From NCBI GenBank assembly GCA_046563655.1, contig CM102283.1, positions 6,882,001-6,946,000 on the forward strand: DNA of 64,000 bases. Direction: 5' to 3'. Origin of the DNA: Yuukianura sp. NJ FZ-2021. Taxonomy: Eukaryota. The notes under the pieces were generated by a model that was not told where the DNA came from, searched no databases, and saw only the letters and a list, made by a program, of their open reading frames with translations. Made by a program: the position numbers and the translations under genes. Positions 1-64,000 of the stretch are shown piece after piece. The first letter of the stretch is position 1. Every line of letters starts with the position of its first letter.

Positions 1-406
1 TCAAATTACAAATTAACAAAAAGTTCTAAACTGAATTTCATGATTTTCTTCAACAAAAGAAAGAAATTCTTGCAATAAAATAACGGAAATGAGGATTCAA
101 ATGGAACAATGAAAACTGTTTTTAACCAGATATGAACGTTTTTTTCCCGAAATTTCTTTTTTAAATTACAAAACCCACTATTTGAAAATTAAATATTGTG
201 ACCTTGACTTTCTTCCTAGCTTATTCAAATCGTGAATCGGAAATGTAACTAAAATTGTGACAAATTCACAATTAATTCAAATTGCTTTGCCAAAATTCAA
301 AAAATTGAAGTATATAAGTTCGCGACTCAAGTTGATTGGTTTACATCACACTAAAACATTCACAAAAATTCGTTTTTCTAACATCTGAAATTCAATACTA
401 AAGGAC

Positions 407-1393
407 ATGAGTTCCGTAATATTCCTTATTGTTGGCTTATTAAGTCTCTGCGTAAGTAAACTTCCATAGTACTACCTTTTTGTTGAACAATTTTGTATTG
501 AATTCTTAAAATTTAAAATTTTAGGGAATATGGCATGTTGATGCAAAAGATACGTCACGCATTACATGTCATGACGTTCCGCTAAACACTTCAACTGCGA
601 AGATGACCGAAATTGATACAGTTTGCTATGCCCAAATGAAGGAGAGGGACCCTAGCCTTCCAGCTCAACCGGCGGCGCCCGGTACTAAAGATGCTAAGAA
701 AGTTTGGAAACATCCGGTAAAATCACATTTAAAAACTTTTTTTTAAAACGTATTGATTATGTATCGGTGTCTTCAAGAATGTAATTGTTAATGATTTTTT
801 TTTGAAGTGCTTCAAGGCATGTCTTTTGGAAGTGATCGGAGTGGTAACGATTTGTATTAAAATTTTTTTTTCAATTTAGAAATAATTTTGAAATATTTAT
901 ATAAATTTTTTTTTTAAATTGTAGCTTACACCCACTGGAGCCTTTTCGCCTAATGCGACAGCTTATGTCAATGCAGTTTACCCTGCGTCTGCTGCACCCG
1001 CCATCATTAGTGGAGTTAAGGCATGCGCTACATGTAAGTTTTTAAATTTTGTGCAATACAAGAGACCGGAATTTTCAAAAAAAAAAAAATATGGCTACTC
1101 AAATTGTATATTTTTGTAGCTAATCCAGCTCTATCCAAAGACGACAACTGCTCCACCTACAAACCATTTTCTAAATGTTACAAGGAAGTTCTAAGAACGG
1201 TACGTAAATTGCCAACTACATATCGAATACATGTTTAAAACAAGGATTTGTTTAAGTTAGCATTCAGTTTCTTGGTTTTTTTTTTTTTTTATATGCATAG
1301 GTTTGTAAAGCCAAACCGACGGCGGCTAGGCGACGTAGAGCTGCTGGTGACCCGACTACGACACCTTCATCATCATCTGAAGAAGAAGATTAA
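407..1393 (+). CDS. Secreted odorant-binding-protein-like protein, 6 exons, ~184 aa
   Basis: Hand-spliced GT-AG exons 407-451, 525-716, 808-843, 925-1033, 1120-1199, 1301-1393 give one open frame. Signal peptide MSSVIFLIVGLLSLCG; Cys spacing C-X30-C-X3-C-X40-C-X12-C-X8-C (classic OBP) plus two extra Cys. Absent from the ORF track because the exons are short. Confidence 0.8.
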
Positions 1394-2618
1394 TTGACAA
1401 ATGGAAAAATGGAACTCGGTCATTGACCCCACTGACCTTGGAATTTACATCTTTACTCTCTGTACTACTTGACCTCTATTTTTCAATTTTCAAATAAAAC
1501 TTTCATTGCATGCAAGCTAAAAACTAAAACGCCCGCGGCCTTTGTATTTTTTTCTGAAATAGGCCAACCAAGTTTCCTGATTGACACACAATGTCGAATT
1601 TTCTGCAAATTGCACTTAACTTTTTATTATACGTTTCTTTCCCAATTTTTTGTTCCGAGGAGCATTTGATGACTTTTCTATAAGAATAGAACGACATTTT
1701 GATCTCACAGTTCTGGAGATGAGGCTAAAAAGCTCTAGTAAGCTGTACAAATTTTGTGTTTTTGATGCATGCGCTTCACGTTCTAAATTCTGGTGGATCT
1801 GGATGATCTCGGGAGTTTCATAAAGTGTTGTGTTCAAATCCAGCGTCAGTTTGAGTTCAGAAGGGGGCAGAAGTGGGGCGTGTGTAGTTGGTGGTTTAGT
1901 GTTTTAGGACTTTAGATTCGATTCATTAGTACAATTAATCGAAGTGAAAGAATGGTTAACTTCTAATTAATTGAAGGTGAAACTAACAATGCCAAAAATT
2001 TAGACACTAGATGTCTAGAACTGCAGAAACTACAATAGCTTTTAAGCTTCTGGACCAAGTTTCGCCATGCTAAAACTCAGGAACCTCAAATTCCTCAAAG
2101 TTGCAGTTTTAACGCATGGAACGTAGACTGTCAAAATGAATTTAATCCTTACGAAAGTTAAGTGTTAATTGTTTTGGTTACAAAAACGACGATTCGAGGA
2201 ATGATTTCGTAGGCTTATTTCAAAAAACGTGCGTTTTAGTTGGGCGCACAATAAGCATTTTTACTATGTGTTCCGCCCAGTTCCAACCGTTGTTAATTAC
2301 ATTTGAATCCGCTGGCGGGAGACTTAATTAGAATTTAATTTGCAAAATTTTAGAAAATTTATGTTAATTTCACCCAGGAAATTAGTGAATCCAGAATTCT
2401 TCAGTGACGTCGAAGTGTTATTCTTGTGTAGTTGTAGTATAAGGCACTTTTTGTCACTGACTGCCAATCACCGTCAATGTGTCACTTGTCTGTCACATGC
2501 TCCTTGGAACTTTTATTAATTTCATTGCTCCGATTTTTTCCAGTGACTGCTTTCCGGACGACATTAGTTACTCCCTTCATCGCCTAACTTACATTATTGT
2601 TGACACAGGGCTACTGTG

Positions 2619-2793
2619 GGTTCCATGTGATTTGGTCAGAAAGTGAAAAGATCAAAAGTGAAATGATCAGAAAAAAAAGGTCAGAAAAGGAAGGAACGTA
2701 ACCAAACCTAACCTTGGATCTTTTGAATTCTGACCTTTTCACTTCTGATCATTTCACTTCTGACCAAATATTTCTGACCATTTCACCTGCTAC
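2619..2793. mobile_element. Foldback MITE, Mutator-like
   Basis: 9-bp direct repeat GCTACTGTG at 2610-2618 and 2794-2802; arms built from GGTCAGAA/TTCTGACC inverted subrepeats around a central AACCTAACC. Confidence 0.7.
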
Positions 2794-4487
2794 GCTACTG
2801 TGTGTAGACATGGACACTCTCCTGGAAACTATCTTCAGGCTGCAATGACTCATTATTGTGGTTAAATGCAATTCGTCATATGCTCATCATCTGTAAGTCT
2901 GTGATCTTCTCTTAAGTACTAAAATTTAGTCGAGTTGTCATCATCATCGTCCAGTGTACTTCTGTTACGTCGGCAGATGCTCCTCACCTTTAATTAAAAA
3001 CTACTCCGGTTTCCAATAATACAATGAAGTGTTGCTGAGCTGTTTGTTAATAATAAAACTGGATTTGGCAAATTGACAATACATTAACACAATCAGCCTT
3101 GTGCAATCAGCAGTGTGAGTGTCGCGGGTGCATTACCTCTTCTGGGAAAGACTTGGCATCATCTTCCTTTTCTACAGTATCACAGTAAGATTTTTATTAT
3201 CTAGTAGTATTTGAAAATTTCATATAACAGTTGTGGTGCTAACCTAACTACTACTACATAGTTTATAACCAGTTTGCTAGTGACAGAAAACCCATTTTCG
3301 GGCTGCTACACAAGTGGAGTGAACTCTGTCGTGACCTTTTAGGCGTACTAAATTTTGTGTTCTCTCTTAAAAATGCATTCTCTTCACTTTTTGTTTTTTG
3401 ACAGGAGGGCTACGACTTGGGCAGGCTATTGGAAAACCCGTTTCTTGCCTAAGAAGTTTGTATTCATCCAGTGTGTCTCACAAAGTTGTAAAGGAATTTT
3501 TTGTGTAAGTTTGTGATTTTAAAGTGCTTATTCGGCTTCAGTCAGTCAATGCGTTTGTGTTTTCATTTGGCAATTTTTTTTTAACTTTACAGATTCTACG
3601 TTCCATGAAAGGTTTTCCAGCTGGACATGGTATTAAACTTTCACTTTCATATTCAATTCGTAAGCTATTCGTTTGTTTGTAGGAGAAATTTTATTTCGGT
3701 TTAGTGCCGGCCGACATCGACACGGCGAGTGAACCATTAATACATCAAGGTCTAAAAATAAAGTTGTTCATTTTGTGCCGTTATTCCCTTGTGGAACGGA
3801 ATCAAAATGAATGGAAACACTTCAGAAGAAAGCAACAAGCTGCTAAACCGTAAACAAAAAATGCGAAAAATTCCAGATCCCTGCAAAAATAAAAGGGAGC
3901 ATAAATCTCTGCCACATTTTGGGCGGAAGAAAATTGCATAGCCATCCATGTCCTCCTGATTTTCAATTCTCCAACTGAAGCGTAGCTTGCTAATTTTGAT
4001 TTTGCTTGATTTATGTTTAAAAACATGCCGGCGTGACAGTATGACAAGATTTAAGATTCTATATTATAATATGTATTTGCTCATTTGCGTAGTTCTTTGA
4101 TTAATGATTAATGTTTACTTGAATTTATTAACGGTAAAATGGTAAATAACTGAGTTTTTAAAATCACATTATCTTGTTTATATTCCAGTGCCTGAAACAA
4201 CGTGGACAATCGCTATAACCTGCACTGCCTGTTATATCCACTTAAGCAGACTCAGCACGATTAGTACTGGACACTGGAAGTCTAAATGTTTGGCTACTCA
4301 AATGAAGTAGACTTCTTATCACCTTGGCCGGCCAACCTCTTGGTCTTGCTTCAGCTACTGACAAGTGACATAACCAAAACGAGGCTATAAGTGAGTTTTA
4401 ATCAAGGTTCAACAGTAACATCTTGGTTCTGGAAAAACAGAATTTAAAACTGCTTTTGTGGTTAAGGTATTATCCAGGTTGGAAATA

Positions 4488-7400
4488 ATGGCAACGACAG
4501 CCAATGCCTGGTTAGCCACATTACTTCTCCGCCTAGTCTATCCAATCGTGTTAATAGCAGGTGAGTTTGAACACTTTACTTGTAAGTAGTTAGTAGCTAA
4601 TTGCTGTGACCTTTGAATTGAAATTTAACCTTATGCTGGTTGTGACACGCAACGATTTCTCATGACTCCTGGAGTGTTGCAGTTCGTGCTCGGCACATGA
4701 CGCTGTTATTTCCGTTTTCTGTTTTTCAGAAAAGCTAGAGAGAGCAACAAGGTTATAAATTATGGACCACTTTTAACACAAGGAGAACCTTGTCACCGGA
4801 ATTTATTGCTCAATTCTTGTTATATTTTTGTCGAGAAATGTAACTTATAGGGGGCGTCTGTTTTTGTTTTTTTTAAACTAGTTAAGCTGTATAGATTTCA
4901 TGATTTTTCATTTTTACTGACCCGTAAAATGACCGCTAAAAATTAAAACATTTTAAAAACTCGTAAAAAGCGGAGAAACAGGAAGTTAAAAGGTTGTGGT
5001 TAGAAGAATTTGCGCTTCGTCAGCAACTTACAAAATTGCGGATGCTTTTACGAATGTATTTGTGCTTGATGTTGAAATTTGGCAGTTTGGCATTGATTGG
5101 CATCGTTGATCTTTGCAGTATTTAGCGTTGCGAAATCACAGCGTGACGTGATACGTTTTTGAGGCAAATCAGGAACAGTAGCGCGTATCTTCCTTTTAGT
5201 GGGTTAGATTTTTTTTTTGAAAAACCTAGTAAACGACGGTCAGAAAAATGGAATGATAGTAATTGTTATGTTATCCGCGTAGGTTAGGTTTGGTGTTGAC
5301 GGAAGACAATTACATTAGGAGTTCATTTCGGAAACATTAGGGAGAAAGTATCATTTTTATCAAGGGCTCAGATTCCAGCCTCGCAACTTTCACCACGCTA
5401 CGCTCTTGATGCTTCTATAACATTTGAACGCCCTTTCACTTTCTCCCCCACTATGTTTTTACCCTTTAGAAAGTTTTTTGGAGTTCAAAGACCGACGCTT
5501 CAGCGATTTCGTCTAAATCCATCATCATTTTGCTTTTTAAGTTCAGGTTTTCGTAAACTGATGAGTGATTTTTATAACTTTTTTTCTCTCGTTTTTCAGG
5601 AACGGTATTTAGACCTTCAGGAATTTCGTTTTTGTATTTGGTTCTGTTTCTCTACTTGCCATTTGTACCAGTACCAACCAAAATCAGCTTAAGAGGTAAA
5701 TCATAAACATCAATTAAGTTGGAAATTTTTTAGATTTTAGAAGGTTAATCCAAAATTTTGATTTTTTTTAAGGACACACTGGTCGATATTTGAAATGTTG
5801 TCTTCTCATCGCCTTTCTTACTGTTACTTCCCAAATGATTTTTCAAATTATACTCGTCGCTCTAACGCCATACGGAGGATTTTTAGCGACATGTAAGCTC
5901 TCAAAACGAAAAAAAAATCAAAAAATTTTGTTTAAACACGCCAGTTTTTTTGGAAATGCTAAGTTTTTTTTTTGTTTTTAGGCGAGCTTACCGAGAAACT
6001 TCTGCGACAATTTGGCCTCGTCCGTCTCAATGCACTCAATTGGGTTCAACTGATACGCTGGTTGGGTCCCGACTGTGCAATGCTCGTTGGCACTCTAGTC
6101 ACTTACCTTGTGATCAACAATATTTTGGACACTGGTGGCTCCGCCCCTCTGAGTCCACTGCCCGGAAGTGCACCAACTCCTGCCATTCCGTCCAGACCAA
6201 AGAGGCCTGGAAAGGGGTCACGGTTACTGGCACTCGTAGGCCCATACGCAGTTCTGGCCAGTCTCTGCATCACTTCGTCACTTGAGCCTTCCATTCCAAG
6301 TTCTTTCTACTACTTGGTGTTTCTGCTGGGAGCAACATGGTGGGCCATGGGTCAGAGCATCAGAACTCGGTTCTTTGCAGTTCTGTTTGCCCTTGTATCA
6401 ATGTTTGTCGTGGTTCATGTTACGGGTATCTATTTCTACCAATTTGAACTGGCTCAGGAGTTGCTAGCTGCACAGAGTCTGGAAGCTAGGTGAGGAAGCA
6501 TTCTAGTATTTACTTCACATTTTTCAGAAACGATGATTCATGGTGACATTGGATTGACATTTATGTTGTGTTGCAGACTACTTGGACTTGTTCCATTGTT
6601 GCTTACTAACTGTACAGGAGATCCACGAATCTCGATATTTAACCCTGAACTGTCATGGAATTCCTTTGTAAGTCCACTATGTCTCATGGCAATGTTCCAT
6701 CTACTGATCTACGAAATCAAGACTTTGCTCAAGCCACAGGTACTGCCAAAATTTTGAAATTGTCCTGAAATTAACTTTCATAATTTTAGTAACTGATAGA
6801 AAATAAGTGGTGGTGGGCATCGTGATGAGCACTTTGAGCATTAACTTCCAATACTTTCCAATTTTGACTAACTTTTGCTAAAGATATGGGATGGATTTGG
6901 TGCTGGTGAACTTTCACTAATAATCTTCTGCCTAAATGTCTCTCGTTTTCCATTTGACCTTTCAAATTTATTCCTTTTCTACCGGGAATTTTGAAAATAG
7001 CTCGTAAAATTTGGTTAGTAATGAATGACCTTTTCATTTCCGCTGAAAAGCTCTTGCGTGTAGCTCATTTTTGGAATGGAGGAAGCGTTTTTACGAGAGG
7101 AAGTGACCTAATTACTGTAACCAAGTAACTAACTGTTGCGTTTGACTCATTGGGTTAATTAGTATTGGGAATTGGGACTTGGTTACAGCATTTTTTGGGG
7201 AAATGCTGGGCTGGAGAATAATAATTTTCAAAATTTTATTAACAATTTCTCATTGGGGAAATTTTTATTGCTGCCATTTGCTAAACGATGAGCTAGAAGT
7301 ACTATGCTAGCATTATTGGAGAAGATCATCGGAGAATATCGAGTAGCGGATTGAGTGACAGGCAGCATCGCCTGTCCCGAAGACAAACTGTGAGATGGCA

Positions 7401-10400
7401 GTCGGGGTCACAAGGTCAAGGCCCGCCGAAGTCATCACGACGCGTAAAGAAATTCTGCTAGAATTTCTGTTCGTTCATTTTGAATTTTAAGTTCGGTGGC
7501 AGCAGCAAAATGAGCTTTTTAAAACTCAGCATGCGATTTCTCTTGAAAATTTTTGCATACTTTTAAATCAGACTTTTAGTTTTTAGTTTTACTTTTAATT
7601 TGCGTTTTGATTTGAAATGTGTTATTTGATCAGTTTTTTTTTGTTATTGGCCTGTTGATTTCGTATAGGATCTGAAGAAACTTAAATCCCGTATTGTGCC
7701 GAGTTCATTTACTAATTCCATAGCTTCTGCGGTGACCTCAATTAAATTTCCGAGTCGTCAAAATGGGCAAAATGAGACAACGCCTGTAATTACCTTAATA
7801 ATATTTTATCTTTAACTTTTGGTGGTGATTGGTGTTTTTTTTTCTTCTTACAAGGGATCACTGTATTTGTGCCGGAGACATTTTGAGGATAGTTGTAGAT
7901 GATTCTCTTCCTGTTTTTGTCGTTATGTAACTTTATCATGCTAAAACTTCGTAAATTGCGTAAATTTTTTTTTCGTCAATTTTGAAAATAATGTCGTACT
8001 GTTCATTGTTCCCAGGAAATGTGAAGTCGTCATGATATCTCATTTTCATAGTCAGAAATTTGTAAATTCTGGGACCATTACTGTCTCGTTAGGTTTTTTC
8101 TTTTTTTGTAATTTACACCGTGTTTGTCCTGTACGATTTTTGTTTTGTTGAGAAAAACAATCTTGAAATTTAGGGCATTGAAATCGAAATTGTGTAATTT
8201 TATCACTTCCCAGAATTTCACTTGTCAAAAATTGCTTTGGGTGTTTTTTGTTTTGCATAGTTGTCAAAATTTATGATGCTTTGTGCTTTTTTAAAAAATA
8301 TTTTTTTATGAGAATTTGGCTTGATGTAATTTTTGCTGGTTTTAATTTTTCAGCTACTGGCATATGCTCCAGCGAGACGTCGGTACAGTTCTGCAGGACG
8401 GCAGTATTCTTCAGAGGATGGTGTCGGAATGGCGCCTGACCTTCAGGAGACGTCGCTTGGTGGAAGAGATTCTGCTGTGAACATGAATCCACGCGTACTG
8501 ACGCGTGGTGTATCTGTTATGTCCAGGGATTCTGGAAGAGTGGCTTCCAGTCTCTCACCAAGTTAGACAAATTCTGTCAAGAATCGTTTTTGTTGAGATT
8601 TTTAAAACGGAGTTTTCATTTTATGATTTTTCAGATGATGCACAAGAACAAGAGTACGACGGATACGGACTTCTGCTGGCTGGTCTGTTCACTCTGTTTG
8701 ACTTATTTGCCAAGTCGTCTTATGTTGCTACAAACATTATCATGATGGTAAGAAAGCTGTTTTGATTTTAAAGTTTAAACATATTTTATTTATTTATGTA
8801 TTCATTTATGTATTATATTTTAATTTGGTTTTAGGCCTGGAGTATAACTTACCACAGTTGGCTGACGTTCGTTCTCCTCCTCTGGGCCTGCGTGTTGTGG
8901 ATGTTTCCAAATCAGCGCAGGGCAATGCTAGTGTCGTCTCCTGGACTTGTAATTTACGCCGAGTTTCTGCTGCTGGCTCAATACATATTCAGCCTCAATC
9001 TCACTGACGAAGAGCTACCACAGCAGGTTGATGGAATCGACTTGGGACAAGTTGGACTTGTCAAGCCAGTGACGAATGCGTACTTGCCAATTTTAGTCAA
9101 AGTAAGATCCTAATGATAGTAATTTACGGACTGATTCAAATCTCAAAAATATTTTGAGGTTGTTAATTGAATTTTTTGTTGGCTTTTCAGTCGCTTTATA
9201 CTTGTATGTTTTGGATTACACTGAAACAATTTGTGATGGAGCTGAAGGAGAAGAAGGCGACAATTCAAAATGCTGCCCAAGAACCTTTCAGAATCACCGT
9301 GAGCACAGCAGGAGGAAGCACGGGGCCCGTCTCCGGTAATTTTGTTTCTGACTCAGCATGCATGTGATTTTTTTTAGAATTGGAATGACGATATGTTTGT
9401 ATTGTGTTGCTCTCAGAATTAAAGGCTGGACGTACTGGCCCAGCGAGACCAACGTATATGATGAAAATTGGAACATTCGTGCAAGACATTATGACGAAGT
9501 TTTGGATTTGGGTTGTGGCTATTATGCTGTTCGTCATTGGTCTTGGAGGGGACAAAGTGGTGTTGTACCGAATCGTGTACATGGCGCTGTTTCTTATTTT
9601 TATTCTTACATTCCAGGTAAGATTGATCAATTCAATCCAATTCGTACAAAAAAAAAGTTTTTTTTTGTTGCCAATGTTGCAGTTGTCGTACCGCGTCTGG
9701 AGGAAAATGATGTATGGATTCTGGCTTACCGTGATCGTCTACTCTATGCTAGTGCTTGTCATGATCTACACGTACCAGTTCAAAAACATTCCCGAATATC
9801 TTTCAAATTATACGGGAATACCTACACAATTGTATGAAAAGCAGTTTTAATTCTAAAAATTATGAAGTGACGAGATTTTGACGATGATGTTGGATTTTTC
9901 TCAGGCAAACAGATATTGGACTGGAGATTTACGACACGAGTTCCCTGTTTGTGCGCTTGCTCACACCAACATTCTTTGTTGTCATCACCGTCGTACAACT
10001 CCATTACTTTCACAAAGATTTTCTCAAGTTGTCAGAAATGTCGAAACCGTAAGACTGTTTGAAAAATTAAAAAATTCAAAATTCAAGTTTAAGTTTTTAA
10101 GAACCTTTACTTTTTCCGAATTGCAGGCAAGAGCGGAAGAAGTCAGTGAGTCCGATCCCGTCAACAGATGAAGAGCCACCTCCACTAATTGATGATTTCA
10201 CATTTGCCAATTTGTTAAAAAATGTCACGTACTATGGCGTCATTGTGTTTGAACATTCGCTGAAGGTTTATGCCCTAGTATCAGAAATCGGTTGGAGGTT
10301 TCTGGAAATCCATATCATGAAAATCGTACTCTTCTCGGCTTATATGCTCAGCGTTTATGACGTAATTCAAAATCTATGTAAACTTAAGGATACATCTAAG

Positions 10401-13400
10401 TTGAAGTTAATTAACTTGTATTTGATTGATGTTGTTTTCCAGAGTTGTGCAATTCACTTTGTGCTGTTCGTTGGTGTGATTTGTGCAATGGCTGTGACGT
10501 CCGTACGAATCCAGCGCCTGATTACCCATATTTGTTCTATTTACATTTCTGGACTTCTCCTGACAAAAATGATTTACCAAATTGACTACATCAATCACGA
10601 GCAATGGACAACAAATTGTACTGTTGGTGGAGAAAATGTAACGAGAAACGATGCTGTCTGGGTCGGATTGACAAAAACAAATCATTTGTCATCTTTGCTC
10701 ACGGGCTACGTTGGTAAAAAAAAGAAACAATAATCACACTTTTTTAATGTTTTATGCTTATTTTTTATGCATGTTTTATGTTTTTTTGTTTCGTTTGTCC
10801 AGGAATGATTTTGGTCCTGACAGTACAGGCTGTGGTGCACATTCGACAGAGATATCAGCGTTACATGACCCGCATGCTGGAACCGGTCGTGGGCATTCTG
10901 TTTCCGAAAATTACAAGATACGATGCAGACAAAAGCATTCTGGATTGCGTCAAATTTTTACTCAACTACGGGTTTTACAAGTTTGGTGTTGAGGTGAAGC
11001 CTTTGACCTTTGAACGTATGCAGTTTTCTTTAAAACAGAAAGTATCGATTAACGTTTCATATTTCGGTTTCAGATTACGCTAGTGACGATGGTTGTTGTC
11101 ATTGGGACGAGGCTGGACGCTTTTTCAGTGCTGTATTCGTTTTGGCTCATTCCGATGTTTCTTATGAGCCGAGTGCGGCTGGGACGCATTTGGCTTCCAT
11201 TTATTGCTTTCGTTACAGTTTTGCTGCCAATTCAGTACATGTCGTGCGTTGGACTGCCTCCATTCATATGTCCAGGTACTTAAAAACGCACAAAAGTCAT
11301 GGAAGATGGAAAGTTCTAAGGGCAAGGTCAACTTTAATTTTGTATTCATGTTTTTGTGATTGACTTGCCTGTTTTTTTTTAATTTGTTGTTTCGTGTCAG
11401 AATATCCCTGGGAATCGTGGCCATATTTCAACCTTGTTGAGCTGAAGCAATGGCTCTTCTTGCCGGATATTCTTGTCCCACCGAAAGCCACGCGACTCAT
11501 TCGTAAGCCACATGAGAGATTGCAATCAAGATTAAAATTGCTCGACACCCACAGGAACTCTAATGTGACTCATTTGAGAACTTGATTTGTTTTAATTATT
11601 GTTTCCAGCGGACTTCTTTCTTCTACTTTTTGCATGCCAGCAACAGGCGGTGTTCTGGATTGAAAAGAACATTCGTCAAGATGACTTCCCGGGTGGAAGT
11701 AATCAAGAACTGAGCGAAATGTACATTCCACCTAGTGAGAACCCAACACCCGACTTCCTAATGGCCACCAAGTAAGGATTTCTGGACATGATGAATTGGA
11801 ATATAGCGTTTTTGAAATTTTGAAAAATTGTAATTTTAAATTGTTCGATTTTTCTCTAATGAAGGACGTGGCTAGATGTGATCAAAAAGTGTGTTTTTCT
11901 GTCCTTCTACTGGATTACACTTGCCATAATTTTCTTGACGGGAACAAATCGTGTGAATCTCTTCGCTTTAGGATACTTGGTTGGATCGTTCATTTTTCTG
12001 TGGGAAGGAAACGAGTTTTACTTACGTTCAAAAAGAGAGATTATCTCCAGGTCAGGTTTTCAAAATTATTTTCAAAAATTGTAACAATTTGTATCCAATT
12101 TTTTGAATTTTGATTCTTATTTTTTACAGGTGGAATTATTTGATAGCTTTCAATGTTTTCGTTGTGTTTTCCAAATCGATTCTTCAACTAGTCGGCTGCG
12201 TTTTCTCAGCTTCAACGTCATGTTGGGTAGTGCAACTCCTTGGAATTGCTTGTCTGAAATTTGCAGGCGATACAACTAGTAAGTCTAAGATGCTGAAGTA
12301 ACTTTTTTTTTCTGTCAGAATGTATTGAATAGCAAGTATTTCATTCATTTCAGGCGCTTCCAGCGATACTTGTCCAGCACCCCAGGGAGAAGCTGGTTTA
12401 ATGTGGGACGGAATTACTTTTGGATTCCTTCTGTTTCAACGCAAGATTTTCAACAGCTACTACTTTTTCCATATCCGATCTGAAACTGAAGCTCAGGCTC
12501 AGTTAGCTTCAAGAGGAGCGGAATTGATTGGTGAACTAATGCAGAAACAAATCAAGCAGCAAGAGGAACAGGAGAAAGACGTTTTGGAAAAAATTAAGAC
12601 CAAGATGGACAGAATCAAAGCTACGCATCAGAAAGGACGACCAAAGGAAATCCTTAACAATCATTTCGATGGTGAGTTTGATTTTGGTCTAAAATGGATT
12701 TCTGAAAAGTGAATTTTGAATTTTTGTCTTTTTGGAAATGTTCTAATTGATGTTGATTGTTGTGCCAAAAATGGGATCAAAACGAGGGTGCAAAAGATTT
12801 AGGCGTAAAGGTAACAAATTGGTTAGAACGTCGACTTCCATTTTTCGTTGACAAAGCGGCTGAAATTTTTTCTAAAAATGGCAAATGAATTGCTAACATT
12901 TTTTTTTGAAAAGTTGATTCCAGTGTCAGGACTGTTAAAAATTGTAACTTTTAACAGCGCACGATTACAAAGTATTGAATTGGAGCATGAAATGAATGTT
13001 TCATTGAAAATGTTCCGTCCTATATTGGTATAACTTGCACGTTGATGTTGACGTTTGTTTAGCTTCTTCTATGGTATCGTCTGTGTCAATGGATGAAGCA
13101 CCTATTATTGAACCAGATCCACCTCCATCACCAAGAGCTCCACTGGCAGTACAAATTTCTACTGTCATTACGTCTGGAAGTGGCCCAACACCAACGCCAT
13201 CTTCGGCTGCAATGACTCTGTCCGTGGACGGATTCTTTGAGCCACCTTATGGAAGAGCCTATGACCAGCGATATGCCCTCCTCCAACCCCCGCCACTTCC
13301 CCTATCACCTTCTGATGAATCGTTTCCTGTATTTTCACCACCACCGTATGATCATGCTACGATGGGCAGAGAGCGCATGACGACTGCTGGTGTCCAAACG

Positions 13401-16400
13401 TCACCACAACAGTATCGACACTTCATAACGACACTCAATTCTCCGGCTTTGTCTCACCACACATGTACTTTTTGTACTTCCAGAGAATTTTCAAGCTTTT
13501 TAGCAAACTCGTTTCGGTTTTTCGAATTTCGTTCTTTTTTTGGCAGTATCCGTTTCGCCTTTCATATTTCTAAGCATTTGAAAAATTTATGGCTGCCTAT
13601 GAGTTGTTTATTGTCGTTCAGTTTCTCAGTTTTTATTGGACGCTGACAGATGGATTTGGTTGCATATTGAGTTAGCATCTTGATCATTTTAGCTTAACTT
13701 TTTATTTCAGCGCCTCCTGTTTTTATGTACACTTTGGATTTTAACTTTGTGTTTTTGTTGCAGCAATTCGATCTGGAGACTACTACATGTTTGATGAATA
13801 TGACGATGAGGAGGACCTGGAAATGATTGATAGCATTACTGAAGAGGAAGACGAGTCTGAACTTGGCAAACCATCGGGAATGACTATCACTGAGGTAAAA
13901 ACTTTCTAAATCAAGTGATTTACACATTTGTGAATTGAAGTGATTAAAATTTTAATATTATTTTTGTGATGCAAATAGTTGATGGCCTCTGCACTTAAAA
14001 CGGGTGATGTTGAATCGGCTGCAGAAATGGCACGATTGGCTCGTCGTGGAAGTGATGCCCGTGGAGATGGAAGTCTAACGGAAAGTATGGCGACGTCTTC
14101 TGTTGCTGTTCCACGACGAAGAATGAGTAGTCGACGACGACTTTCTAGAAAAAGTCATTCGTTTCGAAGCGATCGGCAGCGCCTTCCTCCAGCAGCTCCA
14201 GCTCCTGAGCGCAGTGATTCAGATTACGTGGCTCCATTGGCCATTAGCGATGAGGAGACGAGTAGACTCACTGGAGCAGGGGATACGTTAGGAGGAGAAG
14301 AAGGTGGGGATGGAGGCGGAGATTATCCAGGACCAAGTTCGCTGGAAAGTGTTCCAGTGCAAGACGAACCACCACCGCCAGTACCCCCTCCAGCACCGAC
14401 GTTTATGAGACGAGTTTTGGCTTATCTTCGATTTGGGTGGGCGTTTTTGGAAAGTATGATGGTCAGCCTAACGGCATATTTGAACAAGTTTTCCAGAGAT
14501 TACCGTCATGTCTCAAGGTGTTTGGCGGAAGAGAAGCAGGAATTGAAGGTACTTACAACGTGGCTAACAGTTTCAAAAATTTTCATTTCATTTCGTATTC
14601 ATTTCGTTTGTTTCATTGTCTTTTTTCAAAATTTTCATTTTTTAGGAAAAAGAGTTGACGCAGCCACCTATTTTTGCTGTCCATTCCGGACATTCTGCGG
14701 ATCGGCTAGAGTCCGGTATTCGACGTCAAGATTCGGTTGAATTGGGCGAAGACGCTTCTGCACAAGAGCGACATACGGGAATAGATTTAACAAAGCAAGT
14801 GAGCACTGAAGAGTCTGACCTTGGTGGTTCTGGAGACGCTGGGAGCAAAGATGACTTGCAAACTGTTGTAATGAAACCGTCACCAATCAGAGAACGGGAT
14901 GGAATCGATGAGAAAGTTTCTAGCGCGTGAGTTTTTAGTTTTTGTTTCTAACAGCGTAGATCTTAGTGTTGACATCAAAGATTTTAAAAGTTTCTGTTCA
15001 CCAGGAGCTTGGATGAAGTATTGTCATCTCCAGGAAGTGAAACAACTTATCCACCGATTGTCCATCTTGTTGTGGCCATTTGGTATGTGATCATATCACA
15101 TTCGGATCTGGTGTGCTACTTTGTCGTTTTTCTGAACCAAATGAAGTCTGCCAGTATCTTGTCCCTCCCACTTCCACTGATGGTTCTTCTGTGGGGCTCA
15201 CTTTCCGTCCCACGCCCCACCAAAACGTTTTGGGTCACAATAATCGCCTACACAGAAGTGAGATTCTACTTTAAAATAAAGTTTTCAAAAATTTCGAACT
15301 AAATTTTTCTTTTTTATGAATTTTTTGTTGTTTTCAGGCTATCGTAGTTATAAAATATTTGTTTCAATTCGACTTTTTCCCATGGAATGATCCAAGTTTG
15401 CCAGAGAAGAAGGATCCGTTCACCCCACAAAAAATTTTGGGCATTGAGAAGCACGGTAAATATGCCGTTTACGATGTCACGCTTCTCATGGTCGTGTTTT
15501 TCCATCGGTAAGTTGGGCGTTCTTATATTTTCCTAGTGCAAACACGTCTACTGTTGCTAATTTCTGTATTTGTGTAGATATATGTTGAAAAGTCTTGGAC
15601 TCTGGAAGAACAAATCGATGTCCGGCCAAGAAACGAGTATTGTTGTGAGTGTGGAACAGTATCCAGTGGCAAAGACGCGTCCGAGCAAGATGAACGGAAA
15701 TGGAGATGAGTTCCACGACGCACTTTTGGAACCACTTGAGGATGATGGGACTGGAGATAAAGAAGAAAGCTCGGGTAGCGAAGAAGGATGTATCCCACCA
15801 TGGGACGACTGGCAACTTGGAGAGTCACTTGCATATGCGCCTACTATTTTCAAATTGTGGTAAGCTTAGAGTCATTGTGAAAGCAAATCTTTCCGCGAGA
15901 AGTGTTTTAATGGTGGTGTTGAAAAATACTTCCAGCATGTTGCAGTATCTGTCGTCTATTAAAACCTTCTTTGACCAAATTCTCAACTTGGAGTACAAAG
16001 TCAAAGTGGACGTTTACTCTTACATGTTCATCTGCGACTTTTTCAACTTCCTGGTACTCATCTTCGGATTTTCGGCGTTCGGGGTAAAATGTCAAAATTT
16101 TGAAACATGATTTTTTGATTCGGATTATTTCACTCCGGAACTTGATTTTATTTGTTGTAATTTTTTTAGTCTCAGCAAAACGACGTTACTTCGTATTTGG
16201 AAGAGAACAAAGTCCCTGTGCCTTTCTTGGTAATGGTTATCCTTCAGTTTGCTCTGATTGTGATCGATCGCGCACTTTATCTACGCAAGTACATTATGGG
16301 CAAATTCTTCTACCAAATGTTTCTGGTCACTTTCATACATATCGCGATGTTCTTCATTCTGCCTGCTGTGACAGAACGGTAAAACACAGATTATAAATAA

Positions 16401-18588
16401 TTAAAATAATAATGAATGTATAAATGACAAAATGTTTTAATTATAGTTTTATAAAAAATTTTATCAATTGCAGAGAGTTCAAAGCTAGAATACCACCGCA
16501 GATGTGGTACATGGTCAAATGCATCTACCTCCTTTTCTCAGCATATCAAATTCGATCTGGCTACCCGACTCGAATTCTGGGCAACTTTCTATGCAAAAAG
16601 TACAACTACGTTAACATGTTTCTATTCAAGGGGTAAGCTAACGAAAAAATTTATAATGTTGACCTCACTTGAACTCTGAAAATGTTTGCGTTGTTTCTAA
16701 TGTTTTTTTTTTGTATTACAGCTTCATGGCTGTTCCATTTCTGTTTGAACTGAGAGCTTTGATGGATTGGATTTGGACAGACACAAGTATGACCTTGTCC
16801 GATTGGCTAAAACTTGAAGACATATTTGCGCATGTATTCCAACTTAAGGTAAATTCTTTACACATTAAATGTGTAAAATGATGTATTTGATGTTATAATG
16901 TAATTCATTTGTGAAATAGTGCCAACGTCGAGTGGAGAAGGAGTATCCACAGGGGTGAGTTATTTATTATAGTTACTTCGGGTATCTGACTTTGCTTGGA
17001 TTTTTATTCGTATACAGGCGTGGAATGCCGAAAGCTCGCTGGTCGAAATACGCCATTGGTGGCAGCTCTTTGTTCATCATCATTGCCATCATTTGGTTTC
17101 CATTGGTCCTCTTTGCTTTGGGAAATACAGTTGGATTGCCCAATCGGCCCAAGGAACTACAAATTGAACTCTCCATAGGAAGCTTTCAGCCTATCTTCAC
17201 AATGACAGCTCAAAACAACTCTCTCAAAAAGTAAAAAGTCCTCTCAAGAGTTTAATTTCTTAAAATATTATCCAAAATTATAAATATTTGAATATTGCAG
17301 TTTCTCGTCCTCTGAGTACAATGCGCTAAATAGCGTTTTTCGGGGAGACAAGGATGCTCTATATTTTATCAGTGGATATGAAAGTGATGACATATCGGTA
17401 GCCCAATTCGACGGTAACTCAGACGCTGTTTGGGGAATTTCACCTCCATCGAAAGACAAATTGCTCTTAGAGCTTCAGTCTAGTAAGTTTTTATGGTTGG
17501 GCTTATAAAATTGTGTCCTTCCTAACGATTAGTGAGAGAAATATTGTCAAATAGATAGTAATCTTTTTTATTTGATTTTCAACAGACGAATCTGTGAGCA
17601 TAAGATTCTCGTACATGGTTCAGAGGTCCACACCCAATCCAAATCTTGGCGATACAGTGAAGGAGATGAAGGAAGTTCCTTTAGAACCTGGTACAAAAAT
17701 TCGGAAGCAACTAATTGAAATGATCAATGGAACTGCTGGGAATGATTCCGAAGTGAAGATTGACAGCATATTTCCAAAGTTTTTGAAAATTACTAATACT
17801 GGCAAGGCTCAAATTCCGGGTCAACTGAATACCAAAGGTATTTTTTCATTTTCTTGAGTTTCTGTAAGATGGGTAAGATTATAATTTTCGGTTTTGGTTT
17901 TTCGGGAACATAGTTACTGGGGGACCCAAGGGCTACAATCTGCGGAGTTTGAAGTTGAAGTTGATGGGAGCGCCAGATCTTCATGCCAATGAACGATGGT
18001 GGGACGTAGAAGAGGAATGTGACGAAGTGAGGTACAGTGACGTGTCGGATCCACTTCCATTGGACGACCACTGTACTAAAGACCATCTCAACATGTATAC
18101 ATTCAATGAAAAGTCGTTTCCTCCAACGCTCAGCCTCATTTCTGGAGGAGGGTATGTAATCCTGTTCTTCTTTTTGAAGTTATAAGTAGATTTCTTTCTG
18201 AAGTGTTGGTTTTTGTTTGATTTTTCAGAATTATTGGTCTGTACACGACTTTAGTTTTGGTGGCGAGTAAATTCGTTCGAAGCTTCTTCGCTGGCATATC
18301 TTTTCTAATTATGTTCGATGATATGCCGAATGTCGATCGTCTATTTCAGGTAACTTTTTGAATTTTTTTATTTAGTTTTGTGACTTTGAGATTGAAATTT
18401 TGAAAAATCCTTGTTTAATTTCCTAGCTATGCTTGGATATTTATTTGGTGCGAGAGAGTAATGAACTAGCTCTGGAGGAAGATCTCTTTGCGAAAATGAT
18501 ATTTCTGTATCGGTCACCGGAGACGCTCATCAAGTGGACGAGACCAAAAACAACACCCCCTGAGCTTCCAGCTATTGTTCCAGCCTAA
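4488..18588 (+). CDS. Piezo: Piezo mechanosensitive ion channel (many exons)
   Basis: Starts [19 protein letters not shown]; motifs [74 protein letters not shown]; stop TAA at 18586-18588. Confidence 0.97.
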
Positions 18589-18636
18589 GTACTTCCTGTT
18601 ACGCTTAATTCCAAAAATCTCTGGACAGAGACTAAA

Positions 18637-20941
18637 ATCTTTGTACAGACAGAGACTAAATTATTTATTGTTTTGTTTTTACTAGGCCTAAAACGTTGTT
18701 TCGCTTAGAATTAAATTAAAAGTTAGGTTCATCGATATTTGTCCATTGACTTGTACATCATAAGTTATGCATTTTCGCGGATGAGCATAGATTTTTGCAG
18801 TTGCGGAATACTAGGCCTACCAGAAAGGCCCATGCTAAGTCGCAACTCTTCGTTCAAAAGTCCAAGTACTTTGACCACTCCCTCCTCACCAGCGACTGTA
18901 AGCCCCCACAACGGAGCACGCCCGGCAAAAACCTTTAAAAAACGTCACACTTTAGCAAAATTTCAATTTTGAAATGGTTTTTTAAAAAAGTGTAGAGTGT
19001 CTTACCATGTTTGCTCCGAGAGCCAATGCTTTCAAGATGTCCGTACCACGATTGACACCTCCGTCCAAAAATACTTCACATCGTCCTGCCACTGCAGTCA
19101 CAATTGATGGTAAGGCACTTATCTGAAAACCAAAATTTTATTTCTTTGTTAGTTGATTTCAAAATTGCTGCATTTTTTAGTTTCCAACTCACTGTGGAGA
19201 CTACTGTATCGAGCTGTCTTCCGCCGTGATTGGACACCCAAACGGCAGCTACTCCAGCGTCACAAGCCAAATCTGCATCCTCTGGAGTCAGTATCCCTTT
19301 TAGTATCAGCGGTAACGAAGTAATGCTGCAATTTTTCAAAATTTTATCATTTAATTAATATTATTTTTATTTTTATTATCTTTTTATTGTAGAGAACTTT
19401 TACTTCTTGAGCCACTTGATGTCGTCCCATGTAGCTGAGTTCTCACAAAGCTCAGACCAAGTCACAATCTTCTGATACGTCAAATTCTTCATAGTTGGAT
19501 CCACATTTGGAATTCTGAAAACGTTTTGTGTCGACACATTTTTACGATTTAAGTCAAAATTTGAATTCGATTTCCAAAAATTTCCAATTCTTATTACCCA
19601 ATATGTGAAGGTAAAGTGAAGGGATTCCTGAGACATGAGCGTCGTTTTCCAAAATACGAAGCGTCAATTGTAACAACCAGTGCTTCCATTCCTGCGTTTT
19701 CAGCGTTCCTGATCAAGCGGAGTGTAAGAGCACGATCTTTGAGGATGTAAATTTGGACCCACCGACGACAGTTCGGAGCAACGTCGGCGACTTCTTCGAA
19801 ACTGCTATTATTTACTTAGCAGACTTTGGCAGTAAATTGTTCCAGCTCGTTCAGCCGCTGAGGTCAACAAGGTCAAAGGTCAAGCAATTGATTGCTTTTG
19901 CTTAGAATTTTTGTGGACTTTACCTTTGGCCATTGCTAACTCTCCTTTTGGATGAACCGCTTTCTGGAATGCTGTGGGTGAGATTCCGAACGGTATTGAC
20001 ACGGGTTTGCCAAGGACTGTCGTTTGTACACAAATGTTGGACACATCAACGAGGTTGCGTGGCAAAATTTTCCATCTGAAAATCAAATTTCCACTTTCTC
20101 AGTTTTCAAAGTCATTTTCGACCCAAACGAAAAGCTTGTTCAAAAAAAAAGTTAAAAAACAGTTCATACCTGAGGAATGCGTCCGAATTTTCTTTCAAAG
20201 TGACTTCATCGTCGCAGCCTCCGCGGTAATACTCTCCCGTTTCCGGACCGAGTTTGGCCAACGCTGCTGTCTTGAAATCTTCCACGCAAACAAGTTCCTC
20301 AAGATTCTCTCCAGTGAACTTCATGTTTTCCTTTTTTTTCGTCACAACATATTTTGTAACTGAATACTACATGCGGCATACCTACGCTATTTATTGACTT
20401 CAGAAATAATTACTATCACCTTCAAAACTTGTTTCGAGGGTTAGGTTTTTCAATTTCAATTTTTAATACGTCGATTTCTGATCAATTACTAACTTTGTAT
20501 GACGTGTGAGAATGTTTACCAATACTAACAAATTCGAAATCACGAATAGGCGTGCCTTTCTCCAAAAAAATCTTTCAGTTCCACTAAGTTCAGCATCAAA
20601 ATTTCATTCAAGCATTTCATAATCATGATGACGTGACCTCAAGCACATGCCAGTTGTACACAAGCAAATCGGCGGAGACCCAGTTCATGTTGAAAATATT
20701 GATTTTTCATGAAGATGGTTCTGGCCAAGGCGTCAATTCTCATTAGTTGACGTCAATCGCACTGACGTTGAGGGTTTTCAATTGAAAAGTTTTGAACTAT
20801 GACGAAATCTGGGCCTGATTTTATTTTTATTGAGAACTAATCGTAGCAAGGTTAACGGTAATTTCTAGATACAAAAATGCATAAGCTAGGAAAAGTGTAG
20901 GAAATGCTCAGAAAAACTTAGTTTTTCCTGGATGTTGACGT
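18637..20941. repeat. Copy 1 of a ~2.3 kb segmental duplication (HAO gene, its upstream region, peritrophin 3' flank)
   Basis: Aligns by eye to 24754-27019, from ATCTTTGTACAGACAGAGACTAAATT to TTTTCCTGGATGTTGACGT. Confidence 0.92.
18765..20324 (-). pseudogene. Hydroxyacid oxidase copy with frameshift and premature stop
   Basis: Same exon structure as 24882-26431, but exon 3 has a net +4 nt near 19805-19815 (minus strand CTAAGTAAATAATAGCAGT vs CTAAGCACTAGCAGT), reading CQSLLSK-stop-stop. Confidence 0.8.
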
Positions 20942-21211
20942 CTGCGTCGTCAACTTTACGGCGTCACGTTTTAGGCGTTCGCGTTAATTAATTTTGTTGT
21001 CAAATCCAAATGACACAATGCATCAAATTCGAATTAAGTTGGTTAACATTAAGTTTGAATTAATTGGAGTACAAATAAACTTAACATAAAGTAAACTAAG
21101 TAAGTATTTACCAAATTAGCTAAACTAACCTAATACACTATGCTGCTAACACAATGTGCAAAATTAGTTAGTCTTAAGTGTTGTCATAAATATACATTAA
21201 CCTCGCTAGCA

Positions 21212-21871
21212 TTAAGCGTCGTCAGAAGGAACGAAGAACGATTTGTGAATCCTAACAGGAACTCTGGCGCCAGGGATGATCATTTTGGAGAAGAGCATGC
21301 GCAGATCCTTGTCCGAGTCGATTCCCAGCATGATGTGTCGTGCATGGATGTCATCTTCGCCGTCCCAGTTGTACCCCACTTTGTCAAAAATGTAGCGAAG
21401 AAGTCCTTCAATGGTGCCAGAGAGGTATTGAGTAGCTGAGATGTCAATTGTCGTCCTTCCAGTCACGAATGCTTGCAGGTTCTCGCCGATCAAGTTCAGT
21501 TCTGCGTCGGGAGGCAGGATTGGCAAAGCATCTTCGGCGGCAGCACATTCCTGATGCTCAAAATTGGGCGTCGTTTCTGGAGGAGGGACTTCCGTTGCTG
21601 TTGTATCTTCCATGAGTTGGTCCTCCGCTTCGGTGTTCTCCAGAAGATCTTCAGATGGCAGTGCAGTTATAAGATGGTCTTCGTATGGACACGACAGCGA
21701 TGTCACCTCCACGGTGTCGAGTTCCACGTCAGCTTCGGCACTGCTCCTGGAGCTAGTGTTGATTTCATCGTCAGCCGCGGCGGTGCTCCAGCAGGTACTG
21801 ACGACTTCCTCCTCAGCGGCGACGGAACAACTGGAATCAACGCAGCAGTACAACTTCCAGTAGTCGACCAA
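21212..21871 (-). CDS. Acidic histone H2A-like ORF, copy A (5' end unresolved, possibly truncated)
   Basis: Paralog of the last exon of 22616-24000; C-terminus ...IHARHIMLGIDSDKDLRMLFSKMIIPGARVPVRIHKSFF resembles H2A alpha3/docking domain. No in-frame ATG before the internal QLMEDTT. Confidence 0.55.
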   Translation of the reverse strand: MVDYWKLYCCVDSSCSVAAEEEVVSTCWSTAAADDEINTSSRSSAEADVELDTVEVTSLSCPYEDHLITALPSEDLLENTEAEDQLMEDTTATEVPPPETTPNFEHQECAAAEDALPILPPDAELNLIGENLQAFVTGRTTIDISATQYLSGTIEGLLRYIFDKVGYNWDGEDDIHARHIMLGIDSDKDLRMLFSKMIIPGARVPVRIHKSFFVPSDDA

Positions 21872-22615
21872 AACTTACTCAACAAATATGGAAAAAATAA
21901 AAAACCAACTTCAAGGAAACTCTGAAATCGAAAAAATTGAAATTCTAACTCAACCAAACTTAAATTTGACCACAAAACTGAATTTTTAACCATACTTTCA
22001 AAAACTCCAACTTAAAAGCTTCAATAAAGGAACACATAACGCATATTCGGATTTGTTTAAAAAAAAGTGGAAATTTATTTTAGAACTAAAGTAAAGCATT
22101 ACTAATGAAAAATTCCAAGAACTACAGTGAGAACTAACTTTAAATTAATTATGTACAGTGTCAATTAATTTGTTTGCGAAACTAAATAGCATACATATAA
22201 AGTATCACACATAATGTACAAAAGTAACTTGAGTTAAGCTCATTAGTTTGCCTTTAGTAAAATTAATCATCACGCTAATCACAAATTAATTCCACATTGC
22301 TCACAACGGAGTTGTAAAAAACTGCAAACTAAAAACTAACATAACTTAACTACAAAGTATGAAAATAACTACAAATTAATTTTACAAAGTTGTATAAATT
22401 AATTTTGTTGTCAAATGACACAATGCATCAAATTCGAATTAAGTTGGTTAACATTAACTTTGAATTAATTGGAGTCTAAACAAACTTAACCTAAAGTAAA
22501 CTTACTAATTACTTAAACTGACTAAACTAACTTAAATCCACTACGCATATCTAACACAATATTCAAAATTAATTAGTCTTAGTATTGAATTAATTAAAAA
22601 TTAACCTAAGTAGCA

Positions 22616-24000
22616 TTAAGCGCCGTCAGATGGAACGAAGAACGACTTGTGAACCCTAACAGGAACTCCGGCGCCAGGAATGATCACTTTGGAAAAGAGC
22701 ATGCGCAGATCCTTGTCCGAGTCGATTCCCAGCATGATGTGTCGTGCATGGATGTCATCTTCGCCGTCCCAGTTGTACCCCACTTTGTCAAAAATGTAGC
22801 GAAGGAGTCCTTCAATGGTGCCAGAGAGGTATTGAGTAGCTGAGATGTCAATTGTCGTCCTTCCAGTCACGAATGCTTGCAGGTTCTCTCCGATCAAGTT
22901 CAGTTCTGCGTCGGGAGGCAGGAGTGGCAAAGCATCTTCAGCAGTAGCAAGCTCCTGATGCTCAAAATTAGGCGCCGTTTCTGGAAGAGGGACTTCAGTT
23001 GCTGTTGTATCTTCCATGAGTTGGTCCTCCGCTTCGGTGTTCTCCAGAAGATCTTCGGTTGGCAGTGAAGTTAGAAGATGGTCTCCGAACGACAGCAATG
23101 TCACCTCCACGGTGTCGAGGTCCACGTCAGCTTCGACGCTACTCCCGTAGCTGGTGTTGACTTCAACGTCAGCCGCGGCGGTGCTCTGGCATCTCGTCTC
23201 CACTTCCTCGTCAGCATGTACGGTGTCCTCCCATCCAGCTACAAGTTCCATGTCTTCAACGGTGTCCTGGCAACCAGCGACTTCTTGGTTTTCGGGAACG
23301 TTGGCGAGAAACTGCTTTTCCACATCGTAGAGTGACGCTAAGATTTGCTGGTTCTCTGGGTTGTCTTCTAGGGTCACATCTCCCAGGTCAAACTGCAAAA
23401 AATCCAACAAGAACTTCGTTAGTTTTCGATTATAATGCTGAGAATATTCAAAGTACGAAATAAATTATCATGTATTTATACTATATTATTGTTATATTTA
23501 TGTTTTATAAGTATATGCAATCCAGAATGAACTCTTACCGTTAAAAAACAAGTCGTAGGGTCAAAAGCCTCAAGGTGAAATATGGAGTGCTGGGAGTTCT
23601 CCAGCGGTAGAGTCTCCTTTGGTTCTGCTTCCGGTAGAGTATCGCTGCCAGTAGATGGAGCTGCAAAGAAACAAAATGAAAAACTGTAAGTTAGAATCAA
23701 GTGCTAGGATAAAAATTTTAGTTAAACATTATTGGTTAATCATGATTTGTATAACCTAACATAAGTAGACTTATTGAAACATTGTTTAGTAGACATTGTT
23801 AAGCATAAACGTTGTAATTCACCTTCATCAGTACTTTGAGTAGTTTCACTCGGGAAGACGATTTCATAGAGTGACTGGACCCAGTCGTCATCATAGGAGT
23901 CCAGAACTCCGGTGACCTCTTCATTCGCCATTGTCTCCGCCCAGTCAACATCAATCGAGCCAAGCAGTTTGGCTACATCTTCGCATGCCAGAGAATCCAT
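22616..24000 (-). CDS. Acidic protein with C-terminal histone H2A/H2A.Z-like fold, 3 exons, ~358 aa
   Basis: Exons 24000-23823, 23660-23539, 23392-22616 join in frame at canonical GT-AG sites (1077 nt). The last ~100 aa align by eye to H2A.Z (RTT, QYLSGTIEGL, IHARHIMLGIDSDKDL, IIPGAGVPVRVHKS). Confidence 0.8.
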
Positions 24001-24139
24001 TTTTGTTGGGAAGAATCGGTTAAAAGTAGCGATAATTGGAAATTTTAAGGAAGTTCGTGGAGGAGGTCCGTACAGCATGAGAGCAGAAAGAAGAATGAAG
24101 ACCTCAAAATGGAGTAGAGCCCGCAGGGCTTCCATTTTT

Positions 24140-24316
24140 CTTTGTTCTCAAAACCCCTCTGGCCATTGGCTATTCGAGAACAAAGAAAACCCCTGTGATT
24201 GGTCCAAGAGAACAAAGAAACCCCGTTTGATTGGTTCGCAGAGAACAAAGAAAACCTTCTGTGATTGGTTCTCCAGAACAAAGACAACTTGTTCTGATTG
24301 GTCCCTGGAACAAAGA
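24140..24316 (-). promoter_or_regulatory. Tandem array of five CCAAT boxes (putative NF-Y promoter)
   Basis: ATTGG at 24165, 24198, 24230, 24264, 24297 within a ~33-bp repeat GAGAACAAAGAAAACCCCTGTGATTGGT, 165-300 bp upstream of the ATG at 24000. Confidence 0.7.
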
Positions 24317-24753
24317 AGTTATGGCGGTTTGCTTAAGACTTAAGTTAGGGTTGATGAGATAGATGGCGTTGCTGAAGTTTTCTGCAACTTTGCAATTTAA
24401 ACTCAACTACAGCTGACTTTTGACCGATTACAATACACGCTGCAATTGCATAACTCTTTATTTTGTTGAAAAAAAAACTTATGATTTATATTACTTTATT
24501 GACATTATTGCTAACAACACGATAGAAAATATATTTAGACGCAGAAATTCGTTTTAGCGTCCTACGAATTCTTTGACTAAACGTTTTAAGTAGCCTATCA
24601 TCTTTTCATCCAATACGTCTCGTCGTATTGCTTTTCAACTAATCAATTCAATTCAACACTTTGAACATGCACGAAGCACGATGAACATAAGTTTCCTAAA
24701 TCCTAAGAAACGCAGGAACAGGAACACGACATCTCGACCTCACTAACACTAAC

Positions 24754-27019
24754 ATCTTTGTACAGACAGAGACTAAATTATTTATTGTTTTGTTTTTACT
24801 AGGCCTAAAACGTTGTTTCGCTTAGAATTAAATTAAAAGTTAGATTCATCGATATTTGTCCATTGACTTGTACATCATAAGTTATGCATTTTCGCGGATG
24901 AGCATAGATTTTTGCAGTTGCGGAATACTAGGCCTACCAGAAAGGCCCATGCTCAATCGCAACTCTTCGTTCAAAAGTCCAAGTACTTTGACCACTCCCT
25001 CCTCACCAGCGACTGTAAGCCCCCACAACGGAGCACGCCCGGCAAAAACCTAAAAAATAGTCACATCTTAGCATAAGTCGAATTTTCAAATGGTTTTTCA
25101 ATAACTGAGAAAGTGTTTTACCATGTTTGCTCCTAGAGCTAATGCTTTCAAGATGTCCGTACCACGATTGACACCTCCATCCAAAAATACTTCACATCGT
25201 CCTGCCACTGCAGTGACTATCGATGGTAAAGCACTTATCTGAAAACCAAAATTTTGTAAAATTTTGAAATTTCCAAAAAAAATTGAATTCTGACTCACCG
25301 TGGACACCACTGTATCTAGTTGCCTTCCGCCGTGATTGGACACCCAAACGGCAGCTACTCCAACGCTGCAAGCCAAATCTGCATCCTCCGGATTCAGTAT
25401 CCCTTTCAGTATCAGCGGTAACGAAGTATTGCTGCAATTTTTCAAAATTTTATCATTTAGTTAATATTATTTCATGTTATTAGTTTTTTTTATAGACAAC
25501 TTTTACCTCTTGAGCCACTTGATGTCTTCCCATGTAGCTGAGTTTTCACAAACGTCAGCCCATGCAGCAATCTTGGTGTATGTCAAATTCTTCATGGTTG
25601 GATCCACATTTGGAATTCTGAAAACATTTAAACGTTTTTTGAATTTTGCTTATTAGAAAAAATTAGATTTTGATTTTAAAGATTTGGAACTTATTTACCC
25701 AATATGTGATGGTAAAGTGAATGGATTCCTGACACATGCGCGTCGTTTTCCAAAATATGAAGCATCGATTGTAACAACCAGTGCTTCCATTCCCGCCTTT
25801 TCGGCGTTCCGGATCAATTCAAGTGTAGCAGCACGATCTTTGAGGATGTAAATTTGGACCCACCGACGACAGTTCGGAGCAACGGCGGCGACTTCTTCGA
25901 AACTGCTAGTGCTTAGCAGACTTTGGCAGTAAATTGTTCCAGCTCGTTCAGCCGCTGAGGTCAACAAGGTCAAAGGTCAAGCAATTGATTGCTTTTGCTT
26001 AGAATTTTTGTGGACTTTACCTTTGGCCATTGCTAACTCTCCTTTTGGATGAACCACTTTCTGGAATGCTGTGGGTGAGATTCCGAACGGTATTGACACT
26101 GGTTTGCCGAGAACTGTCGTCTGTACACAAATGTTGGAGACATCAACGAGGTTGCGTGGCAAAATTTTCCATCTGAAAACAAAATTTGCCAATTTCTAAG
26201 TTTTCAAACTCATTTTCAATTATTTCAATCCAAAAAAAGCTTATTTGAAAAAATTAAAAGAAGAAAGATGTTCTACCGGAGGAATCCATTTGAATTTTCT
26301 TTCAAAGTGACTTCATCATCGCAGCCTCCACGGTAATACTCTCCCGTTTCCGGACCGAGTTTAGCTAACGCTGCTGTCTTGAAATCTTCCACGCAAACGA
26401 GTTCTTCAAGATTCTCACCTGGGATCTTCATGTTTTCTATTTTTTTAGACAAAATATTTTGTAACTGAATACTTTAAGCAGAATACCTACGCTATTTATT
26501 GAGTTGTGTTTAAATTTGAATTTTAAATACACCACATTTCTGATGAATTACTAACTTTCTCAAACGTGAGATTCTCTAACAAGTTTTAAAAAATTCGAAA
26601 TCACGAACGAGCGTTTGTTCCTCTCTCCAAGAAAATTTTCCAGTTCCATTTAGTTCACTGCCATGATTTCATTCAAGCATTTCAGAAACAGGATGACGTA
26701 ACCTCAAGCACATTGCAGTTGCCAGCAGGCAACAGCACTGAAACGTAACCTTATTGCCGAAAATGTTTATGATTTTTCATGAAGGTGGGTCTGGCCGATT
26801 TGCCAATTCTCATTGGTTGACGTCAAAATTCAACTGACGTTGGGCGTTTTCAATTGAAAAGTTCTGAACGATGATGAAATCTGGGACTAATTTTATTTTT
26901 ATTTTGACAACTTGGTTCTATGCTTGGTTAACTTTAATTTCTAAATACAAAAATACATAAGTTATGAAAAGTGTAGGAAATACTTGGAAAAATGATTAGT
27001 TTTTCCTGGATGTTGACGT
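24754..27019. repeat. Copy 2 of the ~2.3 kb segmental duplication
   Basis: Aligns to 18637-20941; ends at the base next to the peritrophin stop codon. Confidence 0.92.
24882..26431 (-). CDS. Hao: FMN-dependent alpha-hydroxyacid oxidase (HAO/glycolate oxidase family)
   Basis: [75 protein letters not shown]; ends LIRENA-stop. Confidence 0.93.
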
Positions 27020-27802
27020 TTACGTTGTAAAGCGAACGCGTTTAGGACACTTGAATGAACTTTTTGGAACACAAATGTCACCATTGAAGACCTGCCCTCC
27101 TTGGCACTCCACATCAGTCTTGACTCCATTTATGCAAAAGTAGTACTTGGTACACCCCGAATCCACATCCGGGTAGAACCCGTTTTCTTTATTGTCACAA
27201 TTGCTCTTGTCCAGAAGTCTCTGATGAGTTTCAGCTTCGGGTTGACTCAAACACTTCTGCTGCGACTCGTCATAAAACTTGCCATCGCTGCACCTAAGTT
27301 CAATCACCTTTGCTTTTTGGTAACAATAAAAGTAACGCTGTGAGTTACTAACTGCATAGTAACCGTCGGGAGACTTAGCACAGGGGTTGGATGAGCCCTT
27401 AGAGCCCTGGGGGCACTTGACAGGGTCCGAAGTGCATTTGACCCCGTCGAATCTCAGTCCGGGGTCACAGAGATACGTGGCTTGAAATCCTGCAGCACAT
27501 GAGTAGTAGCTGGTGCAGTTTGAGGCGTAGTTGGGATAGTAGTTGTCAGATTTTCCAAAGCACGTGTCAATGTCAATACTGGAGGCGGTGGAAGTATTTT
27601 TGATGCTGAAATTTACTTCGCGCGAGGTGTAGCTGACGCTTCTCGATCTGCGCCTTCGTTGACGTCTGTCAAGCAGAAAGTTGTGGGAATTTGGAGAAGA
27701 ATTTTGGTAAATTTGCACGTTCGTTGGGAAGGCGCTGGTTTTGGCGTCAAAAATTATTTGAATTGCTGTGAATGCTGCTAGAAAAACAAACAGAACAAAC
27801 AT
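27020..27802 (-). CDS. Secreted chitin-binding protein with three peritrophin-A (CBM14) domains, intronless
   Basis: Signal peptide; three Cys-rich units such as CTSYYSC...CDPGLRFDG and CTKYYFCING...CQGGQVFNG; polybasic RRQRRRRSR before the domains. Confidence 0.88.
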   Translation of the reverse strand: MFVLFVFLAAFTAIQIIFDAKTSAFPTNVQIYQNSSPNSHNFLLDRRQRRRRSRSVSYTSREVNFSIKNTSTASSIDIDTCFGKSDNYYPNYASNCTSYYSCAAGFQATYLCDPGLRFDGVKCTSDPVKCPQGSKGSSNPCAKSPDGYYAVSNSQRYFYCYQKAKVIELRCSDGKFYDESQQKCLSQPEAETHQRLLDKSNCDNKENGFYPDVDSGCTKYYFCINGVKTDVECQGGQVFNGDICVPKSSFKCPKRVRFTT

Positions 27803-29844
27803 TTTATTTTAATTAAGTTAGAAAAAGTGGACTACAAGTTGTTTGTCTGTTACAAAACTGGACGCTTTTTCGAATTAATTTTTATGACATTCTTTGAAGA
27901 GTTAAAGTGGACTAAAAATTGTTCAAAAGTGTTTGTTTTACAAAACTTGACACTTTTTCGAATTAATTTTTATGAAATTCTTTTAAAAGTTAAGTCCTCC
28001 GACTTTTCTGAAAAAACTTCGTTTCTATTGCTCTAAATTTTGGAGCATCAACACATGTACATTTCGGTTAATTGCAATAATTATGTTAAAGTGATGAAAT
28101 TAGCACAACTTAATGCCAATTCTGGTCAATTGGATTTAATCAACTCAGCACAACCAAAAGTGAAAACGTAAAGTAAAACTACGTAAAGTGAAAAAAAAAT
28201 TGGTACAACCGGGATTTAGAAAAGTAAAGCTTTTCGTAAATCCTTCTGTTTTTTTGCCAAATTTTGTAAATCCTAGTTTTACAATTTTCACACAAATGGG
28301 AAACTAAATAAAAAAGTAGGGAAAATCGCACTAACCTAACTTTGCCTAACTTTGGGAAAATCGCAGGATTTGCAAAAAAAAAATGAAAATATGAGAAAAT
28401 ACTTGTTTTTGGAGTTGCAGAATTTACACCTACTACTTACTATGAGCAAAATATAAAAAACTAAAAGCTAATCTTTGCAGCATCCCACACTATTTTTCTT
28501 TGAAAGCGGATATAGGAGTGACCTTAACCTTGCCTTTCACACCTTTTTTATTGGTTGAATGTAGCGTGAGGTCAGGAGCAAACAGGATTCCGGACATACA
28601 ACCTGCTCCTTTTACCTGTCAAATTACTGGTTACTAAATCATTCGGCATCACGCTTCCACTTTAAGCTACAATTTCAATGCAACTACAACTTAATAGGAC
28701 ATTGATCGAATCCTACGATACAAACTGATTGAAAAAATGACCTAAAAAGGTATTGACAACAAAAATGGAATCAATCTGGAAAAAAAAATTTACATTACAT
28801 TGCAAAGTCAAATTCAGTTTGACTTTTTTTTTCAGACATTAATCATCTCGCTCATGTACCTTTCGGTCGTGACTTTTGTAACCGTGGGTACATTGCTCTG
28901 CAACATCCGGGTTATTGGAGTACCTAAATATTTTTCTAATTCTTTTTTCAAAAATTTCGAGAAAAAAAAGTGCAAATGAATTACAAGCGTTAATCCGAAA
29001 TTTTAAAAATATGTCATTTCTCACAACCGTTTGAGGAAATCCGAGTTATAAACTCTTTTCTTACACATCATGAAATAGTTCAATCGGTCCATTTCTACCA
29101 AAATGCTGCGATTAAGCTTGAAATTGCTTACCAATAATCCAAGTTTCAGAATTTTTGAACAACCACTTTGGAAGTAAACTTTTTGTTTTTGGCATTTCAA
29201 AATGCTTCGAGGTTGTTGTTGTTTGTAGAAGATTAAATCCTGGTCAACTGCTTCCGTCAACTTACAACGCATTTGTGACCATCATGCGTCGAAAACATTT
29301 AGAAACTGTACAATTTTTTTTATATTCTCAAATTTTTTGCACTCTACAATTTTTTACCAAGATATTTTTTAGTAAAGAGCAAACTGCGAAATCTTATTAC
29401 TAAATATCACCTTAAATATTAAGGGTTGAAGGCTCCCATAAACCTTTGTGAACTCTGCAAAGAACAAAATGAAACAAAATAGAGAGTGAGGCGTTGATTT
29501 CACATATAAATCAGGATGGTCATGTTCAATTCCCTTAACTATTACCTCAGAAGTATTATCTTGGGAATCTTACTACTGACGACCAAGCAGAGCAAGGTGT
29601 AACCTCTAAATTAATTGTTAAGGGTGAGAAAATCAACCCCCTGCAACGCTCCCATAACAGTTTCATTCATGACGGCTAAATTAACGTTAACCACGAGTGG
29701 AATTTTTACAACTTAATTAATTTGCACAGAAGTTAATCAATTTGGACATTAAAATATACAATGTCGATTAAGATTTCTTGGAGAACACCCAAGGCAGGAA
29801 CAGAAATCGGTTGCGTCGAATTTTGTCCACCGGATTCGATTGCT

Positions 29845-31611
29845 TCATGCTTCTAAGCCAGGATTCGTAAAGAACGGATAGGCAGTATCCCAATACGAGC
29901 AGGAAAACACCAAAGAAGCTGCAAAATTAGTTAATTGATGGATTACTTCTACTGAAAAGTCATACATTGTCAATAGATGTCCGTTTGAATCGTACCTGAA
30001 AGGTGAAGGAATGTAACCATGGTAAAGCAGAACCACTTTGCCCAATTCCCAGAGACTAGAAAGTAGAAAGACGCCGAGCCGGGTTTTGGACAGGCGCAGA
30101 ACGCTTGTGGAATTTCGGGAACTGCGTACTCTCGTTTGGGCATCGTCATTTTCATCATGGTTTTCGTCCAGGTAAGATTTTCGATTCAGTTTGGATTCAA
30201 TAATTTGGAAAATCATGCCAAAGAATGTGAAGGTGATCACGGATGAAATTGCTCCAGGAATGTGGTTGATGATGGCAGGGTCAAGGTCATCTCCAAAAGG
30301 ACTAAACCCCGTGAGCAATGCAAGTACACTGGACATGACGGTTCCACCTACAGCAAAAGTCACTGCTGTAACACTGTCATCTACTTTGCGACGACGCAGG
30401 CGGACTAGCAGCAAACACGCTGGAATGGTAAACATCATGTTCCCCACTGACGCTGAGAATCCGAACTATGAAAAAACAGAACTTAAAATATAAAAAAAAA
30501 CGTCTTTTTTCAAAAATTAATTAAATTTTGAAAATCTTGAAACTTACAAGGAATTGATCTTGGTCTGTTTGAAGCTGCATAAACAGAACAGAAACACCAA
30601 TCAGCGCCATGCCCAAGTACACCATGATTGATGTGACGCACAGCTCTAGCGAAAAAGATCGCTCGTGACAAATATTTTTGATGAAACTGGCAATGACCAG
30701 CGGCGTAAAGGTCAAGGCGAGGGCAATCGTCATGTCCAAATGTGTGACGGACAGTATTTGCAAAATTAGTGCCGCTGGAGAAAGCACTAACAAAATCTAA
30801 AAAAAAACAAAAATCAAATTTTTCCTTTTTTTTTTTTTTTTAAATTTTCAAAATGCAGTACCAACAACTCCACCCATCCAGTCCGTATTGCTTGGAAAAC
30901 ATTCAATTTGAGCCAAATTGTGTTGCAAATGAGGAAAACCAATGATGGCCAAAAGATTGCTTGAAAAATACACAGTCCCTTGAGCCCTATGCCATACGAC
31001 GCCATGTTAAACTTGAGATACTGAACTGCCACGGTGAAAAACAGTGGCGGGAGAACCGTTAGCAGAAAAATGATAAAGTGTCTTGCTCTTCTGACAATTG
31101 CCGTTGTACTTGGAGCCACAGAAGGAGTGACGGTGACCTTGACCTTTGGAACTGTCAAGGCAGAAGTCTTGTCCTGACGCACTAACTTTGGTTTCACTCT
31201 GCACGGTTTCCGCGGTGGCATTTCTAAAGTTCCAGGCAAACTGGCTTCTGGATCTAACTTGATTACTTTCATACTGTTGTCATCTCCATCTTGAATGATG
31301 TAGCGTTTAGTAGGTGGAGGTGGTGGCGGTCTTTTTTGAATTTTTGTAACTTGTGGAACTTGCGGTACAATCAAATTATTTTGTTGGCGATTCTGACTCG
31401 TTCTTGGGGCTGGAACGGGAGAACGCCGCGGGAGTCTGGGTGACGCTGGAGCTGAAATGACGTCTGGTGCTTGTACTGTGCTAACCGGAGTAGTATTGGC
31501 GGGAGTTATGATTGCCCAAGTTGGCCGAATGAGTGAAATTGGCCGTTCACGTGGTTCCATCCAAGCTTCCCCCACCGGGGGCAGGCCTAGCTTGACCTCG
31601 TCGTAACTCAT
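29845..31611 (-). CDS. Multipass membrane protein with Pro-rich N-terminus, family uncertain (possibly DMT/EamA-like), ~539 aa
   Basis: Exons 31611-30862, 30796-30548, 30465-29845 splice in frame; many hydrophobic segments follow a PPPPPP-containing disordered region. Confidence 0.7.
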
Positions 31612-32938
31612 TTCACCTTGACCCGAAGTTTGACCTCTTCTCCAGTTTATTGCTTACAGCACATAAGCTGTGTATAATTTCCGACTTGAAATTCAACTGC
31701 TTCTGTTTTTTTTTCTGAAGTGGTTTGTCTAATATTTTGAAGATTTGGGTGACGTTGGTTATTTTTATTTACGTCCAGCTCAAGTGCTATCTCTCCTAAT
31801 ATTTGCTTTTTCCGGTGATTCACCTCGCAAAAAAAAAACTTAACGCTGCAGAAGTTGGGTCCACAAGAACAAGAAAAATTGCAAACCGATTAGATAAATT
31901 TAGCAGCCTACTAAAATCCAAACTTTATACACGCACCGACGCTTACTTGACTTAAGCCGAAACTGGAGTGCATGAGAAACGAACTTTTCTAGCTTTATTT
32001 TGCTTTCTGTTGTGTATGTACTTCGTAATCCTGAGGTTGCGTGAGATCAAATACTTTTTTCTCTTAAAATAGACCAATAATCGAATAAGAACACCAATTA
32101 GTCAGATTGAATTAGCTTTTTGGCCTTCCATCTCCAGATTCAATTTCAATTTCACTTCCATAGCTGTATCGGTAATCGAAGTTTTGGACAAAAGTAGAAA
32201 TAAAAAAAAGTATAGTACATTAGAACAAAATGTAACGGACACAAATCCAGGACAAAATAAAATCTCCACAACTGACTTTCACTTTTGGTAAACTGAGTGA
32301 ACTGACCTGTTGCAAATCCAATTAGTGGCGTTGTTTTATTTTAACCAAGCTAAAAAGTGCAACTAATTAAACTCAATTCACAATTAAGTTTGATTAGTTT
32401 GACCTAAAAACAAAACAAAACTACTTGAGCGGTACGAATAATAGCGACTGTTGAGCTGTTAAGCCTTTCTTTAAGTTAGGACTTAAAATTTATTCCAAGA
32501 ACAAATGACCTCATCTCCTCTTTATTAGTCATTTGTAAACTCTAGGCTAATCGACATTACTATAACTACAAGTGACACTCAAGAAACGCTAAGACAAGAC
32601 ATGCTTAAGTAGACTAATTTTGGCTGTTGAAATGGACATTAGGCTTTTCAATACTACAAACAAACGCACCCTTCCAAGATGATCCATGGGCCAAGAAAAT
32701 TCTAAAATGTAAATTCCAGAAGGTTAAGATATTTAGTCTCCGGGATTTACCACCACTGCTAATGTTTCGTAATTTTATGATTTTCGAGATGAATCATTGC
32801 TACTGGACAGTTCGAAAGCATAAATAAATTTTATGTGTTGAAAACTGACATACATGACTGTGCACGCTACAATATGTACACCTACTTCAATATGTCGCTG
32901 ATAACGCGTCAACATCAATTAACGCATGTGCGTGGTGC

Positions 32939-34474
32939 TTAAACTTGTTTTAAAATATTTTGAACAAGTTCCTGTGTCTGGACTTTGTTTCTAAATGAAG
33001 TGTTCAGTGCCAGTCCAATTTTGAAGTTCTCAGCGTACTTCATGAAAAAGAAGAAGATTCCTGCCAACAAAAAGAAAATTTTTGAAATTATGTTTTTGTA
33101 TAAAAAATTTAAAAAGTTGGGAATACCAGCAAGATATGCATGAATTTTTTTTTGTCACTAACCTTGATCTCCTGGAAGTGGGCCACTGAGAAACGAAATG
33201 TCAGTGACAAGCGTTCCACGGAATGCAATCGGTTCATCAATTTTGATACTAATCAGCATTCCAGTTGAAAGATCCACTTTGTACAAGTACTTGACAAATA
33301 GAGTCGGTAGAGCACCTAGCATCAGCGGAACAAGTTTTTCAAAAAATTTTGAAAATCGTGCCTTTCTCTGCCGTTGAATTTCCGCCTCTAATGTCAAAAG
33401 TCTTCCCGCCATTGTTTGACCCTTGACTGGAACTGGGAGGAAAATAAACGATTGGCGATTGGTTGACTGCCGGGAGTGTTCTGGAGTGGAGTACGGCAGC
33501 ATCAAGTGAATGGATTCAGGAATCTGAAACTGCGACTGCGTGCATATGGATTCAATACAACTTCCAGCTAATGCTGCCATCACTGCTGTGCTAGACACTT
33601 TGAATTGGTCCTGAATTTTCTGGATTCGTTCAAACGGAATGCTCACTTTGATATCCCCGTCGACTTCAGTTGAAATGTAGGCAACATCGCGTTCTTTCGA
33701 AGTGACAACACAGTGTCTGAGGTCATTCGAGTCCTTCAGTGTAACGAACTCTTTAGCCAGTAACCAAATGCTGTCCAAGTATTCCAAAATACCAAATGAC
33801 CTTGACTGGCCATCTTGGTTACTGGGCAGTGTTATGTCATTGAACGGCGGATTCTGAGGTTTAGTCACTCCAACGAGACTCATAAGCATACACTGTGCTC
33901 CGAAGGCATCGGACAGAGAGTGATGAATATTGAAAATCACGGCAGAAGTTGGCAAAGACTGCTCATGTGCTTTGTATCCTTGGAGTAATAACATTGACCA
34001 TGGACTGGATCCTTGTTTCCAAGGACTCCGACTAACTTTATTGGCAAGGTCAAGCAGACTCTGTTGACCAATGACGGGCCGATCATCTTGAGTGAGGTGA
34101 GCGTCAAGGTCAAAGTTCACATCGGCCTTCCAGAAACTGTATCCACACCAGAGTTCAAAATGCTGCTTGAGTCGCGGATACTTCCCAAGCACATTTGACC
34201 TCAAATCTTGTTTTAGGAATGAATATGAAATTGGCGTTTCAAACACAGTGATGATGGTGATGTTGGATTCTGGAGCGGCGTGGATGGAGTCAGCAGTCCA
34301 AACATTACTTCTTCTGGACACCAACTGAATCAACTCTGGACGGTAAAATGTCGCCAAAATTTTGACAATTTGGCGTAATATGTAAAAGGGAGCCACTAAT
34401 ACTAAGAATAGAATGGCAGAAAGTATGGAAACGATCAATCCCAGCATGATCCTTACTAATCGTAAGCCTTCCAT
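32939..34474 (-). CDS. WS/DGAT-like (condensation-fold) O-acyltransferase
   Basis: N-terminal TM helix; YPRLKQ, W..D..FDLD.H, SPW, and an HHxxxD motif (IHHSLSDAFG); one ~1.3 kb exon plus a short last exon (GIFFFFMKYAENFKIGL...KQV-stop). Confidence 0.75.
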
Positions 34475-35135
34475 TGCCACCGTACTTCTTGTCTGTCCTT
34501 CTACATGATCTAAACTAAAGAACAAATTTGTATTTTCTGCAGTGGTTCCCAATAAAATTTAGTTTTGTTATTTACTTGTTAAAATTACGCAGAAAATTAC
34601 AAAGTTTCTGGCATCTTTTCCTTGTTTCTTCGAATTGTACATAGAGAAAAAACTGGATTTTTGACGTAACTGTGTTGACATTGCCCAGGGCATAAAATTG
34701 CCCATGAAACAATAAGGAACCATAATGGTGGAAAATTCTTGATCTAGCCCTAATGACTAAACGGAAAATTGCTTGACCTTGACCTTCCGTTTTAATACCT
34801 CAATTTTAACAAAATTGTGTAATCTAGTTCATTTTGTAGGTGCAAAGCATAGCATAGCGTGTCAAGACTTTCTGATTTTTTCATTTGGCGAATTGTCAAT
34901 TTTGAAGTGTCGCAAATGCGTGGGAAAAAGTTAATATATTTCCGCTTTATGTTTTCAAAATTTCTTCCCAAAAAGAACTTTAATTTTCGTAACTGACGTT
35001 CATTGGGAAGGAAGTGTTAAAACGAACAACATATATTTTCCAATAAAATATTTGAATTGTTTCGATTACTTGGTGAATTTAAACTGAAGTTGTTATTCTA
35101 AGGCTTGCGATTGAAAGTTTAAATCAAAATTTACA

Positions 35136-37274
35136 ATGCTGCCAGTAACTATATTTTTGGTGTTCGTTTTAGGGACTTCCATTTTTATTTCATACTGGTA
35201 CAATAAAATCAGCGCAAGCGCTGGTGGACACAAAATGCTTCCCGGTAAGTCAACTTCAGTAAAAATCAAAATAGCGACAAACATTCTTTACACAAAAGAT
35301 CAACTGTTTTGAAAATAATTTTATAGGTCTCACTAATTTTCCACTTTTTGGGTGTGCCATTCAAATTGCATACTTGAATCGAAAATACAAAAATTTCCAA
35401 TTGTTTGAAAAACTGTGTCAACAGTATGGTCCTGTCATTGGTCTTCAAATTGGATTTCAGTACACAGGTAAACTAAAACAAAAACTTTGAAATTTCGAGT
35501 TGATAAAATTAAATTAAAAAATCTTACAAACGACAGTTGTGGTGGAAGATTTTGAAACTGCAAAACAAATCCTGAGTTCAGAGGATTGGCAAGCCCGTAA
35601 CCCCGACTACTCTCCATATCGTGCCATAACTTTTGACAAACAAGTCGGCATCATGTTCGCTTATGGCGAAGGATGGCGGGAAAACAGAAAATTTGTTCTA
35701 AAAACATTGAAAACTTTGGGATTGAACCTTCGTGACAAACTAGATTTAGATTTGATGGATGAAATGCAATACTTTTTTCAACATTTTGACAAGCAACGAG
35801 AATTGGCAAATGATGATGTTGACATGCACGGTGCATTTAAACTGGCTGCCCTTAATGTTCTATGGCGGACTCTCTGTGCAACAAGATTGGATAATGACGA
35901 CGAGTTTGCGCATTTCATGATTAAGCGAGTGGAGACCACTGTACGAAACGTTGGAATTGGATGTAACCTGGACTTCGCTTTTCCATTTTTGACCAAAATT
36001 CCTGGATTGACGTTCCAACAGTATCAAGTCGAGGGAATCACAATGCTACACGACTATTTCAAGGTTAGTCATGCGCAGTGACAAAATTTTGTCTTTCGTG
36101 CATACTCTACGTGGAACAAGCATATTTGAGTTTCATAATTTCGAAAACTCCATCGTATTTTTCAGGAAATTGTCGATGAGCGACGAAAAATTGGCAGTTA
36201 TGCAAACAATCCACAGGATTTCGTGGAATACTACTTGCAAAAAATTGACGAAACTGCGAAAGATGGCGTCCAAGATGCAGTTTTCAATGGTATACTTAAG
36301 AAAAATTGTTTGGAAGCTATGTTTTTTTTTTCCAAAAAATCAAAATGTCAATGCTAATTCTTGCGCATGTGCAGATGAGCAACTTATCCAAAGTTGTTGC
36401 GACATGTTCCTTGCTGGATCTGACTCAACAGGGAGTTCTTTGGAATTTGCAATTCTGTACATGGCCAAGTTTCCGGAAGTGCAAAGAAAAGCTCAAGCGG
36501 AAATTGACCGTGTAATTCCCAAAGGTCAACTCCCACGATACAGTGACGCTGACTGGTAAAAACTTATTAAAAATACTCACCTTCCGTTGTAAATTGTTCT
36601 AATTAACTTTGACATTTTCGAAATACGCGACTCTAAAGGATGCCATACATGCAAGCAGTTATACTGGAAAGCATGAGACATGCAACAGTTACACCAATAA
36701 TTCCCAGGACTTCAATTACTGAAACAAAACTTAACGATTGTCACATACCTAAGGTTTGAAAAAAAATTAAGCAACTCCTTGAAAATTTTTGAATTCCATG
36801 AAAAAAAAATTAATTTTGAAAAATCGTTGTAGAACACAATGGCTCTCATCAATTTTTACAAAATTAATCATGACAAAACCGTCTTCGGGGATCCAGAAGC
36901 TTTCCGTCCTGAACGATTTCTAGACTCAAATGGAAACTTGCTCAAAGATTGCACTACACAATTTCTACACTTTGGATTAGGTAAAATATATATTAAAATA
37001 TATTATAAGAAATAATATATTATAAATATTCGTCGATTAACCTCATCCGGACTATTATTTTCAATTTGAAGGAAGACGAATATGCGTGGGAATGCCACTG
37101 GCAAAGGCAACTCTATTTACAATTGTAGCATCGTTTCTTCAGCGATACACTTTGGAACCATCGCTGCTGCATCCAAAGTTATCAGTTGACGTGGATTCGT
37201 TCTCGACTGGAGTTAGCAATCAACCGGCACCGTGGCACAGCTTAGTAAAGCTAAGGAAACCTGCTACGAATTGA
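35136..37274 (+). CDS. Cytochrome P450, CYP2 clan (CYP15/303/305-like)
   Basis: N-terminal anchor; WRENR, AGSDST, ESMR, PERF and heme motif FGLGRRICVG across spliced exons. Confidence 0.93.
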
Positions 37275-37398
37275 CTTTGAACAATCCAAGACAAAAACAT
37301 TGCGGAATGTTCTGTAGAGGTTCCATGTTCAATATTTTGAAAATCAAATACGAAAAATTTTACTTACTAAAAATTAGCTTGTATTGAAAATTGATTTT

Positions 37399-40300
37399 CT
37401 ATCGCTGTAAAATCTTTATAAAAGTCTCTCGTGGCATTTGAATATTTCCGACCATTCGCATTCTCTTCTTGCCTTCCGCTTGTCTGTCCAGTAACTTCTT
37501 TCTTCTTTGCACATCTCCACCAGATTTCTGTAAAAACGAATAAATCATTTGATGGATAATAAGTAAAAAGTAGTGAAAAACTGAAAGATGAGAAAAAAAC
37601 TTACCAGTTTCTGTGTAATATCTTTTCGCACTGGTTTGATATCTTCTCTCGCAAGAATCTTTGATCCAACTGCGGCCTGAACGGATATCTGCAAACAGAT
37701 AAAATACAATTACACAATTGGAAGATTTTGTTCGATGACTCGGGTTTTGTTTAAAAATTACTTGAAATTGGTGACGTTCAATTGTCTCTTTAAGCTTAGC
37801 GACAATTCGTTTTCCAGCCTCTCTGGCTTTAGTAAGATGGACGATTTGGGTCATTTCCTCAACAATGTCACCGTTCAACAGAAAATCGAGCTGCGAAGAA
37901 AATCAAACATACAAGCAATTCACCGCCGCATTCTAGATTAATTAAGTAAATGCAAGTAAATACTTGCAAGTTATGACCTTACCCTAACCAAATGTGATTC
38001 TTCATAACCGAGTTCTTCATAATCAAACGACGCATACCCTGAGGTCAGTGACTTCAACTTATCGTAAAAGTCAATCACAATTTCGTTCAATGGAAGTTTG
38101 TAGATCATCATCATTCTATCTACGTCGATATTCTTGACATCTTGCTGTACACCTCGACGTTCCATACAGAGTGTCATTATGTCGCTATAATATACACCTA
38201 GAAAAACAAACATGCAATTAAAGTTCAAAAATGAATCTGGTGCTGAAAAATCCAAGCATCGGTTGGCCTTACTTGGTGTAATAATTGTTCCTATAACGAA
38301 GGGTTCATAAACATTCTCAATAAACTGTCTGTCCGGAAAATTAAGCGGATTCCGGATTGTCACAACTTCTGCTCCGTATTCCTTAACTGCTTTTCCAGTA
38401 ACTTTCACTGAAACAAACAACAATGCAAATGATATTTCAGAGAAACGGGTTTAGTTGAGTTACTGAAATTACCTTTGACTGGAACATTTGGACTAGTCAG
38501 GACAACTTGAGCTCCATACTCTTGCTCTAATCGCTGATTAAAAACGTCTATATGTAAAACTCCTAAAAATCCTAACCTCCAGCCATTTCCTAGGGCAGGA
38601 CTAAAAACAATAAACAACTACAAATTAAGTTCAGCTTTCAGCAAAAAAAAACTGCTGATCAAACTCTTCATTACCTAGATTCGACGACACATTCTATACT
38701 GGGATCGTTCAGTAGAAGTTTCTCCAGGGCACTTCGGCTGTAAGAAACAAGTACACAGAATTAGTATCTTGGCTGTTTTTTAACTTTTAGTTAAAGCTTA
38801 CAGTTGTACGTGCTCGCTCTGGTCCATAGGGTATACTCCGGCAAAAACCTGCAAGAAGTATTTTGTGATTGTGACATGGACAATCAGATTCAGGGGTTTC
38901 TATATTAATTCCTCACCATAGGCTTGCACTTAGTGAATCCCGGAAGTACTTCTACGGGCTTATTGGTGTGATACAGTGTATCTCCGATACTAGCATCTTT
39001 TATTTCTCGCATACCGCAGTAAATATAGGCAGCTTGACCGCAGTACCTATCAAAATGGTAAAACAAGAGTTGCTAAAGTTGCAATTTAAAAATTAAAAAA
39101 AAATACTAATTGTAATCAACTTACACAGAGTCCAAAGGCTTGGGGAATGGATTCAAGATCCCAATTTCCTTAATTTCATAAGACTTGTTCAAATGAGCTA
39201 ACGAAATTTGTTCTCCTACGGTAAATTTACCATCCTTAACAGCAACCTAAAATGAGAAGAAACAACATTGAACAGTAATTAAATTTAATTTAAAAATGGA
39301 AGGCACTAAGGAGTTGCACATATTTTACCAAAAGCGCGACGCCTTTATAGCGATCATACCAGGAATCAAACAACAAAGCTCGGGATGGGGCCTCTCTACT
39401 TCCTGCAATACAAATAAAAAATATTGTGTACACAAAAATCTGACAACGTTAAAAATGCTTTCTATTTTACCTGTAGGTTCAGGGATTCGTTCAATGATGG
39501 CATTCAACACACTTTCTATACCAATACCGTTTTTGGCTGATATTTTAAGAACACTTTCCGGTGGAATGTCAAAGAGAGATTCCAACTGGGCCAACACTTT
39601 TTCAGGATTCGCATGTTTCAAATCAATCTTGTTCAAAACTGGAATCATCGGAAGTCCTTTTCCAAACGCCAAGTAAAAGTTGGCTACAGTTTGAGCCTGC
39701 AAATGTTCAATTTTAGAAAAGTATTTCGTATTTCGATAAACTCAGAGGAAAAGAAGCACTAACTTGCACTCCTTGGTTGGCATCGACTAACAAAATCACT
39801 CCTTGGCAAGCAGATAACGATCGACTAACTTCACCTACAAATTCAAAAATAACTTGTCAAAAATATGATTTTAAACTTGTTTCTGAACTGACAGTGCAGT
39901 GATAGATTTTTTCTTACCCGAAAAGTCTACATGACCCTGGAAGAAAAAAAATCATTCTGTCAATTTTAACCATACAATTGATGTAATTCCCAAGTTGCTG
40001 TAATTGACATTCTTACCGGAGTGTCTATAAGGTTGAGTAGATATTGCTGGCCCTCAAATTCATAAATCTGGAAATTCAAAAAAAGACTGAGCAATGAAGC
40101 ATTCTAGAACTCTCTGACGGTAAAGGTCAGTTACCATAGTCGCTGTCTGAGCCTTGACAGTTATTCCACGCTCTTTTTCAACTTGTAATTTATCCAAAAT
40201 TTGTTTGTTATCCGTAGATGCTTTGATGGTATTAGTTGTTTCCAGAAGACGATCGGCCAATGTACTTTTTCCATGATCAATGTGGGCTATAATACTGAAG

Positions 40301-40530
40301 TTGCGAATCCTCTCCAGGGGGAACTCTTCCAGGTTGATCGTAGTGTTTCCATCGTCTTCAACAGCTTCAGTTGAAAAATTCCTTGCTGCAAATTGATAAC
40401 TTATATAACTAATCGCGAGATCAGGTTTGATGAAACAAGATACAGAAGTCGCCGGTAATAGTGTAGAACCAAAACGTCGTTTCTTCCAGCAAGTATTTAG
40501 TATACGAGCAGCAGCTTTAAGCGTCCCCAT
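37399..40530 (-). CDS. GUF1: Mitochondrial translation factor GUF1 (LepA/EF-4)
   Basis: [69 protein letters not shown]; basic N-terminal presequence. Confidence 0.96.
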
Positions 40531-40954
40531 CAGCACTGATTTGAATTCGAAACCTAACTCATTAATACAAAACAAGTTAATTAACTAAAATTCACCTTGA
40601 TTGATTAGAAAAAAGTTGTTGTCGTTCACTTGAACACATGTTTCCTCCTCCCGCTCCCATTATTCAAAATTTTACATGGAAAAAGAGCTGTGAATGAAAA
40701 GCGTTAAGTTAGGAGTAGGATGCTCCGAGCATAAACGCTACATCGAAGCCATTTCAGTTAATGGTTGTCTATAACTTAAGGAATTAACGATCAAATCATC
40801 TTCAATCAGGTCTGCTGAGAATGCCCAAACATCAAGGAAAGTTTACTGTAAGATCAGCAACTCCGATAGAGAGCTACTAAAACCTTGAGAAAGAATACTA
40901 GATTAACAACTTTAGCATTTTCCAGTTTAGAAATGAAAGTCAATGGTTGCTTTA

Positions 40955-41404
40955 CTAAACGTCGTCCGCGTCCTCCTTCTTCTGGCGCTTACTCGACTTG
41001 GAATGGAAGTTCCGATCTTGGCGAGCCACTAAGACCAGCTTGTCAGTGCTTGCTACGGCACGTTGCCTCCGAATATTGACGTCCTCCAAGTTGACATTCC
41101 AGGTATGTTCGACGAACTTGTAGGAATTGATCCTCTTGGCGTGTACTCTCATAATTGGTCCATTTGGAGGTACAAGGTACTTCATTTCCTTGTCAAACTG
41201 GCTCCTGACTTTCTCAATCAGATTCGGATCCAAGGGTGTGTTCAACTTGGTAAGTGCTTTCTCCAAGCTGACCCCAAGGGTACACTCACGGTATACTTCG
41301 TTGGCATCATCACGACCAGCAGCAGAATGTGCTAAAATGTTTCAATATAACATTAACTGGCCATGATTCGTAAAACTGTTCTTCTAAAACGAAAACCTAC
41401 CCAT
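40955..41404 (-). CDS. Divergent transcription factor IIA gamma (small) subunit paralog
   Basis: ATG-G at 41404-41401, intron 41400-41332, then AHSAAGRDDANEVYRECTLGVSLEKAL...QFDK...INSYKFVEHTWNVNLEDV...DKLVLVA, matching TFIIA-gamma YRNTTLGNSL...QFDK...LNTYRFCDNVWTFVLNDV...DKVKIVA. Confidence 0.82.
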
Positions 41405-41978
41405 GTTGAGAATGTGACGTTCTTCTGGAGCGAATTCAAACGTCGTTTAGTAGACTCGTTCCGGCACCCTGACAGGTTATCTTCAATTAAAACGGCTTTT
41501 TAATTAACTAATCGACTCAGGAATCCAAAACACACAGTCCTCACAGCTGACAAAATTTTCAAAATTGCTAAAAATAAAATTTGAAATTTCGAAATGAAAT
41601 TGAGTCGTACTTGAAAATCCCGCGCTTTCGGCGGTACATTTGAATGGAGTGCCAAAGCGTCCTTCCACTTTATGAACACGAAAAACTCTTGTGCAATTTC
41701 AAGAAAAAAAAAACTTAAATTTTGAATTCAACAATTTTTTTTTACTATTAATTCAATCGATCAATTGCTAGGAATATTATTTATTATATTGAAGCATATA
41801 CGTACATTATACATAAAACAAAAAGATTTTACGTATAAAAAAGAAGTCAAATTTAACAAAAGCTTGAACTTGAGTGCAATAGTTACGCAATACCTCCTGC
41901 ATACAACTAAATTTTGAGAAATTGAAACGTTTTGTCTTCATTTCGTCATTGCGTGAACGATTTTTTGTGGGAGTGTTG

Positions 41979-42691
41979 TCATTTGTTAGCTTGTTGGTCA
42001 CCAGTTGGACTAGCTGGCTGTAGGTCATCCGGCTCCACTGGATTTCTCTTGTGAAGTTTCCCAGGAGATGCTTTAGTGCCCCACGCACACTTCTTCTGTG
42101 CCCCATCTTCCTGATTGACCTTGACCTTCTTACAGGGAATTCTAGCCAAGGAATCGTTCTCGTGCTGGTCAGGGTGACAGGGACATGGAGTGAGCAAGCA
42201 CTTGTCCAAATGGTAGCGATACTTGAGGTTGAAGTAGGCTCGACGACTGGACTGTTCCAGTGCTTCTTCAGCCGCTTTACAAATCGGATCCAACCCTCCG
42301 TCACCACCGAACATCAAGTCAGTAATTTTGCAAGTGAAAATTAGTTTCTCAAGGTGCCAAACACGGACTTCGTTGACATGGTATGATGGAAGGATCTTCA
42401 CTTCTCCGCCAGCCTTTTGAAGGGCCTCTAGAAAAGCCAAAGTGTCCATGTCACAAAACTGAGTCTATTTACTTAACTTATTAACTTATTGTTAACTTAA
42501 CTTACGATTAAGTCCTTGGAGTCGATCTGTCCGATAGTCCATGACCCCGAGGACGATATAGGGACCATAACACAGAGTGACCGCTCGGGAAATAAGGAAG
42601 AACAGTCCTGGCTGCAGTTCTTCTGTGTGGTGATGTCGTTCAGCATGACCCGGACGCTGATGTCGCTCTCCACCGTCGACAGTGGATGCAT
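41979..42691 (-). CDS. Unknown two-exon protein, ~220 aa
   Basis: ORF MHPLSTVESD...SKDLI joins through a ~47-nt GT-AG intron, phase 0, to FCDMDTLAFLE...QQANK; coding-like GC content; no recognised family. Confidence 0.55.
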
Positions 42692-43129
42692 ATGGATTTG
42701 GATTCGCAGAGGAAGAAGTAGAGGAATTGCGGGACATTATGAAAAATTATCGAAATTAAAAACAAAAATTGAAGGTGTGAAATCTAAATTGCTCGGATTA
42801 AAACCAAAAACGTCGTCAGTGAAGTTCCAAGTTCCGAATTCTAAAAATGCAAAATTCGAAAACTCAGTTTCAATTTAAGAATTTTGTCAACATTGGTTTC
42901 ATTACACAACTGTTGCCCATAGTTACTTTGAGAATTGAAAATAGCATCCAGCATCCACAGTATTTTGTACATCATGTAAAAAGCAGTGCATTTTATGTTG
43001 AACATTGCACACGGGTCACATGAAAATAGTGCACAATACACAACAAAAGGTGTCGAGGCTGCATCAAAACGGTGCAACTTGTGCAACAAACGCTAAAAAC
43101 CAGTTTTTAATATTTTTTGTGTGCACAAT

Positions 43130-43430
43130 TGGATTTAACATTGTTTAAATAAATTGCACAATTGTGCTGTTTTGGAGTTGCTTGGAGGTTTTTCTTACTC
43201 CAATATGCACAGTTTTGATGCACAGCGCATATCTAAATTCACCTGTGTGACTGAACAAAACTGAAAATCTGAAATTTGCACAACTGATTCAACGCTGTTT
43301 CAATAAATTGCACTATTTTGCTGTTTTACAGTTGCTTGGAGGTTTTTCTTACTCCATTGTGCACAATTTTGATGCACAGTGCAAAACGAATTTGTTTGTT
43401 TAGCTGACCAACACTGAAAATCTGAAATCA
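43130..43430. repeat. Degenerate two-copy tandem repeat, period ~154 bp
   Basis: AATAAATTGCAC, GTTGCTTGGAGGTTTTTCTTACTCCA, TTTTGATGCACAG and ACTGAAAATCTGAAAT each occur twice in the same order. Confidence 0.7.
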
Positions 43431-44223
43431 ACTCTGAATTCTGAAACTTCTGTTCTGCACAACTTTTGAATCAAGAGAGGTCGTGGGGGAAATTCACATC
43501 ACAATCGGTTTTTGGAAACCGATTGTATAAAAACCCCCTGATTCCGTATTTCTATGGAAACAAAAAACCGCTTTCAGATTTTCAGTTGCTGTGGTTTGAA
43601 AAAACCGCCCGTTTTCAAAAAACGAAAGTCGAACCGGTTTTCATGGCAGAAAAGCGTATTGCGAACGTTTTTTCTTCAAAATTGTGCAGTTGTACATTCC
43701 TGCTGAACTGTTGCAATTTTAGGATGCACCAATTTTTTGCTGGTTAGTTCGAAATTCGAAATGAAATGAGGGCATACTTTTTACATAAAAGTTTACATAA
43801 ACATAAAATTGGCTACATAAAATACTACAAACTTGTCGTATTTGCCGAAATTCTAGTCGATGAGAAATCTTTTTCTAAAAATAAAATTTCAGAAAAACAA
43901 CTTGAAGGGCAATGGTATAACCAGAAGGAAATGGAAAGTAAAGGGTCTGTTCCTGGGTACTTCAGGGACGCGCCCTTCATCTGTACCTTCAAAACCAGAA
44001 AATACTAAAAGTTTGTGTCATTTTCGTTTTCCAAATTCAGTTTTTCTAAAAATAAGAAATTTTTTGATCTGTGTCAACAACAAGAAGGTCATTCCGCGAT
44101 GTCCGGACGGTATAAAATGGGCAACAAACTGAGTAGCCAGTATCCAGTCACCGACTTCCACTTCTTACGACAACACAACTAAAATTCCAATTTTCGAAAA
44201 CCAATTTTCCAAAAATTTTCATC

Positions 44224-45043
44224 ATGCAAATTGTAAGTAACCATCCAACATTGAAATTCAATTTTTCAAAATTATGAAAAGTAACTAAAATTTCAAAAAA
44301 TGTATTTTATTTTTAGATCGCAGTTGCCGCTCTGTGCATCGTCAGTGCCTTGGGCATGCCCAACGCTTACTACAACCACCATGTCGTCAAGCCCGACATC
44401 CGAATTGAGTCATACACAATGGCTCCACCAATGCCCACGCTGGCTCCGGCTGACCCACCAATGTCCAACCACTACGGAAGCTATGTCGCTCCGCGTCCAA
44501 CGGTCGTCGTCGTCGCTGATACGCCAAAGGTCATGACCTCCTACGGATACCAAGCTCCAGCACCAATTCCAGCTGATGTGCCCAAGACCGACTACGGATA
44601 TGGCCATTCCTCAACTGCTTTCGTCAAATCCAGCCTTCCAGTTGCCACAATTGTTCGACAGGTCGTCAGCACCGACAACGCTGGACACTACACCATGAAG
44701 TAAGTTCAATCCACTACTGCCAGCACAAATATTGTTGCTTCTGTTCTAAAATTTTCCAAATTTCAGCGTCGAGTCCAGCGATGGAACTTCCCAAAGCGAG
44801 TCCGGAAGCCTCAAGAATCTTGGACACCCAGAAGGACCAGCCCAGGTCAAGCAAGGAGCCTACTCTTTCACAAGCCCCGAGGGCCAGCGATTCACCGTCA
44901 CCTACACCGCTGATGAAAATGGATTCGTCGCCAAGGGAGACCATCTTCCAACATCTCCACCAATCCCAGAAGAGATCCTCAAGAGCCTGGCCCTTCCGCG
45001 TGTCCATGACGCCTACTCTGCTCCGAAGAGCTACGGATACTAA
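44224..45043 (+). CDS. Cuticular protein with RR-1 chitin-binding domain
   Basis: 3 exons; signal peptide [54 protein letters not shown]. Confidence 0.95.
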
Positions 45044-45905
45044 AATGTTTGCAACGAATCAGGAATTCTTGTGATTTTTTTCAAAATGGAAAATGACAAC
45101 TATTTTTTTACAATTGGAAAATAAAACTATTTTTGCAAATCAAAATTAATTGGAATTCGCGAGAACCATTTCTGGAAATTTGGAACTTTGCGTGTTACAT
45201 TGGTTGGCAGCATGAAAGAATGCCAAGTTTTTTTTCCATTTGTGACGTCACAACTATCCATCTAAAGTGGCCACTTGTAAGCCACTTAAGCCTCATTTAA
45301 TTGCTCAATTGCTAACATGAATTCTTCTTTTAAGTGTTAAGCTTAGCAGTGTCAAAATCCAGTTACTAGTTTTAGTATTCATTATCACGGACGCAGAGAC
45401 GTTCTGATGACCTCCAAGTTCACTATCTCCACAGAAAGTGGCCGAGTCGTTCCAAATACTTTTCCGTGTTATAATAACAGTTGGCAGTTAGGTTTAGTTA
45501 AATTCCACGTTAGTAATTTCAGAATTTGCACAATTCGCGAATTTAGACTTTACAAAAGCTGATAAACACTTTGGACATTGGATTTTTATTGTTGAAAGAA
45601 TAAAATCAAGTCTTACGTCGCCCCTATCTGGACCCGATTTTTAACACGCTGTAAGTTTACCCGCTAATTCGGTTTATTTGCCTTTTGATTTTAATTTTGA
45701 TCAAAAATATCAAAAATCATAATCAATTTACTACATATAAATCACAAATGTGGGGAAATCAATTAAATTCAATTTAATTAACTAGTTAACACAATCAGAA
45801 AGAACAAACAGTTATTTTCATATTCATGTAAATTACTTCGAGCTGGAGCGGAAGAGAACTGTGCCGGAATTAAATGGCACAATTTTTTATACCACACAGG
45901 CTGGA

Positions 45906-47372
45906 ATGGAGAAAATACCAAGAATTAATGTACATTTGACGGACGAAAATTTCGTAGAAGATGTCAAGAAGGTCATGGATGTTGTCCGACCGGAGTGGTT
46001 GGCGGCTGACGTATGGCCGAGGTTAAAAACTAAGGTATGCATAGCATCGTTTAGTTAGGCGTACCGATGAGTAATTGAACGTTAACTAACATATGGAGAG
46101 TTAATTTTTAATTGGTTCCTTCATTTACCCAACAGATCTTTACAGATGGAATTACAAATAAACTGGTTGGTTACTCTTTGCCGGAGGCCCCAAGGGATGC
46201 CGTAATCGTCAAGATTTATGGATTTGGAACGGAGACGATGATTGACCGTAAAGCCGAAATAGAAACCATGACAGTAAGTGTACTCACACTAACTAGACGA
46301 CAAGAAGGACGTGGAATTGCTTTTAAAACGTTTCCAATCTTTAGTTCCTGAGTGCACGGGGAATGGGTTCCAGAATTTTTGGGATTTTCGACAATGGAAT
46401 TGCGTATGAATTCATTCCAGGCAAGACGTTGGACCCGATTTCTTGTCGTGATCCGAAAATCTACCCACTCGTTGCAGCAGAAATGGCCAAACTTCATTCA
46501 ATTCCACTAGACCAAGTTCCTCAGGATAATCGAGCAGCTTTCTGGAATAAATTAAATACCTTCCAAGACCTGGCCGCTGAAATCCTGGACAAAAATGCAG
46601 CAATTTGCCAAGGGTAACAACAAAACGTTTATCTAGTAACTACTATTTTTGTTGTTCTTAAACTTAAGTGATGACGATTTTTGTACAGATACGCTGCGTT
46701 CGGACTGACAAAGTCCGGAGCAAGTCAAAGCATTCAAAAACTGAAGAACTTAGCTGAAAATGCTGGTATGCCATTTGTCTTTTGTCACAATGACATCCTT
46801 CTCCCAAATGTCGTCTATGATGAAGAGACAGCTCGCGTATCGTTCATTGATTTTGAATATGCTATGATAAATTATGGACCATTCGATGTTGCTAATCATT
46901 TCAACGAATTTGCCGGTGAGTCAAAGTCAAAAGTGTTACGAAGCTGACATAATAAAATATTGACACTTTTATTTGTAATAGGAGTGGACAATGCTGATTT
47001 TTCTCTATGCCCGGATAGGACCTTCATGGCAGCATGGATCGAAGAATACTTGAAACATTGGAAGAATTCCGAGACGGGTAGTCTTCTAGTGGATGTTCAA
47101 CAGTTTCTGCATTGGGTTGAGTTATGCATACCGCTTTCTCATTTATTCTGGGCAATCTGGACAGTTGTGCAAGCTCAAAATTCATCAATTGATTTTGATT
47201 ACATCGCGTAAGACATCTTTATCATCTTCATTACGACTTCAAGTTTCTCAAAAATGCTTTATATTGCAGTTATGGAGAGAAACGCTTCACCGAGTATCAG
47301 AAAACGATGAAAATCTTCGAAAGTTATACTACCAAGGTTGTATGCAATGGTGATGGCGATGTTAAGAACTAG
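45906..47372 (+). CDS. eas: Ethanolamine kinase (choline/ethanolamine kinase family)
   Basis: FTDGITNKL, IDRKAE, FDNG..YEFIPG, FCHND, FIDFEYA, DVANHFNEFAG, SHLFWAIW, SSIDFDY. Confidence 0.92.
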
Positions 47373-49650
47373 TCATGTACCATGTACCATAATTTCCGCG
47401 GCCATCAGCCAATAGCAACTTCACATCTTATCCAGACATAAACTGATGAACTGGAATTCTACTGCCGGGTTCAACTAAATAATTCCTCACGCCTCAGCAA
47501 ATGATCTTTGGTGCTAATCTGCTATTCAGCTGGAACTGCAGGTTCGGAACCAGCTTCGTTTAGCTTTCCCAAAAACTTTATTTTCTTGTATACGAATCTT
47601 CTTAAAAACAGTTTTTAGAATTTTAAAAATCAAAATCTATCTTACGTTAGCGTTGTCGCTTTTTCCCCAAGCTGCTCATACAAAAGCAGCTTTCTGTTTA
47701 TAACGAAGCTTTCCATAAAAAAAAAGTTTTGCTTTTTTGTTTAAATTATTTCTTTTAGAAATATTCCATTGTTTAATTCAAGTCAATACCAAATGCACTA
47801 TTTGTGTTTTTGTTATTCGTTTAAGCCTTATCAGTTGTTACAATCCAAACATCCGTAAGTGCTTGAATCAGCATGACTCAAGCACAGATGACTTTTTAGT
47901 AACATTGGATCGATATTCGGGCAGGTTTGAATTATTTTCAGCTTGTTCTGAAGTGCCAATTCCTGAAATAGAAGATACTTTAAATAAACAAAGCATACTA
48001 CTATGAAGAAGAAGATCGAAATACTACTGAAAAATGATTTCTTAGTAAGAAATGGTCGTAAATGTCATAATCGAAATTATTACGTTCCATTCATTCTCCG
48101 CATTGAAATTGATTTTTGACGTTTCACATTTTAGACAAGCTACCACACTACCGCAAGATAGAGTGCGTAGCAGCCAAAAAATGCGGGTTTTGTTTCAGGA
48201 AGACTTAAAAGACGTGGACTTATGGCTCCGTCCCAACAAACATGCGCGTAATACTATTCATGCTAAAAAGTAACCCAGGAATAATCTACAATAGACATGG
48301 ACAGAAGGTCATTGAGAAATATCGGAAAACCGGGAACACGCCACCCTCTCCGAAATACCCGAAAAAAGAGATTAGAGCCAGAATTGGAGTAGAAAACCCG
48401 TGATACGTGACTACCGCTTGACGTCACGAATCGTACGATGTCTGAGAGGGGAAGCTAAAAAGTGGTAAGGGGGGTTTCCGTTTACCGGTACAGCGGAGGT
48501 GTGTCATTTTTTACAATTACTATACAATAGGTATAGTTATATGGCCACATTATCCATTGAAGTCGAAACAATGCTCACAATTATTGTCAGTGATTGCTCT
48601 TACTCTAAAATGCTACAGTCCACTTTTTTTTATAAAAAGATTTGGTGGACATTTCTGCGTATCTGTTTCAAAATTTCGCGGAATTACGGTTCAAAGGGCG
48701 AAAGTTTTTGTTGACTAAAAACCAGAAAATGAGATTTTTTGAAGGACATTGGGCAGGGCATAGGGTAAAGGAACTTGCTCAACCAGCCTACACTTGAAAG
48801 TTACCATAAAAATTGTTTTCTGCGCATTTTAATTCAAAATGATCTCTTCTTCTAAGTCCTGGCCTTGATTTAAGTCAAAGAAAATTGCAATTGCGAGATG
48901 TGATGCAAATTACTGCAATTACTATGTGGAAGAAATGGATGGTTCATAGTTGGCAAAAAAATGCATGTTGGCGTAAACTCGTGTCGCCTCTTGGCCACTA
49001 TAGCGTATAGCGAATTGATAGAGGGTGTAGGGAGCCTCCATTTTAACTTATGTTTAATATTATTAAGCTAAAACTATTTTGAATATTAAAAATATTTAGA
49101 AGAAAATACTTAAGTTAAACTATATAAACAAAATTGTGAATTGGTTTGTCAGTTTGTGCGTTTGTTCAGCTGGGGGTAAGTTGCAACTTCAAGAAAGGGT
49201 GTGAACTGGATCGACATTTTGATGTTATTAACAAAGAATGAACTTTAAATAAAATTCAAATAAAAGTAAAATAAAAACTGTGTTAAATAAAGTTAAAATA
49301 ATTAAATATTATGGTAGGTTACACTGACATGCTTATTTCATAGGCAGCCTACGGGTGTGTGTATAGTTAGGCATTCATGGTATGAACTTGGTATGCCTAG
49401 GGCATATGTTGCATGTGAATTTTTATCTCGTGTCCATTACGTCATTGGCTCTTGAAAAGATCACACCATACAAACAGTAAAAGCAGACAGAAGGAAAACT
49501 ATAGCAGAGGGAGAGTCATCGGTTCCGCTTCTGTCTTCTGTGTTTGTCATCTTTTATCGTCACCTTGGTCCTCGCCTAACTTTAGTCCTTCAGTTTACAT
49601 CCATACGCTGACAGGACAACATCTTGTAGAGGTCATCACAAGACACTACA

Positions 49651-52600
49651 ATGACAATGAGTAATCACGTTAATCGTAATAGTACTCGTCCACATGGAAC
49701 TGCAATTCCACCAAACAATTCACAACAGAAACTCGTCAATTCAGACTACCTTGCCAAACCCAACAATAGAAGAATTCCCATCAATTCCAGCGGTGACCTA
49801 CTACCTTCTTCAGAAGAAAGTTCTATTAGAGATGGAATTACGTGCCAGCAGTGGGTCACAGTCGCAATCCTCTGTTATGTCAATCTCATCAATTATATGG
49901 ACCGTTTCACAATTGCTGGTAAAATTCTTTCCATTGTTGTAATTGATCCAGGGTTTTTGACAGGAAGTAAGGAGCCGGATATTGGATAGAGTCTTAGTAC
50001 TTTTCCTAAAATCGATTTGTAAACCGTAAACCCTAAAAAGTAATTCATTTTGTTTTATTAATGATCCGAATCTTGGCTCCACCCCGATTTTCCAGTTGTT
50101 TATCAACATTCACATAAACAAGATTACAGAATCTGATGTTAATTTTTTTTGTAATTACAGGAGTGCTGCAGGATATCCAAGATGAATTTCATATCAACAA
50201 TGATCATGCCGGACTTTTACAAACCGTATTCGTCGTCAGTTACATGATATTCGCACCCGCCTTTGGGTACTTGGGTGACAGATACAATAGGAGATACATC
50301 ATGGCCGCTGGAGTTACATTATGGAGCCTCACTACTGTGCTCGGATCATTCATGAAGGTAAATCCAAGTAAAGCACTGACAATATTGTTGAAGTTGAAAG
50401 TATTTCAGTTGAAGTAGGTCATGTTAAACCTTAATGCCCTAGTTCTAGAAAACCCTGAAAATCAAGGTATGCCCGGTGGATCTAATCTCGAGTGACATGG
50501 CGGCAAATGATGTAACGTTCAGAATAGATGCAACTTCAAAAGTAGACTTCACAGTTTGGCTAAATAGACGTGATTTATTTTTAGAACTTTTCCATTAGAT
50601 CTTGGCTCCATGTGCTTCGCCCGGCAATTTTCCAATCCTTGTTACAGATTTAGGCTGAGAAGAGATTCCCAAGGACCGGAGAATACCCAGACATTTTAGC
50701 TCATACGATGAAGTATTTTTGAAGGGCTAGGGCAAGGGTTGCATGATTCATGATTCACTTTTAGACTAAACGATAGAAAACAGATTGTAAACAATGGGAA
50801 ATGAGGATGGACATACGCACTACATTACTAAAGTACTGGCAGCTTTTAAGATTTGTTGATTCTTTAGGCTTAAACGTTATGTACTCTTAAATTTCAACCA
50901 ACAGTTATGACAATTCTAGTTTGAGAGGGAATTTTGAATTGAAATGGTGAAATCAGAACTGGTTTAGGAGAGGTTAGCGATTGCACACAGATTTTGAGTA
51001 GGCTGTAATACATGGGGCATGATTACATGGCTTATAATAAGGAAAAATCGATAAAAATCGCTAGGAAACCATCAAAACGTGTAACGCCTTATTTCCTCCT
51101 TTCATTTCGCAAATTACATTTGAAAAGAATTCTAATGACAAATCAAATTTTCGATATGGAACTATTTAGAAATTCTACTCCGGGAAATCAAATTTCCAAT
51201 AAAAAAATTGAATAGCTTTTCTCAGTTGGACAAAGGTTGACATGGTCCATCGTAATTCTTCAGAAATGAGAATGCTGTAACCCGGTAATAGTTTTCCACG
51301 CAATTAAAATGAAAATTTTCCCGGAATAGCCATAATGAGAAAAATGTCTGCGTTTTGTGTAATTCAATTTTTTATAGACTCATTGTTCTACTATGGGCTG
51401 TGGTGATTGGCAAACTGACACCATGCGCATGCTTGTACTCCCAATGGTTAAATATGCTTCGGCTTGTTGGAATTTCCTATTTTTAATTGTACAATTGCAG
51501 CATGTACTCTCCTCATCATTCTTATAATTGAATTTATATCATGCAATTTGGAATTTTTACTTGTAATTATTCGTTTCGTAGTCCAGAAATTCTGGAACAA
51601 GGAAAATGCGCTAATTAAATTAGGCCAATTATGTAAACAATAGAATTTGTTCACCCTAACAATCTGAGAGGCTTGTTTTCTTTGATTTGTCCTTGCATTT
51701 GCCTCAATCGGAGCTACGAATTTGGCACTATGGCTACTGGTACTTGCCTGGCCTTAGTCCAAAAGACCAAAGTCTGCATTGTGGGTTTCTAATTCTGCGG
51801 TTTACGTCAAAGGAGATTGAGGTGTTAACTGGGAAGATAAAACCCAGAATCCGGTGTGACGATGTTGGGCGGGGAATTCTAGGTTCCGGTTAGGTGACAA
51901 TGATAATGTCGCCGTCATCTTCAATTTTTCCGCCGTAGAGTGGAGAGTCAAGGTTTAGGCGCCATTTTAATCTCAATGAAGGCCATAGCCTTGCGTGTTA
52001 AGTTGAGTTTTGGCTCTTAACTCTTTGCTTTGTTGAAAAATTTGGTGCAAAGTTACTGAATTGGAAATGGACTGGCATGGCAGTGTAGTTGAGGCTAAAA
52101 TGCTCACAATTATTTTGGTCTTTGATGCTTGACGAGCATGGAGCGCATGTTTTGAGACGTACGTGTACCATATTACCTACCGTAAATGCTCTAATGCAAG
52201 CGCGTATTCTAATATAAGCGCATACTCTAATGCAAGCGCGGTTTCAGCGGGGGCAAATTGCGATATAAGCGCGGTAGCTAACTTGAGTTTAAAGCAGAGC
52301 CTAGAGCAAAGTGACATCATCTGTTTTTTTAACTTCTATGTTGCTAATTTGACTCAAATCAAAATGTAGCACTTAAATACAAGTTTTAAAAATGATGTAA
52401 CTAAAAGACAATCGTTTGATCTCAGTTTTAAGTTAAAAGTGGTTCAGTATGCTTCTACTACTACCACGGATGGTACCGCAGCTCACTTCGGAATACACCG
52501 AAAACAAGTCTTCAGTTGGCTGAAGCAAAAGGATAAAATCGGTAAAAATTTAACTAATTTTAGCTTTCGACTCGAGAAAACAACTTTCTAAAGAAGCAGA

Positions 52601-55600
52601 CAAAATGGTTTACGATTGGATTTTAAATCAGCGCACCAACCAGCAAAGTGTCTCCTTCAAATCTATTCGTGTGAAAGCTAGGCAACTCTACTCGGCAGTG
52701 CTTCAAACAAACGAATTTCAGGCCAGCAGTGGTTGGCTACAAAAATTTATGAAGCGCTGTGACCTCAGTTTGAGAAAGAAAACCTCGTTGGCTCAAAAAG
52801 GTCCAAATTCGTTGTTTGAGAAGCTTGTTGAGTTCGTCATGTACACTTCCAACCTCGCTGTTACGAATAAAATTTCCAACCCAAATATTATTCCCATGAC
52901 TGGAATATTTTTTGACACGCCAAGTATTACTACAGTGTACCGTGTTACGGTAAGTGTACCGTGTTACGTACGTGTACCGTGTTACATACGTGTAGCGTGT
53001 TAGGTGGAGTAGTAATATGTCCACGTGTAGTGAATCTACTACTCAAGGAAGACGAGATGCATTTTTGAATTAACCCTTAAGCATCAATTGGCTCCTGACT
53101 GAGTAGACCAATTAAAGTAAATTGAAGTTAATGTGAGAGAATACATGCTGAGATGCATTGCGTGATTGTGTGTATGCGTTTTGTAGCATGGGAACTCCGG
53201 ATAATCTGTGGTATAAGTGTACAAATGCGTGGATTTCTCTGTGATGGTGAACAATTGACTGTAAGATGCGTCCAGACTATGGGTCGCAAATCCGTGAGGT
53301 TCAAACAAAATCCGGATTTGGTAATTTTTCGGATTTTAAAAAAAAACAATCCGGATAAATCCGTGGCCCGGAGGTTAAATTTCAACGTGGAAAAGCGATG
53401 TGTTGAACACTTATTCCCAAGTGTACAAACAGTTTATTTTAGTTAACCATACTAAAAACTACAGCATGATTTTTTTTTGGAGGCGCTAAAGTTCCTCAAC
53501 CTCACATATAACACAAGTGCAAGTTGCTCCATTGTTGGAAATGTCGCTGAAATTTAGATCGGACCACTGTCGGAAAAAGTTCGATACCTTTTGTATGTAT
53601 GGGGCCAATTTTTTCTTCCCCAAACCTTGTGCCGATCTAAGTACACCCAACACTAAATTAAATAATGGCACAAGTTTCGTTTATTTTAATCATTTCCCAA
53701 CGCTCAAAAAGCAGCCCGGGGATCGAACACCAACCGGGTTTGCAAGTTATATAAAAATATCAAAAATTATTCCAAATTCAAAAGTCAAAGCTAGCCAAAC
53801 CTAATCAACAGATAATTCACAACATACCGACAACATACCCACAACATACCGACAACATACCGACAACATACCCACAACAAACCGGCAACATACCGACAGC
53901 ATACCGACAACATACCGACAACATACCCACAACATACCGACAACATACCCACAACATACCGACAACATACCGACAACATACCCACAACATACCGACAATA
54001 TACCCACAACATTAGTTAGTATTCTCATAATTAATTTTTTGAAACGGTTGAAAGATATTCCTCGTAAGTTTTCGACTGTTGTTTCTATCACTTAAAAATT
54101 GGTCAAGTTTTTAAAACCATGATCCGGATCAGAAGGGAAAAAAATCCGGATTATGTAAACTTGGATCCGTCAAAAATCCGGATATCCGATCCGGATAAAA
54201 ATCCGGATTGCGACCCCTAGTCCAGACTGTCCAAAGCTTATTCAGATGTCAGAATTTATTGCTAACTTAGGATGATGGTTTCAATAATTCTCAAGAGTGT
54301 GTCATATTCACGATTTGCTTTTAGAAACTTTCACTAGGAAGAACAAGAACGTCAATAAAAGGCTGATGATTAATAGTTGTTTGCTTAGCTTGTCTAAAAA
54401 AAGCTGACATTTACAGGAAGAGACGAATACAATGTTTAATGTTCAAAGTTGAACTTGACTTAAAAAGTTAGTAACGCTTTTATAAAACTTTTAGCAGATC
54501 AACAAACTGGATGAGTCAGATAATGTTTCCTGTGTACGTAGATATAAAAGTTATGACTAGCACTGCGAGTTAAGTCTAAACGATTTATTATTGTGGGAAA
54601 ATATTTCGGAGCAAATGAATTTCCTGTAAAACTAATTTTATGAATTTCGGAAATGAATTTTTTTTTGTTTATGATATATGAATATTATAATATTAAATTA
54701 TAATTTATTTTGGTTTTTTGTTTTGCAGAGTTTCGGCTGGTTTATGGCATTCCGAGCGACGGTGGGTATCGGCGAAGCGAGCTATTCGACAATTGCTCCT
54801 ACGATAATCAGTGACTTGTTTGTTGGGAAGAGACGCTCAAGAATGTTGGCTATTTTCTATTTCGCCATTCCAGTTGGAAGGTAATGAAAACGAATGCAAT
54901 AAATTGAAATGGCAAAGGTCACCTCTGTGTGACCTTCACTAGATTAGATCATAGTTGATGTGAATTGACTAATCCCATGACTTTAATTTTTAGTGGACTC
55001 GGGTACATTGTTGGATCGGAGGCGGCTAAACTGGGTGGGTCGTGGCACTGGGGACTTAGGGTTACGCCAGTACTTGGAGCCATTGCGGTAATCTTGATTC
55101 TGATTGCCATGGTTGAACCTGCGAGAGGAGACAGTGAAGGAGGACATCATTTAAAAACTACATCCTACAAAGAAGACTTGAAGTATTTAGTTAAAAAGTA
55201 AGTTAAAAATTGGGATATACTGAAACCTTCTTGGGCAGTTTCTAATTGGTTTCATTTTTGTTTGTCACAGTCGTAGTTTTATGTTATCCACACTTGGATT
55301 CACTTGTGTGGCTTTTGTGACCGGTGCTCTTGCGTTTTGGGGCCCAAAGTTCATCATGTTAGGCATAAGAAGTCATACGGGCGAATGTCGAAACATGGCA
55401 ACGTAAGGAAACATGACAATTTACGGTGATTTGGAACCAAATGAAAGCAGTGCTAATTTGTGTTAATATTTGCAGAGTATCTCTTGTATTTGGTGTTATT
55501 ACGATGTTCTCTGGGCTACTTGGAGTACCTTCGGGCATGTATCTTTCGACTTCACTCAAGCGAAGGAATCCAAGAGCAGATCCACTGATATGTGCGTTCG

Positions 55601-56400
55601 GTCTGCTTACGAGTACGCCATTGATGTTCCTTGCTGCAGTTGTGGCAGGTTACAATGAAATTGGGTGCTACGTCCTCATTTTCTTTGCATCTCTTTGCCT
55701 GAATCTCAATTGGTCCATTGTAGCAGATATGCTATTGGTATGAGCTCACTCTCATTTGTTATGTTAATGTCGAGTAATTTTAAAGATGTTGGAACTTTAT
55801 GTTTGAATTATGTATTTTCAGTATGTGGTAATTCCTACAAGGAGATCAACTGCCGAGGCGTTCCAGATTCTTTTGTCACATACACTGGGTGACGCAGGAA
55901 GTCCGTATCTCATTGGATTGGTAAGCATTGAAAATGTGAAATGGTGAAGTTGGCATGGGTGAAACAAAACTATTGGCAACTTTTTATGTAAATTCTCAGG
56001 TCTCAGAATATTTATATGCTGCCATGATCGCCGATCCATCCATGTCTTCCGTATCCCCTGGTGACATTAGGTGTGATACGAGCAATTCTACCGAAGCCGC
56101 GAAAGATCCTATCCTAGAATTTAAAAGTCTGCAGTTCTCTCTGTTCATAACAACATTTGTGGAAGTATTGGGTGGATTATTCTTCCTAATGACAGCCTGG
56201 TATATCATTTCTGACAAGGCAAAAGCAGACAAAACGATTTGTGGTAAGTGTAAAGTTTTATAGTTTACGACAAAGTCAATGTTCGAAGGAAAATGTTTTT
56301 CTACAATTTTTTCCTGTTCACAGGATTCACCGATAATACAAATCCTGCAGAGAATGAGGCTGATGAAGTTTCTTCTTCTTCGTCGACTCCATCCTTTTGA
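49651..56400 (+). CDS. spin: Spinster, MFS lysosomal lipid transporter
   Basis: [84 protein letters not shown]; ~4.4 kb second intron. Confidence 0.96.
52180..52950 (+). mobile_element. Internally deleted pogo/Tigger-like DNA transposon
   Basis: TA|CCGTAA...TTACGG|TA ends; subterminal CTAATRYAAGCGC repeats; Brinker-type HTH remnant ([14 protein letters not shown]) and CENP-B HTH ([14 protein letters not shown]); breaks off at the start of the DDE domain. Confidence 0.8.
53278..54219. mobile_element. Non-autonomous hAT element
   Basis: 8-bp TSD GTCCAGAC at 53270-53277 and 54220-54227; TIRs TATGGGTCGCAA / TTGCGACCCCTA; repeated subterminal ATCCGGAT. Confidence 0.88.
53819..54011. repeat. 11-bp minisatellite (ACAACATACCG/C)n
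   Basis: Directly visible, about 17 units, inside the hAT element. Confidence 0.95.
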
Positions 56401-57049
56401 TGTGCGAATTTATCAATTATTGGCGAAAACTTACATCACGCTAGTCAATCAGATCAGAGATGTGTCATTCTCATTCCGTGTTTCTCGTTCCGTTCCGCCA
56501 AAGTTGAATTAAGACGACCTAGAATTCAAAGACAAAGATTATGCCAACAAGACTGCTTTTTGAATCGTGTGAGAAAAATTTGAGCATGCCAATGAATGAA
56601 ACAAAGTCGGAACGAAGGGAACCTACTTGAAGATGTTGAAGTTTTGTCTAAACCTTAACGTACAAGGAAACATTTTTATACATTGAAATTAAACAGATAT
56701 TATGTGAATTAGGATTGTTAGTTAATTAGGTGTAAGCTGTAAAGTAATCCTTTAATATGTTAGTCGCCAAATGCACATAGCTAAATCTGTGTGCTTATTT
56801 GGAAGTTATTACAAGCCAGAGTGTCGACTGGACCTAAATTATTCTGCTACTATACAACAATTTCAATTTGTAACAATAATTAATGAACAATAAGGAATCT
56901 TGTATGTCTTAATTTTCTTTGTTCCTTAGTTAAACGTAATTTATTTATCAAAATTACAAGGATTTACTCTGTCAAGAGTGTAAACAAAATGATATACCGT
57001 TCAACGTGTTACAAAATAAAAAACGATTGGTCCTCAACAACGTTTATGG

Positions 57050-57620
57050 TTTTATTAAGTATCGTCAGATACTTATAGGGCTCGTCTTGTCCGTCTGTCA
57101 GTCTGTCCGTCTACTAAATTTTTAACTTTTTGGAATTTGGAATTATGTTATTTAAAAAGAGTGATTTTCCTACTACATTTTTAACTTTTTGGAATTTCCA
57201 ATTATGTTATTTAAAAAGAGTGATTTTCCTACTAAGTATTTAACTTTTTGGAATTTGGAATTATGTTATTTAAAAAGAGTGATTTTCCTACTAAACTTTT
57301 AACTTTTTGGAATTTCCAATTATGTTATTTAAAAAGAGTGATTTTCCTACTAAATTTTTAACTTTTTGGAATTTGGAATTATGTTATTTAAAAAGAGTGA
57401 TTTTCCTACTAAATTTTTAACTTTTTGGAATTTGGAATTATGTTATTTTAAAAGAGTGATTAAAAATAGTTACTAATTAGTTGGCCAGGTTTTCGGCCAA
57501 AGGTCAAGTTATTAATAGCGAAAGCTATGAATAATAGTATCCGTGTCTGTCTGTCTGCAATCTACCGCAATTATCTCGGAAACTAGCGAACCGATGTTAT
57601 CCCGGTTTTCACCAGGTGAC
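57050..57620 (+). mobile_element. Helentron/DINE-1-like non-autonomous element remnant(s) around a tandem array
   Basis: GTCCGTCTGTC microsatellite at ~57090 and TCTGTCTGTC followed by ATCTCGGAAACTAGCGAACCGAT at ~57545-57595, resembling the DINE-1/HINE core; boundaries uncertain. Confidence 0.45.
57111..57460. repeat. ~59-bp tandem repeat, six copies
   Basis: Unit CTACTAAATTTTTAACTTTTTGGAATTTGGAATTATGTTATTTAAAAAGAGTGATTTTC. Confidence 0.95.
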
Positions 57621-58014
57621 ATTTCATGTCTTGTGTCAATTCAAGTTTATCATATCAAAACCCATATTACTCGGCGCCAAAAGCACAGTCATCTTCGTTT
57701 CTTTTCGTTAAGATCTGAAGATAAAGCCTTTTATGCTGAAGATAGGAAAAACTCCAACGGATGGAAAAACTACATATTTTAATTACTTTGCTTTGGAGAA
57801 CTTAAATGTAGTGGAAAACGAAATCATCAATCACAACAATCCCTAAGTTAACCTCGTCTAATTTTAACAATGATCGACGAAAGAAGCGTCAACTAATTAA
57901 TTAACTAATTTCATAGTCATGGTTGGTTCAGTTCGTAACTCATAACGTACAGATATTTCTTGCCATTTCTTGCTTGACAACTGAGACCACTGTGAGGATG
58001 GAGACACGCCCAAT

Positions 58015-60971
58015 TTAGTTAGTTTCTCCTGCAACAACGCAAGGACGGTGGACTTTGTCGGCCCCACTGACGTGACCAGCAACTTTCTTGATCCCAGTAC
58101 CGATATGCCCATGTATCTTAGCATTCATACCGTTTTTATGAAGGTGGAGGTGAGAATTAGGCTGGAGACCCACTGCTGCCCGAATGAGATTCTCTACCAT
58201 GGCTCTCTGTCTAGAGAGACAAGTTGTGGTGGAATTAATTGGGGCTTTGAGCCAATATCCCAAAAATTCTCCCATGTCGAGGTCCACGACCTCCCCACCC
58301 ACGGTGACCTTCATACGCTGAAACAGTTCGAGGAAGATTACGAGGTCAAGCATTATGGGAGCAGCGAGTAGACTGTCTTCACAGGTATTGTGGATCACAA
58401 GAGTATTCTTCCCTCCCATTCCAATGGCACTGATGTATTCATCCATTGCCCGTTTGGAATCTCCCACGTAGGGAATGTATTTAATAACGATCAAGTGATC
58501 TGGTCCTTTTCCTTCGGGGAAGAGTTCCCTATTCATCCCTACGATTTCATCACAGACGCCCAATTTAGTCACCTCCTTGGATCTATATGAACAATAAAAC
58601 ATGACAAAACACGGAGTGTAATAATACTGTCGAAGAAAATAGTTATAACTATCTTCGATAGTACAGGGTGGGCCGCTTTTTTTAGCACCAGCTGATTAGC
58701 TGTGTTGATCGCAGTTAATTGGATTTGGTTTTAAATTTATCATATTTGGTATTAAACTCATTGGTATATCATATGCTTCAGTTTTATGCAAAATATGATT
58801 GATTTAAAACCAAATCCAATTAACTGCGATCAACACAGCTAATCAGCTGGTGCTAAACAAAGCGTCCCACCCTGTATAATAATTAAGGAAATGATTGGAA
58901 AAATGAATATCTAACAAATGAATTGAACTTTAGGTTAAAAGTTGTGTACGGAATTTACCTAAATGTATGTGGGGCACTCAGATTCTTCCCATCATTATTC
59001 CCCAAGTGATTGTAGCTAACGATGGACTCTGGCCTTAGCCCAGCTCCAACCAAGTATTCCAGCAGGGTAGATTTCAATTTGGTTTGTCCCGTCTTTAGAT
59101 CGTCCCCACAAACTGCCACATGAAGTGTTGATGCCAATTCAAGGACACCCGGAACCAAAGTGTTTTGTGGTGATCCGTTGATATAAGCACACTAAAATAT
59201 ACACAATAGCCTTTTTTGACATTTCGGGTTTCCACAAGATTTAGGGTATTCCATGAGTCTTTGGGAAATTTCGCGCAAGCTTTGGGAAATTCCGTGAAGG
59301 GTTGGGAATTTTGCCGAAGCTTTGAGAAATTGCACGAAGGTGTTGGGAAATATCGCGAAGATTTGAGAAATTGCACGAAGGTGTTGGGAAATATCGCGAA
59401 GCTTTGAGAAATTGCAGAAAGGTTTTGGGAAAGAGGAGGACTAGCGAAATTTGGTCGGAAGTTTGGGAAATTTCCCGAAGCTTAGGGAAATTTCATGCGC
59501 AGGTTTGTGAAATATTCACGTTTGGGAAATATGCAGAGTAATAGAGAATTTCTCGGAAGTTGGAGAAAGGACAAGTACGCATTTGTACAGGCCTGGGCCC
59601 TCGCGAGGAAATGCATTACGCGAGATAGGAGATGAGATGAGAGAAATGAATGGGAGAAAAACTCCATGTTATTCTCCCATCTCGCACAATGCAAAACTCC
59701 CTGGGCCCAGAGGAATCCAAAGCATAGGCAAATGCGGACATGTCCTTTCCCGGAGATTTTTCGAGAATTTCTCGAAGTTTAAGCAGTTGAGTAATTTAGC
59801 GTGCCGCACCGGTTGACACACTTTTTCCATCCAGGGGGTTCAATATTCATATAATAAATTACCTATACCGAATAAAAGGATTTACTACTGAATTTAGTCA
59901 TTACGTTTTCTTGAATGGCAGCGATAGCGTACAAAGTGGATGGTGAAATTTCCTTAGCTTCTTGTTCCAATGCCACGCTCAAATTGGCCCAAGTATCATT
60001 AAGTCCTGGAATGACTTCTGAAAAGCACTCAGTATTTCCCACCCACATCACCACCACTTTGTCAAGGTTCTTCTTCTCCTTGAACTCTCGAATATCAGCT
60101 CGTAACTAATAAATTCATTGAAATTTTAGAATCCTTCTGAGATCTACTCAAAGGAATTAACCATTGAGAGCAGCAAGCTTACCTGCAGGACCATTTCGAA
60201 TTTCGATCCACTAAGGACATTGTCAGCGCGATCCGCTTGATTTGCTGCAACGAACTCCTGAATGAACGCGCCCCGACGAGGATGTATTGTTTCCATGTAA
60301 GGTTTCAATTGTTGTTGCAATTCCCATTCGAACACGCCAGCACGCTCCATGGCATCTCCCAGATTCATTGACGAAATATCCCAACCATCCACGACAATAT
60401 CTAACGGATTCACCAATGGAATCTAAATTTTAAGAAAAAATTAATTATCAGGCAATTTACATTAACGGATTTTAGAAAACGTTGCAAGTACGTTACCAAG
60501 TCTTTGACTGGAACGAATAGTTCAGTCCCATCCTTATCAAGTCCCATGGAGACAGTTCCTACTTGACTCACAGATCCTAGAAAATCTGCTTTCTGGATAC
60601 CCGTTTTCGTGTGCCATTGGAATCCATGTTTGTTTGCCAACAAAGTCCCTACCAAGGTCGTTGCATTATTGCCTCCTAAACCAACCATCATTAAGCCCAG
60701 TTTAGGTAGCCGGACACTCGTCTCAACTTCCATGGGTACAGAACTTGAGGATACCTAAGAGCCAACGATGAAATTTCTACTTAACTCGTAACGTAGTTTA
60801 AAATTCTGTAAATTAATTCGGGAATGTTTCATCATTACTTACCGAGATGGTTCCATCCGGACGCCGTGTTGGAGTCGTAGACTGATAGGTCAGGGACGAG
60901 TGAATGACCTCCAATCCGTAAGTGACATGCGGACTCTCAATTTTGACTGAATTTTGGGGTAGAGGAGACAT
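58015..60971 (-). CDS. Inos: Inositol-3-phosphate synthase (MIPS)
   Basis: [80 protein letters not shown]. Confidence 0.96.
58664..58874. mobile_element. Tc1/mariner-type MITE in an Inos intron
   Basis: TA|CAGGGTGG...CCACCCTG|TA with ~70-bp near-perfect inverted arms (TAGCACCAGCTGATTAGCTGTGTTGATCGCAGTTAATTGGATTTGGTTTTAAAT). Confidence 0.9.
59216..59540. repeat. Degenerate ~21-bp tandem repeat in an Inos intron, probably TE-derived
   Basis: Recurrent TTGGGAAAT..CGCGAAG / TTGAGAAATTGCACGAAG units. Confidence 0.75.
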
Positions 60972-61217
60972 CCTTCACAAAGCGACGAGAACTTTTTTAG
61001 GTAAAGGAAAAAACTAAATTTTGAATCAAACTAAAACTGGGCGAGGAAACGTTTTCTGGTAAATGAGAAGCATCCCATTTATATTTATATTGAAGAGTTA
61101 TTACACGTCAGGCTTCAGGAACCACTTCAATTCATCGGTCAATAGGTGACATCACCACCAAGAGTCAATAGAAGATAATTTGGAGGTGAAAGGTGAAGCG
61201 GATCTCACAGTCGATTA

Positions 61218-62152
61218 AGGCCCTTTCCCACCGGCATCCGTAGATGGAAATTCCACAGAAACCTGTCTGTGGACATATGGCTATTCTTTCTCTATAATTA
61301 ATATCATGAAACCCTAAGACTACCGGATTTTTCACAATTCTTCTTCGCTATCTGAATGTAACATAATTCCTCATTTTAATAAATTGCTTAAAAGCTTACG
61401 TAAAAAACTTATAAGTAGTATTCTATTTACCTTGGTCTGTGGATACTTTTTCAATGGATGCGGATTGTGCCGACACACACCGCAGCTAAAGAATATATTT
61501 CACACAAAATCTCTCCGTGAACACTCCGTCCATGAATTTATGTGTGAATGAGAAATTTCTAGTCCGTTGGAATTTTCTCAGTCATCTGCTGTAATTTGAT
61601 CATGTTGTCTTAAAGCTAGCGGAACAGCAATACTGGACAATTTTCAGTACTGTAGTACCATAAGATAATTAAGTCAGGTAAATGAAGAATTTTTATTTAT
61701 CTACTCGCGCCAGCGACCGGATGTTGTGAAATTAATTAGTAAAGATTTAATTAATAAATAACATTAACTGAAGCCATGTTTTAAATAATTTTGTTTCTTG
61801 AAATTTTGTTTGTAGTATATTTTTGACAAAAAAAAATGGAATCCAAAACTGTCCGGACCAAAAGTTGAAAAATCCAACTTTTGAGGTTCCTATCTCTTTC
61901 AATGTACTGGGGTTTTTCCCGAATCCGGTTAGTTTGTCAGTTTGTTAGTTCGTTAGTTCTAATGCGCCAAAAATATTTACATCGGGAACGAATGAAAATA
62001 TGCCCCGTTAGAACTTGAAACGGGAGTGCGGTGTGGGGTGAACGAAAATCCGTCCACGGAAGAAGTTTTACAGATAGCTTTTCGGTGTGGCTTCTCTCAT
62101 GGACGATTCGTGGGTGGAAATTCCATCCGTTGATTACGGTGTGTAACCGCCT
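61218..62152. mobile_element. PIF/Harbinger-like non-autonomous element upstream of Inos
   Basis: TTA at 61215-61217 and 62153-62155 flanks imperfect TIRs (AGGCCCTTTCCCACCG...GATGGAAATTCCAC and GTGGAAATTCCATCC...CGGTGTGTAACCGCCT). Confidence 0.6.
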
Positions 62153-62492
62153 TTATCGTCACTTACTGGATGGGTAAGAGTGTGAGATAAGGTCCTCATG
62201 AAAGCATCGTATGACTGGTCTCATTCATTACAGTACATTTCTAAATTGACGCGTCTGGGCAGACGACGTCACATTCGACCTTCACCTGTTATTGCCAATG
62301 TCAATGTGAGGCACGGGTAATATTGACTGCAATAAACCGTCCGTAATGATAATAGCGAAGAATAGGGAAGTTTTGTAAATCACACTGAAGCCCCCCTCCT
62401 CCAAAAGTGAGCGGGGGTGTGTTCCCCCCACTTCCCCCCCCCCCGGGGTAGTGGGGGTATGTTCCCCCCACTTTCCCGCCCCCCAGGGGGTG

Positions 62493-62755
62493 TTGACAGG
62501 TGAGACGTGACAGCTGAGGCGTGACATGTGACAGGTGAGACGTGACAGGTGACACCCGGCAAGTGACAGGTGACACCCGGTATGTGAATGGTGACACCCA
62601 ATTAACAGGTGACAGGTGACACCCGGCAAGGGACAGGTGACAGGTGACACCCGGCAAGGGACAGGTGACAGGTGGCACCCGGCAAGGGACAGGTGACAGG
62701 TGACACCCGGCAGGTGACAGGTGACACCCGGCAAGTGACAGGTGACACCCGGTGG
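62493..62755. repeat. GC-rich minisatellite of GACAGGT / GACACCCGGCAAG units
   Basis: Directly visible; preceded by poly-C/poly-G tracts at 62390-62490. Confidence 0.9.
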
Positions 62756-63339
62756 ACACAGTGCATGTGTAAAGTGTTATGTCAACTGCGAAATAGTTTT
62801 TTTGCTAAGCAGAAAACCAAGTCCCATGCCAATTGCCTTTCCAGTCTCACAAGCAGAGTTTTTGTTACACACACTTGCATTACAAATGACCTTTGAAATC
62901 CATTTTGACTCGGAAGGAGGTGACCTAGTGTCACACATTAAACCCAAAACTTGTTCTTCTCGATGAGATGAACAACTTTTGTAGAGGTCATTTTCCCGGT
63001 TACCAGGGATAAAACTGGTTGACCTTGACCTTTGAAGCGGACAGGGACTGACGAGGGACGGATTCGGAACTCCGGAGGAAACCGAGTGCGTAGGAATAGG
63101 TAGAGTAGGAGGACTATGTTCTCGAGATAGGATACAGAAATATTCTCATTCACAATTTTCTGTAGCGGGAGTCTCTTCCCAACCTTCAACAAGTGAACAT
63201 CTCAATAAAAGTTATTCCATTAGTTCACTTTGTTGTTTCCGACCATTTTCATTTTCTAGTTGATGTTGGCACATTAGGAGAACCTACTATTGTTGACCTC
63301 AGGTCAAATCTTCTCTCCAGGAAGATTCGACCTGAACTG

Positions 63340-63980
63340 CAGATTTCCCTGTAGAGGAAATCACAGTTTTGGTCTCAGGGACTGCGGGGTTGTTGCAGTG
63401 GCGGCCGAAGGGATCATTCCAGTGATGTCATGTTCTCAACTGAAATGAAAGGTCAAGAGGTCAAGTGAGACTTTCCTGTAGAGAAAGGCTCGATTGAAGA
63501 CAATTGAAGAAGAAGAAGAGATAAACCGATGAGAATTTCCCTGTAGAGGAAATTCTGACCTACCAGCTGATTGATTTTCCTGTAGAGAAAAGCAATCCAG
63601 CATTGGAATAAATCAACAACCTACCTGTATTTTCCTGTAGAGAAAAGACGGGTCAGGTCAAAGGTCAAATAAAGGCACGGGTGCTGCCAAAAATTTTCCA
63701 AAAATCGTTTTCACGCACGGGTGCTGCCCGATTTTTTCAAAAATTCAAACACTTTGAAATTTTCCTGAAGAGAAAAGTTCAAAGCTGAGGGACACCAAAC
63801 CAAAGGACAGAGAGCAATTCGTCGCTTATTTTGAAAAATCCTGAAGAGATTTTTCGAAAATTGAACCGATTTTCCCGTAGAGAAAATCGTTCATTGTCCA
63901 TTTGATGCCAAATTAAAGGAAGGAAGAGATTCATATAACAACCCTGACATAAAATAAAGGCACGGGTGCTGCCAAAAATT
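63340..63980. repeat. Clustered motifs TTTCCTGTAGAGAAAA and CACGGGTGCTGCC, likely a TE subterminal region
   Basis: First motif recurs about eight times with variants, second motif three times; runs toward the window edge. Confidence 0.55.
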
Positions 63981-64000
63981 CCAAAATCAAACATTACGCA

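Follow-up and report, generated by a model that had tools for sequence, protein, structure and literature searches.

A Yuukianura gene predicted to be spliced and to encode a strongly acidic protein with a C-terminal domain very likely derived from histone H2A

The stretch of Yuukianura sp. DNA analysed here (64,000 nucleotides, referred to below as the window) carries a gene of three exons that would encode a strongly acidic protein whose last 101 residues resemble histone H2A. The gene lies on the minus strand, a point on which the original prediction was silent. Exon 1 (23823..24000, minus strand, 178 nt) encodes residues 1–59 plus one base and is followed by intron 1 (23661..23822, 162 nt). 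Exon 2 (23539..23660, 122 nt) completes residues 60–100, and is separated by intron 2 (23393..23538, 146 nt) from exon 3, which in full runs over 23392-22616 and measures 777 nt with its TAA stop codon (22616..22618). The first part of exon 3 (22922..23392) encodes residues 101–257, in which the acidic region continues, and the remainder (22619..22921) encodes the H2A-like histone-fold and docking-domain region, residues 258–358. Both introns run GT..AG with pyrimidine-rich acceptors, and the splice junctions were predicted from sequence alone. GC content is 0.49, 0.49 and 0.52 in exons 1, 2 and 3, against 0.27 and 0.25 in the two introns and 0.25 in the 3' flank, so that composition follows the predicted exon boundaries. 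The exon 3 frame is 282 codons long; open frames of that length are expected by chance about 7e-4 times in the whole window. The ATG of exon 1 (24000-23998) sits in A-rich surroundings, CAAAAATGG. In-frame ATGs also occur further upstream, at 24135 and 24078; a start there could lengthen the N terminus by 45 or 26 aa respectively, and the former was also considered as a possible signal-peptide start. GC3 in the region of the ATG at 24135 is 0.38 vs. 0.49–0.56 in the exons, which mildly favours untranslated sequence over a coding extension upstream of 24000.

The original prediction had proposed three in-frame exons giving about 358 aa, an N-terminal stretch of about 255 D/E-rich and nearly K/R-free residues, a particular C-terminal peptide, and a gene that has introns and lacks a histone 3' stem-loop. 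All of this holds up: the translation is 358 aa long and contains the quoted peptide, the full protein has 78 D+E and 13 K+R residues, of which residues 1–255 account for 64 and 4, respectively, and the two introns are joined by the absence of any match to the Rfam histone 3' stem-loop (Histone3) at E<=10 in 20500-25000, where three weak matches are all to other families. The 3' flank contains a single AATAAA-type signal (22074..22079, minus strand), about 540 nt after the stop, so that the transcript is probably polyadenylated and its 3'UTR would be of that length. Replication-dependent histone genes are intronless and carry the 3' stem-loop, whereas this gene has two introns, no stem-loop and an AATAAA signal. 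Judged by these sequence features, the locus appears to be a real, spliced and probably replication-independent animal gene.

Close to the presumed promoter lies a 33-bp tandem repeat of 4.4 copies (24176..24317, minus strand), defined by TRF together with the sequence itself. Every copy holds a CCAAT box and then CTTTGTTC, and a fifth CCAAT (AGCCAATGG) stands just downstream of the repeat, near 24165. The pattern CCAAT-N8-22-CTTTGTTC has four matches in the window, all of them in 24176..24317, compared with 0.12 expected, and none of 100 shuffles (0/100) reached four. NF-Y-bound CCAAT arrays are known promoter devices (PMC1802594). On the other side of the gene there is a truncated tandem paralogue (21215..21874, minus strand), recognised by its DNA similarity to the main gene: the block 20986-21817 matches 22397-23215 at 88.5%. 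This copy spans the equivalent of residues 157–358 plus the 3' flank, has no counterpart of exons 1 and 2, and would yield a product of about 133 aa from its first in-frame Met. The locus lies within a segmental duplication, to which this pair of blocks and a second pair (18631-20953 vs. 24748-27031, 84%) belong, and the neighbouring genes are ordinary animal ones, namely Piezo, two copies of an FMN-dependent dehydrogenase and a peritrophin-A chitin-binding protein. Membership of a high-copy or TE-borne family was considered and set aside, with low certainty, since 20400-24700 contains no inverted repeats of 18 nt or longer and the read depth of the gene is about that of the adjacent intergenic bins.

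The N-terminal region (residues 1–257) is acidic yet not of low complexity. Every 20-residue block carries a net charge of -2 to -7, adding up to about 60 net negative charges where the basic tail of a histone would sit, and twelve acidic-aromatic motifs (D/E beside W/F/Y) are scattered along it. For residues 101–257 Pfam returns nothing significant (only ADNP_N, at E=0.33), phmmer against the PDB gives 0 matches and ESM Atlas offers no usable match; exon 1 likewise has no phmmer match in the PDB. The region is probably largely disordered. With no relative for it in Pfam, the PDB or ESM Atlas, a hidden H2B fold, which would make the protein a histone doublet, receives no support, although a very diverged fold could escape these searches.

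The last 101 residues behave quite differently in the PDB search. A phmmer search finds 189 distinct PDB chains at E<=10, with a best E-value of 0.0055, and among the best 60 of these 189 matches 59 are H2A, H2A.Z or macroH2A, the remaining one being a DARPin. The alignments are colinear over query residues 12–97, starting in alpha1 or alpha2 and taking in the whole docking segment, at a borderline identity of about 27% and about 19 bits. Best scores are near equal for macroH2A (19.6 bits), canonical-type H2A (19.3) and H2A.Z (19.2); the H2A.Z alignments extend further towards the N terminus (query 12–95), the H-K-S motif matches, and a two-sequence profile built from the gene and its paralogue finds H2A.Z at E=0.01. 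As controls, five other stretches of this locus were searched in the same way, namely the 157-aa acidic part, exon 1 and three ORFs that are antisense or in other frames; they yielded 0, 0, 1, 0 and 1 PDB matches, the best at E 0.63. In ESM Atlas, the top clusters score 0.91 (PF00125/PF00808) and 0.90 (PF16211 in 94% of members), sharing 178 and 171 of 256 features with the domain, and one family or clan is common to all ten of the ten best family-bearing matches; these values are to be read against a calibration in which 4–10 of 100 shuffled proteins reach 0.9 and a third obtain ten concordant matches.

The features shared with H2A, H2A.Z and macroH2A chains (9pm0_A, 1zla_C, 8qz0_L, 1f66_C) comprise the hydrophobic pattern of alpha2, an R-H pair where alpha3 begins, the D-x-D-L of the turn between alpha3 and alphaC and, close to the C-terminal end, G-V-P...H-K-S. 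In ESMFold2, two copies of the domain are predicted to form a symmetric dimer with a score of 0.50, while the highest-scoring of three controls reached 0.02; runs have at least 74% of contacts in common and a partner pLDDT of at least 59. The mark applied to this score was reached by 21 of 30 microbial proteins solved as pairs of one chain and by 0 of 23 single chains, and for eukaryotes by 17 of 29 pairs (animals 7 of 16) and 0 of 30 single chains, with only 1 of 7 eukaryotic pairs without an older solved relative reaching it. The closest predicted contacts are between residues 25–28 of one copy and 57–62 of the other, and between residues 36/39 of both; by the H2A alignment these correspond to L1 against L2 and to the crossing of the alpha2 helices, which fits a handshake dimer. 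We take the predicted dimer as a likeness to the histone fold and not as proof of binding, and it may reflect the model's memory of solved histone dimers.

Three weak lines (phmmer against the PDB, ESM features and the ESMFold2 dimer) therefore agree on the H2A fold that the original prediction had proposed, the latter two coming from related language models that are not fully independent. The colinear alignments bear out its statement that the hydrophobic core and docking domain line up with H2A. However, the profiles that it had put forward as a check, PF00125 and PF16211, both fail to detect the domain. Even with the threshold relaxed to E<=10, Pfam assigns no family to the domain or to exon 3, and no model of the monomer is a confident one. 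PHROGs and NCBIfam give no match. On balance, descent of the C-terminal ~100 residues from histone H2A is very likely. The silence of Pfam on this gene also implies that diverged histone-fold genes slip past routine Pfam-based annotation.

Compared with H2A-type proteins, the domain has changed in charge. Its pI is 4.9, with 14 D+E and 9 K+R residues, and counted from the alignment to the H2A.Z chain 8qz0_L only 1 of 7 K/R positions in alpha1-L1 is kept. L2 is acidic and three residues shorter than in 1zla_C, reading G-E-D-D in place of R-D-N-K followed by K-T-R. The basic N-tail has given way to ~257 residues of acidic sequence, and the protein stops a few residues past the docking segment, so that there is no basic C-tail either. 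Positions 56, 61, 64, 90, 91 and 92 of 1zla_C, which we take to be the acidic patch residues, align to E, Y, D, D, K and D. The original prediction had described an acidic domain in place of the basic N-tail, an acidic L2 and a partly lost acidic patch, with Y for E61 and K for E91; the counts agree with each of these points, and four of the six patch positions, as read from the alignment, are still acidic. The protein has neither the basic N-tail nor most of the basic alpha1/L1/L2 positions with which H2A contacts DNA.

To our knowledge, acidic-surface H2A folds are rare, and mammalian H2A.P (HYPM) is the main described example. According to PMC5880237, H2A.P has a pI of 4.7, has lost the arginines of loops 1 and 2, and shows acidic changes at predicted contacts with DNA and H2B; it is a short, intronless, X-linked eutherian protein with a truncated docking domain, and its function is given there as not known. 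The present protein resembles it in being acidic and, very likely, H2A-derived, with loop arginines lost and acidic replacements at predicted DNA contacts, and a 'Huntingtin-interacting protein M' cluster is found among its ESM matches (0.87). Unlike H2A.P, it comes from a gene with introns, keeps the docking segment at full length and carries an extended acidic region. As H2A.P is short, intronless and truncated in its docking domain, the present protein is not a member of that group and the likeness is one of analogy, put down to convergence; the same applies to the short H2A variants as a whole (H2A.B/L/P/Q), given the introns and a docking segment aligned up to query residue 95–97. The original prediction had known of no described variant built like this one. 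To say that there is no acidic H2A would be too strong, given the pI of 4.7 for H2A.P (PMC5880237); the architecture itself, a long acidic N-terminal domain combined with a full docking domain on an H2A-type protein, was not found in searches of open-access literature. An independent invertebrate case would offer a second, differently built system for studying what acidic histone folds do, such as buffering, evicting or roles outside chromatin.

Two other groups of proteins invite comparison. The acidic IDRs of the chaperones Npm2 and Nap1, which bind H2A/H2B, have been proposed to be DNA mimics (PMC10987829); here, in contrast, it is a histone fold and not a chaperone core to which the acidic region is joined in cis, and no sequence similarity was found in the PDB and ESM Atlas searches. 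In viral and cellular H2B-H2A doublets and in large viral H2A-like proteins (PMC9145170, PMC13088155), the H2A-like fold is likewise C-terminal in a longer polypeptide, whereas in the present case no second fold is detected upstream, the gene has introns, and its neighbours are those of an ordinary animal locus.

What might such a protein do? The original prediction had suggested an H2B sink or chaperone, or a nucleosome-destabilising germline variant, as possible roles. We tentatively favour a histone-binding, chaperone-like or decoy protein that would hold histones off DNA. The domain appears to keep the hydrophobic pattern of alpha2, alpha3 and alphaC that a handshake dimer requires and would pair with a histone-fold partner, which could be H2B or its own second copy. 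Having lost most of the basic DNA-contact positions, and being acidic, it would not be expected to hold DNA. The acidic arm with its acidic-aromatic motifs could then serve as a built-in DNA mimic that shields the basic surface of the partner, by analogy with the acidic tails of chaperones, and the protein would keep histones away from DNA, by holding or sequestering them, instead of wrapping DNA itself. A more specific version, which we regard as doubtful, is a self-chaperoned 'anti-histone', i.e. a decoy of H2A origin whose partner is H2B, or else its own second copy together with H3-H4 via the docking segment, and which lays its own arm on the DNA-binding surface of the partner. Few known proteins are as constrained as the core histones. 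If true, this version would amount to an encoded histone sink or nucleosome-disassembly factor, perhaps of the germline or early embryo, and to a new route by which a core histone becomes its own antagonist.

Alternatively, the protein could be a true nucleosomal variant, taking the place of H2A and loosening or unwrapping nucleosomes as the short H2A variants of mammals do, with the arm repelling DNA or recruiting factors, for example in germline or embryonic chromatin. The docking similarity reaches the end of the domain (query 95–97), so that contact with H3-H4 could persist, four of the six acidic-patch positions are still D/E, and nucleosomes do take up short H2A variants whose DNA contacts are weakened (PMC5880237). 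Against this, the basic alpha1/L1/L2 positions are nearly all lost, L2 is acidic and short, the fold has a pI of 4.9 and ~60 net negative charges precede it. This charge profile would make stable wrapping of DNA electrostatically unlikely, and we consider a nucleosomal role unlikely as well. The protein could also be a non-chromatin subunit of a transcription complex (NF-YC, NC2-alpha or TAF-like): the fold would be a dimerisation module and the N-terminus, with its twelve acidic-aromatic motifs in residues 1–257, an activation domain. In favour of this, the domain has lost its DNA contacts and the top ESM cluster mixes PF00125 with PF00808. However, Pfam gives no match to PF00808 (CBFD_NFYB_HMF), and the best matches are to nucleosomal H2A, H2A.Z and macroH2A and extend over the docking segment that is specific to H2A. 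NF-YC-type proteins are not known to have an H2A docking segment, and on this evidence a subunit of this kind is improbable.

A more basic concern is that the resemblance to H2A arose by chance or convergence, and that the gene encodes an orphan acidic protein of a different fold. Pfam is silent, the E-values are only 0.005–0.01, and AlphaFold2 without an alignment gives unconfident and uninformative models (pLDDT 41 and 38), one of which puts strands in the last 40 residues. In addition, a HMMER scan of 1.84 billion representative proteins yields a single match, at E=3e-9, to a bacterial protein with Ig-like (Big_5) repeats. That E-value is summed over six near-identical repeats, and we rejected this protein as a relative, judging the match to be chance inflated by the repeats. 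A single repeat aligns by BLASTP at 33% identity over 70 aa with 35 bits, which is above any H2A phmmer score and is nevertheless estimated to fall short of what chance alone would give in a library of 2.4e11 residues; moreover, the gaps of the alignment fall within the hydrophobic alpha2 core. The methods, on the other hand, converge on one family out of thousands and the controls from the locus are clean, making a chance or convergent resemblance very unlikely. Beyond the Big_5 protein, a word-indexed protein search produced no relatives for exon 3 and none for the domain at E<=10, and two metagenome DNA scans and one viral scan produced none either. As a control for coverage, a neighbouring 438-aa ORF had no match at E<=1e-5 and two neighbouring ORFs were absent by exact look-up. 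Since these ORFs are unmatched too, neither this genome nor its near relatives seem to be represented in the collections, and the gene cannot be called an orphan.

That the gene is a young duplicate or chimera, silent or decaying and without current function, would fit the adjoining truncated copy inside a segmentally duplicated block and the lack of relatives in the searched protein, metagenome and viral collections, and is nonetheless hardly probable given a 358-codon frame that is intact over three exons with good splice sites, the presence of a structured CCAAT array and a poly(A) signal, and an excess of synonymous changes in the domain. Over the 101 H2A-like codons the gene and its paralogue are separated by 10 changes, 6 of them synonymous and 4 non-synonymous (omega ~0.20); the binomial probability of at least 6 synonymous changes among 10 is 0.015, with the caveat that the counts are small. 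Over the acidic region the corresponding values are 6 synonymous and 11 non-synonymous changes for a stretch of 56 codons (omega 0.53), and 5.5 and 14.5 for a stretch of 42 codons (omega 0.76). The reading frame is intact and, by these small substitution counts, constrained. DNA contigs from other runs show a similar pattern: among the differences listed, besides which these contigs hold 178 further ones, 4 of the 5 changes within the domain are synonymous, and the two indels, which fall in the acidic linker, are each 3 nt long.

The full-length H2A-like gene and its truncated tandem paralogue sit between two copies of a gene for an FMN-dependent, hydroxyacid-oxidase-like dehydrogenase (18631-20953 and 24748-27031, minus strand), which lie one on either side of the pair and are 84% identical at the DNA level. 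The order along the locus is dehydrogenase, full H2A-like gene, truncated gene, dehydrogenase, an arrangement that does not fit a simple tandem duplication.

At the boundary of exon 1 and intron 1 of the full gene, DNA contigs from sequencing runs X1 and X2 lack a 139-base segment within 23699-23839, made up of most of intron 1 and the final 16 nt of exon 1. The flanks of this segment match these contigs at only ~90% identity, and its junction (AG..TG) is not splice-like. The contigs would represent either an allele that has diverged or an additional copy in which exon 1 ends differently.

Upstream of the same gene, five CCAAT boxes are spaced at 33 bp (24150-24320, minus strand), a distance taken as approximately three helical turns. 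In four of the five boxes CCAAT is followed by CTTTGTTC, which we take to be an AACAAAG site of the Sox/HMG type read on the opposite strand, and a near-palindrome at ~24136-24189 closes the array. The whole looks like a built promoter module. There are also two upstream in-frame ATGs on the minus strand, at 24135 and 24078, which would add 45 and 26 residues, respectively. The start of the longer form is hydrophobic, and a weak signal peptide is one possible reading of it; GC3 in the extension (24001-24135, minus strand) is 0.38, versus 0.49-0.56 in the exons.

With regard to the HMMER scan, the library protein P0003 (1846 aa) is a bacterial Big_5 repeat protein; six near-identical repeats in it align with the H2A-like domain, sharing 27-33% identity, and exemplify how repeat proteins inflate whole-sequence E-values.

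Elsewhere in the window, a large, multi-exon gene for a Piezo mechanosensitive channel occupies ~5900-18200 of the plus strand, its Piezo_TM25-28, THU, anchor and cap domains spread over successive ORFs. A plus-strand ORF at 52554-53003, likely a transposon remnant, encodes the DNA-binding domain of a Tc5/pogo transposase (PF03221, E=5.9e-14). Finally, two overlapping minus-strand ORFs (62282-62804) consist of repeats of a short peptide in which V, T, C, H, L, P and G are abundant; they resemble tandem-repeat DNA more than an obvious gene.
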